64,000 nucleotides of DNA from Raillietiella orientalis (lineage: Eukaryota), in NCBI GenBank assembly GCA_036172245.1, contig JAYWIR010000033.1, positions 806,001-870,000 on the forward strand. The letters are read 5' to 3'. This document shows positions 1 to 64,000 of the stretch, piece after piece. The stretch's first letter is position 1, and every line of letters begins with the position of its first letter. The notes under the pieces are model-generated. The model saw nothing but the letters and a program-made list of their open reading frames with translations. It made no database searches and was not told where the DNA came from. The translations under genes and the position numbers were made by a program.

Positions 1-2313
1 AAGGAGCAGAAAAGGCTTTGGAGATTTGGTTCACCAGGAAGGACCTGCAGATCGAGAATTGTGACCTGAGAAGGATCCCGGAGTAAGACGTTCCTCCTCG
101 GGAAATGGGGAATTTTTGCCGGGTGCTTTCAGGCGCGAGGTGCGGAACATTCTGAAATTGGTGAATTGTACTGTACTGAGCTTCTCCAAGAATGAATACA
201 TCAATGCCTATCTCCTAAGGTACGTTCGTTTGTGTCCTCCCGCACCTAAATAAAAACGTGTTCAAGTGAAAGCAGCATGTTCATCACCAAAAGGCAGTTC
301 ATTTTGAAAACATGTGGGATGACAACGCCGTTGCGGTGTTTGGAAACTCTGAAGGAAGTTGCCATGAAGTATTCCGGTTTTGACGAAATAGCCGTGAGTA
401 TCAGACCCCATTCCACCCCAAGTTGACGTCGTCTTCTAGTAGCCGGAGTTCTAATTGCTACCGATTTGTTTTTCTTATTAAATGCTTCAAGTTCACGGTC
501 TATTTTGTTGTCCCGTGATAGTTTCTAAAGACCCATTCAGTTTTGAGTATTTTCTACAATTTCTTCCCCTTTACGTACACCTTTTGCTTACAGCCCTTTT
601 ACGTGTTCACTGGCTCGGTGCTGCATCCAAAAGTAAATGTGGTGTCTATCACGGAGTCACTCCAATCTCCTTTGTCATGTTTCTTAACATTTCTTTTTAG
701 GACTATTTTTATTCACACAAGGGATTCATGAAACCTGAAATTCAGCCGTATCCGTACTTTGATTTCAAACTAGAAGTGGAAGTTTTAAATACAGTGTTCA
801 ATGGTACAAGATACTGATGTGTAAAGTTAATTTATTCCGGGCTCATTTGCCCTTTTCAGATGGAAAGGCTTATTGCCTAGGACAAGAACTCAGCAACGCT
901 TTATATCTATACAGCAGAGCACAATCAAAAAAAATTAACAAAATCAGATCCATGGAAGACTCGGATCAAACTTTGGAAATAATAATGACGGATCTAGATC
1001 CCGATGTAATGAGGATCTTTACAAAGAACGTCTCCATAACTCCAGAAATAGCCAGAAAGGTAACCTCTGGAGTTATGTCCTCTTATCACCTTGATTTGCA
1101 GGCATCAGGATTAGATGCACTAATGGGAGGTTTTCAGTGGGATGATCACCTTTTTGATCCTTGTGGATATTCATTGAATGCGATAAATAAGTCTGTAAGT
1201 TGATCTTTGTTTTCCTGTTGAACCTACACATGTTTGTATACTTGTAAATATGGTAGATGATATGAATTGTTTTTAGTTGTATTTTTAGTATGATCAATCG
1301 TTATTATTATACAATTATTGTTATGTAAATGTAATTTAGCTCAGTAAGGAGGAGAAGGGCTGGAGTAAGTATGGAGACAACTACAAGTCACTTCAACTCT
1401 TTCCTGTTATCCTCCTGAAAGGTTATTCAGATGCCTTATGAGTTATCTTATCAATACAGTTCACTGTGGAATTCTAAATTCTAGAAAGATGAACTGAATT
1501 GCTAAGGATACTCTTAAAGGCTGAACAGTGTGACTTTCATGGACTGATCTTGAGTTTGCTGTGCCTTGTTTCAGGCTTCTAGATAGACCGTCTGCTGGCT
1601 ACTAGCACATAATTGGTCAGATATAATCGAAACACAAATGGAACAAGGTGCATGCCTGATGAGCTATGCATAATGTATTCGTGGGTACCAATCTCCTTGT
1701 ATGAGAATACTACAAAAGATGCCTACTAATTTACTTAAAATCTGTTTCTTGTAACTTCTTATGCATTTTGAGCCATGTTCTGCAGAATCTTCAATGTGCT
1801 TGTGTTCTCTGAGAAGAGAGCTCCAGCAACTATTTACTGATATGTACAGAAGTATTCTGTCAGCATGAGCTAAGAACCATGTTAATTCTCCATGATATGA
1901 AATTGTTGTTGCAGTCCATATCACAATGTGTTGCAGGGCCACTACGTCACAGTACATGTTACACCTGAATCAGACTATTCCTATGCTAGCTATGAAACAA
2001 ATTTTCCCTTGGAATCCATTGTCGATATGGTTTTTCATATTCTGGCCATAATGCGTCCCAGTAGCAGCATTGTCACATTTTGTGCAAATGAGGTATTTTT
2101 TTTTTTTTGCAATTCGTTTTCCTTCGTTCACCCCCTTCCCCTTTCTAAAGTCCTGACTTGCTGCTATTATTCCAGACATCCAAAACATGCTTGCACCTGG
2201 ATTCTCTCAAACATTTGGCTTATTACCATAACTATTTGGTGCTGGAAATTGACAACATCAGTCTTCAGAAATATGATCTCACATATGTCCACTTTGTGAA
2301 GTTCCCTAGCTGA
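1..2313 (+). CDS. AMD1: S-adenosylmethionine decarboxylase proenzyme, 5' end outside the window. Exons 1-82, 133-219, 267-393, 701-803, 860-1059, 1102-1194, 1937-2092, 2176-2313
   Basis: The spliced translation gives [21 protein letters not shown] (E|S pyruvoyl self-cleavage site), [14 protein letters not shown] and [16 protein letters not shown]. All introns are GT-AG with consistent phases. TGA stop at 2311-2313. Confidence 0.95.
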
Positions 2314-2653
2314 GAATTGCTGCATCCCAGAAAATTTTCTGGGTCTGCTTGTGTTTGTTTGCATTTTCATTTTTTTGCTTATTCGATAATTTTTTTTTCT
2401 TATTTGCTATGGTGGTCAAGCTTCCGTGGCAAAATCAGTTGATTCCATTTAATTTTACTGTTGTATGCCATTTTTGCATATGAGGGTGGAAATGGTTATC
2501 CTTTTTTTACAAAAGTTACGAAAGAAACGTCAATTGTTTCTACAATTGGAGTTGACTTGGTATTGTAGATGGATGCACTAGGTGCAAAAGTGAAAATGCA
2601 GAGTGATGCAAAATATTGTTCGTTGCATCGTGAATTTTTTTTTGTGTTTGTTA

Positions 2654-2680
2654 AATAAAACCACAGTTTCACAGTTTATT
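2654..2680. promoter_or_regulatory. Back-to-back polyadenylation signals: AATAAA on + at 2654-2659 (AMD1) and AATAAA on - at 2675-2680
   Basis: Both hexamers are seen directly, between the AMD1 stop and the candidate minus-strand gene. Confidence 0.5.
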
Positions 2681-2879
2681 CGTGATGTTCGATGATTCAT
2701 TATTATTCATGAAGGATTTTTCTTTCCACATCAAATCATCTACAAAACAACTAGTAATTCTAATCGAAAACAAAGCCGTAAACTGGAACGGTGTGACATT
2801 TAGTGGGGGGCACATGTGCACGCACTTGGATTCTTGTACATTGGAATGAAAACGCACATGTACAAATGGGCATGTAATT

Positions 2880-3399
2880 CTAATGCCGAATATTTCGTTG
2901 ATGCAGTGGATTTGGAAACGTCACAAACTGCTGACCCTGCACTGCACTGATTTCTCTGGAAATGTGTGCATAGGACAAAAAAAAAAATTCAAAGTCTCAT
3001 TGAGGACGTCCACTATGCTCACGGAACGGCAAAAAGTCCGATGATTGAAATCACAGCAGTGAATTTCTGACACGTCAAGTAGTATTAATTTGACGAAATT
3101 GGTCGCACTATGAAATCTTCGGCCGGAGACATTTGCCATTGCAGACCGCACCACTTGGCCTCATGGTGATCAAATTTGTGATCCAATAACAGGTTTCCAC
3201 AGGTTTTTTTGGCATTTGACGCCAGAATTAACCCATCCTCAGCACTCGGTTCACTATGCAGGTATTCCAGGAGACTGACGTACACATAGGTCGTGCAAAA
3301 GAGCGTACACAAAAGCTGGGAAACTCACCGTGGTAACGTGTGGTGAATTCACCGAGGTGTACTGCCATTCAGCTTTTGCCGTCCACCCTTTGTTTGCAT
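2880..3399 (-). CDS. Candidate small 4-exon gene, ~110 aa, with one hydrophobic segment. Exons 3399-3353, 3274-3109, 3066-3023, 2955-2880
   Basis: Three short GT-AG introns (78, 42, 67 nt) with matching phases join into MQTKGGRQKLNGSTPRLLEYLHSEPSAEDGL...AEDFIKFTAVISIIGLFAVPEISAVQGQQFVTFPNPLHQRNIRH*. A minus-strand AATAAA lies downstream. No homologue recognised. Confidence 0.4.
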
Positions 3400-3472
3400 T
3401 TTCTTGGCGGTTGCATACTCCTTGAAAACGTGGTTTTTTTTGTGTGTGTTCTTTATCCCCGAACTTGTAGAC

Positions 3473-6400
3473 ATGCATTGTGTAAATTTCCTGTGTACGT
3501 CGTCGTCATCGGGTATTCCTCTCTACCAGTGCCAGTTGGGTCAACCACAAGAGGTAGGGACTGCTCTATGCATGTACAAAGTGGTTAGCAAAGTGGCCCT
3601 GCTACCAGTGCAGGGTGAAATAGAGGAAAGCACGTGGAGCAACGGGATTTTTTTTTCTTTCTCTCGCTCTCTCTAACAGAAACAGCATGCGAACAGCCAT
3701 ATGTGCAGCCATTTTTTTCCCCATGTACATGTGCGTTTGGCAAGTCCTGTCCTGTACTAACGAAGCTTCCGGTCCCCACGGGTTTCAGCGGGTCGCATGG
3801 CACTGACCGGCGTTCCCGGGTTTGTGGCTCCAGGATCGTGGGGATGCCCGCTCCCTGGGATACTTTGCTCCAGAGGGCGATGCTGTGCTCCTCCACGGCA
3901 CCATTGGTGTGATTTCCGCTCAGTGCTTACGCGGAAAATCGGAAACAAAAATGAAATCCTTCCCGAAAATCGGAAACTGGAAAACGTACTTGCTTTGTCT
4001 TTCTTTCTCCACACGGGGAACACGCTTGTTCCGCCATTTCCCAACTCAAGGCTGCCACAGCGATTTGTAAATTTACAGCTGGTGAGCACTTCCACGGCGT
4101 TGCATGTCAAAACGCACGTGCTTATTCACGATGATCACGAAAGATATGTGTTTTGTAGAAAATGTTGGTGGAAATCGAGCGGATGTGCCTCTGAACCGGC
4201 GTTTGTAAGCCGTGATTCATTCGAACATCACATGTTGCTTTATGGTTTTTGAAAATGAGAGCTCTAATTGTCTTTTAGTAGCATTTGGATTTTTTTTTTT
4301 TTTTCTTTTTCTTTTTGGCTCTTGGAGGGGGGGGGAGGCATTAACATTGGAAATGGAATCTTTTTTGTTTACAACTACTTTTCTGCGCAAGCAGGAGAAT
4401 AAGATCCTCTTCTCCTGCTTGCGCAGAAAGAAAATAAATTTGTCAAGGTTTATATTATTTTCATTATTATTAGCGTTCAGAATAGTTTCCGAGGAAAGAG
4501 TTGTTAAAAGTAGTTGAATGTCTTGTGCTCAGCGTACAGTTCATTTTGTGTGTACAGCCGTTTATTTGAAAAGCGTACAAACTGTACGAACATCACCGGT
4601 TTATGTATTTTGCCGCTTATTATATCTCTCGTGCAATAACTTAGGAATGGGAAATTATGTCGAGTTTATGATATTGAGGGAAAAAACGGAAAGACATCTG
4701 AGCATTTGTGAGTGTTATGATTGCAATAAATCCATGAAAGCTTGCGAAATGAGGTCACCGTACGAACATGGTGTCTCAGAGGTAATCATTTTGGCTAGAC
4801 AAAAGAATGATAGTTCGGATGCCTTTTTCCACTAGACGATAAAGATTATAGGTAATACGAGAGATCTTTATTTACAAACTTTTCATAGGAGAACTCTTTG
4901 AATAGATGCATTCCCTTTTCTCCCCCTACGAAATGGTAACAGATGCTGATGGAAACGAAGGAAAAAGATCATGAGAATGTATAACGGAAAGCATATCCTT
5001 CGTTTGTGCTCTGTTTGTAATCCATTTTTCCTCACTTTGGCAGAGAAGTGTGACTGAAGGGATGTGGATCGTAAAGACAAAGTGGTAAGAAGTACATTAC
5101 TTTTAAGCTGCTGCACAACTCTTAGCACGGCCTGCTTATCGTTTATTCCAATTTGTATATTCCATCTGCCACTTTCACCTCTCATGCAAATTCTGCCCGT
5201 CTTGTTTTCGTTTTCGCCTTGAAACGATACTGTTTCTGAGCATCGTTGAGAATCAGCGAGGAAGATCTCAACCGGGAGCAGAAATTCTGCCACTTGGTAG
5301 GCCAGTGAGCTCCCACGAATGGATTTTTCGTGCTTTCAGACTGTCCGCAGGACGGCAGTGACTGTCGTTACTCTTCGGCTGCATTGCCTGCAAGTAGTGG
5401 TGGTCCCTGGAATTGTTCGCGTCGTGCTTTATTGTGTGAATTGGCACTAATCTTCATCTTCCATGAAACCTGGGTAACAAGTGCTCCCTGGGATGTTTCA
5501 TCTCCGAGACTGTTGACGGTTGAACTGATGATCCGATAATTACAATTTCCTCGTGGTCGTCTTTAGAAAACGAGGCTTCACTGTTGGTCTTTCGCTCCCT
5601 TAACTGCTGAGGCGTTCGTAACCCTTCGATGTTGCTGCGTGATCGTGCAAAGCTGTGTTCTTCACCGCGGGAAACCAACAGATTTCTCGATCAGCGGCAG
5701 CGTCATCCTAGAAGAGGGTGGCTCTTTTACGTGGCGTTTGTCCGCAGCAGCTGGCTTAAATCTCACGAGCGAAGCACTTGTCGATCTGTTAGGTTTATGC
5801 CTTTCAATCTCGTGCATGACATGGATGGATGATTTACTGTGCTCGTTTTGGAACACGAAGAACGCCCAGATCTAAGGGCAATTAAGAAGGCATTCTTGGT
5901 CCATACGACGGTGATTCCGGCGAGTTGCAGCTGTCGGTGAAGTCACTGACTGCAATCTCGCCGAAGTGAATCGTGCGGTTTCCATCTCAATGTGAAAGAA
6001 TTCATCTGAATGCATTTTCTTGCTCGTGTTGTTGAGACATGGAAATGCATCCGGATGAATAGTCGCATTCTTCAGTTTACGTGCGCCACTTTGAATACGC
6101 CATCCCGAGAAACATCTTCCAGTTTGACAAGACCGACGTCGAAGATGGTTCCAAGCTTTTTTCTCTTTTTTCTTCGCTGAAACCTTCACGGCCCCGTCCT
6201 GGTTTCTGCTTTTTCAAACCCACGTTGAACCTCCGTTTTAAGGAGAACGAGAATCCGTGCGTTCTGTGAGTGCATCTTTAGCCTGCTGGTATGGGCCTGA
6301 GGTGATGCGAAGGCAACATCCCTGCATCTCGAGCATCGTACTCGCCTAGTGACGTTGTCCTCGCCTCGCGACCCACAGTGCAAACGGCTTCCTATCTCGT

Positions 6401-9400
6401 TGCTATGGCATCTCGTCACAGATCACATGGCTTTTTTTCTTCTTCGTGTTCACCTCATGTGGACCATTTCTCTCCCTCCAGCCAAGTACAAGGAACCAAG
6501 TCGTCTTGGGCTGCTTTGGCGGACAGCAGATGTGTTTCATACCGTATAAATGGATGTTTGCGGCTGGATGACGACAAGTTTGATCTTTTCGAGGGTGATG
6601 AGTTGGTGCGAGGTTCGTGAGGTACTTCGGTCTCCATCGGCCTGAGCATTGCGTAGGCTGCTGCTTTACGGTCATCAAACTCATCACAGCCCGACAGGAA
6701 CGTGTGGGAACTGCCGTGCTTCCGGCTCCCGGACGATGGGTGGATTTTTGGGGCGACTCTCGGCAGAGTTAGCTCACCCGTTCTGGCATGTTTGCAGCTC
6801 CAGAGAGAGAGAGAGAGAGGAGAAACTTCACAAGATCGGAAAGCACTGCGCGGCGAGGATGGTTTCTCATGCACAGTGAGAGCCCGCGGCATCGCTTCGT
6901 TTTGCGACGACTTCCGGACCGAACTTTCGAGGATCCCCCTTCCCCCTCTCCCCAAACTGCGAAAAGTTTCGCCCCGGCCGATGTCGCGCTCCCCGTTCTC
7001 ATCCATCCTTAGATCGTCTCTTTGTGTTTTTGCTTTTTTCTTGCAGATCCCGTATCCATACCAGGCATCATTTCATGCTCTTGCCACATTTGGGAAGTCT
7101 CTTGGGATAACCCTGGAGCACGCCAGCAGCTCGAACTGCTGCATCGTGTGGAGGGAATACCATGAGAGGTAAAGGGTTGAGCATCTTCGCTCGCGGCGGC
7201 AATGTCCCCCTCCCCCCCCTGCCCAGGATCACGTTCATCGCGGTCGTCACGGACGCGGCAGTCCAGGAGCACGAGGTGTTTTTCGTGCAGGAGGTTCTGG
7301 ACGCCATCTTCAACGTAATGTTGATGACCCTGGGGCCGAACGATCTGGTCAGCGAAGGGCAAGACTCGGCGAGGCTGAGGAAGCATCTGAAGAAGGTGAT
7401 CCGTTGCGCGGAGGCTGCTCCGGAGCCTTCAGGGAGTCTTCCGGGAGTCCTTCGCGCTCCGCAGGGCTCCCGTCCGCCGACACGTTCCAGCCAGGAACCG
7501 TCTTTCAGACGCCGGGGGGAGGGACCGATGCGTTCCCGGTGCGAGCGCGCTGCTTGGGCTGCTTCAGTAGCAGAGCGTCTTCCTTCCCTTCCCTCCTTTC
7601 CGAAAACTTTCCGATGCCATCTTTGCGTGCGTCTGCGAGGCGCACCTGCCTTCTGGCGCGCGCCCGCCGTGTTCCGCGCCAGATTTCATCTTCCGCTGCA
7701 ATCAGCGCAATATACCGAGCCATCGGCTAACGCCGGGACGACTCGTCACGCACGCACGCAGCATCCGGCAGCTGCGTCCAGCAAGCAAACCCAGGTTACG
7801 CCAGCCCGGGGCTTTCAGCCCGGATCCGGCCTCCGCGGCAGGAAGAGACGCGGTGATGCGATCGGAGGGCAGAGACTCGCGTCGGTGGGCGCGCGGCAGC
7901 GAGCGTCGCGTTTTCGAATCCCACCCGCGGAAGGACCGCGATGCCCGAGAAATGGGCGCGCCGTGAGTTTCCAGTCCCCCACCGCAGGATGGCGCTAGTT
8001 GGCCTGCGGATGCCCCCGTTGACTGGCCGGGATGGCGACCTTCCAGGAATCAAGGAACTCTTCGGGGTTCTCCTCGGGGAGGGATGGAGGAAGGGGGAGT
8101 GGCTACCCTCCGTCTCGTATCTTGGAGCTGGTGGATTGACACCTCTCCAGAGTGTCGAGAAGCTCTCTGCTCACTTCGGGGAATCGGGAAGCGTTCTTTC
8201 AAGGTTGTCTTCGGAGGAGGAGGAGGAAACAGGGGAGCGGTTCCCGTGCGGGGGTTCCCTTCGAAGACAACCAGGGTGGAGGGTTCCTTCCCAGGAGTAA
8301 GAGAGGAATGGAATCCTTTCCCTGGGGCCTTCCCGTATTTATAGGGTGGTCCCTCCGGAATTACCGCCCTCCCCTCCCCCAACTTTGCGATCACGCTCGG
8401 GTGGCGTGGAACAGAGTTAAAGAGCTTCGGGATTTCCCCGCGAGGAGGCGGACGGCTCTCCAGCCCACTCTGCGAACCCAAACCAGAAGAACTCGGAAGC
8501 ATTCCCCGTCATCCAGAGCGGAAATACGGAGAGGAGGAACTGGGAACGACAAAGACTCCCACCTCGTCTGCCCCCGCGTATGCTCCGCTCAGCCGCCACT
8601 CCACGTCTGTGTCTGGACGCGGGCGCATGCGCTCGCCTGCCAGCGGCGGGGGTCCTTTCTCGCGCGCGCCTTTGGCTCCGCGCTTCCCATTCCTGGAAAA
8701 CCGGCGGGTTCCCAGCGACCCGGAGCGCCGTTGTCCTTGCGGTTCCCCCTCCGGCGCAACTCCGACGCCTTCTGCCGCTCCTGGGTCCCTTCGCCTCCAT
8801 GTCGAGACGAGGAGGGGCGTCTCCCACTTGGTCTTGGAGGAAGATCCGCGTCTCTTTCCCACCCACCCCTCCCTTTCCGTGGGCATCCCCCTGAAGGAGA
8901 CAGACCTTTCCGAGACACACCGGGGTCCTCCGTGCCGATAGCTCCCGGTGAGTTCCACCTCCGGAGGAATCCGTTGCTAGAGGGATGCTGTGCCCGGGGT
9001 CGTCGCCGCTTTCCCTTTCGCCGTTCGCGCTCCCCCCCGTAGCCTCGCCCGTGGCCCTCGGCGGGAGCAGTCGATTCCCACGGGTGCGTGGAGTGCTCCA
9101 CAAGGATGGTCCTCCGCTCCTCCGGTCGTTCCTCTGCTACCCGCCCGATCCCGGGCACGCAGCCTTCCAGATGATCGCGAGCGTTCCTTCCGAATTCTTC
9201 CCCCTCCCCTCCTTCCTGAAACTTCCTGGTGGGCTCCGAGAGCCACGGTTGCGTGAGGCGGGGATGGCGTGCGCGCCCGCCGCAAAACACCCGCATCGCT
9301 TTTCATCTCTCTCGCCTCCGGCGCCCCTTCTATCGGCAGGCGGCCCCACCGCCGCGGCTGGCGCTCATTTGGTCCCCGCGCGCGCACCGGGTGCCGCTGC

Positions 9401-12003
9401 GCGGGTTTTAAGTACGCGTCTCTTGGCGCCACCGCAAGGGGGGCACCCCTTCCTACCTGTCGAGGATGCCCGGGCAGGTTCGGAGCGGAAAGCTACGTTT
9501 CCGAGAAGCCCGCTCGGGGGTGCTGCGGTCGCCATCGGCGAACCGCTCCATGCCACCCTCCCTCCGCGGTCGCATCCGTCGTCTGCGGCGCTGAGGCTCC
9601 GGGCGACCGACCCCGCAGACTTCCCTCCTTCTTTTCTCACCACTCCCGTGTTGCAGAGCTGCGACGATCTTATCCGGGCCGTGTGGACAGACTACCTGCG
9701 AGGGAACCATCTGTCCTTCCTGGTGCACTCCCAGAACCCCCCTTGCGGCGGCGCCTCTCTCAAACCGTGCCTACAGGTACCGCCAGCAGGAGGGCTCCAC
9801 CTCCCCGCCCTTTCCCGGCTCTCTTAGGCGCTGAACCGGTACCTCGGTGCCTCGAAGTCCTCCTGCGGCTGCCTCCTGCGCGGAGGGCGAATCCTGTGCG
9901 CCAGCAGGACGTGGTTCTCCCTGGGGAAGTACGAGAGGGTGGCCATCCGGTTCGTGTCGCAGGGCGGCGGCAGCTGCTTCCAGGCTTCCGACGTTCCCGT
10001 CTTCGTGACCAGCGTCGACGTCAACGTAAGAATGGAGGAGGGGGGGGGGGGAAGGGCGTCCGTGGCGCGCCCTGGTCCGGGCGCAGCTTCCGGACTCTCC
10101 CGCGAGCCTACGGCCGCGTATTCGCGCTTCGGGTTCCCCGGGATGAACGGGATGCTGCCGTCGCCGCGGCAAACTAAGCGGCGCCCGTCCTGTCCGCCCG
10201 CGCGAGAGCGCTCGCGAGTTGCTGCTACTGCCAGGGCTCCGGCGACGGGCGCGCGCACGTTGTGTTCTTCGCAGGCCCCCCTGAGGCTGCTGGTCTTCCG
10301 CCTGCGCCGGGACGTTTCCGTGCTGCTGCTGTGCGGCTCCGCGCCCCTGCTGAACGACCTGCTGCGCTCCACAGTCGACTTCTGGAAGGCGGAGATGCCG
10401 CTGCTGGACGGCTTGGAGGCGCTCCGGAGCGGCGAGGTCGACGTCGTGGTGGACTCGTCCGCGCTGAGGTCGGTCGGGCGGGCGGCCCTCCCTCCCTCAA
10501 CCTTTTCCCTTTGTCCCCGTTTTCATCTTCCTCCCCGCAGTGCAAGGAAAAAAGCAGGAAGAGAGGGTGGGGAACGGACGAACTTTCCAGGATTCTCCAC
10601 CTGCCCCTGGAGGGCGCAGGCACCTCCGTGCACCATCTCTGCGCGGAGAAGTCGCACGCCTCCTCCTCCTCCTCCTCCTCTCCCGGATCCGGAGCAGTCC
10701 AGTGGTCCCTCGATCTGATCTGGCGTCTGATGCTGCCTTCCTTCCGGCGAGTCGCCGAGCTCCTGTTCGTCTTCCCCGAGCGCAAGGTGTTCGCCCTCCG
10801 CGTCCACGGCGACCTCTCTCCGGGATGGCTGCTGTGCGTCTTTCCGTCGACCGTCCCGACGGTCGCCGTCAGGTGCGCGCGCGCGCCGCCCGGGAACGCC
10901 TTCCCCAACCAAGTGGGGGTGGGCGGATGGACCCTCGAAACGACTTTCCCTCCCCCCGGGGTCGTCGCCCCCTTTCCTCTCGCCACTCGCGCGCGCTCCC
11001 CGGCGTCTGGACCCGGCCGCCGAGAGCGTCTTCTCCCTTCGGAGCTCCAGGGACGAACGCTCGGCGAGGGGAAGGGGGCGGCGGCGACGGCGACGGGTCG
11101 CCGATCGCGAAGGGAGGCGCACGGGAAGGCGATCTCGAGGGGCGAACCCGGCGCGCCCTCCGGGAGACGACAAACTCCCTTTCCCCTTTTTCCAGGAAGA
11201 GGGCGTCCCACATCCTCAAGCGGCTGGAGAAAAGGAAACCGTCTTGAAGACGGGGTCGGACGGACCGCGTCGGCGTCGGCGGCGTGCGGCAGTACCCTAC
11301 CGAACCTCCTCGTTTCGCCACCTCCTCTCCCCCTACTGCGTTCCGTGCCTCGGCGCTGCCCCGGCAGCACCATCGCGCGCGCCTCTGGTCGCCCCCGCGA
11401 GATGGAGAAACGGGAGCGAAGAAGAAAAAAAAGGCAAAAACGAAAGCAAGAGGGAACCGGGCGCCAGTGGCCAAGGGGATCCCTGGAAACAACGAGATCC
11501 ACCCACCTCCCTGCTCGCCTGGTGTCCCAACGAAGTGGTCCACTGCCCCCAATGCGTATATATAATGTATATATGTGTATATATGGATAAATGTAATGGG
11601 CACATTATATACACACACATATATATGTAACGTGTATATATAATGCACGCATACACACACACGTATATATATACATTGGGGTACACATATGTGTATATAT
11701 ATACATGCACATAGGTATGCGCATTACACATACATTAAACACGCGTATGTGCATTACATATATTCCTATGTATATATTATATACTCACATATACACATGT
11801 ATACATTGCATCCACATATTAGAGATACTCATATGTATACATTATATGTACACGCATATATAAGTATTTTCACACATGTATACATTATATATACATATGT
11901 GTACATACATACGCTTTGCAGGGATATACGCATTGCGTGCCTGCCGGGCTCCGGCGCCGCCGAGCTGGCGCTCTCCTTCCCGACCCCCCAGGATGGTCGA
12001 TAG
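3473..12003 (+). CDS. FUZ: Protein fuzzy homolog (CPLANE/planar cell polarity effector, tri-longin). Exons 3473-3553, 7047-7168, 7227-7395, 9657-9776, 9828-10025, 10275-10468, 10591-10872; last exon possibly 11922-12003 (uncertain)
   Basis: Exon peptides match remembered human FUZ: FLCTSSSSGIPLY ~ LLCLAASSGVPLF; IVWREYHERITFI ~ VVWKSFHDSITLI; GRILCASRTWFSLG ~ GRVVAATEGWWRLG; ASDVPVF...PLRLLVFRL...LLLCGSAPLL ~ ARDYPVY...PHRLLTLTL...CLLCGPSPPL; LLCVFPSTVPTVAVR ~ LLLLLSPQSPTHGLR. Splice phases are consistent through exon 7. Confidence 0.88.
4850..6000 (-). mobile_element. Highly decayed non-LTR (Jockey/I-group-like) reverse transcriptase fossil in FUZ intron 1
   Basis: Degenerate RT motifs occur in the expected order across frameshifts: KP..(RPISL)..IEKSV, QH..RT.QQL, GLPSGRISAP (~GLPQGSVL.P), SLILND, WNIQI..DKQAV. 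Confidence 0.45.
7879..8491 (+). mobile_element. tRNA-headed long SINE-like element, copy A (in FUZ intron 3)
   Basis: GCGTCGG head, TTCGAATCCCACCC B-box, CCGCAGGATGGCGCTAGTTGGCC, CCTTCCAGGAATCAAGGA, GGAGCGGTTCC, ATAGGGTGGTCCCTCC and a GACGGCTCT...GAACCCAAA tail, all shared with the copies at 31.5-38.5 kb. Confidence 0.75.
11555..11912. repeat. Degenerate (TA)n/(CA)n/(TG)n microsatellite
   Basis: Alternating purine-pyrimidine tract with sharp edges inside a GC-rich block. Confidence 0.9.
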
Positions 12004-12714
12004 CGGCGAAGGGGGAACGCGCGCGCAACCCCGAACTTTTTTTTTTTCCCAAGGACTCGCGTAGCGCACGATTAGCTTTGTTTTTTCCTTCGAGATCCTT
12101 TCTCTTCTGCCCCGGGAATCACGAATCGCCTAATCTGTGACGGGAGCACAGCGGGCACCTTCTTCCCGCGGTTCGCGAACCGAGCGGGCGATCCGAAACC
12201 GAACCCCCACGGGCTTTCGACGCAGCGGTTTCGCAGGGTTGCCAACTCGCCGGCCGGAGCAGCTCCGCCTTGCCCTGAGCTCTCGAAATGGTCGGAAGTG
12301 TCGCCGCCGACCGGATGCGCGTGTCGAAGGGTCGATCGCGTGTGATTTCACGCCTCGAGCGCGCGCTTTCCATTTCTTTCACGCGTCTTTCGTTGCACCG
12401 CGGGGCGGAAAATTTTCCTCCCGCTTGACAAAGATGCTGGGCTCGTCCATCTGGGGCGCGCAGACCCGTGGATCAGGTCGTTTTGCCCCGTTTGGTACGG
12501 CGCGATTGCAGACACGGAACAAGCATGGTGCAGAGGCCTCCTCCGCAGATGCCGCTGCTGCTCGCGCGGTTGCGCCCCACTCCCGGGCCTCCCGGAATGG
12601 TCGCGAGGCACGCAGCCGGGAAGGATTGGCGCCCGGGACACCGCTTCCTTTTTTTTTTTCGTTCGCAGATCGGCGACGGCGGCGCTCGAGTGGTTTCCCC
12701 GAGCGGCCGGAGCA

Positions 12715-12784
12715 GGCCCTGCCGGGATTCGAACCCGCGCCCCCTCGTCGTTTCCGCTGTCGAACCCTTCGCCGCCACAGGGCC
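12715..12784 (-). pseudogene. tRNA-like pseudogene or SINE head
   Basis: Perfect 7-bp acceptor stem GGCCCTG/CAGGGCC, a TGGC A-box start and a perfect GGTTCGAATCCC B-box. The D and anticodon arms do not fold. Confidence 0.55.
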
Positions 12785-13299
12785 GCGCTTGGGCAGGAAG
12801 CCACCGAGGTTCGCGCGCTGTGGTCCAGCCAGAGCCAGGCCGAGAAAGCGATGCTCCTCGGTTGCGTCTCCTCCCTCCCGCCCCCGGGCACAGACCCCGC
12901 CGCAGGTTCATTCCCTCCCGGACTACTCGCTCGCTCGTTCCTTGAAGATGAAGGAACGACATCCCGGGTCAACCCCGTTCTCTCCGAATCCCGCTCCACG
13001 ACTGCCTGACCATGCGCTTCGCCCGACACCAACAGCCAGCCAACCCTTCAAGTAACGCACACATCAGTTCCGTGGTGCACCGAGCATCCGGGCCAGCCTC
13101 TCTGAGCGCACCATCCAATTTCGGTATGGACCCCGAACCCACTCCTCTTCCCAACACCTTCAGCTCGGCCAATGCCTCTTCCTCCTCCCCTTTCCACGCC
13201 CCTGGGAGAGATCCGGAGGAAGCGCGACGGCGGACTCCTTGTCGCGGCGGCTTTTTCGTGTCCATCAGCGAAAAGGCAGCGGCTACGGGCGAGTAGCGC

Positions 13300-14300
13300 C
13301 GTTCGCATCTCGCGGGCCTTCTCTGCCAGATTGGATCGCTCGCGCGCTGCCCAATTCCGCGCGCTACGTGAGCGGGAATGCGCGGAGTCATTTATCTGCG
13401 TGAGCGCCACCCTCCGCCCCAAGGGAAGGGTTCTCGTTCCTGTCAAAAAAAACAGCTACTCCGCTGCTGCTTCGCGCGCGAAACGCGTTCCCGCGGAGCA
13501 GACGGAAGGGGATTGGCTGCCTGAAGCTTCCACATACTGTCCTCCGCTATCCTTTCCTGTGCAGCCCCTCCTGCGCGTGCACGGAAACGCACGGGTGTGA
13601 GGAAGTGTCTACGTGTCGCGCTTCGTTTCGCTCCCGCCTTTCCTTCGTCGGAACAGCAGCAGCGCGCGCTGGCCCACGGGGAAGTTTTGCGGCCATGCAA
13701 GGAGGTCTTCTGCCCGCACTCCCATTTTGCTGCTTTCGGCGCACGACCCGTGCTGACCTCCAGTGTGGGAACGATCCCGGCGCCTCCGTCCCTTCGCGGC
13801 CGCACTCAGAGAGCGCAGCAGTTCTTCCCTCCAAGAATTGGGCGATTCTCTTTCCCTTCCATCAAGGAAACGGTTTCCAGGTTCGTCCTGCTTTCCTTTC
13901 TTTCCTCGGTTTTTCCGTTTTCGCCTCTTTTGTCTGCTCTCATGAGCTCAGAGCTGGCATGTAAAAGAAAAGATGCACATCGGAGTATACCCTGAGCCCC
14001 CTTTCGCTCTCTCGTGGAGACTCCAAGGGACCCAAGGGGCTTGCAGGGCACCAAGGTTTCGCATCAGTTTGGTGGGAAAAACCGAAGCATTTGGCATCCA
14101 TCTCCCAAGTACTTCGTTTTTCGAGAGCCCTTCATCCGATGAAACGTGTGCATCCCATGTTGCAGCGACAGTCCCGAGGATGCAAACGGGCTCCATCTTA
14201 TCTTTCTCCTTAGACGCCGCCCGCGTGTGTTTCATGTCGAACACGCAAGTGCGCACCATAGAAACCAAAGATTTCTAATGCTTTCGGGTACCTTCGTTAA
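13300..14300 (-). mobile_element. piggyBac transposase fossil
   Basis: Ordered motifs FDMKHTR....DKMEP (~RFDD..TR....DKLA), VSSDEGL (~VTVDEQL), PILGGKN (~GRN), TLEVSTGR (~TLVGT.R), HSRSRSARNW (~YS.SR..RRW). Frameshifted; no TIR/TTAA recognised. Confidence 0.6.
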
Positions 14301-14925
14301 AATGGCAGGAACTTTTCAACGTAGAGCCAACAACGGCGCGAACATGACTTTGGTCATCCCGAAAGGTGCGAGATGACTCGCAACATCTCTCACCGGTCGT
14401 TTACTGGCTTTGTTCGTTGAAAAAACCTGTCGAGGGACCGCGAAGAAGTGGCAAGGCGGCGACTTTTGTCCGTGGTCGCTGCACGAAGTGCATTTTTTCG
14501 TGGGTCCACAAGTAAACCGTCGGATGGGCTCAGATTATGCAACACCCTGCATAACGTCATTTCCGCTCGGTTTGGCAACATTTTCCGCAATAATTGTTTG
14601 GAAAATCAAATACTTATACATTTATAAGTGTGCTATTATTGGGTCTTATGGCAGTCTACTTGGTGGAATGTACACCAAATATATGTACTTTTTTTATTTA
14701 TTTATCAAGGTGTGATATTCAAACGTTGCAACTATTTGGAGGTTGGGTGGAGAAAAATTCTTTCCTATACTAACACGAGACAACATATGTCATCCTGATT
14801 TATTAAATTGTACAACAGTAGTGTCAATGGAATCATTCTGCATGTTTTGATCTTTTACAATTTATGATACACAAAGCTATCAAAAATTAGGAAAATGAAA
14901 GTCTTCATTCAGAATCTTGTACTGT

Positions 14926-17900
14926 TCAAAATCTGGCACGCACATATACAGCAGAAACATCATGCTGCCCATATCCAATTCGTTTTGCATGCTTGTAAAT
15001 TTCATTTGCCGTCCCAGTTAAGAATAATGGGTGTTCCAACTGATCTCCCACTGCCAAGGCCAATTTCAAGTCCTTCTGCATGTGCTGAAGGGGCAAATGA
15101 GTAGGAAATCCACCTTCAATAATAGCTGGATTAAAAAAATAACAGCATTTACAATTCACTTCAACTATCGTCACATCACCTCTGCCTTTTTCCAACAAAA
15201 GTTTGCTTGTAAGAGGTGTCAGCTCTAAAATTTCAAGAACATCTTTTTGTGCTAATCCTGCACGATCTGCCAGTGCTAACCCTTCTGCTAATGCAGCCAA
15301 GGTTACCCCATTGATCAGCTGAAGAACCAAATTCATTTTGGATGCATTCCCAACTTCTCCTGAACATGCAAAGTAAATTGAAAGCAGAAACTCGTATAAT
15401 TTTTTGTACCAACAAAAAAGGAACTAAGACTCATTGCTCGAAAGCATGTCTGACAATCATCAAACAGACTTCTATCACCAGCTGCTAAAATCACTAACGT
15501 TCCTTCTTCTGCCTGCAACTTGCTACCTTGAATCTGTGCTTCAAGGTATCTACCACCTACTCCTTTAATTGCCTAGCAGAAACATTTTTTTAATACCAGC
15601 TTGGATTGGTTTTGGGCTCACATCTGAAATATCCTGTGAGGTATCGGCATCTATGCTGGTCATTTCAATGTATGCTTTGGAGGCAGTAATTTCTTGTAAT
15701 ACACCACAGTTTCCGAACACAATCTATTGTACATTACACACACAGAAAAAATGATCAATAATTACCTCCTTTGCAACCTGAGGGTCAGAAACACATGAGA
15801 ATACAATATCTGAGGCTTGCACTACATCAGAAGGAGTCAAGCCTTGATCAGCTCCAGCTTTCACAAAATCACGACACTGCAAATAATATATAAAGTTTGA
15901 ACACCAAGAATTACACAAGGATGATCATAATGCAATCAGCAAAAATAGTAGCTGTTAGACTGCAAAAAGGAAAAATGCAAGGAATGGCACTTCTGATTTT
16001 GAAATTTGCATAAAAAAGTGCCACAACAGCATACTATGCTAATAGAAAAATGGTAAAAATGCATGCAATCTCCCTAAATACTCTTATGATGACAGCCAAC
16101 TGGCACCAACTTTGATATATATTGATAAATTTGTTTACTCCTGATAATTTATTATTAAAAAGAAAGGTTTTTTTTTTGAAAAAAAAAAAAAAAGAAAAAA
16201 AAAAAAAATGCGTGAAGAATGCAATAACTCTTGCACAGTAGCGAACAATTCTCAAATACCAGAATGCAAATGACAATCAGAAAACCTTAGATACCAATGT
16301 AAACCCATCTTGCCTCAAAAACCATTACGTGTTGCATACAATTTCTTCCATTAATGTTATATGATTCTATATGAGTGGTCCAATGTTATCATCAGAGCAC
16401 TAGATTAATCAGAATTAACTGTTCTGAAATACCATCCTGATTGAATTGTAGGGTAATCCTGAATTTCAGACAACCCTGATTTTTAGAGGTCACAAAAATT
16501 CACTTTTTTTTTTATCATTATTAACAGATTGAAGTGACCTGTCAACAGCTGTGATTTTTTACTGTTATGATTTCAACAGTGTAAATAAAAACATCGCCTT
16601 ATAATTAGGTGAAGCGATTTTGGACATGGCTTCTAAATGTTTCGGGACCAAAAAGTTCAGTGGCTCTCAAGTGTTCAAACTTGATTATCATTAGCAGAAT
16701 TTCTCAATGCACAGATATTTAACTGCTCTGCTTATTACAGCAACTAGCTAATCCCATAAATACAACATTGCAGTAAATCACCTAACGAGAATTAACCTAT
16801 GACTCTTTTAAAACCCATAAAATAAACAACTGCATTGTAATAACATAACATTTGCTTACCTTTTCTGGTGTTCGATTCCAAACAGTGACATGATGCCCTG
16901 AATTTAGCAGGTTCTTGACAATACCAGATCCCATTATACCAAGTCCTAGAAAACCAAATTTTAATGATGATGGCTGAATATTTTTTGTCCTTAATGTTTC
17001 TGTTACACTTTCAACATCCAAGGGTGGAGTATCCTAATACAAAAATTTCTTGTTTCAATTTATCAAACACTGGTTCATATTCTTACAGATACATGCATTA
17101 GACAAATTAAATTGCTTTCCAATAATCACACACACACACACATTTCTTAACAACACTTGCTTTTTAATTACAGGAATTGAAACAGAAGGCACACAGACTG
17201 ACAGGCAATTATAAATAGAATGTTACACAGCTAAAACAAAAGTCTTTTTTCTTCTTCTTCTAATATCAATTCACTTATTCCTCAAAGAAGGGATAAGAAC
17301 AGCATGCACCATGCAACACAGAATAATTACTCACTGGGCGCACAACACTAGTAGGTCTGGACAATAAATTCTCAACTCCTTGCTTCCTTGGTGTGCTAAC
17401 ATGATTACTATATGTACTATTTAAAGAACTAGTACTGAACAAACTAGAAAACTTATTCGGTGATTCGAAACTTGATCTCTTCTTCTTAGAAGCATTTTGC
17501 TTGTTGTGTAATTGCAAACTGGACCTCTTAAATGAATCAAATTCCTTGAAACCAAAATGTTGCAAAAATAATATGAGTCCAAATACCTTTCCTGAAGACT
17601 TTTTATCTTTTAAAGACTTAGATTCACTGAAGGATTCCCTTAATCTATCAAATGCTTCATTCATGCTGTTGCCTGTACTTGTTTTGTTGAAGGACTGAAC
17701 AATTAGACATATACACAAATATATATGTGTGCAATTAGAAGAAAAATAGATAGAATTTTGGATAAACAGACATGCAATTAGTTATTCAATGGAAATAGTT
17801 TTCACTTAAAAATATTGAAGTAATTCAATAATTAATAATACTTTGGTAATTAAGTTTCATACATTATCAGAAGAGCTTTCCAAAAATGATTGGCAAGCAT

Positions 17901-18970
17901 CAGGGTGGCTTTCAGCATATTTCTCAATAGCTTCAATAGCTTCTCTCAAAGAACCAGTTCGGTTTCCTCTGGTGCAGAGTTCTTTATTTTCAAAGTAAGA
18001 TTTTACAAATTGAGGCTCCAGCCAAGCACTAAAAGTCGTTTAACAGAAAAATAAAATAAAAGAAATACAATACAACTGATTCCTTACTAATTCTCTGTTC
18101 CAAAGAAATACAAACAAATCAATTCCTTCCTTTGAGATGGTTTTTTTATGTCGTCAGGTGGTTCAACTACCTAATATGAATATTATTAATACACATTTTT
18201 GTTAAGTTATGATAAACATTTACCTTTCCAGGCCATGGAGGAAATCCCTTCATCTTGCCCCTGTAGACAAAAGATGTTAGACTACACTGATAAGACTTCA
18301 CACATGACAAAACAATCAAAAAGACGTGTACTCGGTTCCATTTAATTAACAATTTTTAAACCTCCATGCATCAAACAATTTAAAAACATATTTTGCAGAC
18401 GGTATAAAAATTACTTGAAATTAAAAATACACCATAAGTTTGAGTTACACCTTGAGTTTACACCATAAGCAAGCTTTGCAATACTAAAGTAATGAGCACA
18501 GTTATTCAAAACATTCAAAGAAACATTTGTTGAATACTTTTGCACTTTGAATACATAAAAAATTGCAGAAAATTGAAACCTTGTAAATAAACATAAAAAA
18601 CCTGATTTTTAAAAACGCATTTTACAAATTCTACCTACACTTACTTCCGGCTGACTTGAGTAATATCTCACTCCAAACATGCCATTGTGCTCAAAATACT
18701 AAATTTCATCCAAAATCCTCAATCAAATACAATGTGTGATTAAATTCTCAAATCAATATACTAATTACGAATCCTCTAAATACTGCATGCCATATCACAA
18801 GAAAACTAAGGGGGTAACGTATACAGAGCAAAAAGCAATATTCAGATCAAAAACCACATTTGTGCATTCTTGTCTTTCATGAAATCAACACAGGGAAATT
18901 ACAAAGGTTAACTACAAGATATGCAAGTGTTCCTTCTTACTTACCATACTAGAGAACCCGGCTGAAACAT
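14926..18970 (-). CDS. GLYR1: Cytokine-like nuclear factor N-PAC / putative oxidoreductase GLYR1 (PWWP plus beta-hydroxyacid dehydrogenase-like domain), multi-exon
   Basis: MFQPGSLVWGKMKGFPPWPGK PWWP (exons 18970-18945, 18260-18224, 18170-18088), FFGTENYAW, KFGFLGLGIMGSGIVKNLLNSGH Rossmann motif, LAEGLALADRAG, QHMQKDLKLAL, VSAVYVRARF* ending at 14926. Some linker exons not resolved. Confidence 0.95.
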
Positions 18971-19749
18971 CTTTTACACCACTAACTCAACAATTCTAAT
19001 TCATGTCAGAATTTCTCACAGAGGAATCCTTAAACATTTCAAATGTAATTAATATTACACAGAAAGAGAAAAAAAATCAATTTAGTTAATGAAATTACAT
19101 TACTTTGAACTTAATTAATTTGAATTAATTTAGCAAACTTAAAACAATCTTACATAGAACATCAATGTTAACCACACACTTTTTAAACAAGTTGACATAG
19201 TTTACTATTGGCTTCATAACAAATAACGCTAAACAGAGATACCAAGCACTCTTGAAAAAACCTATTTTATATTTATTCAATAAAAAAAAATGCACAAGTT
19301 TTAAAACATTACGCCGTTATCATACATAAATGCATAAAAATTTTCAAAGACTGCTTCATTGATTGCGAATTTATTATTTCTTGATGCAATATGATTTCCA
19401 TATATGCAGTATACGCACACAAAGTATAATGATGATATATATAATATTAATACATATACTTACCATAATACATCATAGAAATAAGGATAAATAATACAAG
19501 GCATATAAAAAATTACTCTCTTACTTTGAAAAATTGAATTTTCCAAGTACTTAATTTTCAGGATAACCTGCTAGCTGGATATATTCCCATATCATGGTTG
19601 CATTTGAAACAGAAGGAGCACATTTGCATTTACTATTTTCAGTTTCAAAGAACTCTACCATTAACGTTCAAATACAGATAGCACTTAGGTTCATATAAAA
19701 ATAACCCATTTGTAATTGATTAAAGAGGTGTCATGCTTTCGGCGTTTCA

Positions 19750-21330
19750 TTTCATTTTTGAAGAATGTATGCAAAAAAATTACTTATAAATTCATACCAG
19801 AGAATTCTAAGGAACGCATACAAAAACGAGTTGATCTTGATCATTAAGCCATTATATATGTAATTTTAAACCATGTTTTCATGATAAATACTTGTTTGAT
19901 TTTGCAATAATTTGGTTTTTGAATGAAAGAGCTAATATGAATGGTGGAAACGCCAATTTCTGGAATCAGTATTTTCAACAAAGCAAAGGTAGAAAATTTT
20001 GTAACTGGAACCCAAAACCAAAAGTATAAATTATTTTTGATGCTGGCAAGATTTTGTTCACAACATTGAATGAAAATTGTTTCAAATCCGTTCTTTCAGA
20101 AGCTGCCAACGGAAATCTCTTGCTTCTGAATATTCGGTTACGTTTTAGTAGTATTTTCGTTGACTCAAATATTGGACTCTCGTCAGAATCTTACTCCTAC
20201 ATTTCAAAGCAACTTTTCTGTTTTGGAATATTTTAAATTCGCATGTTTTAAAATACTGGATTCAGTTTAAATTCAGCTCCATAGGTGCGCCCATACAATT
20301 GCGTTTTCAAAACATGCAATTTCCAATGTATTTCGATAGAAGCGTGGAATATATGTATCTTATTTTGAAGAAAAATAATTCCACCTTCCTTTGATCTTTC
20401 GTTTATTCTATTTATTTGATGTACTTGCAAAATTTCCGTGCAGGCAAATCAGTACGTATTAATCGTGTTGAAAAACCAATTTCAGGTGAAAATTTTCATT
20501 TTCTTAAGGCATAGTAATTTGAACCCACAGCTCCTTAGAAATTACTTTAGAAGATAATCTTTAGAAATGCCCGTTTTTTTAAATACCGGACTCAAATTGC
20601 TGGATTTAGATGAATCCCCACGTGATGCGGTTTCCGTGATTTGTTTCCAGCATCAATGACCACGATCGCTCATGACTCCCCAATACTTTCCTGGGCATCA
20701 GACCAGCTATCATCACAGACCACAAGCAATTTTGTGTCGGAAGGTGATCAATCGTATTTTCCAACAATTCCATTTCGAAATCTAACGTGATAAAAGTCTT
20801 TAGATGGTACTACTATACTACTTACTACTGCCAGGTGTTTTCAATTAAACGCCATTCCGACGGAACAAAAATGGGCACCCATTGACAACCCTCGGTCAAC
20901 TTCAACATAAGGCTGGAAAGTGATCTTTTATCCTCACACTTTGGATTGACTGCAAAACCTCAGAAACGAATCTGTCATTTTGATGATGGCATTTTACAGC
21001 CCAGCAGGAACATTTCAATGCAGTACGAATGCAATTCTTGTGAGTGAAGCGCTAGTTTCTTGCCCTCTGCGAGCATTTCTATGACTGCGAATCCATTCTG
21101 TACCTATGTTTGTATATTTGAGAGCATGAAGACACGCCACAGTGTTTCATTCGACATCCCTAATCCACGCTCACTTTCGTTGGCTGGGAAAGCCAATGAA
21201 ACCGAAAAGCGTGTAGGTGTTTCAACACTTTCTGGAGTGGGCGATACGTTACGAGAGTATTCAGTTATTAATCACAATGCCAGTAGGAGTAAGATTTGTG
21301 TTCTCCTACTGTTCGAAATACTACGAGTTG
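19750..21330 (-). mobile_element. Penelope-like retroelement fossil (RT plus GIY-YIG endonuclease)
   Basis: Ordered degenerate motifs EHK..TP.GIV (~K.HK..P.RPIV), RGLSMGAHF (~GL.MGSP), RFRNGI (~RY.DDI), LKTQLYGRTY (~LK..L..RGY), CKIK.SIY / YNG (GIY-YIG-like). Confidence 0.5.
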
Positions 21331-22676
21331 GTGCACAATAAGCCCTCAAACCTAACCTCATCCTTTCTTTTCTCCTTTCGAAAGCCAAGAAGGGATTCCG
21401 CGTAGGAGATCTGAAGTCACAAATCAGTGTATTTGACTAAGTGTTTTTGAATCACGTGACATATATTATGGGTGCATTCACGTCCCGCTTCAACGGCCAC
21501 TTTTGAATGAGGAATGGATCCCCCGGAATTCCGACTTCACGGGCGCCACCAATCAACATGTCGACGGAACCCGCCTTTTGCTTGAAATCTACCAGTTTAG
21601 TGCCCCCCCCCTCCCCCCTCTTCCAATTTTTGTTTATTTTCATTTTGACGGGGAAGGACTGAAAATCCCCTTCGCCGTGAGCTGCACTTTTATGCACGCG
21701 GTTCCACGCTCCGCAACCACTCTGCTGAGGTCTCAGGGACCGCACTCGGGAACCGTGCAGTCGCACTGCTGAAAGCCAGGCAATCGTTTGTTTGTTTGTT
21801 TGTTTTTTTGTTTTCCTGAGAATTTTCTGAATGATTCATCCTTGGCGTTTAGAAGATTTATTGGAACAATTCTTAAAAAGTATTCTTTCGATTGGCTGAA
21901 CATTCCTGGCGTTATCGTTGCAATTCTGCCAGCACCTCATCGATTTTTCTGAATGTACCGCTCGACTTAAGCACATACAAGAAGGTCGTACAATTTATAC
22001 AAAACGGGCACATTTCACTGGCTTCTGAAGGGGAAGAACTACTACTCGAGTGACGAAAACGCTCGCACCATTTCAGCTTGCCTTGAAGCAAACGTCTCGA
22101 CGGAGATTCATCGTACCATAAATAACGTCCAGCAATTATGGAAGGCAGCTGGAGGAACACTCTCGGGTCGGCCGAAGACTTTTACACACGTGTGATGGGT
22201 GGGCGACAATTCACCCAGCGATTCGTCGGGGAAATTCGTTTAATCTTACGCCAAGAAACCATCTGGCAACAACATACAGCTTCGCGTCTTCCAGATCCGA
22301 ATGCGAAAAGCAGCGCAACAGCTGGGCTTTATTAAGCAAAACAATGGAGAACAATGTTGCTTTAGAATCGACACCTGATAGAAGAAAATTTCGGCGCAAA
22401 AAGGAAAGAAGCGTACCGCAAAACGTCGAGCACAGGGATAATTCTGGGAAAACTCTGAAGAGAATACAAGAAGACATCTTGAACGAAAAAAAAATGGTAA
22501 GAATTTTCTGTTGTATTAATATCTGAATCGTTTCAGGCTCTCCTGAAATCCACTGAAATTGTGCACCTCATACATAAAACTGTTAAATAGAAGGATAGCG
22601 ACGACACCATGATATTGTTGATATATATAAGAATAAATTACATGCTGATGCTAGAGACTAGAGTTTAATCACGTTG

Positions 22677-25600
22677 TCACGAAATGGGTTTCAGCCATAT
22701 CTAAAAAAAAGAAAAAAAAAAAAAAAAACAGTATGTAAAAATGATGATTATTACATATACCTCATTAAGTATTATCCAGTTGGTTAAATTAGAATGAAAT
22801 CTCAGTCGTAAACTTTGAAGGAGACCATACTTCATCACAGATGTGCTTTGTGCTATTCCACTACTATTGAATTTTCCTTAGGAATACATGTGTATTCATC
22901 TGATAGCATTCTACTTACCAACAACATTATATCCATTGGAAGAGATATTCTTTAAAGCATTATCAAAAGTCAATACTTCTACTGTTGCATTATACAAACA
23001 ATCTAAAGGATGTTCAAAATTGCCGCTACGAAATAAATAGCTAAAGAACATTCACATTCATGTTGCAATTAAAGAAAAATTACTCTGTTAAAACTAGTGG
23101 TGACTCAAATTGAAAATTTATTGTATCACCAGCATGGGGGGAAATACCCCAAAAATATCCATCTCCATGATAGGCACTCTCAATAGTATGATGTTGATAA
23201 TGTTGTAGACTGGTATCGACTTTTGCTTTCGGATTTTTATGGGCAAAAAATAAAGGTACCTTGCCAAATTCCTTATCCTACAATTGAACAAAAATCAGTA
23301 AAGATTACAAAAAAGTTTGTCATTAAATTATCAAAAGATGTAAAGTTTCTCACTTTCAGCTTTTGCAGTTTTCCTTTTAGTGAAGAGTAAATACCTACAT
23401 GCTGGAAAAGGGATGGTTTGACATGAATCCATACATTTTTAGATGCCATTGTACACTGTTCCTTTAGAGCCATGAGACAAAGCTAAAATCTTTTTGCCTT
23501 ACTTGCGTCATTGCAGTAGTACACAATTTTGTAGTGATAAATGCTGCTAACAGCCAATCAGGAGGTTTGTCTGCATGAAAAATAATTAGAAAATTCACCA
23601 AAGTAGGCAGATCACTTGAATGGAATAATTTTCCTATGGATCCAGCAAATTTATCCAAAAGTATGGTGACAAAGATTACAAACCAATGAATCCCAACTGG
23701 CAGAAATCCAAAACAAACCAATCCATTTTTCGATTTGCATAACTTGCCTCTCTAATGGATGAAATAAAACCAGGCTTTGTCATAACATCATCTTCTAGAT
23801 GCATATAAAACATTCCACGTTTTGAAGCATACGACATGAGAAAAATAAAATCCAAATTTTGCTTTGTTCTCCACTGTGTTCTTTCCAATGAATCACCCAA
23901 AGTGGGTTTCATGGTTGAAAAGTTTGGATAAAAATACTCAGAAGGAGATATAATTTCTAATAATCCTGTTTCAAAATCTTCATTGAATCTTACATACCAA
24001 TAATGAAAATAGTAAAACTTCCATGTTTACCTCTGTGAAATTTCTGCTACAATACTTAAAACATATTCTGCATCAGTCTGAAAAATCATACAAAATTACA
24101 AAAAAATTCGTAATTTGTTAGTAAGAATAATTCATAAAAACAATGAAAATGTTTCTAAATATTCTGAATCAAAAATTAGATATTTTAGATATCCTACTCC
24201 ACAAAACTTTAATCTGCCAAATTAGATTGTAAAAGTAAATTTCATCTTACATCTCCAACGTAAACAATAATCAGCGCATCTTGTTTTTCATCATGGCTCA
24301 TACCATTAAGTAAACTCTGAAGTGTCATAAAAAGATAGGATTGTGTAACTCTTTTAACAGTGGGAACACCAAAAACAAGTGATGCTGAAAGAGTGATGCA
24401 GACAGACAAATTATTACACAACACAAACCATGTTTTCTATTCTTGGAATGCAAAATGGCTGGAATTGTACTGTTTATATTATCAGCTAAATGTGGTAAAT
24501 AATAAGCCAAATTTGGAACTTGAATTTTTATAACATTTTGAAGGACATGCCAGAAATATTGTTGATGTAACAAAAAATAAGTGCTATTTTTTACAAGACT
24601 CACATTTTGCTTTCGCATTTCTAACAAGGAAAACAAGAGCTACTTTTAAAAGTATTGTCTTCATTATGACATACCACTGAATATCTCATAGGTTAGCTTT
24701 GCCAATAAGTGAAAGTTACTGAACTTTTCCCTTTCCAGTGTTTGCAAGTACTTAATTTTTTCATTTACATTCTCCAGTGCTATTAAAATAGATTTGTTCT
24801 CGCTATCTGAAATAAAAATCCGTACATAATTTTAAAAATTCCTTTCTACAAACAGTATGCACAACACCTTCTACAATTTTGTTATTATAAACTTGCAAAA
24901 GTGAAAGAACCATTTAGTTTGTTTTTCAAAGCTCAATTTTTTGTAATACATGAAGCAAAAACAAACAATGTTCATTCATTTAATCATTCACTGCCTATAT
25001 TGCAGACTCAATATCAAACAGTTGAATTACAGTAATAAAAGCAACAACTTAAAGAGATGGAACAAATATTGGGTCATGTTAATTATCTGTCTTACAAAAT
25101 AAATAAAAGGATGCATTAGTATTTGTGGATACAAAAAACTTTACAAACACTGACTAACAAACAGAAAAGGAAACACTGAACACTGAAAGAAACTTTGAAC
25201 AAATGCAAATAAGTTAAGCAGAATGTTTACATCACAAATTTGCCCACAAGGACTTGGAAATACGACACATTCTGTGTGCTTTCTGAAATGCACTATTTAA
25301 TCCTGAATGTGAATTCCAGCTAGCTTTGAAGTGATGAATAAAACTTGTTTTGTGGCCTGAATGACAGTCTAATCCAGAATATAACTTCACCAACAAATGG
25401 GTTAAAATCATAAACATGGTTTAAGCAAAAGCAACTGCTTCCATACTAAGAACCCTTCCACACAAATATATACGTTTAAACTACATGTAATATATACATG
25501 CTCAAGAAGTTGGCAAGCAAAAAACAGAGGCAAATAACCTAGTTATATGCTCAGGAGATGTCATCACAAACATAATAACCACAAGTCATTGTCAGTAAAA

Positions 25601-26126
25601 CGTAACCTACAACCAAAAACCCTTGTAATGCTTGAAAAAAATAAAAATCAATCAACCAGGTATGCTATGGAAATAATAGATAAATGCACTTTGAATTGAT
25701 CGGTTAACAAAACAATTACGTCAAAATTGTTGGAAGAAAATCTTGGAACACACAATGAACTAATACAGTTAAGTAATATTGTTGAATTCAATGTCTTGGA
25801 ATCCACAGCACTAAAATTTTCAACGATAATATAAAAGCTTACATGGAAATCACTCATATGCAATCACATGCCGCAAGAGTATGAGATAAAAAATTATGCC
25901 ATTCGTATTCTCGAAGAAGCAACCAACTGACTTACAAGGAAAACTGAAACTATATTTTATTTGTCTATCCCACTATATTTGCTGAATTGACGTGCAACGA
26001 CCGCACTCGGCAAAAGGGTCAGCCAACACTTCCTTGCATGCTCAAACTGTTACAAAGAAATACGTTTTTCAAACACTCACCTTTAAACAACAAACAGAAT
26101 ACAATCAAAAGAAACATCACTGCCAT
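22677..26126 (-). CDS. MGAT4: Alpha-1,3-mannosyl-glycoprotein 4-beta-N-acetylglucosaminyltransferase (GT54, GnT-IV A/B-like), multi-exon; start exon inferred
   Basis: LVFGVPTVKR..SYLFMTLQSL, GDSLERTQWRTKQNLDF, YMHLEDDV, DFCQLGFIG, KPSLFQHVGIYSSLKGKLQKLK, ending IWLKPIS*. A signal-anchor exon MAVMFLLIVFCLLFK at 26126-26081 has a GTGAGT donor. Confidence 0.9.
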
Positions 26127-28139
26127 GAGAAGGGCTCGTACAGAGTATCTTTTCCAGCGGGAGTAACTAAAAAAGCATTAGTGTTTACTAAATTAAAATT
26201 CCTACTTTTTATGAAGAAAAATCTTGCAGAACTGAATCATGGAAAAATCCATCTTTTTCTTTTTTTTTTTAATGCGTACATATGCGTAGGTAGTACATAC
26301 GTATGCCTTCAGAAACACCTACCCGAGGTTGTACTTCTATTGCTACATGTTCAAATGTGCATGTGCTTCTTATTCCTCCGTCGTCATGGTAACAACATGT
26401 TGCCAATCCTCGAAAATTACTGAAAATTTATTTAAGAACTTTAATATTTACTGCGTTCCAAACAACTACTTACCTAAAATATTAAACTAAATTATTAATG
26501 GGGAAGAAATATTGAATTACGGTTCCGATTGAATAATTCAAATTTCTAAACTTTATTTTTGAGACTACTTCCAGTAAAAGAAGTTTACAAAAAGGATAAT
26601 TTTAATTTAGAATCCATTACTCAATGATGATTGAAAATATTTCCCATGCCGGAACATATTCTTAGGAATTTTCCATTTTGGAATATTTCCCCTTTTTGTA
26701 AGCTATTCAAACTGGTACTTGCGTCCATTCCTCAGTATTTAATGAAAATTCCTGATGATTATGTCTCGACCTGCTTTTTTTTAACCTTGGGCTTTATTGT
26801 TGCTTTATCTTTAGTGCATCGTCTGTTTCTTCCTTGACTTCATCTTTCGTCAAACGATCAAGTTCTTCTTATAGCTCACTGACAGTGTTTTGTGCTGCTA
26901 CACTGCGATAGAAAATGCCATTTTTTATATGATCTTTTTGGGAATTCTACTTGCTCAACCTTAATGTCACTGCCTATTTAAAATTCAAACTTTTGGATTC
27001 CTCTCTACAGCATCTTGGACCTTATTATACAGTCTACAAGATACTGAAATAATGTAGTTGAGAAGTCTTCAACGTATTTAAAGTATTAACATCGTACTAG
27101 AATCACAAAACCTTCATAATTTTCAAGCTTGTTTCCAACTATGAATTCAAAGTATTTAATTCAAAACACTTGAACAAAAAATTGAATTCATCAATTACAT
27201 GAAATTTTACTGCTTTTTCAAAAATGCCATTTCACTAAGCATTTATAGGGCATCAAGAGTTGTGATCTTTTTTTGTTTTTATATTTGAATGATCGAATTC
27301 AAGGATTCATGCATGTCGAGACAAAAATGAAAAGAAAACCAAAATGGAATAGTCGAGTTTTAAGCCGATTGAGGCAATCCATGATAACATTGTTCGATAA
27401 GAGGTCCAATGAATGTTTGTCTAAATACCTTCAGAAATGAAAGACTGTGATGCAAATTTTGGCACATTCATCAAATGCCTTGCAATGATTCTTATTTAGG
27501 TGTAATAGCATACAGCAGCACTTAATTTCAATAAAATTCTAATTCCATTATCTAGAATTTTATACTGAAACAAAAACAAAACATTTCTGTTTGCTATTTT
27601 TTATCCCAGTTTTCACCTTTTATTCCTCAGCCTTTTCTGATTTCAGTGCCGCCATAACAGTAATGCAATATGCACACATTCACTTGACGATTGAAAAATT
27701 TTGGGTTTAATCGTCCCTTTTCTGTGTCAATCCATTTCCTTTTAGCAAAAGATCTTTTTTCCCAATCTTATTTATTTTCCTTAAGGTTTTCAAGAAACAC
27801 CGCGGTCTTGGACACTTCGATTCCAGATCTCGCTTTGTTCTGCCAGTGTTTTATCGTTTCAGGCACATTCCTACTTATATGCGAGTATTTATCTTAAAAC
27901 GAGCTGCCAGACATCTTTCCACCTTTTAAGAAAATCCGAAACATAGGTTCCTTTGCTAGGACATCCGCTCGGTGTAGCTCTGTGACTCATTCAAGATTGA
28001 AGATTTTCCTTGTTGCTTATGGACTTACCACATAATCCTCAATTGCTTGATAACCTCTGGTCCTTGAAGTACAGACACAGAGGAGTCGCTAAAAGGTCAC
28101 TATCCCTGTCCTTTTTGATCATATCATACCTATGAGTTA

Positions 28140-29850
28140 CAAGCTACCATCATGTCTTCTCGAACTGTTCCCCTATTTCCATGTCCACATCAATAAAAAG
28201 AATATGGTATTCAGGAAAGGCTAACAGATATATAACAGCGAGCGTGTTCATATCCGTGTGTTTGCAAAGTGTCAGGCAACTCGTGTCCAATGCAATGGCA
28301 TCTGGACGGCACCACGTAGGTGCGATTTACAGAGGGTGCGACGCTCGGTAAACATCTAAAACAATTCTCACCCACACACACATTCTGAACTGTTGTGGCC
28401 GGCAGGGGTGCTATCACATGAATCATATTGGCTCGTTCATTCCGTCAGGATAAGTGGAGTGGAGGAGGAATGGAGAACAGAGATGAGGAAAGGAAGAGGA
28501 GGAGGAGGAGGTAGTGGAAAGGAGGAGGAGTGAAGAATTTCTCCAGAGCTATCCTGAACTCGGGACTTGTAGGGAGGAATCCAGTAGGATTCCGCTCCGT
28601 CATCGAGAATGCGAAGAAACCAAACGTCTTCCATTCAAGCACGCTCCCGGTAAATATTCATCATCAATAAGCTTACAGAGTTGGAGACTGGGACCTCCAA
28701 CCGACTGAAGGAAGGAGTCGTGGAAGGAGTGAGGAATTCATCAGCTGACTGCATGTGCTGTGAATCTGTCATTGCGCCTTTCATTAAATAATAATGCGAT
28801 TATTATCTATTACACAAGGGATCGCATCTTCAAACGTAATTCTGAGATTTTTCCTCATCCTCCATAGAGCATATGTAACAAGAACATCCTTTTCGGGAAC
28901 GGGTTTTCAAAAATTTCGGATCATGCGGTTGCCTCGATGGCAAGCTGCTGCTCCATCAGTGGGGAGCATTTTGGGAATATCTGGGACGATGCTGTTCTTG
29001 CATGCTCATTGATGGCTGCATCATCCCCAGTTCCCGTCGTCTCTTGGTAGTAGATTTTCGTTTATTCAAACTCTGAATGCACACAAAAGAAACCACGAGT
29101 GGAGACTTCAAGGGCTGTCCGCGTCGAGTTTTCATTTTTGAACAGTGCTTTTTTATTTATTTTTTTTACATATTCTTATTTGATTCGATTATTTATTTCA
29201 TGATTCAGTTCAGCAGTTTGATTTCTGTTCTTCTTCGATGTCCAGGGAAATGGTCTCTTGTTTCGTGCAAGTGGGACCTTAGTGGAGATCAAACTTGTTC
29301 CAAGGCAGCACGGTTACTGCAACGAACCAAGATGTGCATTTCACGATCACCTGCTGTTGCTAATGAGGGATGCAATCAACGGAAATAGTTAGGAGCACAT
29401 GATCTCGGGACGAGTAAGAGCGAAATGCCTTCTGGAAGAGGCAGGAAGAAGGGGGGAATGTCCCTTATCAAAAACAAGTGCGTAGAAGAATATGGAGATC
29501 GATCTACCGAAAACTGCGGTAATTCCTGATTCTTAAAATTCAAGAGTGATTTATTCGCGCTATTTGCCTGTGTCCCTGAAGACTTCTGTTTCAAGCTTTC
29601 TTTGGAATGGTTCCTTGCGAGTTTCGGTTGGTTGGTTTGCAGTAACGATCTCATCTGTCTCATCTGTTTCATCACGGGTGTTTCCTAAATCCGAGTAGGA
29701 GATTCCCAATACTCAAATAGCCGAACCATTTGTAAATCTTCACTTTCAAGGATATTCAATATAATCAATGGAAGAAGCCCAGGAGAAGATTATCCAAGTC
29801 CAGCAGTCCATGACGCAATACAGTAGGCTATGATGCCATGCCCTACTCTT
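28140..29850 (-). mobile_element. Decayed I/R1-group LINE (RT plus RNase H)
   Basis: LGFRKH (~QxGFRK), VPRSCAP (~VPQGS.L.P) and a downstream RNase H motif GHGNRGTVRED (~GH.GI.GNE.AD) near 28180. Confidence 0.45.
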
Positions 29851-31539
29851 CACTAGATTATCCTCTTCTTCATTTGTGCTTCATCAGACAATCCTGCGTC
29901 CTACGTATACCTGCGTAGCCTTTTATCCATGGAGTCACAGCTCTTCCTTTTGTTTGCCCTGAGGTTACAGCGCAACCATTCCATTCCGCATCGGACTTTC
30001 CATACAAGACCTCATACACGGAGATGAGTGGCTTACAAGAGAGAAACGTCTGCATCTCTTTATAATGCTCCACACACAATCAGTGATGCGTGCATTTCTA
30101 GGAAACCGGATGTAAGTAAGAAACCGGATGCCCGGGCATGATCGTCAGTTATCGTCTTTGCCGAGTAATCATCGCGACGAATGTCTTCTTGCAGAACTTT
30201 CAGTTTTCCAACAGTGAGTGCTTCTTCTCAGCTCACTCCGGTCCTGTTCCTTAATCTCTCCGTGTGATGCTGATCTTGAGGTGTACTTGGGGAGCTTGAG
30301 TTCTCCAGCGATGATCTCCATCACCATGGTCTCCTTCATGTGGCTCTGTGAAATGAGCGTGCAATGTGTGGTTTGGTGGAGAAGCCGACGGCTTCATCGG
30401 CTCACAAAGTTGCTCTGAGCACATTCGATCTGCAAAGATCAGATCCGCCAGCCCCGAGAAAGAAGAACAAATTTTCTGTCCAATCTGCTTTCGTGGTCCT
30501 CTCTTTCACTTCATTTTTACACTCAATGAGGCTTCTAAACCAATTTGGTGACTCGTGTTTGAACCTCCCCCACTGGTGAGACATGCGGGCGCGTTCCCTG
30601 CTTTCTGGATCCTTGTATTACATTACATTAAGTGATCCTGTACATTGCAGACGTGCCTTACTCTCACACGCTTCGGTCCTAAGCATGCAGCTTTGGAATG
30701 GTTCTGCACTCCAGGTCATTCCCAATGGCAACTCTCAGAGTTTACCCGTCCACCCTGAGAAAAAACTCCTAAAAACCATTGGGAAACTCACATTTCCGAG
30801 TCCAATTTACGGTGACGGTGTAACCACTTTCTTGTGTGGTTAATCTTTTTTTTTTTTCAAGTAGGCCAGTAGCGAACTCACGGGGACATCGTGACTACTG
30901 ACCTAGGATGGTGGAATTTCTTTTGGGTTCTTCTGTTTCCCTGTCTTCCTTCCGTCTTTTCTTTCTTTCCTTTTTTTTTTTTCGAGCTCTGTTTTCTTCG
31001 GTTCGGCAAGTTCTCAAGAACCACCTGGAGCCGTTCACTTTAACATGTTCCCGTCGGGATGCACCACGTTGGTACATGAATGGTGTCTCATCGGGCGGGA
31101 TGTACCAGCGGTGGCACAAGCAGATCTAATCACTATTACCGGCCTTTTTTAAAATGAAATCAATAAAAAGCCTATAAATGAACAAAAACTAGGTTGTTGC
31201 ATCAGATATACGTAAGAATTAATATATAAATGTTAATTTCAAACAAATATCTTGAAATTAAAAACAAAAAACAAATGAGGAGAGCTGCTACCTAAAAGAA
31301 AGGCTTACCTAAAATGATATCCACTACTGGGCTCAAAAATATTGTAGCCAAGACAACAAGGAATGCTTTTGCCTTGATCATCTTGCATTAACAAAGAAGA
31401 ATAAACAGGTGAGCCACATAACATCATGTGATTTTATCCAAATCGGCCCCGTCCGATGAAGAAAACTATCAATAACCGAGCCGCCCTACCGCGAGACTAT
31501 GAATTATGGGCCCCAGCATAAACGTGTTAAACACTGTTC

Positions 31540-32154
31540 TCACGTGGGAATCTTCAAGTTGTAGGGGGCAACCCGGAGGGACCACCCTATGAATTCAGGA
31601 AGGTTCCGGAGGAAAGAGTCTTTTCAGCTGAAGCTTAGGAACCTCTTCCTCATTCTCTCCGGAGAGGTTCCCCGGAGGGGACCGCTCCTCATTCCTTGTC
31701 CGAAAAAAAGGGGTCGAAGAAGAACCCTTCAAAGGAGGTTGCCAACACCTCCGAAAGGATCCGCTCCCTTTGAAGAGAATTTCCAAGGGACACTGCCTCG
31801 CCTACCATTCCCTGAAGGGAGCAGCGCGCTTCTTGACCCTCTGGAGAGGACAACGAGGGATGCATCAACCGCTCTGTTTTCACAACAGGAGGGGAACTCT
31901 GAAGAAAACCGACTCTGTGATTCCTGGAAAGACCACGGAGGGTCAGATCCCTGTCAGTCAACAGAAGCATGAGGCTTCCACCGCTGCGGCACTTGAAGAA
32001 GCCAATCAGCGTCATCTTGCGCAGGTGGTGGGGAAACTCGAAATCCACGACGCACCCCCCATTTTCGGCGTCGAGACTTCCCTCCGGGCGGGATTAGAAC
32101 CTGCAACGCACGGTGCTGCGCGCGGAGCGACCGCAGCCACACGGCCGCCGACGC
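31540..32154 (-). mobile_element. tRNA-headed SINE-like element, copy B (tail missing)
   Basis: GCGTCGGCGGCCGTGTGG head, GGTTCTAATCCC, second box GGATTTCGAGTT, GATGACGCTGATTGGC, TTCCAGGAATCA, ATAGGGTGGTCCCTCC. Confidence 0.75.
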
Positions 32155-32694
32155 GGGCGTGGAGGTCAAATCAGTGGTCAAATCAGGATCTCTAGCCAGC
32201 GGATGTAGGTCAGTTCCAGTAGAAGTGAAATTCTCATTTCCTCAGAACTCGTCAAGTCCTCAAGAGTTGAGGTAAACAGGAAACCGTAAGTAAACAACTT
32301 TGGCAATAAAAAAAAAAAAGACTGCTGCTTACCATTCACGAGTTCTTCAGCCAAAAACGGATTCAAGCAAGAGTCGATTATGAGAGCAGTCAGGCACCAG
32401 TGATGAACCCAACCCGATTTATTTCTTTGGAATTTTCTGCGTAATTTTAGCAGGAGTATGGAAACCATGCCACCCTTCTTTCGGAAGTTGTTGCCTGCTG
32501 CTGTCCCTTACCGTTCTTCCTATTTTCACATTTTCGTGATTATGCCCTCAGATCCTGCGTATGATTTTTTCATTATTTCAGTCGCAAAATTCGCCGTCGG
32601 CATCGAACTCCGTGTCGAAGGTCTTACGCCTGAACCACAGGGAAGTTTCTGCTCTTCCTGTTCCGGTCCAAAAACACGTCCACGGGAGCCGAAT

Positions 32695-33576
32695 TATTCT
32701 TTTTTTTGGTTCGCTAAGTACCCCAGAGCCGGTCGCGTGCCTCGCGGCGCACGTGGCTCTTTTTAAACATTAAACACACTGTTTTGTTTCCACGCCTCTC
32801 CGCGCGCGGCAACCCGCAGGGGGGCGTGTAATTCTTCAGTGTAATTCTTCAGGATAGGGGGCACCCCGGGATGGGAGTCCGCCCCATGAATCCAGGAAGG
32901 GCTCGGAGTCCGTTCCCCTCACGCTTGGGGGGGGATCCCCCCCGGACGGGGGGATGAATCGCACGTACCACCCTGGTTGTCGCCGAAGGAGAAAACCGAA
33001 GGGAATCTCCTTACTCATTCTCTCCGGAGGGACACTCCCTCCCTGATGGGGAGGGGCTGTCCTCTCCATTTCAACTTTTCTGCAGGGAACTGGAGAGGAT
33101 CCGCTAGTAAGAATTTCTTCTCCGGAGGGAACCCGCAAGGGAGCCGCTCCTGTTCACTCTGAAGAGAACCCTGAAGGGACGCTTCCGAAACTCAGAAGGG
33201 GCGCTGCAGCTTCCCGCAGGGAATCGCTCTCGCTTGCTTCCTTGTGCACACTGTGAGGAGGCCACGACTCGGAGGGTCCCTCCTGCAACAGGGGGGAATC
33301 CGCTCCTTTAAACAACTGGAGAGGTGCCCGTGAGGGCTCCTGCTCCACCTTGAAACCGGAGGGGTCCCCCGAAGGTCAATTTCCCATTGTTCCGGCTTCA
33401 TCGGGGGCCTCCGGCTTTATCTACCGCCGGTGCCACGCGCGAGTTAGGCCAACGAGCGCCATTGCAGGAGAAAGTCGGAACCCGACGACGCAGTGGTGTC
33501 AGAGTTTCATACCGGAGTATTCGAACCCGCGACGCATGGTGCCACGCGGAAGCCTTAACCACAAGGCCTCCGACGC
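32695..33576 (-). mobile_element. tRNA-headed SINE-like element, copy C
   Basis: GGCCTTGTGGTTAAGGC A-box/D-loop, GGGTTCGAATAC B-box, ATGGCGCTCGTTGGCC, shared body and a GGCTCTGGGGTACTTAGCGAACCAAAAAAA tail. Confidence 0.75.
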
Positions 33577-33899
33577 GGACCGAATTATTCTTCCGCAACC
33601 ACCGTCAGGCAGTCTTTTGGAACCGAGAGAACAGATGTCATAACAGGAGCGGGCAAGCGTAAACTTCCTCATCATGTCTGCGCAAACTGAGTTCAGCTCA
33701 CGGATCAACTTTTCGCTTCTGGGATCACGAGCTTCTGCTGTGCGAACATCGTGGCTGCAGAGCAGTACGATGAGCTCATGGACGGGTCGCAGCGGGTCAT
33801 TGCAGTGGGATCTGATGCCAGTCCATCCCAGTCAATCGTTCCAGCTTGAACTGGGCTTAGGTACTCCATGGTGTGATCATCAGGGGGGGGGGGGGGGGT

Positions 33900-34070
33900 G
33901 ACGTGCCCATGGGGAGTACGACTCATCGCATTTGTAGATGCGAAGAAGGAGTACTGAAAGACTTCAAGGAGAGCTCCGGCAGCAGCGTCAGGGGCGCGAC
34001 GGCTCGTGAGGTACTCAACGAACCCCCCCAAAATGAAAACCCGAAAGAAGAAGGAAAAAAGTATAACAGC
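33900..34070 (+). mobile_element. 3' tail only of the same SINE-like family (copy F)
   Basis: AGGGGCGCGACGGCTCGTGAGGTACTCAACGAACC followed by GAAAACCCGAAAGAAGAA matches the tails of copies D and E. Confidence 0.65.
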
Positions 34071-34959
34071 GAAGACAGAAAAGAACCCAAGAATGCTCTC
34101 CATCATCAAAGGTCGGTGAGGTGGACGCTTCCCACGGAATCCAGAAGATTGGATGCCGTTCAAGAAAAATGCGACGCGATTCACAATCCACCATTTAATC
34201 GCTTCCGGCCCGAACATTGTCAGGGGAGCCATCTTTCCTGGAGTCGTGATTCCGGGGGAAGAGACCAAGGGGAAAAGGAACTGAAGAGAAAGAAGCGAAG
34301 GCGCACCTTCGTCAAGGAACAGCGGCATTCCCAAAACACGAACAACGAAGTGTTTGCAGAGGAGAAGCGAAAAGCGAAACTCTGGATCTCGACAAACCTC
34401 GGCAATCGCTCGTTTCCCAACCGGCTCAAAGTTTCCGGTCTGTCAAGATCCATTGACGCTCTTTTTTTCCAGTTCGATTAAATATTTACTTTCGGGAATT
34501 AAAAGTTGGATTTTTATGGTAGTAAAAAACCCTAATAAAACACCAAAAAGGAATCAATTCGAATTCGAATTATGCACGTTTATGCGTTCAGTGCACCTTC
34601 CCCATGACGCATGCATCAATAAAAAACCAAAAATGACGGGTTCAAAGAAGAAGGGATAAAAGAAGCAGAAGACATCTCAAGATTGGTGTTGAGCTAAATT
34701 AGCTATGTCACGCCTTCAACCATCTGGTGGGACGTGCCACCCGCACCTGCGCATGTATAGATGGGAGAAGTTTCAACCACCTTCGCTGCCTACCCGGAAA
34801 ATGCGGAGCATTAGCGTCTTCATATCTGTGGAGGAGATAATCTTCCCCTCTTCTTCCCCTCTGCACCATCCCGGCTCATTTTCTCTCTGCATCATCCCAA
34901 TTTTCGCGCGTGTCTGCTGCCGGAGTCAGGGTTCGCTACCGTGGGCCGCTGTTAGCCAT

Positions 34960-35330
34960 CAGGGCTGCGGATCTGAGTGTTTGTTTCCCTCGAGGGCGAG
35001 CTTATGCCGCTGCAAGCCGGACTTCGAACCAATAGGGCGCGCGTATGTGCGAAGATTGTCGCCCAAGAGTTCTGTTCGGATACTTACCCCATCTGTCTGG
35101 GGAAGGGGCGTTCGCGCCAGCGCGAGGGTCCAAGCAGAGCACGCGGGTTTTTTTTTTCTCTTTTTTAATAAGGACTCAGTTTCCTTCCGGGCTGTGAAGG
35201 TCTTTCCGAGTTCACTCAGCTGAAGTGAAACGAACTCAGTACTCAGAGTGGATCGACCTGCTCCCGAGTCAGTCTCAGCTCGAGCTGGAAGGCTGTGTGT
35301 GCGCGGGTCAGTGCGGAAGAGCTGACGTCT
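34960..35330 (-). mobile_element. Ty3/Gypsy-type integrase core fossil
   Basis: LFRTDP (~SDNG), ESLLKK, LALARTPLPQTDGVSIRTELLGDNLRT (~L.YR.TP..TG.SP.ELL.GR.LRT). Confidence 0.45.
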
Positions 35331-35419
35331 CCGGTGGCGCCGCCAGGAAAGAGGCGTGAAACACCCTGAGGTCCTGCTTCGACTTCCGTTCGATGTTTCC
35401 GAGCCCGTTTTCAAAAACC

Positions 35420-36095
35420 CTTCTCTTGGGTTCACTGAATACCTCAAGAGCCGTCGCGCCCCTGGCGGCGGCCCACGCAGCTCTTTGACGCTGTTTCACG
35501 CCACCCGAGGGTGCCTGTAATTCGTCAAGGTAGAGGGGGTACCCCGGAAGGGGTCCGCCCAATGAATCCAGGAAGGGCTCGCAGTCCTCTCCTCTCATGC
35601 CTGGGGAGGGATGCCCGGAATGGAGATCACCTTCCACCCTGCTTGTCCCCCCAGGGAATCCCCGCAAAGGAACCGCTCCTGCTTCTTCCTCTGGAGAGAC
35701 CATCGAAGGGATGCTTCCGAACTTTCTCGGAAGGGCGCTCCCCGAAGGGAGCAGCGGGCTTCGCTGCACTCTCTGGAGAGGTGGCGACTCACCTACTCCA
35801 TAGTACGGTCTCCGCTCCTTTGCACAACCGGAGGACAACCCCCACTCCTTGATTCCTGGAAGGACCCCGAAGGGTCGGCTCCCAATCCCGACCACTCATC
35901 GGGGGCATCTCGCTACCTGGATCGCTACCTGTGCCGCGCCCGAAAGAATAGAGGCCAACCAGCGCCATCCTGCGGAAGGAACTCGAACCCACGACGCACC
36001 CCCATTTCTCCGGCCTCGATTCCTGCCGAGTATTCGAACCCGCGACGCCTGGTGCCCCGCGCATAGACCTCAGCAGCCCTCGTGGCCTCCGATGC
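35420..36095 (-). mobile_element. tRNA-headed SINE-like element, copy D
   Basis: Two B-box-like motifs (GGGTTCGAATAC and GGGTTCGAGTTCC), CCGCAGGATGGCGCTGGTTGGCC, CCTTCCAGGAATCAAGGA and a GGCGCGACGGCTCTTGAGGTATTCAGTGAACCC tail. Confidence 0.78.
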
Positions 36096-36339
36096 GGGCG
36101 CTCCTCAGTTTTCGAAAGTTCTCCCGAAGCTCGGGACCGCTCTTCGCGCTTGCACAGCAGATGCAGTCCTCTCGCTGTTCCGGCTCCTCTTGGGAGGCAG
36201 CGTGGCACTGGAAGCTGAGGGCGAGCGCATGTTGAAAAAAAGAGTTGGATTGACGAGCCGTTTTAGTGCTCCTCGAAGTTTGCGACATGAAGTTTTGGTG
36301 ACTGGGATGCAGCGGGAAATGCGAGATGCCGATCGTTCT

Positions 36340-36650
36340 TTTGGATTCCACGGACCGTATTGCCGTCGGTATGCACAAACGTCTGATGCTCTTCTTTGAG
36401 TTCCCAGAAACGCCTTGACGCTTTGGCTTTACTCAACTAGCGAACGTGGGCGCAACGTATGAGACGCTCACATTCTGCCCCTGATCAGGTGCGGTCGCTC
36501 AAACCGACGGTAGTCCAGGTCAGCACCCACGACGAACGTCACGCATTCCACTGTGCCACGAGCGAAGCGGCATCTGCATACAGGACACCAAAGGTGTTCT
36601 TAGTGCGTGACACACGGTGGCTGAGCACAACTTTGCAATGTGTCTTTCGG
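36340..36650 (+). mobile_element. Possible hAT transposase fossil
   Basis: STDRIAVGM (~TDGA..M.G) followed by VRDTRWLS (~TRW.S). Confidence 0.3.
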
Positions 36651-37037
36651 TGACTCTCGAGGCGGCTCTGCTTTTTTTTTTTTCTCCCAAGTTGTCAACC
36701 ATGTTCCCTCGTATCCGTGGACGATGCTCCATGCTGTTCTCCTCCTGCTCACCGGCACGCAGCGATGCCACTTTTCCTTCTTTTTTTTTTCTGCACCGGG
36801 AATTCCTATGCATCATCAGCGGATCCGTGGGATTTGCTCATCGAATCAACCAGGTGCGCCGCGGGGTCGAGGCGATCCCGCCGCACCTGCTGCCGGAGTG
36901 CGACGCCCTCCTGCCCAGATGGGAGAGGCTGGCTGCAGTCCCCTCGCACCCAACAAACACTTCCTCGGGACGCGGCGAGGCATTCCATCTTCCTTCGGGG
37001 GTTCTCCACGGCCGCAGCAGCTGTTGCATTCTTTCCA

Positions 37038-37270
37038 GATTTTTTTCTTCTTTCGGGTTTTCCTTTTTTTTGGTTCTCTGAGTGCTGAAGAACCGTTCGC
37101 CTCCTTGAGGGGGGTTCTCAAAGCTCTTCAACACTATCCACATCATCCGAGGGTGCGTGGAACTCTCTGAGTTGTAGGGGATAGTGCGGGAGGGGACCAC
37201 ACTATGAATGCAGGAAAATTCCGGAGGAAGGAGTCCGTTCCTCTTACGCCTAGCAGAACTCCGAAGGGTA
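37038..37270 (-). mobile_element. 3' part of the SINE-like family (copy E)
   Basis: Shares GGAGTCCGTTCC, CTATGAAT..AGGAA, CCGAGGGTGC and the GAAAACCCGAAAGAAGAA tail with other copies. Confidence 0.65.
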
Positions 37271-37279
37271 CCTTCAGCT

Positions 37280-37570
37280 GGTTCCGTCTCTAGGGTCCCG
37301 ACCCCCCGTTGTCCACTCCGAGTAAAGTGACATGGGAAACCTCCCTGTTAACATTATAGACCCCCATCTCCGAGGGTCCATCGATAGCCACGCCCCCGGA
37401 AACGCTTGTTCCCGCCCAACAAAACACTCAGGATGCAGATTCTTCAGGAGGGGAGAAGTTGACTCCTCCTGACTTCTCCAGGAGAAACTTGCCGGCAGTT
37501 TCCAAGATGACTGGGAAGGAGAGAGCAGCAGCAGCCTCGCGATGAGAACCGGGAAAGACCTGCCTCATGG
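37280..37570 (-). mobile_element. L1/Tx1 APE-endonuclease fragment
   Basis: ILET (~LQET), SGGVAI, VDNGGR (~D..GR). Confidence 0.4.
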
Positions 37571-37591
37571 TCTTCGTTCCTCCCATGAGTT

Positions 37592-37960
37592 TACACCCGT
37601 GTGCGCCGGAGCATTTATTTCTCTAATAAACAAAACTGTGTAGGGCTGTAGGCCCTACAGCGTCAGAAAGTGTTCGGAACTTACCGAGTCTCCGGCACGC
37701 AGGCCGGCGAGGTGCGACTCGGCAGTGGGGGGGGGGGGAGGGGACAAGCAAAAAGAAAAATAAAAGAAACACTATTTAAAAAAGCAGGTGGGTTGGGGAA
37801 GGGATCACGTCCACCGCAGGTCATCCTCTACATCCTTTCCAGGATTCCGGCAAGTTCCATCTGCATGCGTCCCAGATGGGGTCAACTGACTGCCGTCCTT
37901 AGAAAGTGCAGGTTTCCGGTGGCTTCTCCTATGAGGGGCCACCTGAAAAGACCTACGTGC
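37592..37960 (-). mobile_element. Tx1/L1-like 3' end (ORF2 tail plus 3' UTR)
   Basis: The 3' UTR is homologous to 42930-43122, 40895-41080 and 46751-46960, and ends AATAAATGCTCCGGCGCACACGGGTG. Confidence 0.7.
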
Positions 37961-37977
37961 CACCGAGTCTCGAGAAG

Positions 37978-38055
37978 CGCAGGTTTGGCTCAGCGGCGAA
38001 AGTGCGCGGTGCCGTGTGCGAAGGCGAGGGTTCGAATCTCGGAGGCACTCGCCCC
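37978..38055 (+). pseudogene. tRNA-derived SINE head of a second family, or tRNA pseudogene
   Basis: A-box TGGCTCAGCGG and B-box GGTTCGAATCT at tRNA spacing; acceptor stem not intact. Confidence 0.5.
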
Positions 38056-38239
38056 TGAGACAAAGCCCTCGCCTCGGCAGAAAGCCCTCCCCCATTCCAC
38101 CCCTTCCATTCTTGACGCAAGCTTGTGAGGAGCGAGTAATCCTCCACGGTGGAAGCTGCGGAAATCTCTTCCCCTCTTTGTGCGATTCTGAATAAGGGAG
38201 GAGGAGGACGTCGTCGGCTTCTTTTTTTTTTCATTCTTC

Positions 38240-38526
38240 CCTTTCTCACCCCGAAGAGAACCGACTTCTTGGTTCCCGGAAGGGCCCCTCGAAGGGTCAA
38301 CTTCCAAATACCAGACAATCAGCGGGGGCGTCTGGTTTTCTGCTTCCACCATCACCGCACCCGAAGTTTACAGGGCCAACTAGCGTCATCCTACGTGGAC
38401 GACTGAAAACCGTCGTGGGTTTCCAGTCGCCTCTTATTTTCGACGTCGAGACTTTTCCCCGGGTGGGACTCGAACCCGCAAGGCTTGGTGCCGTGCGCGG
38501 AGCGACCGCAGGCACACTGCCGCCGC
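38240..38526 (-). mobile_element. 5' part of the SINE-like family (copy G)
   Basis: GCGGTCGCTCCGCGCACGGCACC...GGGTTCGAGTCCCACCCGG...AGTCTCGACGTCGAAAAT...GGATGACGCTAGTTGGCC; closest to copy B. Confidence 0.72.
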
Positions 38527-39138
38527 TTCAGACAGCGTCTGCATCGTGGTAGCCATCCCATGCCCGGAAACGCCCCAGGAAGTTTGGGAAGTCATTCTTG
38601 TATTTGATTCCGTGGCGCGACGAGAGTCCATCTCGACCTCGCTGGCAGGGGAGACATTGACCACATGGTGCAGGGACTGGGAAATTTGAAAAAACTAGAC
38701 GGAACGTGTGCCGGGTGAGCAACCCGTATCCCCCCCTCCCTTTTCCTCAGAAAAGAACAGTTGTTCATCCACTCATCCACTCTTTCCTTTCGTTCTGCAC
38801 GTTCAGCCCGCCCCGAGCGGGAACCACGCTTGAGAGGTTCCCCTGTCTCACTTGCTAGAAGCTCGCAGGCATTCCTGAGCGACCGGGTCACGCCGCCAAT
38901 CTTCTGCATCCGGAGGCCCTCCGGGGATGTGGAGTTCGTGCATGAACTCGATCATGCTACTCAGAAACACGTCTTGTCATTCCACAAGGAACGGGAAAGA
39001 CCTGCGTTTTCTGGTGTAAGGTGGACACCAGCAACCCACCTTCCCGTGACGTTTCCGCCGTTTCCATAAGGAGGAAGATTGGAGAAACCTCTCGAAGAGG
39101 TGTTCTTTCATCCTGTTTCGCAGAGGCGTTCATCGTAA

Positions 39139-39222
39139 ACATATATATATACATATATATTTATTTATTTACATTGAAACAGTCATTATATACACATACA
39201 CATATGTATATACACCTATATA
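39139..39222. repeat. (TA)n/(CA)n microsatellite adjoining the mariner TIR
   Basis: Seen directly. Confidence 0.8.
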
Positions 39223-40020
39223 TTGGATTGGTGCAAAAGAAATTGCGGTTTCCACGCAACGAGTACAAAGACGCACGTATCCGTTGAAAATCACATGTGG
39301 TAATCAAAATGACGACCATTGGCCTGCACGCGTTTCTCCCAACGGGAAACGGGTTTGTTTACTCCTGCAAGATCGAATCCCGGAGTCCTGGTATCAACGG
39401 GTTCATCATCGAGCTGATGCTTTGATCACCTTGGGAACTGCTCGAGTGCTTAAAAAGATGACAATCTGTCGGAGACAGGTGCGGAGGATGGGGTGGGCGA
39501 GGCGAGGTTTCCTTGTTTGAAGTCATTCGTGACACGGGTGGTCTGGCGTGTTGTCACGAAGAAGAGCTGGTCCTCTTCGATCGACTAATGCTGGCCGTAA
39601 GCGATGCAGCTCCTCGTGCATCCTTTCGGTTTCCTAGCAATATGTTTCCGCTGCTGTGGTTTTACCAGGATTTAACAAGTCGTGGCGAAGGATGCCACTC
39701 ACAGGGACCGCAATCTTTTTCGGCTTAGGAAACGCTTCGGTGCTTCTCCCCGGTCCAGCCACTGTGTGGTAGGGAATCCACCTTCCGTCACGTGTGGCAA
39801 TGCCATCCAGGAAGGGGCCATCTTGGTCACTCAAAAGAAACGCAGAACAGACTGCGTATGGCCGAATTGCTCGATTCGCTCATGCGGCGCCCATTGATCC
39901 ATTGAGCTTTCTTGCTTTTCCAATCAGTCTCAAATGTCGGACAGCTGTTGCATGATCAACACGGAGTTCTTCTGCCGCCTCTCGAGTTATTTTCTACGCA
40001 GCTTCAGTAACGGTTCTTAA
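39221..40020 (-). mobile_element. Hsmar1-like (cecropia subfamily) mariner fossil, 5' end lost; one TIR at 39223-39252 with flanking TA
   Basis: TA+TTGGATTGGTGCAAAAGAAATTGCGGTT matches the Hsmar1/MADE1 TIR. Transposase remnants: TREAAEEL.VDHATAVRHL..IGK, WAPHE, PFLDGIATRDGRWIPY, QWLDRGEAPK, LNPGKT, RPALVDRRGP.LLRDN, HLSPTDCHLFKH, GVNKPVSRWEKRVQANGRHFD. Confidence 0.92.
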
Positions 40021-40039
40021 ATCATCTTGAATCTGAAGG

Positions 40040-40890
40040 ACGTCCACGACCCTCCTCCATTTTCGTTTCCATCCGTTTCCATTTCCTTCCAGGAGAGTAC
40101 AGGTCTCTTCTGGGTCCAGGGTGGCCTCTGCCGCCTGTTCCCCCAACTCACACCCTGGAGGGCAGCCTTGTTCACTGGAGTGATGGGGGGACTTACCACC
40201 AGACAGTGTGTCGGCTTACGAGGACCATCTTCTGTTGCTGCTCCCCATGTCCACTTCGGCTCCTGCACTCGAAAGCTTCTTCGGGCTGCTTAGCCGTAGG
40301 ACGGGTCTGGAGATGAACAAGACGAAATGTTCTATCGTTCCAGTTGGTGCGGTGTGGGCAAAATCAAAGATCTCCGGATTCGGGTTGACAGGATTTGAGA
40401 TCTGATTAGGCAACCTTTGGAGATCGTTTCGACATACGGATGATTTCAATGGCCACAAATCCCTCGCAACTCTCCACCTTCGCACCGCTTCGCTTTGTCT
40501 TTCGGTGTTTCCGAAGAAGCATTATTGCTAGTTGAAATATTTTGGCGTCTTCTTTCTGCGTTCCAGGCCGCTGCTATTCCGCGAAGACGGCAGAAGACTG
40601 CGGGGGACGCGGGTGGTGTCAGTGCTTCATGCACAATAGGAGGCGTCTCGAAATGCCCCCAGGCTCTCCAGCTGGGATTCTGAGCGTCGTCCTTAGGAGA
40701 TCCTAAAGGGTTCGGATGGCGGCGCGGTCCAGCAGCAGATGCGGTAGTGTCTCCCGCACCTGATTGCACTCCGGAGTCCAGCTTCCTGCCATTTGAGGGG
40801 GAGGATGCCACTGTTTCGGAACTATGGAGGCCACTTCAGGTTCTAGAAAAATTCCAAGCAGCTCACCCTAGCAAGTATGCGGTCTGTATG
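40040..40890 (+). mobile_element. Tx1/L1 RT fragment
   Basis: PGWPLPP (~QGCPLSP), SAYEDH (~AYADD), TGLEMNKTK (~SGL.IN..K). Confidence 0.65.
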
Positions 40891-40894
40891 GTTA

Positions 40895-41750
40895 TTGACA
40901 CCTGATCACGTCGGAGCGTTTATTTATTAAAAACAAACACAGAGAACAGTAGCAAGATGCGTGATGGTACCAAGAACGGGTTCGAGGGCTGGCAGCAGAG
41001 GGAGAGAGGGACAAACAAAAAGAAAAATACAAAAAAAAAATACAAAAAAATTGGGAGGATGGGGGGCTTCGGGAAGGAATCACTGTGTGCTGGAGGGTGC
41101 CCTCTGCATCCTTGTAAGATGCCGGAAAGTTCCTGTCTAAAGATACCCAGATGGGACCATCCTGACGCTATCCTCACGAAGAGGAAAGCAAAGTAGATGG
41201 CGCCTCGATCGTTGTGGCCTCCTCTGGCGCTTCTTTATCCAGATACGATACTGCGTAGGCGGAACAGCGCTGCTAGGGGTGCCAGCTTGATGGTGCCGCT
41301 CTGGAAGAGGCTCTGAAGATCGTCAGTCCTCGTGGATCCGCAAGGACGCGGCAGAGTGCTCCCATAGGGGACGGAGGGCAACACAATCCATGACCAGGTG
41401 CGGGAGGGACTCTCTCTCGCTGCACCTGCCGCAGTTAGGACTTGCAGTCCCCCGGGTCCAATAGTATCTGCGAGCGTTGCACGGGAGTCCCCAGTACAAC
41501 AGCTGAGCTTTCCCTGTGTGGGTGGAACACTCGAGTTCGCAATGTCCGTAAGCTCCCGTGCTCTCCGCGCACCCGGAAGCTTCTTCCTTGCTGCAACCCC
41601 CAAAAAGAAACTTCCTTCGTCAGGTTTCCTGTCTCCGCTCACGCAGCACACTCTCTTTTTGGTGAGATAATATTCTGTGCAGATGCCTCACATCCAGGCT
41701 GCCTGCACGGAATATCAATTCGCCGAAAAGACACCCAATTTCTTGTTGCA
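40895..41750 (-). mobile_element. 5'-truncated Tx1/L1 copy (zinc knuckle plus 3' UTR)
   Basis: LLYWGLPCNARRYYWTRGTASPNCGRCSERESLPHLVMDC (CCHC, zf-RVT type); family 3' UTR ending AATAAACGCTCCGACGTGATCAGGTG. Confidence 0.8.
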
Positions 41751-41759
41751 TGAGTAGAG

Positions 41760-43122
41760 AAACCTGCCAAGCTGGCCACAGATGGAAATCCTTTTAGGGG
41801 TCTTTTGTTTCCCCTGCTTTCCTTCCTGCTTTTGGAGAGAATGGAGCTGCAGCTCCAGTTTTGGACACTTGTCCTCGTGTCAAACCTCTGGAACACCATC
41901 TGGTGCTAACCTGCATGTCTTCTCGTCCAGCAAGCTACCGGCAGCGTGGGACTCGAGTCTTTCCTTGCGCTCCGTCCACTCAGTCTTATCCACGGCGGAT
42001 TTCAACCTGCGGCAGGCGGCCACGCTGACCAGGAAAAACGGATGGATCTCGTGCTGTACTGTGAACGCTAGCGTCTGGCTGCAGGAAACCGTTCTCACGT
42101 TAGCGAGGATCCAGGAGCCAAGGAAGGAAGAGGTGCGACGTTTCCTGTGCGTGCGCAACAACAACTGCACGTTTGGGAGATCCTGGAAGATCCCGTGAAG
42201 AGTGCATGGGCAAGAAGAACCTCCCTCGCCGCAGCGCCACCCTCCCTTAGGGAACACATGGACAGCAGCCTTACGGCTAGATGGGAGGTTACTGTGGAAA
42301 CCTCCGGAAGGAGGAAAGGACTGGGCGAGTGGACGACGGGCCAGCTCACCGACACTGTGACCCCGATTGCTCGACCTTGTAGACTTTTGCACGGGCATGC
42401 TACTGGGTATTCCGGAGGAAGGCCTGCAGTGGCTCCCGGTGCTCATCGACTCCCGCATCCTCCCACTGAAGTGGCAAAAGTCGGCGTTGATGCTGCTGTA
42501 TTGGGGCCTCCCGTGCAACGCCCACCGGCATCATTGGATAAGAGGGGGAGGGGGGATCCAAACTGTGGAAGGTGCGGGGAGCGGAGAATCCCTCCCGCAC
42601 CTCCTAGTGGACTGTCTTGCCCTCCGGTCCCTTTAAGAACGCTTTGGTGAGACCCTTGAAACCCCTGGCGGCAACCCCAGATTGGTGTGATGCGGCTCCT
42701 CTTAGCACGAGAAGCCCTTAAAGAACTTTGCTGCCTTCGTGGGATCGTGGAGGCGTGGAGAGAAGCCAACGACAGGGACAGCATCCACTTTGCTGCGCTT
42801 TTCACGGATAGCGGTCAGATGGCATCACCTGGATAATAGCATGAAGTAAGACCTTGCAGGCATCCTCCAAAGGATACAGAGGATCTCCCCCAGAAGGCTG
42901 TGATCCCTTCCCGTAACTCCCGAAACTGTCTCATTTTTGTTTTGTTTATTTTTCTTTTTGTTTGGCCCTCCCCTCTGCTGCCATGGTTCACCTCACCGGT
43001 CTGAGAATCGGTAACACGGCAGGTTAGATCTACAGAGAGGACGTGGTTGGAACACCGGTCCAACTACTAAAACTATGAATGCCTATTTTATTTTAAATAA
43101 GTTCCCCGGTGAACCTGGGTGA
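41760..43122 (+). mobile_element. 5'-truncated Tx1/L1 copy (post-RT region, zinc knuckle, 3' UTR)
   Basis: LLYWGLPCNAHRHHW...PNCGRCGE/ESLPHLLVDC; 3' UTR ending AATAAGTTCCCCGGTGAACCTGGGTGAAAAA. Confidence 0.8.
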
Positions 43123-43399
43123 AAAACCAGCTCATAGTAGTACCTAGTGGTGAACGAACTGTGGGAAGAGCAACTGGTCCCAGTGATTCCTTGCTTTCTT
43201 CCCGTTGCATGGGAGACGGCATAGTGGCAGCCGCCACTGGATGCGGCTGTTTCTCTACATCCAACAAATCAAGCACCGTGAACGTTCCAAGAACCGTGGC
43301 AGCTACGCGTGGGCCCAGGTAATGAGGAGGGACGTCCGGGAGCTCTTTTCCGCCGAAAAGTGAAAACCAGGAGGTGGGCTGGCCATAGCTGCCAGCCGC

Positions 43400-44500
43400 T
43401 ACGAGATCCGAAATGTGAACCTGAGGGCGGCTGGATAGACACTACCGAGGGGGGCAACCCAACCTCGGAGTAACTCCTGCTGTTTTACCAAGGATGAATG
43501 CTGAGTGACTCGAGGGTGGAGTGCTGGACAGGGAACAGCCAACACGAGTTCTGCAAGGCATACGGGGTCGGGGAAACACAACCAGCTCCGTGTCCTCAGC
43601 TGCTCAACTCCGAGCCGGGCTTAGGCAACGCAGAAGGCGGTGACCGACTTGCAGGCGATCCCCAAGACCGAGGGAGATTTCGGCGGGAATGTTTGGAGGG
43701 AACGGGAACAATACAATCGAATGCCCATATAACCCCATTCTTCAATGGTCCCATCGCCCTCTTCATCACCAGCGTTGTGCATAAGAAACGCAAGAATGCG
43801 AAACACCGGAGCAACATTGCCTCCTGTCATCATTCTGCAAGAATTTTCACGGTGGGAGATAGGCGTCAGGATGTGTGTTGAAGTACCCATCTGGGCATGC
43901 CGCTGCATCTTGAAGAAGATCGAGGAAGTTACCCAATTGAGTGGAATGCCCACCAGCCTGTCCCAAAAGAAAAACGGAACATGAACCACGACTGTAACAC
44001 TTGGTGTCCACAACTTCAGGTGCGGAGCACTTAGCAGAGTGCCTGCAAATGTGCGCGGTTGTTTGGGATCGCGGGCAGGCCATGTGATATGAATTCACCC
44101 CTCGCCGCTGGTCGGAAATGGGTACAAAATCAGTAGGTCCGATCCCTTGGAATCCTGCAGGATTTCACATCGAGGAAGATTCTCGAAAGGATCAGCTCAG
44201 ATTCGATTCCGGGCTGGTCTGACCAGCTCGACCGCGTTTACCCTCACAGCCGCATCCACGGGCTGCCATCGGGTGGACCACACTGTGGAGCACCTTAGGC
44301 GGCGGACCCCGTGGCGTTCCCTGCCGCTCACCTTCCCTTGGTCTTCGAACGCAAGCTGAGAATCCTGGCAGGACGGGGCCGTTACCGTGAAGGAACCTCC
44401 CAAGAGCTTTTTTTGGCAACCGCGTTGAGAGAGGCTCTGTTTTGAACAACATAGGCGACGACGGTAGCGCTCGCCCCAGGTCATGTGTGAAACAAAAATC
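43400..44500 (-). mobile_element. Possible L1/Tx1 ORF1 fossil
   Basis: VVVHVPFFFW, LKNGV.. ..LP and degenerate GH..C knuckle-like remnants in L1/Tx1 ORF1 order; frameshifted. Confidence 0.3.
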
Positions 44501-45719
44501 AGGAGTTTATTTCACTTGAGCGGTTCATTACTGTCTTTGGGTAATACGTGAAGCAAAGGTCAAAAGTGCTTTCACTTGAAGATACTTTAGGTCTCCGATG
44601 GGGACTAAAAGTGTTTTCGAGTTTAGCTACGAATTACTTCGGTCTAATCACAAAGTACACAACTCTGAAACACTCCAAAGATATGTTGGTTCACCAGGGG
44701 AATTCTGTTCCAGATTAGTGGGTGAAGGATTCTGCACTTGGTAAATTTCGAAATTTCCATCGTCTCTGAATTAAAATTTTAATTATATAATTCAACGCCT
44801 GACATGCCATGTCACGCCAGCTTTCAGGTCTTCAGCTTTTAGGTATGTGAGAGTTTCAGGAGCTTTATAAACACGAAAACGGGAGGTAAACTCAGCTCGC
44901 CAGTAGGAAACAGCGAAGAAAACAAGGTCGGGGGGAATGGCAATAGATAAAAAAACTCAGCAGAGCAAAGAGCACATTTCGTGCGATCGTTATGGTGATG
45001 GATTCCGTTCGATTTCCTTTACCTTGGCACACTTTTCGTGGGTTTCGACTATCTACATTGTGCTGAAGAGATAGCTCGAAAGGAGCCGCTTTGAGAATAA
45101 AAGAATAAAAAAAAAAAAAAAAAACACTTTGCCACAGACAGCCAGAAAAACATGCCGAGGCCACAATAAAAATGCTAGCCTCCATCTTTGTTTTCCGTGA
45201 TGCTGAGTCTCGAGATTTGAATCCCTTGCCGAAAATTGCTACACACACACACACCTGCATCCGTCACCTACTGAATATGCTCGCTAACATGGGGGGTGAA
45301 AGCTTGGGAAAAAGGTAACACAACGAGACAGTCATACATTAAAAACTTTGTGAGGTTTTCAGCAAAGCGGATTTGCAGGAAGACAGTGTTTTCTGTTGAT
45401 GAGTTCCTCTTACAGCTGTTCTCATAGCCCCTTGCCTGTTTCGAGGGTGTCGATACTTTAGTAAGAACGTACTGTATCAGTATATACATATACCTATATC
45501 GTGAGCATGACGAGAAGCTGGACGAGGAAAAAAAAAAAATCTGCATTGAAAGAATAGGATTCGGAGACACTTCTGCCAAACATCATTGTTTTGATATCTT
45601 TATTTTGCGGTAGAGATTTAAGATAGAGGCTGCGGTACGTAGGGAATACATTTTAGGGGGGGAAGGGGGAGAGATGAAGTCGGCGAATGCTACTTGGATC
45701 GGTTTTCGAAGTTAAAAAT

Positions 45720-48700
45720 TGACAAAACCGTCCAAGGAGACCTGGATGCTATCACCGATTCCCAAGTTTGTGGCTTGTCCTAACGAGAGCAGGCATCTGA
45801 ACGTCCCAGAAGACATCATCAAGCCAAACTCGGCATGCAAACCACACCTTTGCACTTTGGATCCCTGTTCCCTGTCCCGTTCGAGAATTTTCTTCTCCCT
45901 CATTCGCGAGCTCACTTCTGCCTGAGGTAGCGGCGCGAACAGTGAACGCGGTGAGTGAGGCCACTTGAAAAAGTGGATGCGAAGCGCTGGAAGATGAGAG
46001 CTCGGTATGATGGCATCCCGAGGTGCGACAAAGACCTCGCATATGATTTCCTTCGGGAGACTTAAGCTACCATGCGTTCTGTGGGCTCTCTGGAATGCTC
46101 CGATTTCATGCAGAGAACCACGGAATGAACGAATGCCAAGTGCTCGAGGGGGCGTGCCGACGATGAGGGCGCTCACCGTATACAGAAGTGAAAGGAGAAT
46201 GACAGGAAAAAATGCTTTCTTAGCCAGCGGCCGCTTGCCCTGTTTGCGAAAGTATACGAAACGTTCCGTCTTCTTGCATGCAACTCTGTGAAGACGGATG
46301 CACAAAGGACAGCGAGGTGCCCTCCGAACCCTTTAAGCCTCGGCGATCTTCGAATGGAATGCCGAGCTGTCGCCCTAAGAAGCCCTTTTTTCCATCCACT
46401 TGAAAATGGTATAGTCGACCCTTTTCCTAAGACGTAGGTCACCTTGTACAGCTAGCAGGACTTGAGTGTCTTCGTCTTCGTCGAACAAATCTGCTACGTT
46501 CTCTTCGAAGTCCCATGTGTGCACTTTCGCTTCCAAATTCCCTTGGATGTTTCGGAGTGTCCTGTCATTTGATCTTGTCGCTTACGCACACCCATCCTTG
46601 CATTGCACAAATAATTCTGCCACAGCATGGGAGTGGAACAATCGTCCACATTACCACCACACTGCTGCCTTCATTGTGACGATGTGGCACATTACTTCGA
46701 TTGAATAATCTGAACGACTGCACGCATGCAGATCCATTCCCTGTGCTGTTTATCACCCGGGTGCGCCGGGGCGTTTATTAAAAACTATCCGGTAACAGAG
46801 TTCCTGGACAAAGGGGAAAACAAGATACGAAGGGGGTGGGATCCCCGACACGCAGGTCGGTATGGCGAAAGTCCGGAACGGGAGGAAGAGGACCACAAAT
46901 AGACTACTATAAAAAAATAAAAATAAAAATATGGTGGGCAGGGGACAGGGGTCTTTGGTGAGTCCGTTCCTTCCTTTCAAAACCGGCGATGGATGCCGGC
47001 GATCTCTCTCCTTACGTCCTGCGGCAGATGGGCCCACTCGGCAGCCGACGACATGCTTGTGCTGGCTAATCCGCTGGGCTGACGAAGGATGGCCAGCTTC
47101 TCCAACACTCGGTGGGCCTCGGCGATGGCGCGGGTGCAACACACGATTGCAACGACAGCACCCAAAGACAGGCCGCCTGGTGTGAAGAAGCGGCGCATCA
47201 AGTCTCTTGCGGTGTCCCCCTGGTGCAGGAGAGCTGAGGCCAGCCTCCGCCAAAGTCCCAGAAGGGCACCGCAGTCCAAGAGCAGGTGCGGGAGCGTTTC
47301 CACTTCCCCGCACCGCTTACAGTTTGGGGAGACAACTCCCCCGGAAACACGGTTCGTCCGCTGGTTGGAGTGAAAATCCCAATGCACCAGCATGATGACG
47401 TCCTGCTTCCACGAAAGGGGGAACACAGAAGTGTTCAAACAGGAGGGAGGGACCACAAGTTCTTCGGAGGGCACACTCAAGTGTTCACTCCACCGAAGTA
47501 GTCCCTTCGGAACGTGGCGAGGCGTGGCGGCGTCTGCCAGATCTCAAGTCCTCCAGCCGCCAATAGGTCGTGTTGTTCCTGCAATGGTGCAGGCGACCTC
47601 CCATCTCGCCGGTTCGCAGCTGTCATTTCTTGCCCTGAGGGCTGACAGTGCGCCGGCGAGGGGGGTGAGGGCCAGGCCGGTCCACTTCTCCTGGCTGCTG
47701 CAGACCTCATCCACCGTGCAGTACGGGGAGAGGTGAACGCAACGGAGTTCCAGGAGGGAAATATCCTGGTGCTTTGCCCAGCCATGCAACGGTTCCTGCA
47801 GCCAGGCTTGAAAGTTCGTTGGGCGGCAGGAGATCCATTCCCTGTGCTGTTCGGGAGCGATTATCTTCCGTAACCCCTATCCTGTGTGGGGTCTTTTCCT
47901 GAATGTCATCTGCAAGTGCCAGGGAATGAGGATCAGCAGTGCTGCGTCCGATTCTGCCCATGAAACGAGAAAGCCGTGTCCCTCGCGAAAATGATTCAGC
48001 GGAAACGAAGAGAGCACCGGCGCTGCTTCCAGAAATGCCACCCTTTCCAAAATCTTCCCCATTCTTCCCCACTCCACTTTCTCTCTCCCATAGCATGAGA
48101 TTGACCGTGTGCAGGCAGAGATCCGTCTCCAACTCAGCTCGCTTCCAGCTAATCAACATGTACCATCAGTGCGATTTTCTAGTTGAGGCAATCACGAATT
48201 GGCGCCTCCAACGCGACTTTTTGAAATCACTGAATCGGAAACCTTAGCTGGACGCTCGCGAAGCACAACCAGACAGACAATACGGAGTAGTTTCTGGCCT
48301 CTGGTGCATCGTTCGCATTTCCATTACCCACTAGGTGACATCCCACTTGAAAAAGAAACCGAAGCGGACATCTGGCCCTCCCGCATGGACATGACGGCAA
48401 CCCTAGTTCTTCCTCTCCACGCTCATTTTTATCTATTTGTAAGTATGTTTTTTTGTTTTTTGTGTTTTTCCATAAAATGAACCACCCTGTGCAACCGGGT
48501 TCGAAACAGATATCCGGCTGTTGTTCATCTTCACACTGCTGCCATTGAAAAGCAAAGTTCCTAAACGGAAGGCAATTGGAGTTAAAAATGGCCGTAGCAT
48601 GGAGTCATAATAGTAGGACTTGACCATCACGTCTGCCAGAGATATCCATCTACCCGACACATCCACGTCAATGACAGAATAGATTGAACTGTGGTGATGA

Positions 48701-48760
48701 ACAGAAAATCACATCTTCACCCGGGCCACCATTGGCATCCTAGAGATTGTCGGTTCTGTC
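45720..48760 (-). mobile_element. Older L1/Tx1 ORF2 (endonuclease to RT) fossil, interrupted at 46751-47851
   Basis: EN motifs DVSGRWI and FSDF. RT motifs LYK/GD..R...VDGK (~RPISLLNVDYK), KKAFFPV (~EKAFDRV), HGSLS..I..V/GC (~NG.LS....RGVRQGCP), NLGI. Confidence 0.6.
46751..47830 (-). mobile_element. 5'-truncated Tx1/L1 copy with a 21-bp target-site duplication
   Basis: SPNCKRCGEVETLPHLLLDC knuckle and family 3' UTR. Identical AGATCCATTCCCTGTGCTGTT at 46730-46750 and 47831-47851. Confidence 0.88.
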
Positions 48761-49499
48761 ACCCTCGCTATTAAGTACCGAGTAAGGACGACTCACGAGC
48801 AGCGTGAATCTCCATCAGCAGCTGAGGCATACGAACCATCACTCGCACAACATAAACCTTATGTCCGGCTTTTCGCTGAATAATCTGCAAAACGGGAAAA
48901 CTGAATTGAACAACTGAAAACTGAACAGTAAAGGAACAAGGGGTACCTTGTTTCTTTTTTATGGCTCTATGCTATCCATATGTGGTGATTTCCCACCCCA
49001 AAATAATTTTTTGGTCGATAGGAACAATATGAACACCTCCTTTGTCAGCTGCTTATTGGTAATAGTAGTCAAACTAAGAGTAATAGAGTCAAACTAACAG
49101 ACTAAGAGTAAATGCCGTAGACTCAGTTGTGAAATTGCAATCAACATCAGCCACATGTCCACCAGCGTTACGAGTGTGCATAACATTATACGGAAACAGA
49201 CTGTACAGTCCATAGAGCCACAATAGTTTCTGTGAAAGATGAACACAAGAAGAATCATTAAAATAACAAAATCTCATGATCTAACAAGGTTCAAACGAGC
49301 ATAAAAAGGCTCCCATCATTCTCCTGTTCGTCATCAGCGCTCCCAGCATGGCGGTCTTCAACCAAAACGCGCCAACCAAATTCGGTCGGACTCTCCTCCC
49401 ACTGCTTCCCAAACCTCATAATCTTTCCTTACCTTTTTTGCTTCAGTCTCAGGGATGAGTTCCTTCTTCAACATTCCTGGCCACCTCCTTGCTGCCTAT

Positions 49500-49960
49500 G
49501 CTCACTTACAATAGATAAAGTCTTGTTTTCATTGTCCAGATGGCTGGTCAGATCCGATGAATTGCGTTTCTTCAGTCTCAAGTCCTACTCTGTTTTTGCT
49601 CTTTACCCATCTTTTGCTTTATGGCGTCATATACCACACCTCAGAATGTTTTCTGACATCCACTAATACTTCTATGTCCTGATCTACTCATAGAACCCCA
49701 AGATTATTCATTTTTCACACAGCGCCCTACACAGCACCTCTTCCTATCATTATTGGGAAGTCAGCCCAAAAACAAATTAGCCGACACATAGAAGTTGTTC
49801 CAGGAATACGAAGTCCAAGATCCTTTATAGAGAAACTTACTATCCAACCAGTCAGCATTTTAGTACACTCAAGTTCGATTTTTCTTTGGTGCGGTGCTTT
49901 GATTCATGTGTTGCTCGGTATTTACCATACTCATCAACATATGAAGTGATGCGTGATAGA
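49500..49960 (-). mobile_element. Tc1/mariner-superfamily transposase fossil
   Basis: WIVSFS (~W..V.FSDE), CFWADF (~V.W..FS), NSSDL..AIW (~NSPDLNP...IW), in order. Confidence 0.4.
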
Positions 49961-51096
49961 ATTTCATACATATTGACTTCGTCTATCACATTATTTGAAT
50001 CTCTTTTTTTCGTACCTTTCATGAAAACGAGCCCCACCCCACCCTACTGCATATTCATCTCAGCAATCTCTTTAGATGATGCATTCATCCACGAGGATAG
50101 ATTTCCGTGTCATGAACCTACGAAGTCGTAACTAAGAATTTCTCGACTCTCTTCCGGGGTTCTTTTTTGGGGTTGTCATGAGCGTAGTGAATAGTGGAAT
50201 GATTTCCTGGATTCTAACGAAGAATCGCCTCTGACAAAAAGGCTTTCATTGATATATACTCCTCATGCTTTGCATGATTTTGTCTTCTGAAAAATCAAAG
50301 CCAGGCCGAAAGATCAAAGATCTGATGATCCACCGTCCACAACAGTGTAGCAGTACAACTAGATCACTCGGCAGTTGAAGATTTGATTGTCTTTGTCTTA
50401 TTCATGTAGTCCACGATTAGCATTTTCCATTCACTTGTAGATTGATGCTTTTTACAAACTTGGAAGTTTTGGAAGCTTTCCTTGATAAACCGATAATATT
50501 TTCTGATAGAATTTCGTCAAAGGGCATATAACATCCATTACGGCGAAAATAAAAATGCCTTTCGTTCGACTAAGGAAAAAAGTCCCGTTTTCTTCATTAT
50601 TATATAAGGTTCTCATCGTGCCGTCCTAAGCTTTCTCCTCGTTGATGATAATTTGGTTGCCAATCAGCATTCCAATATTTTCCGCCAAGGTTTGATTTTC
50701 TCAGCTTCTTTACTTCTCTTGAGATTGTATTCTGCATTTAATAGATTCTCTTTGCATTCATTTCCAAGATTTAGATTTTTAAAAATTTGGTTGCCTTTTC
50801 CGAATCCAACTCCCGTTTCAAAGCCTTCTCTTTCTAATGTTGGAAAATCATTCACTGATCTTGAGAATGGAAGATAGCGATCGAGAAATTATGCGATGTT
50901 ATTGTTGAAAAAATTAGACTACACCTTGCTATGAAGAACAGGATAATGTAAACCCCCCATCATTAATAAACGAACAAAAGTTCTCAATCTTCTGGTTCTC
51001 TAGAGTGTTTTTTTATTTTGTAATACGCAATTTTCATTAAGGTATCTTATTCTGCTAACTTGAGCACTTTTCTCAAGTTGTTAGAATAGCAACTCT

Positions 51097-51149
51097 TAAT
51101 AGTATGAAGTAATAGTATGAATTAATAGTATAAATCTTAATAGTATGAA
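51097..51149. repeat. Short tandem repeat, 4 copies of TAATAGTAT(G/A)AA
   Basis: Seen directly. Confidence 0.7.
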
Positions 51150-51865
51150 TCTCTGTGAAGGTTTTGTTAAAAAAAAAAAAAAAAGTTGTTGACAGCAAAA
51201 TTACCCACTGCCTGTCGGACATGCGTCAAATTGCGGTCATATCTGGAGTCTGTGAAAAAATCCGTGAACGGTAATACTTTCCCAAAGGTTTTAAAGTTCT
51301 CATATATTCACTCTTTGCAACTGATTTCAAGTGCCATCTTTCACTGTCCTTTTCTATAGAGAAAATTTTTACTTCTTAAGAAGTAAGGGTATGAACTCAA
51401 CGATGCAAACTTCCAATTGAATTTCTCCTACGTAATTTCTACGTAATGCTTTTGATTTATCTTGAATAATAAGAAACTTCGTTATCATAATTTACATCAC
51501 TCTGTATTCGATAGCGGTCCACCAATTACTGATTTATTTCGTTATCAATTTAGTTTGCTTGCAGGGGATTTATCTGATAATGTTGTGAATGTTTATTTTA
51601 CTTCAAGAGTTCCCCATCTTTGTGAATTATGAAACACATACACACAACGATCTGTTGCTTGTAAATACATAACAAATAATTTTTTGTGTTTCAGAGAGAA
51701 ACAGCTTTGTGATGATTTATAAATACGCAGATTTCTTTTCAGAAGTATATGATGGAGTATATGTATTTTTTTTGGTTATTTTTACTTGCTGCAACTTGGG
51801 ATCCCTGCAAAAGTAAAAACGCATTTAAAGTAGTGAAGCTTATGTAGGTTACGTGCTTTTCGAGC

Positions 51866-52639
51866 ATGCCGTCCCGTGGTCCGGTATATCAGCCAACTAC
51901 AGTTGGTTATGATGCTCAAGAGGCTTGGAAATTGAAGTACTTTCAAACATTCCAAAGTAGAAATAGATTTCGGTACATTTCAACCTATGCTTTCATTAGT
52001 TTTGGCCTGGCCTTTGTAGTAATTGGAGTGTGTGTAATCACTGTAGGGATTATTTATATTTCAAGTAATAGTGAGTCAGTTGAACATACGAACACAGTAG
52101 GTGATGAAGTAGATAAACTTTCAAATGATACGGTCTCCAGTGATTCTAAAGTACAAAGTGACATTACCGTTCACGGTTTGAATAGTAGTACAGTTCTCAT
52201 TGTTATTGGAATCCTTATAACATTATTAGGTATCCTGTCTTTAATCGTTGCACTGTATACCCGGGGGTATACAAAGATGTGGTGTCCATGTTCGAGGAAA
52301 TTAAATTTTTCCAAACATTTACATGAAAGCCAGGTAACGAAGTTTTTCCCTTGTGTACATCTAACAAGTTCCTCCAGAGCATTACTGTGAGCAATGCTGG
52401 CAGCGTTGATGCCCCCCAGTTTGCAACCAATGTAGATAACACTTTAGCCAGAGAAGAGTGTCACAAACTTATGGATGGAGAAAGACTGGAAGCTGCGTAA
52501 GTTTCCATCTTTGTTGTTACATCAGCTTTCTTGTGGAGGGCTGATTTACATGAATGTTTTTAGTTTAGAGGATGATACCGAACACATTCTTGGTGCTACT
52601 ACCAAAGTTATTCTGAAGCCTATAGAAACCCAAAAGTAA
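51866..52639 (+). CDS. Uncharacterised two-transmembrane protein, ~220 aa. Exons 51866-52333, ~52369/52378-52496, ~52564-52639
   Basis: Long ORF with two hydrophobic helices (YAFISFGLAFVVIGVCVITVGIIYI; VLIVIGILITLLGILSLIVALY). Short GT-AG introns in phase; AATAAA near 52843. Confidence 0.75.
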
Positions 52640-52907
52640 TGCTTGAAACCTGGTGGAAGTTGTAATGAAAATACATAAGTTTCTTATGAGTCTTCCTGTT
52701 GAAAACAATCAAAATTATTTAAATTTTACATGCTGTTTTCAGTTTATCAGCTTAATGTGTAACTTGTGGCTTTACTTTTCCGATGAAATCACGTTTCTGA
52801 AAATCAAATACTTTCATAAAATAAGCTGTACAGAATGTTGTAAATAAAATGTAAGAATTGAAAAACCCTGATTTCATATTGCATTAATTTTTAATATAAG
52901 ACTTTCT

Positions 52908-55900
52908 TCACTGTTTCTCTGTTACATACATAAGGTTGGTAATTCTGATTAAACCTTCTATGGAACCAGTTAAGCAAACAATAGAACTATTTTCAGAGTA
53001 CCAGTCTGCAGAAGACACAAGCATGGACATTTTCAAAGACTGCAAATGCTCAGCTTTATCCGAATACAACTAAAATTCAATTTGCTTGAATGGATTAAAT
53101 TTCAAACCTTACTTTGTAAATGCTCCCACCATTTGATGAAGCAGTCAGCATGAGGTTGTTCTCATTATTGACAACAAACTTTTGCCCAAAAAAACATAAG
53201 GGAATTTGAAATACTTCAGAAAGGGCGGTCTCCCATAATTTCTGTCCTGTAATAGTCATATTCCAACAGCAAAACTACATTGGAATTTAGCATTTTTAAT
53301 TAATTACATTTGTGCATCCTTGCTTACTGTTGCATCACCAGCCAAAGAATAACAACATGTCTGCAAGGCATTTAGCTGCACATTCAAAACAGATGCATGA
53401 TGTGCGAGCCAAGATATAATGCAGCATTTCTTATGTGAATCATATATACGAATCCAACCATCTTCAGCTCCTGTTAGCAATAGTTTCCCATTATGATTGA
53501 AGCAAGAACACATTACCACTGAAGACAGTGTTTCACAAAAGTCCAGTACCTTGACAATTCTATGCATTATGCCATTTATTTTTGACAATGTATGCATTAC
53601 CTCTGTTTGGTTGCATGTTAAATCAATAATCAATAGCTTTCCTTTATCTTTGCAATCTTTATTAGCAGAATCTATGGAACAAATAATAATTGGATCAATA
53701 GGACTGCATTTCAAATTCATTAGCCTACAAATGCATTGTTTAAAAACTATTTTAATATTTGTATACAATTACTTCGAATTCGTAAACAGCATCTGTGCAT
53801 CGGGATTAATTCTTTTTATGATAGCTTTTTGTTTCACGTCATGCAAATGAATATTTCCTAAGGAGGTTCCATACACTAACATATGAGGATGCTGATTCCA
53901 CCATTCCAATGCAACTATAGCTGACTTGCAATCAATATTTTCTACAACTCTACGTCAATTCGAAAACTTAATTCTGAAAAAAGTCTCCTACTTATACAAT
54001 GGCTTCATATCCCATATTTTTAATAAGCCTTCTGAATCTGCAGTTGCAAATTGGATACCACTGAAGGAATCAAATTTACAACACGTGATGGGTGCTTTGT
54101 GTTCCTGAAATTCTTCCTAGAAGGAAGACGGTACTTCCAATCCTCTGATATACTTACACTTGCAAGAACTGCTAAATGTGCTTCTTCAGCCTTTCCTTTT
54201 TCCTCAGTTATCATGTCCTGTACAGACATATTGATGAATGAATTTCTTAATCTTTCTGAAGAAAGTTGCTTTTATATTCAAATGATTCAAAATATACATA
54301 CATACCACCATGCAAAAGTTTTTCCAACGTATCCGTTGTTTTCTTTTTGGGCTCATTTTTGTGTGAAGTGGCAATCTGAGAATTTTGCTTCTTGCCTTCA
54401 TTAAGCATATGCATAACAACGAAAAATTTCAGTCACATATACCTTCCTGCTTGCGCTGTGACACAGATTGCACTCCCCCAATTGAATAATTACTACTTTT
54501 ATTTCCACTCAGACTTTTGAGTAAGCTTTTTAAGGATTTTGACTGTGCTTCAACCTGAGGTACTTCCCTGCAAAAATTTATTTCTGGTTAATCAATGGCA
54601 CTATATTACCAACATTATCATCTATAACATGGGCTGAAAGATGGATCATGATGAAACATGAATCTAACACGTATACTTTCTCAAATAAGGTCATACACAT
54701 AAAAAATATACCTTCCTGCTAGTGTTGTGGCACTAATTGCAATCCCTAATTGAATAATTACTACTTTTGTTTCCACTCAGACTTTTAAGGGTTTAGACTG
54801 GGTTCGTACATGTAGAAAAATGCCGAACATTTTGAAGTTTCAATGCATACTTAAGGCAGATTTTTACGATAATTTGCATTTCTGATGTTTAATTAATTTA
54901 ATGGATATTTATCATAGAAGGCGATAAAAATGATAAAAGAAGGCAAATCTCAATGAACATCAGGATTTAATTCATGTCAACAACCATTAACCGTAAAACC
55001 ATGCAAATTGAATTTGTACCACCAAAACTTATGATTGCTGATTCCTCAACCTCGAAAAAACCTGCTTTTGGCACAAGACGTGAATCGCAAATGAAAAAAT
55101 ATTCTATGGAAATCACAAATGAATGCTTTATTACAAGCATGCTAACATGAAATATTTTCATTCATTTCATAGAATTCAATAAGAGAATGCTACTTGCACT
55201 TCACATTCATGTTTGCACGATTTATAACAGTAAAAATAAATGCGAGAATTCTGGAAACTGATTTCTCACTAAGCTTGAGTTTTCACTACAGTTTCAGCTA
55301 ACTAAGCAGAAAATTTGCCTGCCTTCGGTTTGGATAAAAATCATCCATGCACTACAGAAAATCAAACTGGAAATATAAAATTAGTCGATAAATCTCCCCA
55401 AACTTACAGTAAAGCAACAGTCTTTAGAGTTAACTTTTGAGCTAAGAACAGTGAAAACCACCTACTGACTATCCAATATATAAATTCTTCATTCAAGTAA
55501 TTTTGCTGCCATATACTGATTGCTTAATCTTAAAAAAATAACCTTTTCTTTGTAAATGATTCTTATTCTTTTCCAAAAGAATACAGTGGTACACTTTATT
55601 TGAATTCTTTAACTTTTGGATTTGTTTTTCATTACCATTATAGAAACGTTTCTGATAACTTTCACATTTACAAAGGAATTCCTTGCATTCCAAATTCAGA
55701 AACTAATAATATAAAACCACATACAAAATTTGTGAAAACGATCATGTAAAAAGTATGTATGTATTTGCAAAATGTTCCATGGAAAGTTCACACTTTCTTC
55801 CATCTTAACGTTTAGGTTTAACACCAGTTTTAAACAAAAAAAACGCAAGAATACGCGCTTTTACTTCATTACAATTAACAATACAAGTTTTTATTTTATT

Positions 55901-58900
55901 TGCATTGCTTTTGAAGGTTCAGAAGGTTATTAGGAAGTGGTGGCATGCTTTTTCGATTTAATTTTATCTATACAACAGCTTACAAATAGTTTCACAAGTT
56001 CACTTTGAATGAATATTAGAATCCCAATCTACAATTTAATAAAATAAGGTGAAACATCGAGGAAACTGGAAATTTTCTGATGTATGCAATTACAAAACTA
56101 CATAAATTAAAACTGTTGATAAAGTTCCAAAATGGAAATTCGATTAATTACTTTGGAAAACATTCATGTGTAGATTATCTCCTATAAGTGACTGATGGGA
56201 CTAAAATCATCCTTCATTCAATTAGTCTGCAAATATTCTGAAATATCAATGAAATGAAGACAATGAAGTGATATGCGACTAGAATTTTTTGAAGTATGCA
56301 ACCTTTTGTTAGTAGGTTTAAACCAAGTTAGAGTCCTTCTGATAGGGTGTTTTGCTTGGTCCAATGCAACATTTCCACATTTCATCCATGATGTGAAAAA
56401 AGGATATGTGTAAGTGAAAGAAACATGTAGAATGCCAATGCACTTGTGAAGACAAAACTAATTAATAACAAATAATTAATAAGAGGTACAATTAAGGAGA
56501 AATGGTTTCAAAATAAAATCAGCAAAAACAAAAAAAAAAATTCTTTAAAAGTAAAATTTGCGATCATTGAGCATTGTGAACAGAGAACGATTAGATAATT
56601 TAAATATAAAAACAAATAAACAAACAAACAAAAGATAAAACAAAAACGACAAGTCTCCTGAAATATTCAAAAGCAATTTACATAATATAGAACTGATTAA
56701 CAGTATAAAGGATGAGATCGTGCTTTAATAATTTAATAAATGAGTTGTGCCTGTGAGAGAAGGAGGCAAAGAATGTGCACAGTCAAGTAGTGCAAGATTT
56801 TAAAACAAATACTTTACCAGTTGCAAAGGTCATTATTTCAAAATATCCAAAGTGAATATACATACTGATCAATATTAAAAGTGAAAACCTTCTTAGTTTA
56901 TTACTGCTTCATGAAATATAGGAAAAATATGCAAGGAGTAATGCAATTATATGGACAGAATATTAGGAGACATGAAAATTCCTTCAGCTTTCTTCTTTGA
57001 GTAATTTGACAGCAAGATCAGTTCTAGATATTTAAATAAATAATCAAACATACAAACTTTCTGAGAAGAACGTTTGCTACAGAGTAAGCAATAACTGTTG
57101 CTTGACTATGTCTTTACTTGTTTAAATTATTATTATTTTACTTACGTAGCGAGAACATTGAAATCATCCATAATTTCAGGCAAATGATTGGAATAATTAA
57201 TGTCATCCATTGATCCGTCAGGGTGCAATAAATTTAGTTTAATCAACTTTGCCTTCAGTTTCTCATTTTCTTCTTTCAGTTTTTCAATAATAGAAATCTC
57301 TTCTTGAAACGAATTTAATATAGGTAAACGCAGATTCTGAAATAATTGTTCAAATGTGTAACAAATTACCCAACTTGCCTTCTCATACTTGAAAAACAAT
57401 CCCAAGTAAATTCTGCATGGAAATTAATACAGAATCTTGCCAATGTCGTGTGAAATAAACAGAAAACACTGTGTGTTCCTCAATATTCTGAAGGTAGGGG
57501 AATGCTAACCATAAGAATAATGAAAAACCCAGGTCAAATTGTATTTACAAAATACAATTCCATCATTAAGCAAGCATGCTCCCCCCCCCCCCCACCAAGC
57601 AACAGGCACCCCAATATGGTTACCATAACCTACTACACTACAATGAAAACATGATTTTGGAATAATCTGATAAAAGACCTAATATAAAAACTCGAATTTA
57701 TGAGCCCTCACATACGAAACTTTCAAAAACAATTAAAGAATGAAATAGGTTCGAAAAAAAGAATGAGGCTTGAAAAAAAAAAAACATGTAGGAATATGTG
57801 AATGCAGTTCATCATTCTAGAGCATGCACTGAGAGATCTGCCCCTCTAAGGAAACAGGGACCTTAGACAATGTTAATAGCTATACTTGTTGAATGTCATC
57901 CAAGTAAAAGCAATGCAAGCATTTTATATAGCAGGACTAAAGGTACTCTGAGTGTGGCACTTTAATTCCAAAATCTAAACAATGATGCAAAGTTCTAAAA
58001 TTTTTGGGGTCATCTTCATGAGTTAGAACTTTGTCTAACTTAAAACCTTGCTGCAACTTTTGTCCTATACATTTGTGTCATACTGTAAAGTTTTATTGTT
58101 TTCATTCCCTCAATTTCCAGAATTCACAGATACAGTGTGCCTCTCCAGAATGAATTCAATAATTGGGGATATGCTAATTCACATTTGCTCTGCTACCCTA
58201 TTTAGAGGTTTCCAAAGTAATGATATGATAAACCTTGAGATTATATTAAGGAAAAGACCAATAATACCTTAATTTGCGAATGTTTTAGAAGTTAAAACCA
58301 GATTCATTCAAATAACATTAAAACCTGAATGGCCATTACCAATGGAGTAGGAAACTTTAACACAAAAATAAATGCATCTTCAAAGGATGTGAATACTGAG
58401 GGGAAAACTCTCAAAAGCATTAAAAGCCTTGAAATTTTTGTTTTAATAAGGCGTTCAAGATAAAACATGAATTAATTGATTTAAGCAGAAAAGTCATAAC
58501 AAAATCTTCTACATAATCTGGAATTGACAACCATGCTTTTTTTTAATTCCTTTACTTGAAATCTAATTTTTTCATCGAATTTTTTAAAACATAAGATGCA
58601 TAAACTAAAATGTAAACATTTGGAAAAAAGATATTTAGCTATGCAATAATTAATGCTATTTAATGTGTACAAATCACTGATAATACTATATCATTGCAAT
58701 TAATCTTAAAAATTAAGATTTTTCCAAGATGAGCAATAATTTGAAAGATTACCAAACCAATCCTTCCATTCTGATGAATCTTGAAGCTCAGGTGTAAGCT
58801 TTTGAAAAAATTCAACGATTTTTTCGGATTTGGTATGAACATATGCATTAATCAAATACATTTTATAAAGGGAATACTCCAATTTCTGAAGAGCTAAAAA

Positions 58901-60852
58901 CAGAGCTTATAAGATATACTGCCATAAAAATCCATTACACATAACATAAACATTGCATATTTTGAATCACTACTGTTTTTGAAATTTAAAGGAATTCTGA
59001 AATCTTTACATTTCAAGTTCAAAAGCAATACATGAGGAATTCGGTATATGACATTAACTTATAAGTAATGCAAGACAAAGTAATAAGGTACATTTGGAAA
59101 ATTTACTTGAACACAAATTTTGGCAAACATTCCAGCCTTGTTACATTTGGACAATTTTATGAAAACACAAGAACCCATTGCTTTGTTATCAATCATTCTG
59201 AATTGCCATTTGTTCCTGCTTCATTTACCGAAAACCTCAAAACACCTATGAAATGTTTTATGCTTTTGTTGAAGCTGAAAAACCAAGCATGCACCATATA
59301 AATGCATAACCCATTAAAAAAAGAGACTGTCACCTTTTCCATTTTTTTTCATGTCCGTGATTCAACTTTTGAAGTCTTTACATAACTAAGCAATAATAAA
59401 TAACAAATGGAAAATCCACAAATGCAAGTAATTGTAACCTACAACTACTTCTGATTATTCTCAGAAATGACACAAGTTTTAATAAATGAAATAAGGATTG
59501 AAACCCTGATTGTCAATATGATAGTAAAAAACATTCTGCTGTGACAGAAGCATTATAATCTAATCATAAAAACAGTGCTACTGAAAGTCACAAAGTATCT
59601 ATCATAAGGCTATCATAAGGCTACACAAAGTATGATTCAGAAATCTGTCGATCATGCCCGCTAATTTAATGTAATTTTGCAAAAACTGTCAATAAAATCA
59701 AGAACAGAAACACTGAATAACATCCATCCACTCTACAATGTGTAAGAATCAATTGTTCAACAAAAACAAATAGAAAAATCAAACTTCAGTAAATTTGAAA
59801 ACCTCAAAAATCCACCAGTTAACAAGGCAAAATCTAATCTAATGCTCCAAACTCGAACAATCCATGGTTATGCAAAGTACAGATGTTTCACAAAAAACGC
59901 TAGTAGCAATTTCAGAAATTTTTAAAAGTGGGAAATTGAGTGCATTAACTTAAAAAACTTAAACTTCAAATGTACAAATATGAAAAACTGATACCTGGAG
60001 CTAAACTATTCTCAGCAAAAGGAAATACTTTGATTTCCAAATGATTCCATAAATCCTTTAATTTGGATAAATCAAACGTAGATATGTAGGAAAATAGCTG
60101 CTCACATACCCTCTCAACCTAAAATGAAATTTATAAACCCTTTCTGGGTCGAAAATTGTGCATCCAAACTACTACTTATATATCAACTTCAAAAGAAACA
60201 GATCAGGTATAACATGAATCAAAAAAAACACGCCTTAAATTTATGACAATCAAATTATTCTCATGATTTTTGTCCGTTTAATTTAATTATGAAACCAAAA
60301 GTTGACTAATTCACGCACCTAAATGTGCTACTCTGTACGTTTGAATAATTATTTTAAAATGACTCGTTAATTACACCATATGATACAATCAAAGCAGCAA
60401 CAATGCTGAATTTTACTGTAGATTTTAGAAATGCAAAAACGGTATCTAAACATTCGCATCTTTATATATATCTAAATGTTCAGAAAAAGTGATAGAATAT
60501 GCAGAAGGCTTAGGACTGTGCTAATTCTTGCTGCACAAAATATCCACGAGGCACTATAAACTTATGGATCATTACTTAGGAAAGCTAAGTTGCGTAATTA
60601 CGGAGCAATAACTAGAAATCTAGAAATCAAAAGTACGCAAAACAATGATAAACAGCATTTTTGCAACTTGAGAATTACGAATTTGACTATATTTATTCAA
60701 GAAGGCATAAGTTGCACAAGAACTTCATTTACCCGAAAGCTGCATGCTTTGTCGGACTTCAGTTCGTCTTCAAATACTCTCAAAGTCATTTTAAAACCTC
60801 TAAAAAATAAGTAGTCACGAATATAGTCGTCTATAATACTGAAATGACACAT
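52908..60852 (-). CDS. WDR91: WD repeat-containing protein 91 (LisH-like N-terminus plus WD40), multi-exon
   Basis: IDDYIRDYLFFRGFKMTLRVFEDELKSDK..FR|VERV.EQL, LQKLEYSLYKMYL...EWKDWF, YFTRHWQDSVLISMQN, HKAPITCCKF, FNHNGKLLLTGAEDGWIRIYD, CLTGSIEG.IRIT.L...* at 52908. Confidence 0.92.
54706..54800 (-). repeat. Decayed tandem duplicate of the 3' half and donor of the WDR91 exon at 54442-54568
   Basis: 54706-54788 closely matches 54437-54519 (ATACCTTCCTGCT...AATTGAATAATTACTACTTTT.TTTCCACTCAGACTTTT). Confidence 0.85.
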
Positions 60853-61629
60853 GGCAGGAGCCTTTGACAGTTCTGTCAACCCATGATCAAGCAAAAACCT
60901 GGAGTATGATAGCGTTACCTCCCTACACATCCAAGCTGTCTAGTAGTACATGGTCATACTCCAGTTTTTGAAATTTTAACTTGTCCTCTGAACAAAAGCA
61001 TAAATAATTTCATGAATTCAGAAAACAAAAGAAATTATTGACACTTGAAAAATCACATTACTAAGTGCTGACTAATTCCCATATTTTACGAAATAGTATC
61101 CCTGCTTCTCACTTGGAACCTACAAATATTGGTCTACCGATAATGAAACACCAACACTACTTCGTAAAGGTTCCAAAAGTGTTCCAAAAAGTATTGAACA
61201 CCACTCCCGAAAAATAGGTCATGATGAGGTGATCATCTAGCATTCGATTATTTGTGAGGAAACAGTTACTGATAAGGACACATTCCTTGGACATGGAAGG
61301 AATCAGTACATAACCTGGAAAACAAAAAGGATGCATAGATATCAGAGACAACCACATACGTTGCATTCCCTCGTTAGCTCAACTTAGAATCGAAAATTTA
61401 TTTTGAAAAATGAGCCTCATATAAGCAGATTCAAGGCTTTCAGACTTTCATAAAAGGCGCTCTCTTGAACATCCCATACATATGATGCCTTCCGTGAATC
61501 TCACCCATTGACGAAGATTCCTCATCTCATGATTTTCATTAAATTCTATGTGCCCATACAGTTAAATGTTTGTAGTGCTGGAATCAGTGCATTTTTATTT
61601 GCCAATTGGTTCACAAGTTACAGCAGCTC

Positions 61630-62520
61630 ATTTTCATATCTCGTTAACCTAAATAATTTCCAGAAATTCAGTAATTTTCTCAATTTTGCAATTGGGAAAA
61701 TTTACCTACACTCTGAACACATAGCAACTTTAGCACACATAAAAAAAAAAAAAACATTTCAAATTGTTTTTATCAGCGTAGAATCATTTTTGTTTTTACC
61801 AAGGACGGGAGTTTGATTAGTAGCATCTTCAGCACATCAAGAGAAATTCCATTCATCCATGTTACAGTATGTGAAGCTAAATATGAATCATTAACTTATA
61901 TTTGCCTTCACATTATGCAGGAGATACCCTGAAATGGTATTCTATGGCTTGTAGATTATAAGAACAGTTCCCTTTATCATGAAATTTTGATGCATTTTCA
62001 ACTCTGTTTTACTATTTCGTATCAGAAAATAATTGCAATATTTCTTCTGACTGGTAACGTTGCAAGAAGGTCATCATTGTGTACGGTACTAATGTTCCAT
62101 GTGGGTCTCAAGTTTTCTTCTGCCGCTCATATAATTTCTCGAGTCTAGTTGCAATGTTTCACCCTTAATGCTATTCTTTAATACTGATCTATTCTAATTT
62201 ACTCTGTGAATAGGCTTTTCAATAGAAATACTATATTGACTGATGTTCTCGATTTAAATTCCTTTCCAATTATATTCGACCTGATGGCGTTCATTTTCTT
62301 CGATATTAATTTTCTTGCAGACTCCAGATTTGTTGGAAGAATAGAATGTTCATCCAATAAATGAATTTAAATTGGTTTGAAAATGAAAATCGGAAACAGT
62401 TTTTGGGAAACAGTGAATAATACGATATGTAGATATGGAAATAAATGGATAAAGGCTAAAATTCCGAGCTCACTATAAAGCCCACATATATGGTGTAGAT
62501 CACATTCACTTATATGCTGA
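61630..62520 (-). mobile_element. CR1/L2-like LINE RT fossil between the WDR91 and RPN1 5' ends
   Basis: NF.P (~NYRP), HSILP/SGVCKK (~IL..QSGFRK), CAEDAT (~YADDT), FLEII (~FLGII). Confidence 0.5.
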
Positions 62521-63679
62521 GTGTTTGCTCAACATGGACGTCAGATTTATGACTGTAGAAAATCCCAATCATTCATATATAAATCACGAAAATACCATGC
62601 TCCGAAAACAATTAAAGGATCTAGTGATGCAATTGTCTTCATCCTAAAATTTCGTGACGGGAGATTCCTTCAATTTAGGATAGAGGGAAAGTTGCTGTGC
62701 AACGGTGGCGACATATCAAACTCATTCCAGCCTGCAAGCATGGAAATTAATCTCTAAGAAGTTATCAAAAATGCATCTCAAAAAGGTTTCCAAGGGAAAT
62801 ATTACGAATATGTTCTGTGATCTGGAAACTCGGAACCTATTTTAGCGATTGAGACACGAGCAATACTTTGTTATAGTAATCTTAAAAGAATTAGGTGAAA
62901 TTTATATATTAAATGAATCCATTTACCTTACTACAGAGGCATAATTTCTCTGTCTGTGTACTGTTAATTAATACTTAGCAAATCAGTCTCTTATGTAATG
63001 AATAATAATTTTGTTAATCAGTTCTATAAAATGTATTCTGTTTTCATTGAAGTTCTAATGGTACTAAATGTATGCAAAAATATACCGGATCTCATTCTAC
63101 GTATTCAACTTTGAAGTAACTTGGAATCAGAAATTTATCATATTGTTAAAATGCAATTTAATCCATCTTATATCTCGAGATCTTTGGCTTGCATATCTAA
63201 ATGTTAGAAAGTTGATTTCATCTGGATTTTTTTTACTCCTACAAATACTAAATCTAAATTCAAATGATAGTGCAAACAAATACATAAAGGATTGCAAAAA
63301 AAAAAAAAAACTTATCTTTGTTGGATATAAAGAAATTTTTCCTTCGAATCCTGGAATTATTTTCAATTATGATTATAAATGAAATTGTAATTTTTACATT
63401 TCTCTTCATAATTAAATGTGCCATCGTTTTCGAACGTACGATTAGCGATCTTAATAAAAAGCCTCATGATGCAAATTTCGTCCTTTCCTCTGAAACATAA
63501 AGGAGTCTTTGTTTCTAATTTCTGGAGATTCAAGCTGTGAAGGTTTACTTGAACATGATATGCAGTAATCGAAATGTTAGTGAAATACAAGTGTGAAGAA
63601 ACGACATCTTGTATTTGATACGTGTGCATGCACACATGGAGCTAGATCGGATGATGCACGATACCGATTCTGACCAAAA

Positions 63680-63904
63680 ATGAGAATAGACAATATTTTG
63701 TTCGTGATATATTTGTTTTATGCTTCAGAAACGATAAATTGCGAAATAGAGTTTATCGATGTGCTGAAGGTGATTGACATATCCAGTCAGTTAGCCAAAC
63801 TTTCCTTTGATGTAAAATTTGAAAATACTGGAAAGCAACCAGTGAAATGGCTGCATTTTTTTGGTGTTCCAAACGCTACGGCTGTGTCTTATATTGGAGC
63901 TCAG
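63680..63904 (+). CDS. RPN1: Ribophorin I (oligosaccharyltransferase subunit 1), first coding exon; gene continues beyond the window
   Basis: Signal peptide followed by DVLKVIDISSQLAKLSFDV..EN and VSYIGAQ (~DVKRTVDLSSHLAKVT...LAHLGVQ). GT donor at 63905. Confidence 0.8.
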
Positions 63905-64000
63905 GTAGATAAAATACGAGAGTGAAGTCAGTATTTCATTTGCGTAGGTTTTGTGTTAGATATATTTCATTTTAAGAAATTATGTTTCATTAAATCTAGA

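What the first reader, a model, noticed from the sequence alone, without database searches (positions are those of the whole stretch)
39221..40020. Dead mariner decaying predominantly by A>G / T>C, CpG-creating substitutions
Seen: compared with the remembered Hsmar1-type consensus, changes at conserved residues run AT->GC. WVPHEL>WAPHER, IVTCDEKWILY>IATRDGRWIPY, HDN>RDN, VNRKG>VDRRG, IHY>LRH, TIT>TTA, KLIS>KPVS, KCV>KRV, EVA>EAA, TVV>TAV. Many create a CpG (TG>CG, CA>CG). Established: neutral animal TE fossils usually drift to AT and lose CpG. Inference: a strong local AT->GC force acts here, such as extreme GC-biased gene conversion, a repair bias, or an adenine-targeting mutational or TE-defence process. 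It would behave like an inverse of RIP or methyl-CpG decay.
Basis: partly seen in the sequence, partly recalled or inferred. Interest (0 to 1): 0.8.

Follow-up and report, generated by a model that had tools for sequence, protein, structure and literature searches.

The report
Mariner fossil drifting strongly toward GC
A dead mariner transposon in an arthropod genome has changed its A/T bases to G/C about eight times more readily than the reverse, most likely because it lies in a GC-rich stretch between genes where a recombination-linked repair bias favours G/C, not because a defence system targets it.

Summary
The fossil lies on the minus strand: a 3' ITR at 39221 and a transposase remnant at 39303-40115, with 8 frameshifts and 2 in-frame stops.

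I compared it with 19 intact relatives recovered from metagenomes. At sites at least 85% conserved in those relatives:
- A/T>G/C: 53 of 183 A/T sites changed.
- G/C>A/T: 4 of 113 G/C sites changed (Fisher 7e-9).
- At invariant sites the counts are 34/110 against 1/60.

The same pipeline on 20 other decayed copies gave per-site ratios of 0.10-1.99, against 8.2 here.

Two parts of the claim do not hold:
- **CpG creation is not enriched.** 14 of 53 changes create a CpG, which is what neighbouring bases predict (about 27%).
- **The bias is not adenine-specific.** A>C and T>G transversions share it.

The copy sits in a 20-kb block of 52% GC with CpG near expectation. Arthropod gene bodies on either side are 32-33% GC and CpG-depleted. 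The most likely cause is a regional fixation bias toward G/C, namely GC-biased gene conversion in unmethylated intergenic DNA, as described in honeybee. That makes this a new member of a known kind. Without the genome or polymorphism data I cannot exclude a regional mutation bias or a repeat-targeted process.

The parts
39221..39251 (-). 3' inverted terminal repeat of the mariner fossil, with its outer end at 39221
   Evidence: Read directly. It closely resembles the ITRs of full-length relatives L005 and L006. The 19-base ITR core occurs once in the window, so no 5' partner exists.
39303..40115 (-). Decayed transposase coding remnant, residues 37-340 of 340, with 8 frameshifts and 2 in-frame stops
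   Evidence: tblastn with P0004 gave E 4e-28 in three frames. The frameshift-aware alignment scored 518. Pfam Transposase_1 gave E 1e-4 at 22.5 bits, below the cut-off of 24. HMMER found 361 relatives, the best at 43% identity.
40123..40149 (-). Probable remnant of transposase residues 16-24. The 5' end and 5' ITR cannot be identified.
   Evidence: It is collinear with the main alignment, but its score of 28 lies within the range of 20 shuffles, 22-34.
28001..48500 (.). GC-rich, CpG-replete intergenic block that holds the fossil
   Evidence: GC 0.517 and CpG observed/expected 0.84. Of 118 ORFs of at least 75 aa, only one gave a Pfam hit, a weak zf-RVT match.
6001..14300 (.). Second GC-rich, CpG-replete intergenic block
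   Evidence: GC 0.611 and CpG observed/expected 1.07. Single 1-kb bins reach 0.69 GC.
14301..27800 (-). AT-rich, CpG-depleted gene bodies of a GLYR1-like dehydrogenase and MGAT4. The short stretch between them is 40% GC with CpG at expectation.
   Evidence: GC is 0.32-0.33 and CpG observed/expected 0.46 in the gene bodies, against 0.40 and 1.04 at 20001-22800. Exon GC3 is 0.17-0.34.
46980..47543 (-). Possible tail of a LINE fossil in the same GC-rich block
   Evidence: Pfam zf-RVT gave E 0.0098 at 17 bits, below the cut-off of 27.5.

Best explanation
The copy is a long-dead DD34D mariner. Since it died it has evolved under a regional bias toward G/C that acts on the whole intergenic block, not on the transposon as such.

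The most likely mechanism is GC-biased gene conversion. Meiotic recombination is concentrated in unmethylated intergenic DNA. Mismatches in the recombination heteroduplex are repaired toward G or C, so A/T>G/C changes fix often and G/C>A/T changes rarely. Because the DNA is not methylated, newly made CpGs persist.

**Shown:** the direction, size and evenness of the bias; the GC-rich, CpG-replete setting; and the AT-rich, CpG-depleted gene bodies nearby.

**Inferred:** that the bias acts at fixation and not at mutation; that recombination causes it; and that the CpG pattern reflects germline methylation.
For: **Size of the bias.**
- A/T>G/C 53/183 against G/C>A/T 4/113 at sites at least 85% conserved in 19 intact relatives, and 34/110 against 1/60 at invariant sites.
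- Amino-acid parsimony agrees: 81.5 of 291.3 A/T sites against 27.2 of 238.7 G/C sites, Fisher 1.6e-6.
- 20 other decayed copies put through the same pipeline gave ratios of 0.10-1.99. Copies on AT-rich contigs gave 0.10-0.39.

**Shape of the bias.**
- All four A/T>G/C types are raised, on both strands: A>G 17, T>C 25, A>C 9, T>G 2, against C>T 2, G>A 2 and no C>A or G>T.
- The changes are spread from 39311 to 40103, with no CpG preference.

**Composition of the copy.**
- GC1 is 0.626 and GC2 is 0.479. Both lie outside the ranges of the 21 intact relatives, 0.44-0.57 and 0.34-0.39.

**Regional setting.**
- The flanks are 0.54-0.55 GC, and the block is 20 kb long.
- GC and CpG observed/expected correlate across the 64 one-kb bins (Spearman 0.62).
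- Host exon GC3 is 0.17-0.41, so the genome's baseline is AT-rich.
- Decay of 70% of CpGs would remove only about 5 points of GC, not 20-30.

**Plausibility of the strength.**
- If mutation is 2-4-fold AT-biased, the observed ratio implies a population-scaled conversion strength B of about 2.8-4.3.
- In honeybee, average B is 5.7 and exceeds 15 where GC is above 0.55. Germline-methylated genes there have low crossover rates (PMC4406589, abstract and section 10 read).
Against: - No recombination, polymorphism or methylation data exist for this locus. No genome is held and no sequencing run was listed.
- The same-genome family consensus could not be built. Ancestral states come from relatives in other organisms, which share only 52-62% nucleotide identity with this copy.
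- Third codon positions are saturated (35-45% identity), so all polarised sites are effectively first and second positions.
- GC3 of the copy is 0.44, which is not above the range of its relatives, 0.25-0.57.
- The implied equilibrium GC of 0.73-0.95 exceeds the present GC of the block (0.52). Either the block is not at equilibrium or the estimate is too high.
- In honeybee the bias is restricted to transitions and favours CpG. Here transversions share it and CpG is not favoured.
- TE-dense DNA is often poor in recombination.
- This is one copy in one window.
Confidence: 0.6

Rival explanations
1. A regional mutation bias, not a fixation bias. Unmethylated, untranscribed intergenic DNA would receive more A/T>G/C than G/C>A/T mutations, for example through error-prone repair synthesis or a damaged nucleotide pool, with no role for recombination.
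For: - Substitution counts cannot separate mutation from fixation.
- The GC-rich blocks coincide with DNA that shows no CpG depletion.
- There is a hint of strand asymmetry: T>C 25/83 against A>G 17/100 (p 0.051), and A>C 9/100 against T>G 2/83 (p 0.11).
- A>G next to a 3' G is rare, 1 of 29. This was not corrected for multiple testing.
Against: - It would need a per-site mutation ratio of 8-18 toward G/C. As I recall, measured nuclear germline spectra are AT-biased, and honeybee rare variants are 80% AT alleles.
- Host exon GC3 of 0.17-0.41, a few kb away, shows an AT-rich baseline.
- The near absence of G/C>A/T changes (4/113) is easier to explain by failure to fix than by failure to mutate.
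Confidence: 0.2
2. A repeat- or TE-targeted editing process that converts A/T to G/C, an 'inverse RIP', created both the decay pattern of this copy and the GC-rich blocks. On this view the blocks are old TE graveyards.
For: - The GC-rich blocks hold the only TE remains I could recognise: the mariner, a possible LINE tail and a repeated 90-base unit.
- The gene bodies are AT-rich.
- The direction and strength of the bias are unusual for a TE fossil.
Against: - Four substitution types on both strands share the bias, including transversions, which a single deaminase does not produce.
- There is no dinucleotide context and no clustering.
- The 5' neighbours of A>G are A 14, G 7, T 4 and C 4, and a 3' G is depleted. 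As I recall, that is the opposite of ADAR preference.
- A DNA transposon has no RNA intermediate that could carry RNA edits into the genome.
- GC declines gradually over 2-4 kb at block edges into gene ends, which fits a distance effect better than a target boundary.
- 117 of 118 long ORFs in the block have no TE domain. Very old debris would also look like this.
Confidence: 0.06
3. The bias is partly an artefact of polarisation. The master element that entered this genome, or a non-autonomous lineage that kept amplifying, already carried many of the G/C states.
For: - No same-genome consensus could be built.
- Relatives are only 52-62% identical at nucleotide level.
- At less conserved sites the contrast weakens, 76/255 against 20/184.
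- Some metagenome subfamilies give ratios up to 1.99.
Against: - The contrast grows as conservation rises, and is 34/110 against 1/60 at sites invariant in all 19 intact relatives.
- The changes hit hallmark motifs next to the catalytic aspartates and come with 8 frameshifts and 2 stops.
- GC2 of 0.479 is far outside the 0.34-0.39 of every intact relative.
Confidence: 0.07

Closest known systems
GC-biased gene conversion in the honeybee genome (Wallberg, Glemin and Webster 2015, PMC4406589; abstract and section 10 read)
   Same: - The host is an arthropod with an AT-rich baseline.
- There is a strong bias toward G/C where GC is high.
- CpGs persist in that DNA.
- Methylated, CpG-depleted genes sit apart from the GC-rich DNA.
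- The required strength, B of about 3-4, lies within the range reported there.
   Different: - In honeybee the bias is reported for transitions only (B 6.47 against 0.03 for transversions) and favours CpG-creating changes. Here transversions to G/C are also in excess (11 against 0) and CpG creation is at expectation.
- The honeybee evidence comes from allele frequencies and a recombination map. The evidence here is the substitutions in a single fossil.
- The host here is not a honeybee. The best MGAT4 match among the 120 listed is 58%.
Stable recombination hotspots at unmethylated promoter-like DNA in species without PRDM9 control (PMC11161765 and PMC11703093, search listing only; dog and bird examples recalled)
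   Same: A persistent hotspot in unmethylated DNA would raise GC locally over long periods, which would produce kb-scale GC-rich, CpG-rich blocks next to AT-rich DNA.
   Different: The blocks here are 8 and 20 kb long and are made of anonymous, TE-bearing intergenic DNA, not promoters. Hotspot activity was not tested.
Estimating regional substitution bias from old repeats against their consensus, as done for human Alu and chicken CR1
   Same: The method and logic are the same: dead copies serve as neutral reporters of local A/T>G/C against G/C>A/T rates and of equilibrium GC.
   Different: Those studies use thousands of copies and a same-genome consensus. This is one copy polarised on relatives from other organisms.
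Repeat-induced point mutation (RIP) in fungi (recalled)
   Same: TE-bearing regions differ sharply in composition from gene regions.
   Different: RIP goes the opposite way (C>T), involves transitions only, has a strong CpA context and targets duplicated DNA. None of those features is seen here.

Membership tests
mariner (Tc1/mariner superfamily, DD34D transposase, Pfam Transposase_1) | Transposase homology across the protein | tested here: met
   tblastn gave E 4e-28. HMMER found 361 relatives at E up to 0.001. The alignment covers residues 37-340. Pfam alone falls just under its cut-off, 22.5 against 24 bits.
mariner (Tc1/mariner superfamily, DD34D transposase, Pfam Transposase_1) | Catalytic D, D, D with 34 residues between the last two | tested here: met
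   Consensus positions 152, 244 and 279 are aspartates and are absent from the list of changed residues. Their neighbours have changed: C151R, E153G, H243R and Y280C.
mariner (Tc1/mariner superfamily, DD34D transposase, Pfam Transposase_1) | Pair of terminal inverted repeats of about 30 bases | tested here: inconclusive
   The 3' ITR is present and resembles those of L005 and L006. No 5' partner was found (1 match only).
mariner (Tc1/mariner superfamily, DD34D transposase, Pfam Transposase_1) | TA target-site duplication | tested here: inconclusive
   TA does abut the 3' ITR, but it lies within a TA-rich low-complexity run at 39130-39220. The 5' end is missing.
GC-biased gene conversion tract | Excess of A/T>G/C over G/C>A/T substitutions per site | tested here: met
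   53/183 against 4/113. Controls gave 0.10-1.99 against 8.2 here.
GC-biased gene conversion tract | Acts on all sequence in the region, whatever its origin, and on both strands | tested here: inconclusive
   The flanks and the whole 20-kb block are GC-rich, and both strands are affected. No second sequence in the block could be polarised.
GC-biased gene conversion tract | Association with recombination rate, and derived G/C alleles at higher frequency than derived A/T alleles | not testable with these tools
   No genome is held and no sequencing run was listed.
ADAR-type or other adenine-deaminase hypermutation | Only A>G on one strand, in clusters, with a typical neighbour preference | tested here: not met
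   A>C and T>G also occur (11 of 53). A>G (17) and T>C (25) are both present. The changes are evenly spread. A 3' G follows only 1 of 29 A>G changes. The ADAR preference itself is recalled.
RIP-like repeat-targeted mutation | Fixed dinucleotide context and restriction to duplicated DNA | tested here: not met
   No context preference was seen. The window holds only one copy of this element.

The most novel reading that the evidence does not exclude
The GC-rich, CpG-replete intergenic blocks are TE graveyards remodelled by a repeat- or chromatin-targeted process that drives A/T to G/C. This would be a mirror image of fungal RIP, operating in an arthropod germline, and the mariner fossil would be a readout of that process and not of recombination.
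Probability: 0.06. Interest if true: 0.85.

Novelty: new member of a known kind. Interest (0 to 1): 0.4.

Why it matters
If the cause is biased gene conversion, this locus shows how strongly it can reshape an arthropod genome at kilobase scale. Gene bodies at 32-33% GC sit next to intergenic blocks at 52-61% GC. A dead transposon records a per-site bias of 8-fold or more, which implies an equilibrium GC of 0.7-0.9.

Three practical consequences follow:
- Dating TE fossils by divergence in such genomes would be distorted.
- Repeat finders built on AT-rich consensus sequences would miss old copies. The word-index search missed this one.
- GC-rich blocks could serve as a sequence-only proxy for long-term recombination and for lack of germline methylation.

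None of this opens a new field. It extends a pattern described in honeybee to another arthropod and differs from honeybee in detail.

Tried and rejected
**Resources that were not available**
- Whole genome: none is held.
- Sequencing runs: none was listed.
- Earlier notes of this scan: none by place or by sequence.

**Searches that found nothing useful**
- A word-index protein search with the read-through fragment found no hit at E up to 0.001 among 2311 candidates. The exhaustive HMMER search then found relatives.
- The ESM Atlas search on a host exon gave only generic dehydrogenase clusters and no useful taxon.
- Rfam gave 0 matches, tRNA search 0 genes, and tandem-repeat search 0 arrays.
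- PMC9214253 (passages read) did not use the TE-consensus method I was looking for.

**Candidates rejected**
- A second mariner fragment at 63690-63815, in AT-rich DNA, would have been an internal control. It scored 57, against up to 53 in 10 shuffles, so I rejected it.
- The 5' ITR and N-terminus were not recovered. DNA alignments to five relatives gave only short, weak matches, and the protein match for residues 16-24 is within shuffle range.

**Analyses that could not be done**
- Third codon positions could not be polarised because they are saturated.
- I did not try to polarise the possible LINE tail. It is too weak and no set of relatives was in hand.

**Explanations considered and set aside**
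- Contamination or a chimeric assembly as the source of the GC-rich blocks. The blocks carry animal-type TE remains, grade into the flanks over kilobases and are bracketed by arthropod genes.
- CpG decay alone as the cause of the AT-rich gene bodies. It accounts for only about 5 points of GC.

Full report
**What is there**

The stretch holds a mariner fossil on the minus strand. Its 3' inverted terminal repeat starts at 39221. It closely resembles the ITRs of full-length 1.28-1.30-kb relatives recovered from metagenomes. ITR pairs were found in 14 of the 21 loci with intact reading frames.

A read-through translation of 39499-40020 contains 4 stops in 174 codons. It scores just under Pfam's cut-off for Transposase_1, at E 1e-4 and 22.5 against 24 bits. 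The word-index protein search found nothing. The exhaustive HMMER search found 361 proteins at E up to 0.001, the best at E 4.9e-24 and 43% identity.

tblastn with an intact 340-aa relative (P0004) gave three collinear pieces in three frames, E 4e-28. I built a consensus from the 52 hits that are at least 48% identical to P0004 over at least 100 residues. A frameshift-aware protein-to-DNA alignment with that consensus placed residues 37-340 at 40115-39303. It has 265 aligned codons, 149 of them identical, with 8 frameshifts and 2 in-frame stops.

A collinear but statistically weak match to residues 16-24 lies at 40149-40123. The 5' ITR is gone, since its core occurs only once in the window. 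The three catalytic aspartates survive, but their neighbours have changed. Named relatives come from a nematode and an amphipod.

**Is the bias real?**

Yes.

By amino-acid parsimony over all aligned codons:
- A/T>G/C changes number 84.5 and G/C>A/T changes 32.3.
- In columns at least 70% conserved the counts are 39 and 5.2.
- Per site at codon positions 1-2, that is 81.5 of 291.3 A/T sites against 27.2 of 238.7 G/C sites (Fisher 1.6e-6).

For a nucleotide-level test I fetched 41 related loci from metagenome contigs. Of these, 21 have reading frames of at least 325 aa. I dropped L002 and L012, which give the same identity to the window copy as L001 and L011, which left 19. The results are:

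| Conservation in the 19 relatives | A/T>G/C | G/C>A/T |
|---|---|---|
| at least 70% | 76/255 | 20/184 |
| at least 85% | 53/183 | 4/113 (Fisher 7e-9) |
| invariant | 34/110 | 1/60 |

The implied equilibrium GC is 0.73-0.95.

As a control for bias in the method, I ran the same pipeline on all 20 non-intact metagenome copies. Per-site ratios ranged from 0.10 to 1.99. The copies on AT-rich contigs (L032, L033, L037, L038) gave 0.10-0.39, which is the usual drift toward AT. The window copy gives 8.2.

The copy's composition agrees. GC1 is 0.626 and GC2 is 0.479, against 0.44-0.57 and 0.34-0.39 in the 21 intact relatives.

**Limits of the test**

- Relatives share only 52-62% nucleotide identity with this copy, and third positions are saturated at 35-45%. 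The polarised sites are therefore nearly all first and second codon positions.
- GC3 of the copy is 0.44, which is not above the range of its relatives, 0.25-0.57.
- No consensus from the same genome could be made, because no genome is held.

**What the bias looks like**

At sites at least 85% conserved the changes are A>G 17, T>C 25, A>C 9, T>G 2, C>T 2, G>A 2, G>C 3, T>A 3 and A>T 1.
Transversions toward G/C are also in excess, 11 against 0.
- Both strands are affected. The strand differences are borderline: T>C against A>G p 0.051, and A>C against T>G p 0.11.
- The changes are spread evenly from 39311 to 40103.
- CpG creation is not enriched. 14 of 53 changes create a CpG and 16 of 53 create a GpC. 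Among unchanged A/T sites, 27% have a 3' G and 28% have a 5' C.
- The copy's CpG observed/expected is 0.99, so CpGs are simply not being lost.

**Setting**

The window is a mosaic:

| Region | GC | CpG observed/expected |
|---|---|---|
| 6001-14300 | 0.611 | 1.07 |
| 14301-20000 | 0.333 | 0.46 |
| 22801-27800 | 0.319 | 0.46 |
| 28001-48500 (holds the fossil) | 0.517 | 0.84 |
| 48501-64000 | 0.335 | 0.59 |

The three AT-rich regions also show TpG/CpA excess. GC and CpG observed/expected correlate across the 64 one-kb bins (Spearman 0.62).

The AT-rich parts hold the genes: S-adenosylmethionine decarboxylase, a GLYR1-like dehydrogenase, MGAT4, a tetraspanin-like frame and a WD40 exon. Their exon GC3 is 0.17-0.41.

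In the 20-kb GC-rich block, 118 ORFs of at least 75 aa gave only one weak zf-RVT hit.

The MGAT4 exon's named matches among the 120 listed are all arthropods, with a maximum of 58% identity. The host is therefore an arthropod without a close relative in that protein collection.

In insects, intergenic DNA and TEs are generally depleted of methylation (PMC7343188, abstract start seen in the search listing). Strongly CpG-depleted gene bodies in a 33%-GC arthropod genome have been described (PMC11706791, passages read).

**Mechanism**

The bias is regional, covers all A/T>G/C types, and comes with a near absence of G/C>A/T changes in a genome whose baseline is AT-rich. CpG decay cannot explain the contrast between compartments, because losing 70% of CpGs removes only about 5 points of GC.

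The best fit is GC-biased gene conversion concentrated in unmethylated intergenic DNA. With a 2-4-fold AT-biased mutation input, the observed ratio needs a population-scaled strength B of about 2.8-4.3.

In honeybee, average B is 5.7 and exceeds 15 where GC is above 0.55. Germline-methylated genes there have reduced crossover rates, and rare variants are 80% AT alleles (PMC4406589, abstract and section 10). Two details differ. In honeybee the bias is confined to transitions and favours CpG. Neither holds here.

**Rivals**

- **Regional mutation bias** cannot be excluded from substitutions alone. It would need a mutation spectrum 8-18-fold toward G/C, unlike any nuclear germline spectrum I recall.
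- **A TE-targeted 'inverse RIP' or adenine-deaminase process** is disfavoured by several observations. The bias includes transversions, affects both strands and has no context or clustering. A DNA transposon also has no RNA intermediate. GC declines gradually at block edges into gene ends. If the blocks are wholly ancient TE debris, though, the regional pattern alone does not exclude it.
- **A polarisation artefact** is unlikely, because the contrast sharpens as conservation rises.

**Verdict**

This is best filed as a new member of a known kind, a gBGC-type GC-enriching regime in an arthropod. The evidence rests on one copy, and no population or recombination data were available.

Noticed in passing
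window 32061-32150 and 38436-38525: Two 90-base copies of a repeat, 83% identical, both in the GC-rich block. They contain a stretch that looks like the reverse complement of a tRNA T-arm, so this may be a tRNA-derived SINE. ARAGORN and Rfam report nothing there.
   Followed up: partly
window 1-64000: The window is a kilobase-scale mosaic. Gene bodies have 32-33% GC, CpG observed/expected 0.46-0.59 and TpG/CpA excess. Intergenic blocks have 52-61% GC and CpG near expectation. GC falls off over 2-4 kb at block edges.
   Followed up: partly
window 39130-39220 and about 11560-11720: Short TA/CA-rich low-complexity runs are embedded in GC-rich DNA, and one abuts the mariner's 3' ITR. They may be young slippage products. 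The tandem-repeat finder did not report them at score 80.
   Followed up: no
window 46980-47543, minus strand: A 188-aa open frame with a weak zf-RVT match (E 0.0098) may be the tail of a LINE fossil. No RT domain was detected upstream among the ORFs scanned.
   Followed up: partly
window 39303-40115, minus strand: Among 29 A>G changes at sites at least 70% conserved, only 1 has a 3' G, although 30% of unchanged A/T sites do. This is a possible neighbour effect, not corrected for multiple testing.
   Followed up: no
window 763-2296, 14929-17033, 23083-24436, 51848-52387, 53307-53768: Host genes are compact, with short introns: SAM decarboxylase, a GLYR1-like dehydrogenase, MGAT4, a tetraspanin-like frame and a WD40 protein. 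The MGAT4 exon is at most 58% identical to any listed protein, and every named hit is an arthropod.
   Followed up: partly
loci L001-L041: Soil and other metagenomes hold many complete 1.28-1.30-kb mariners of this subfamily with intact reading frames (21 of 41 loci). The subfamily therefore appears to be currently or recently active in small invertebrates.
   Followed up: partly
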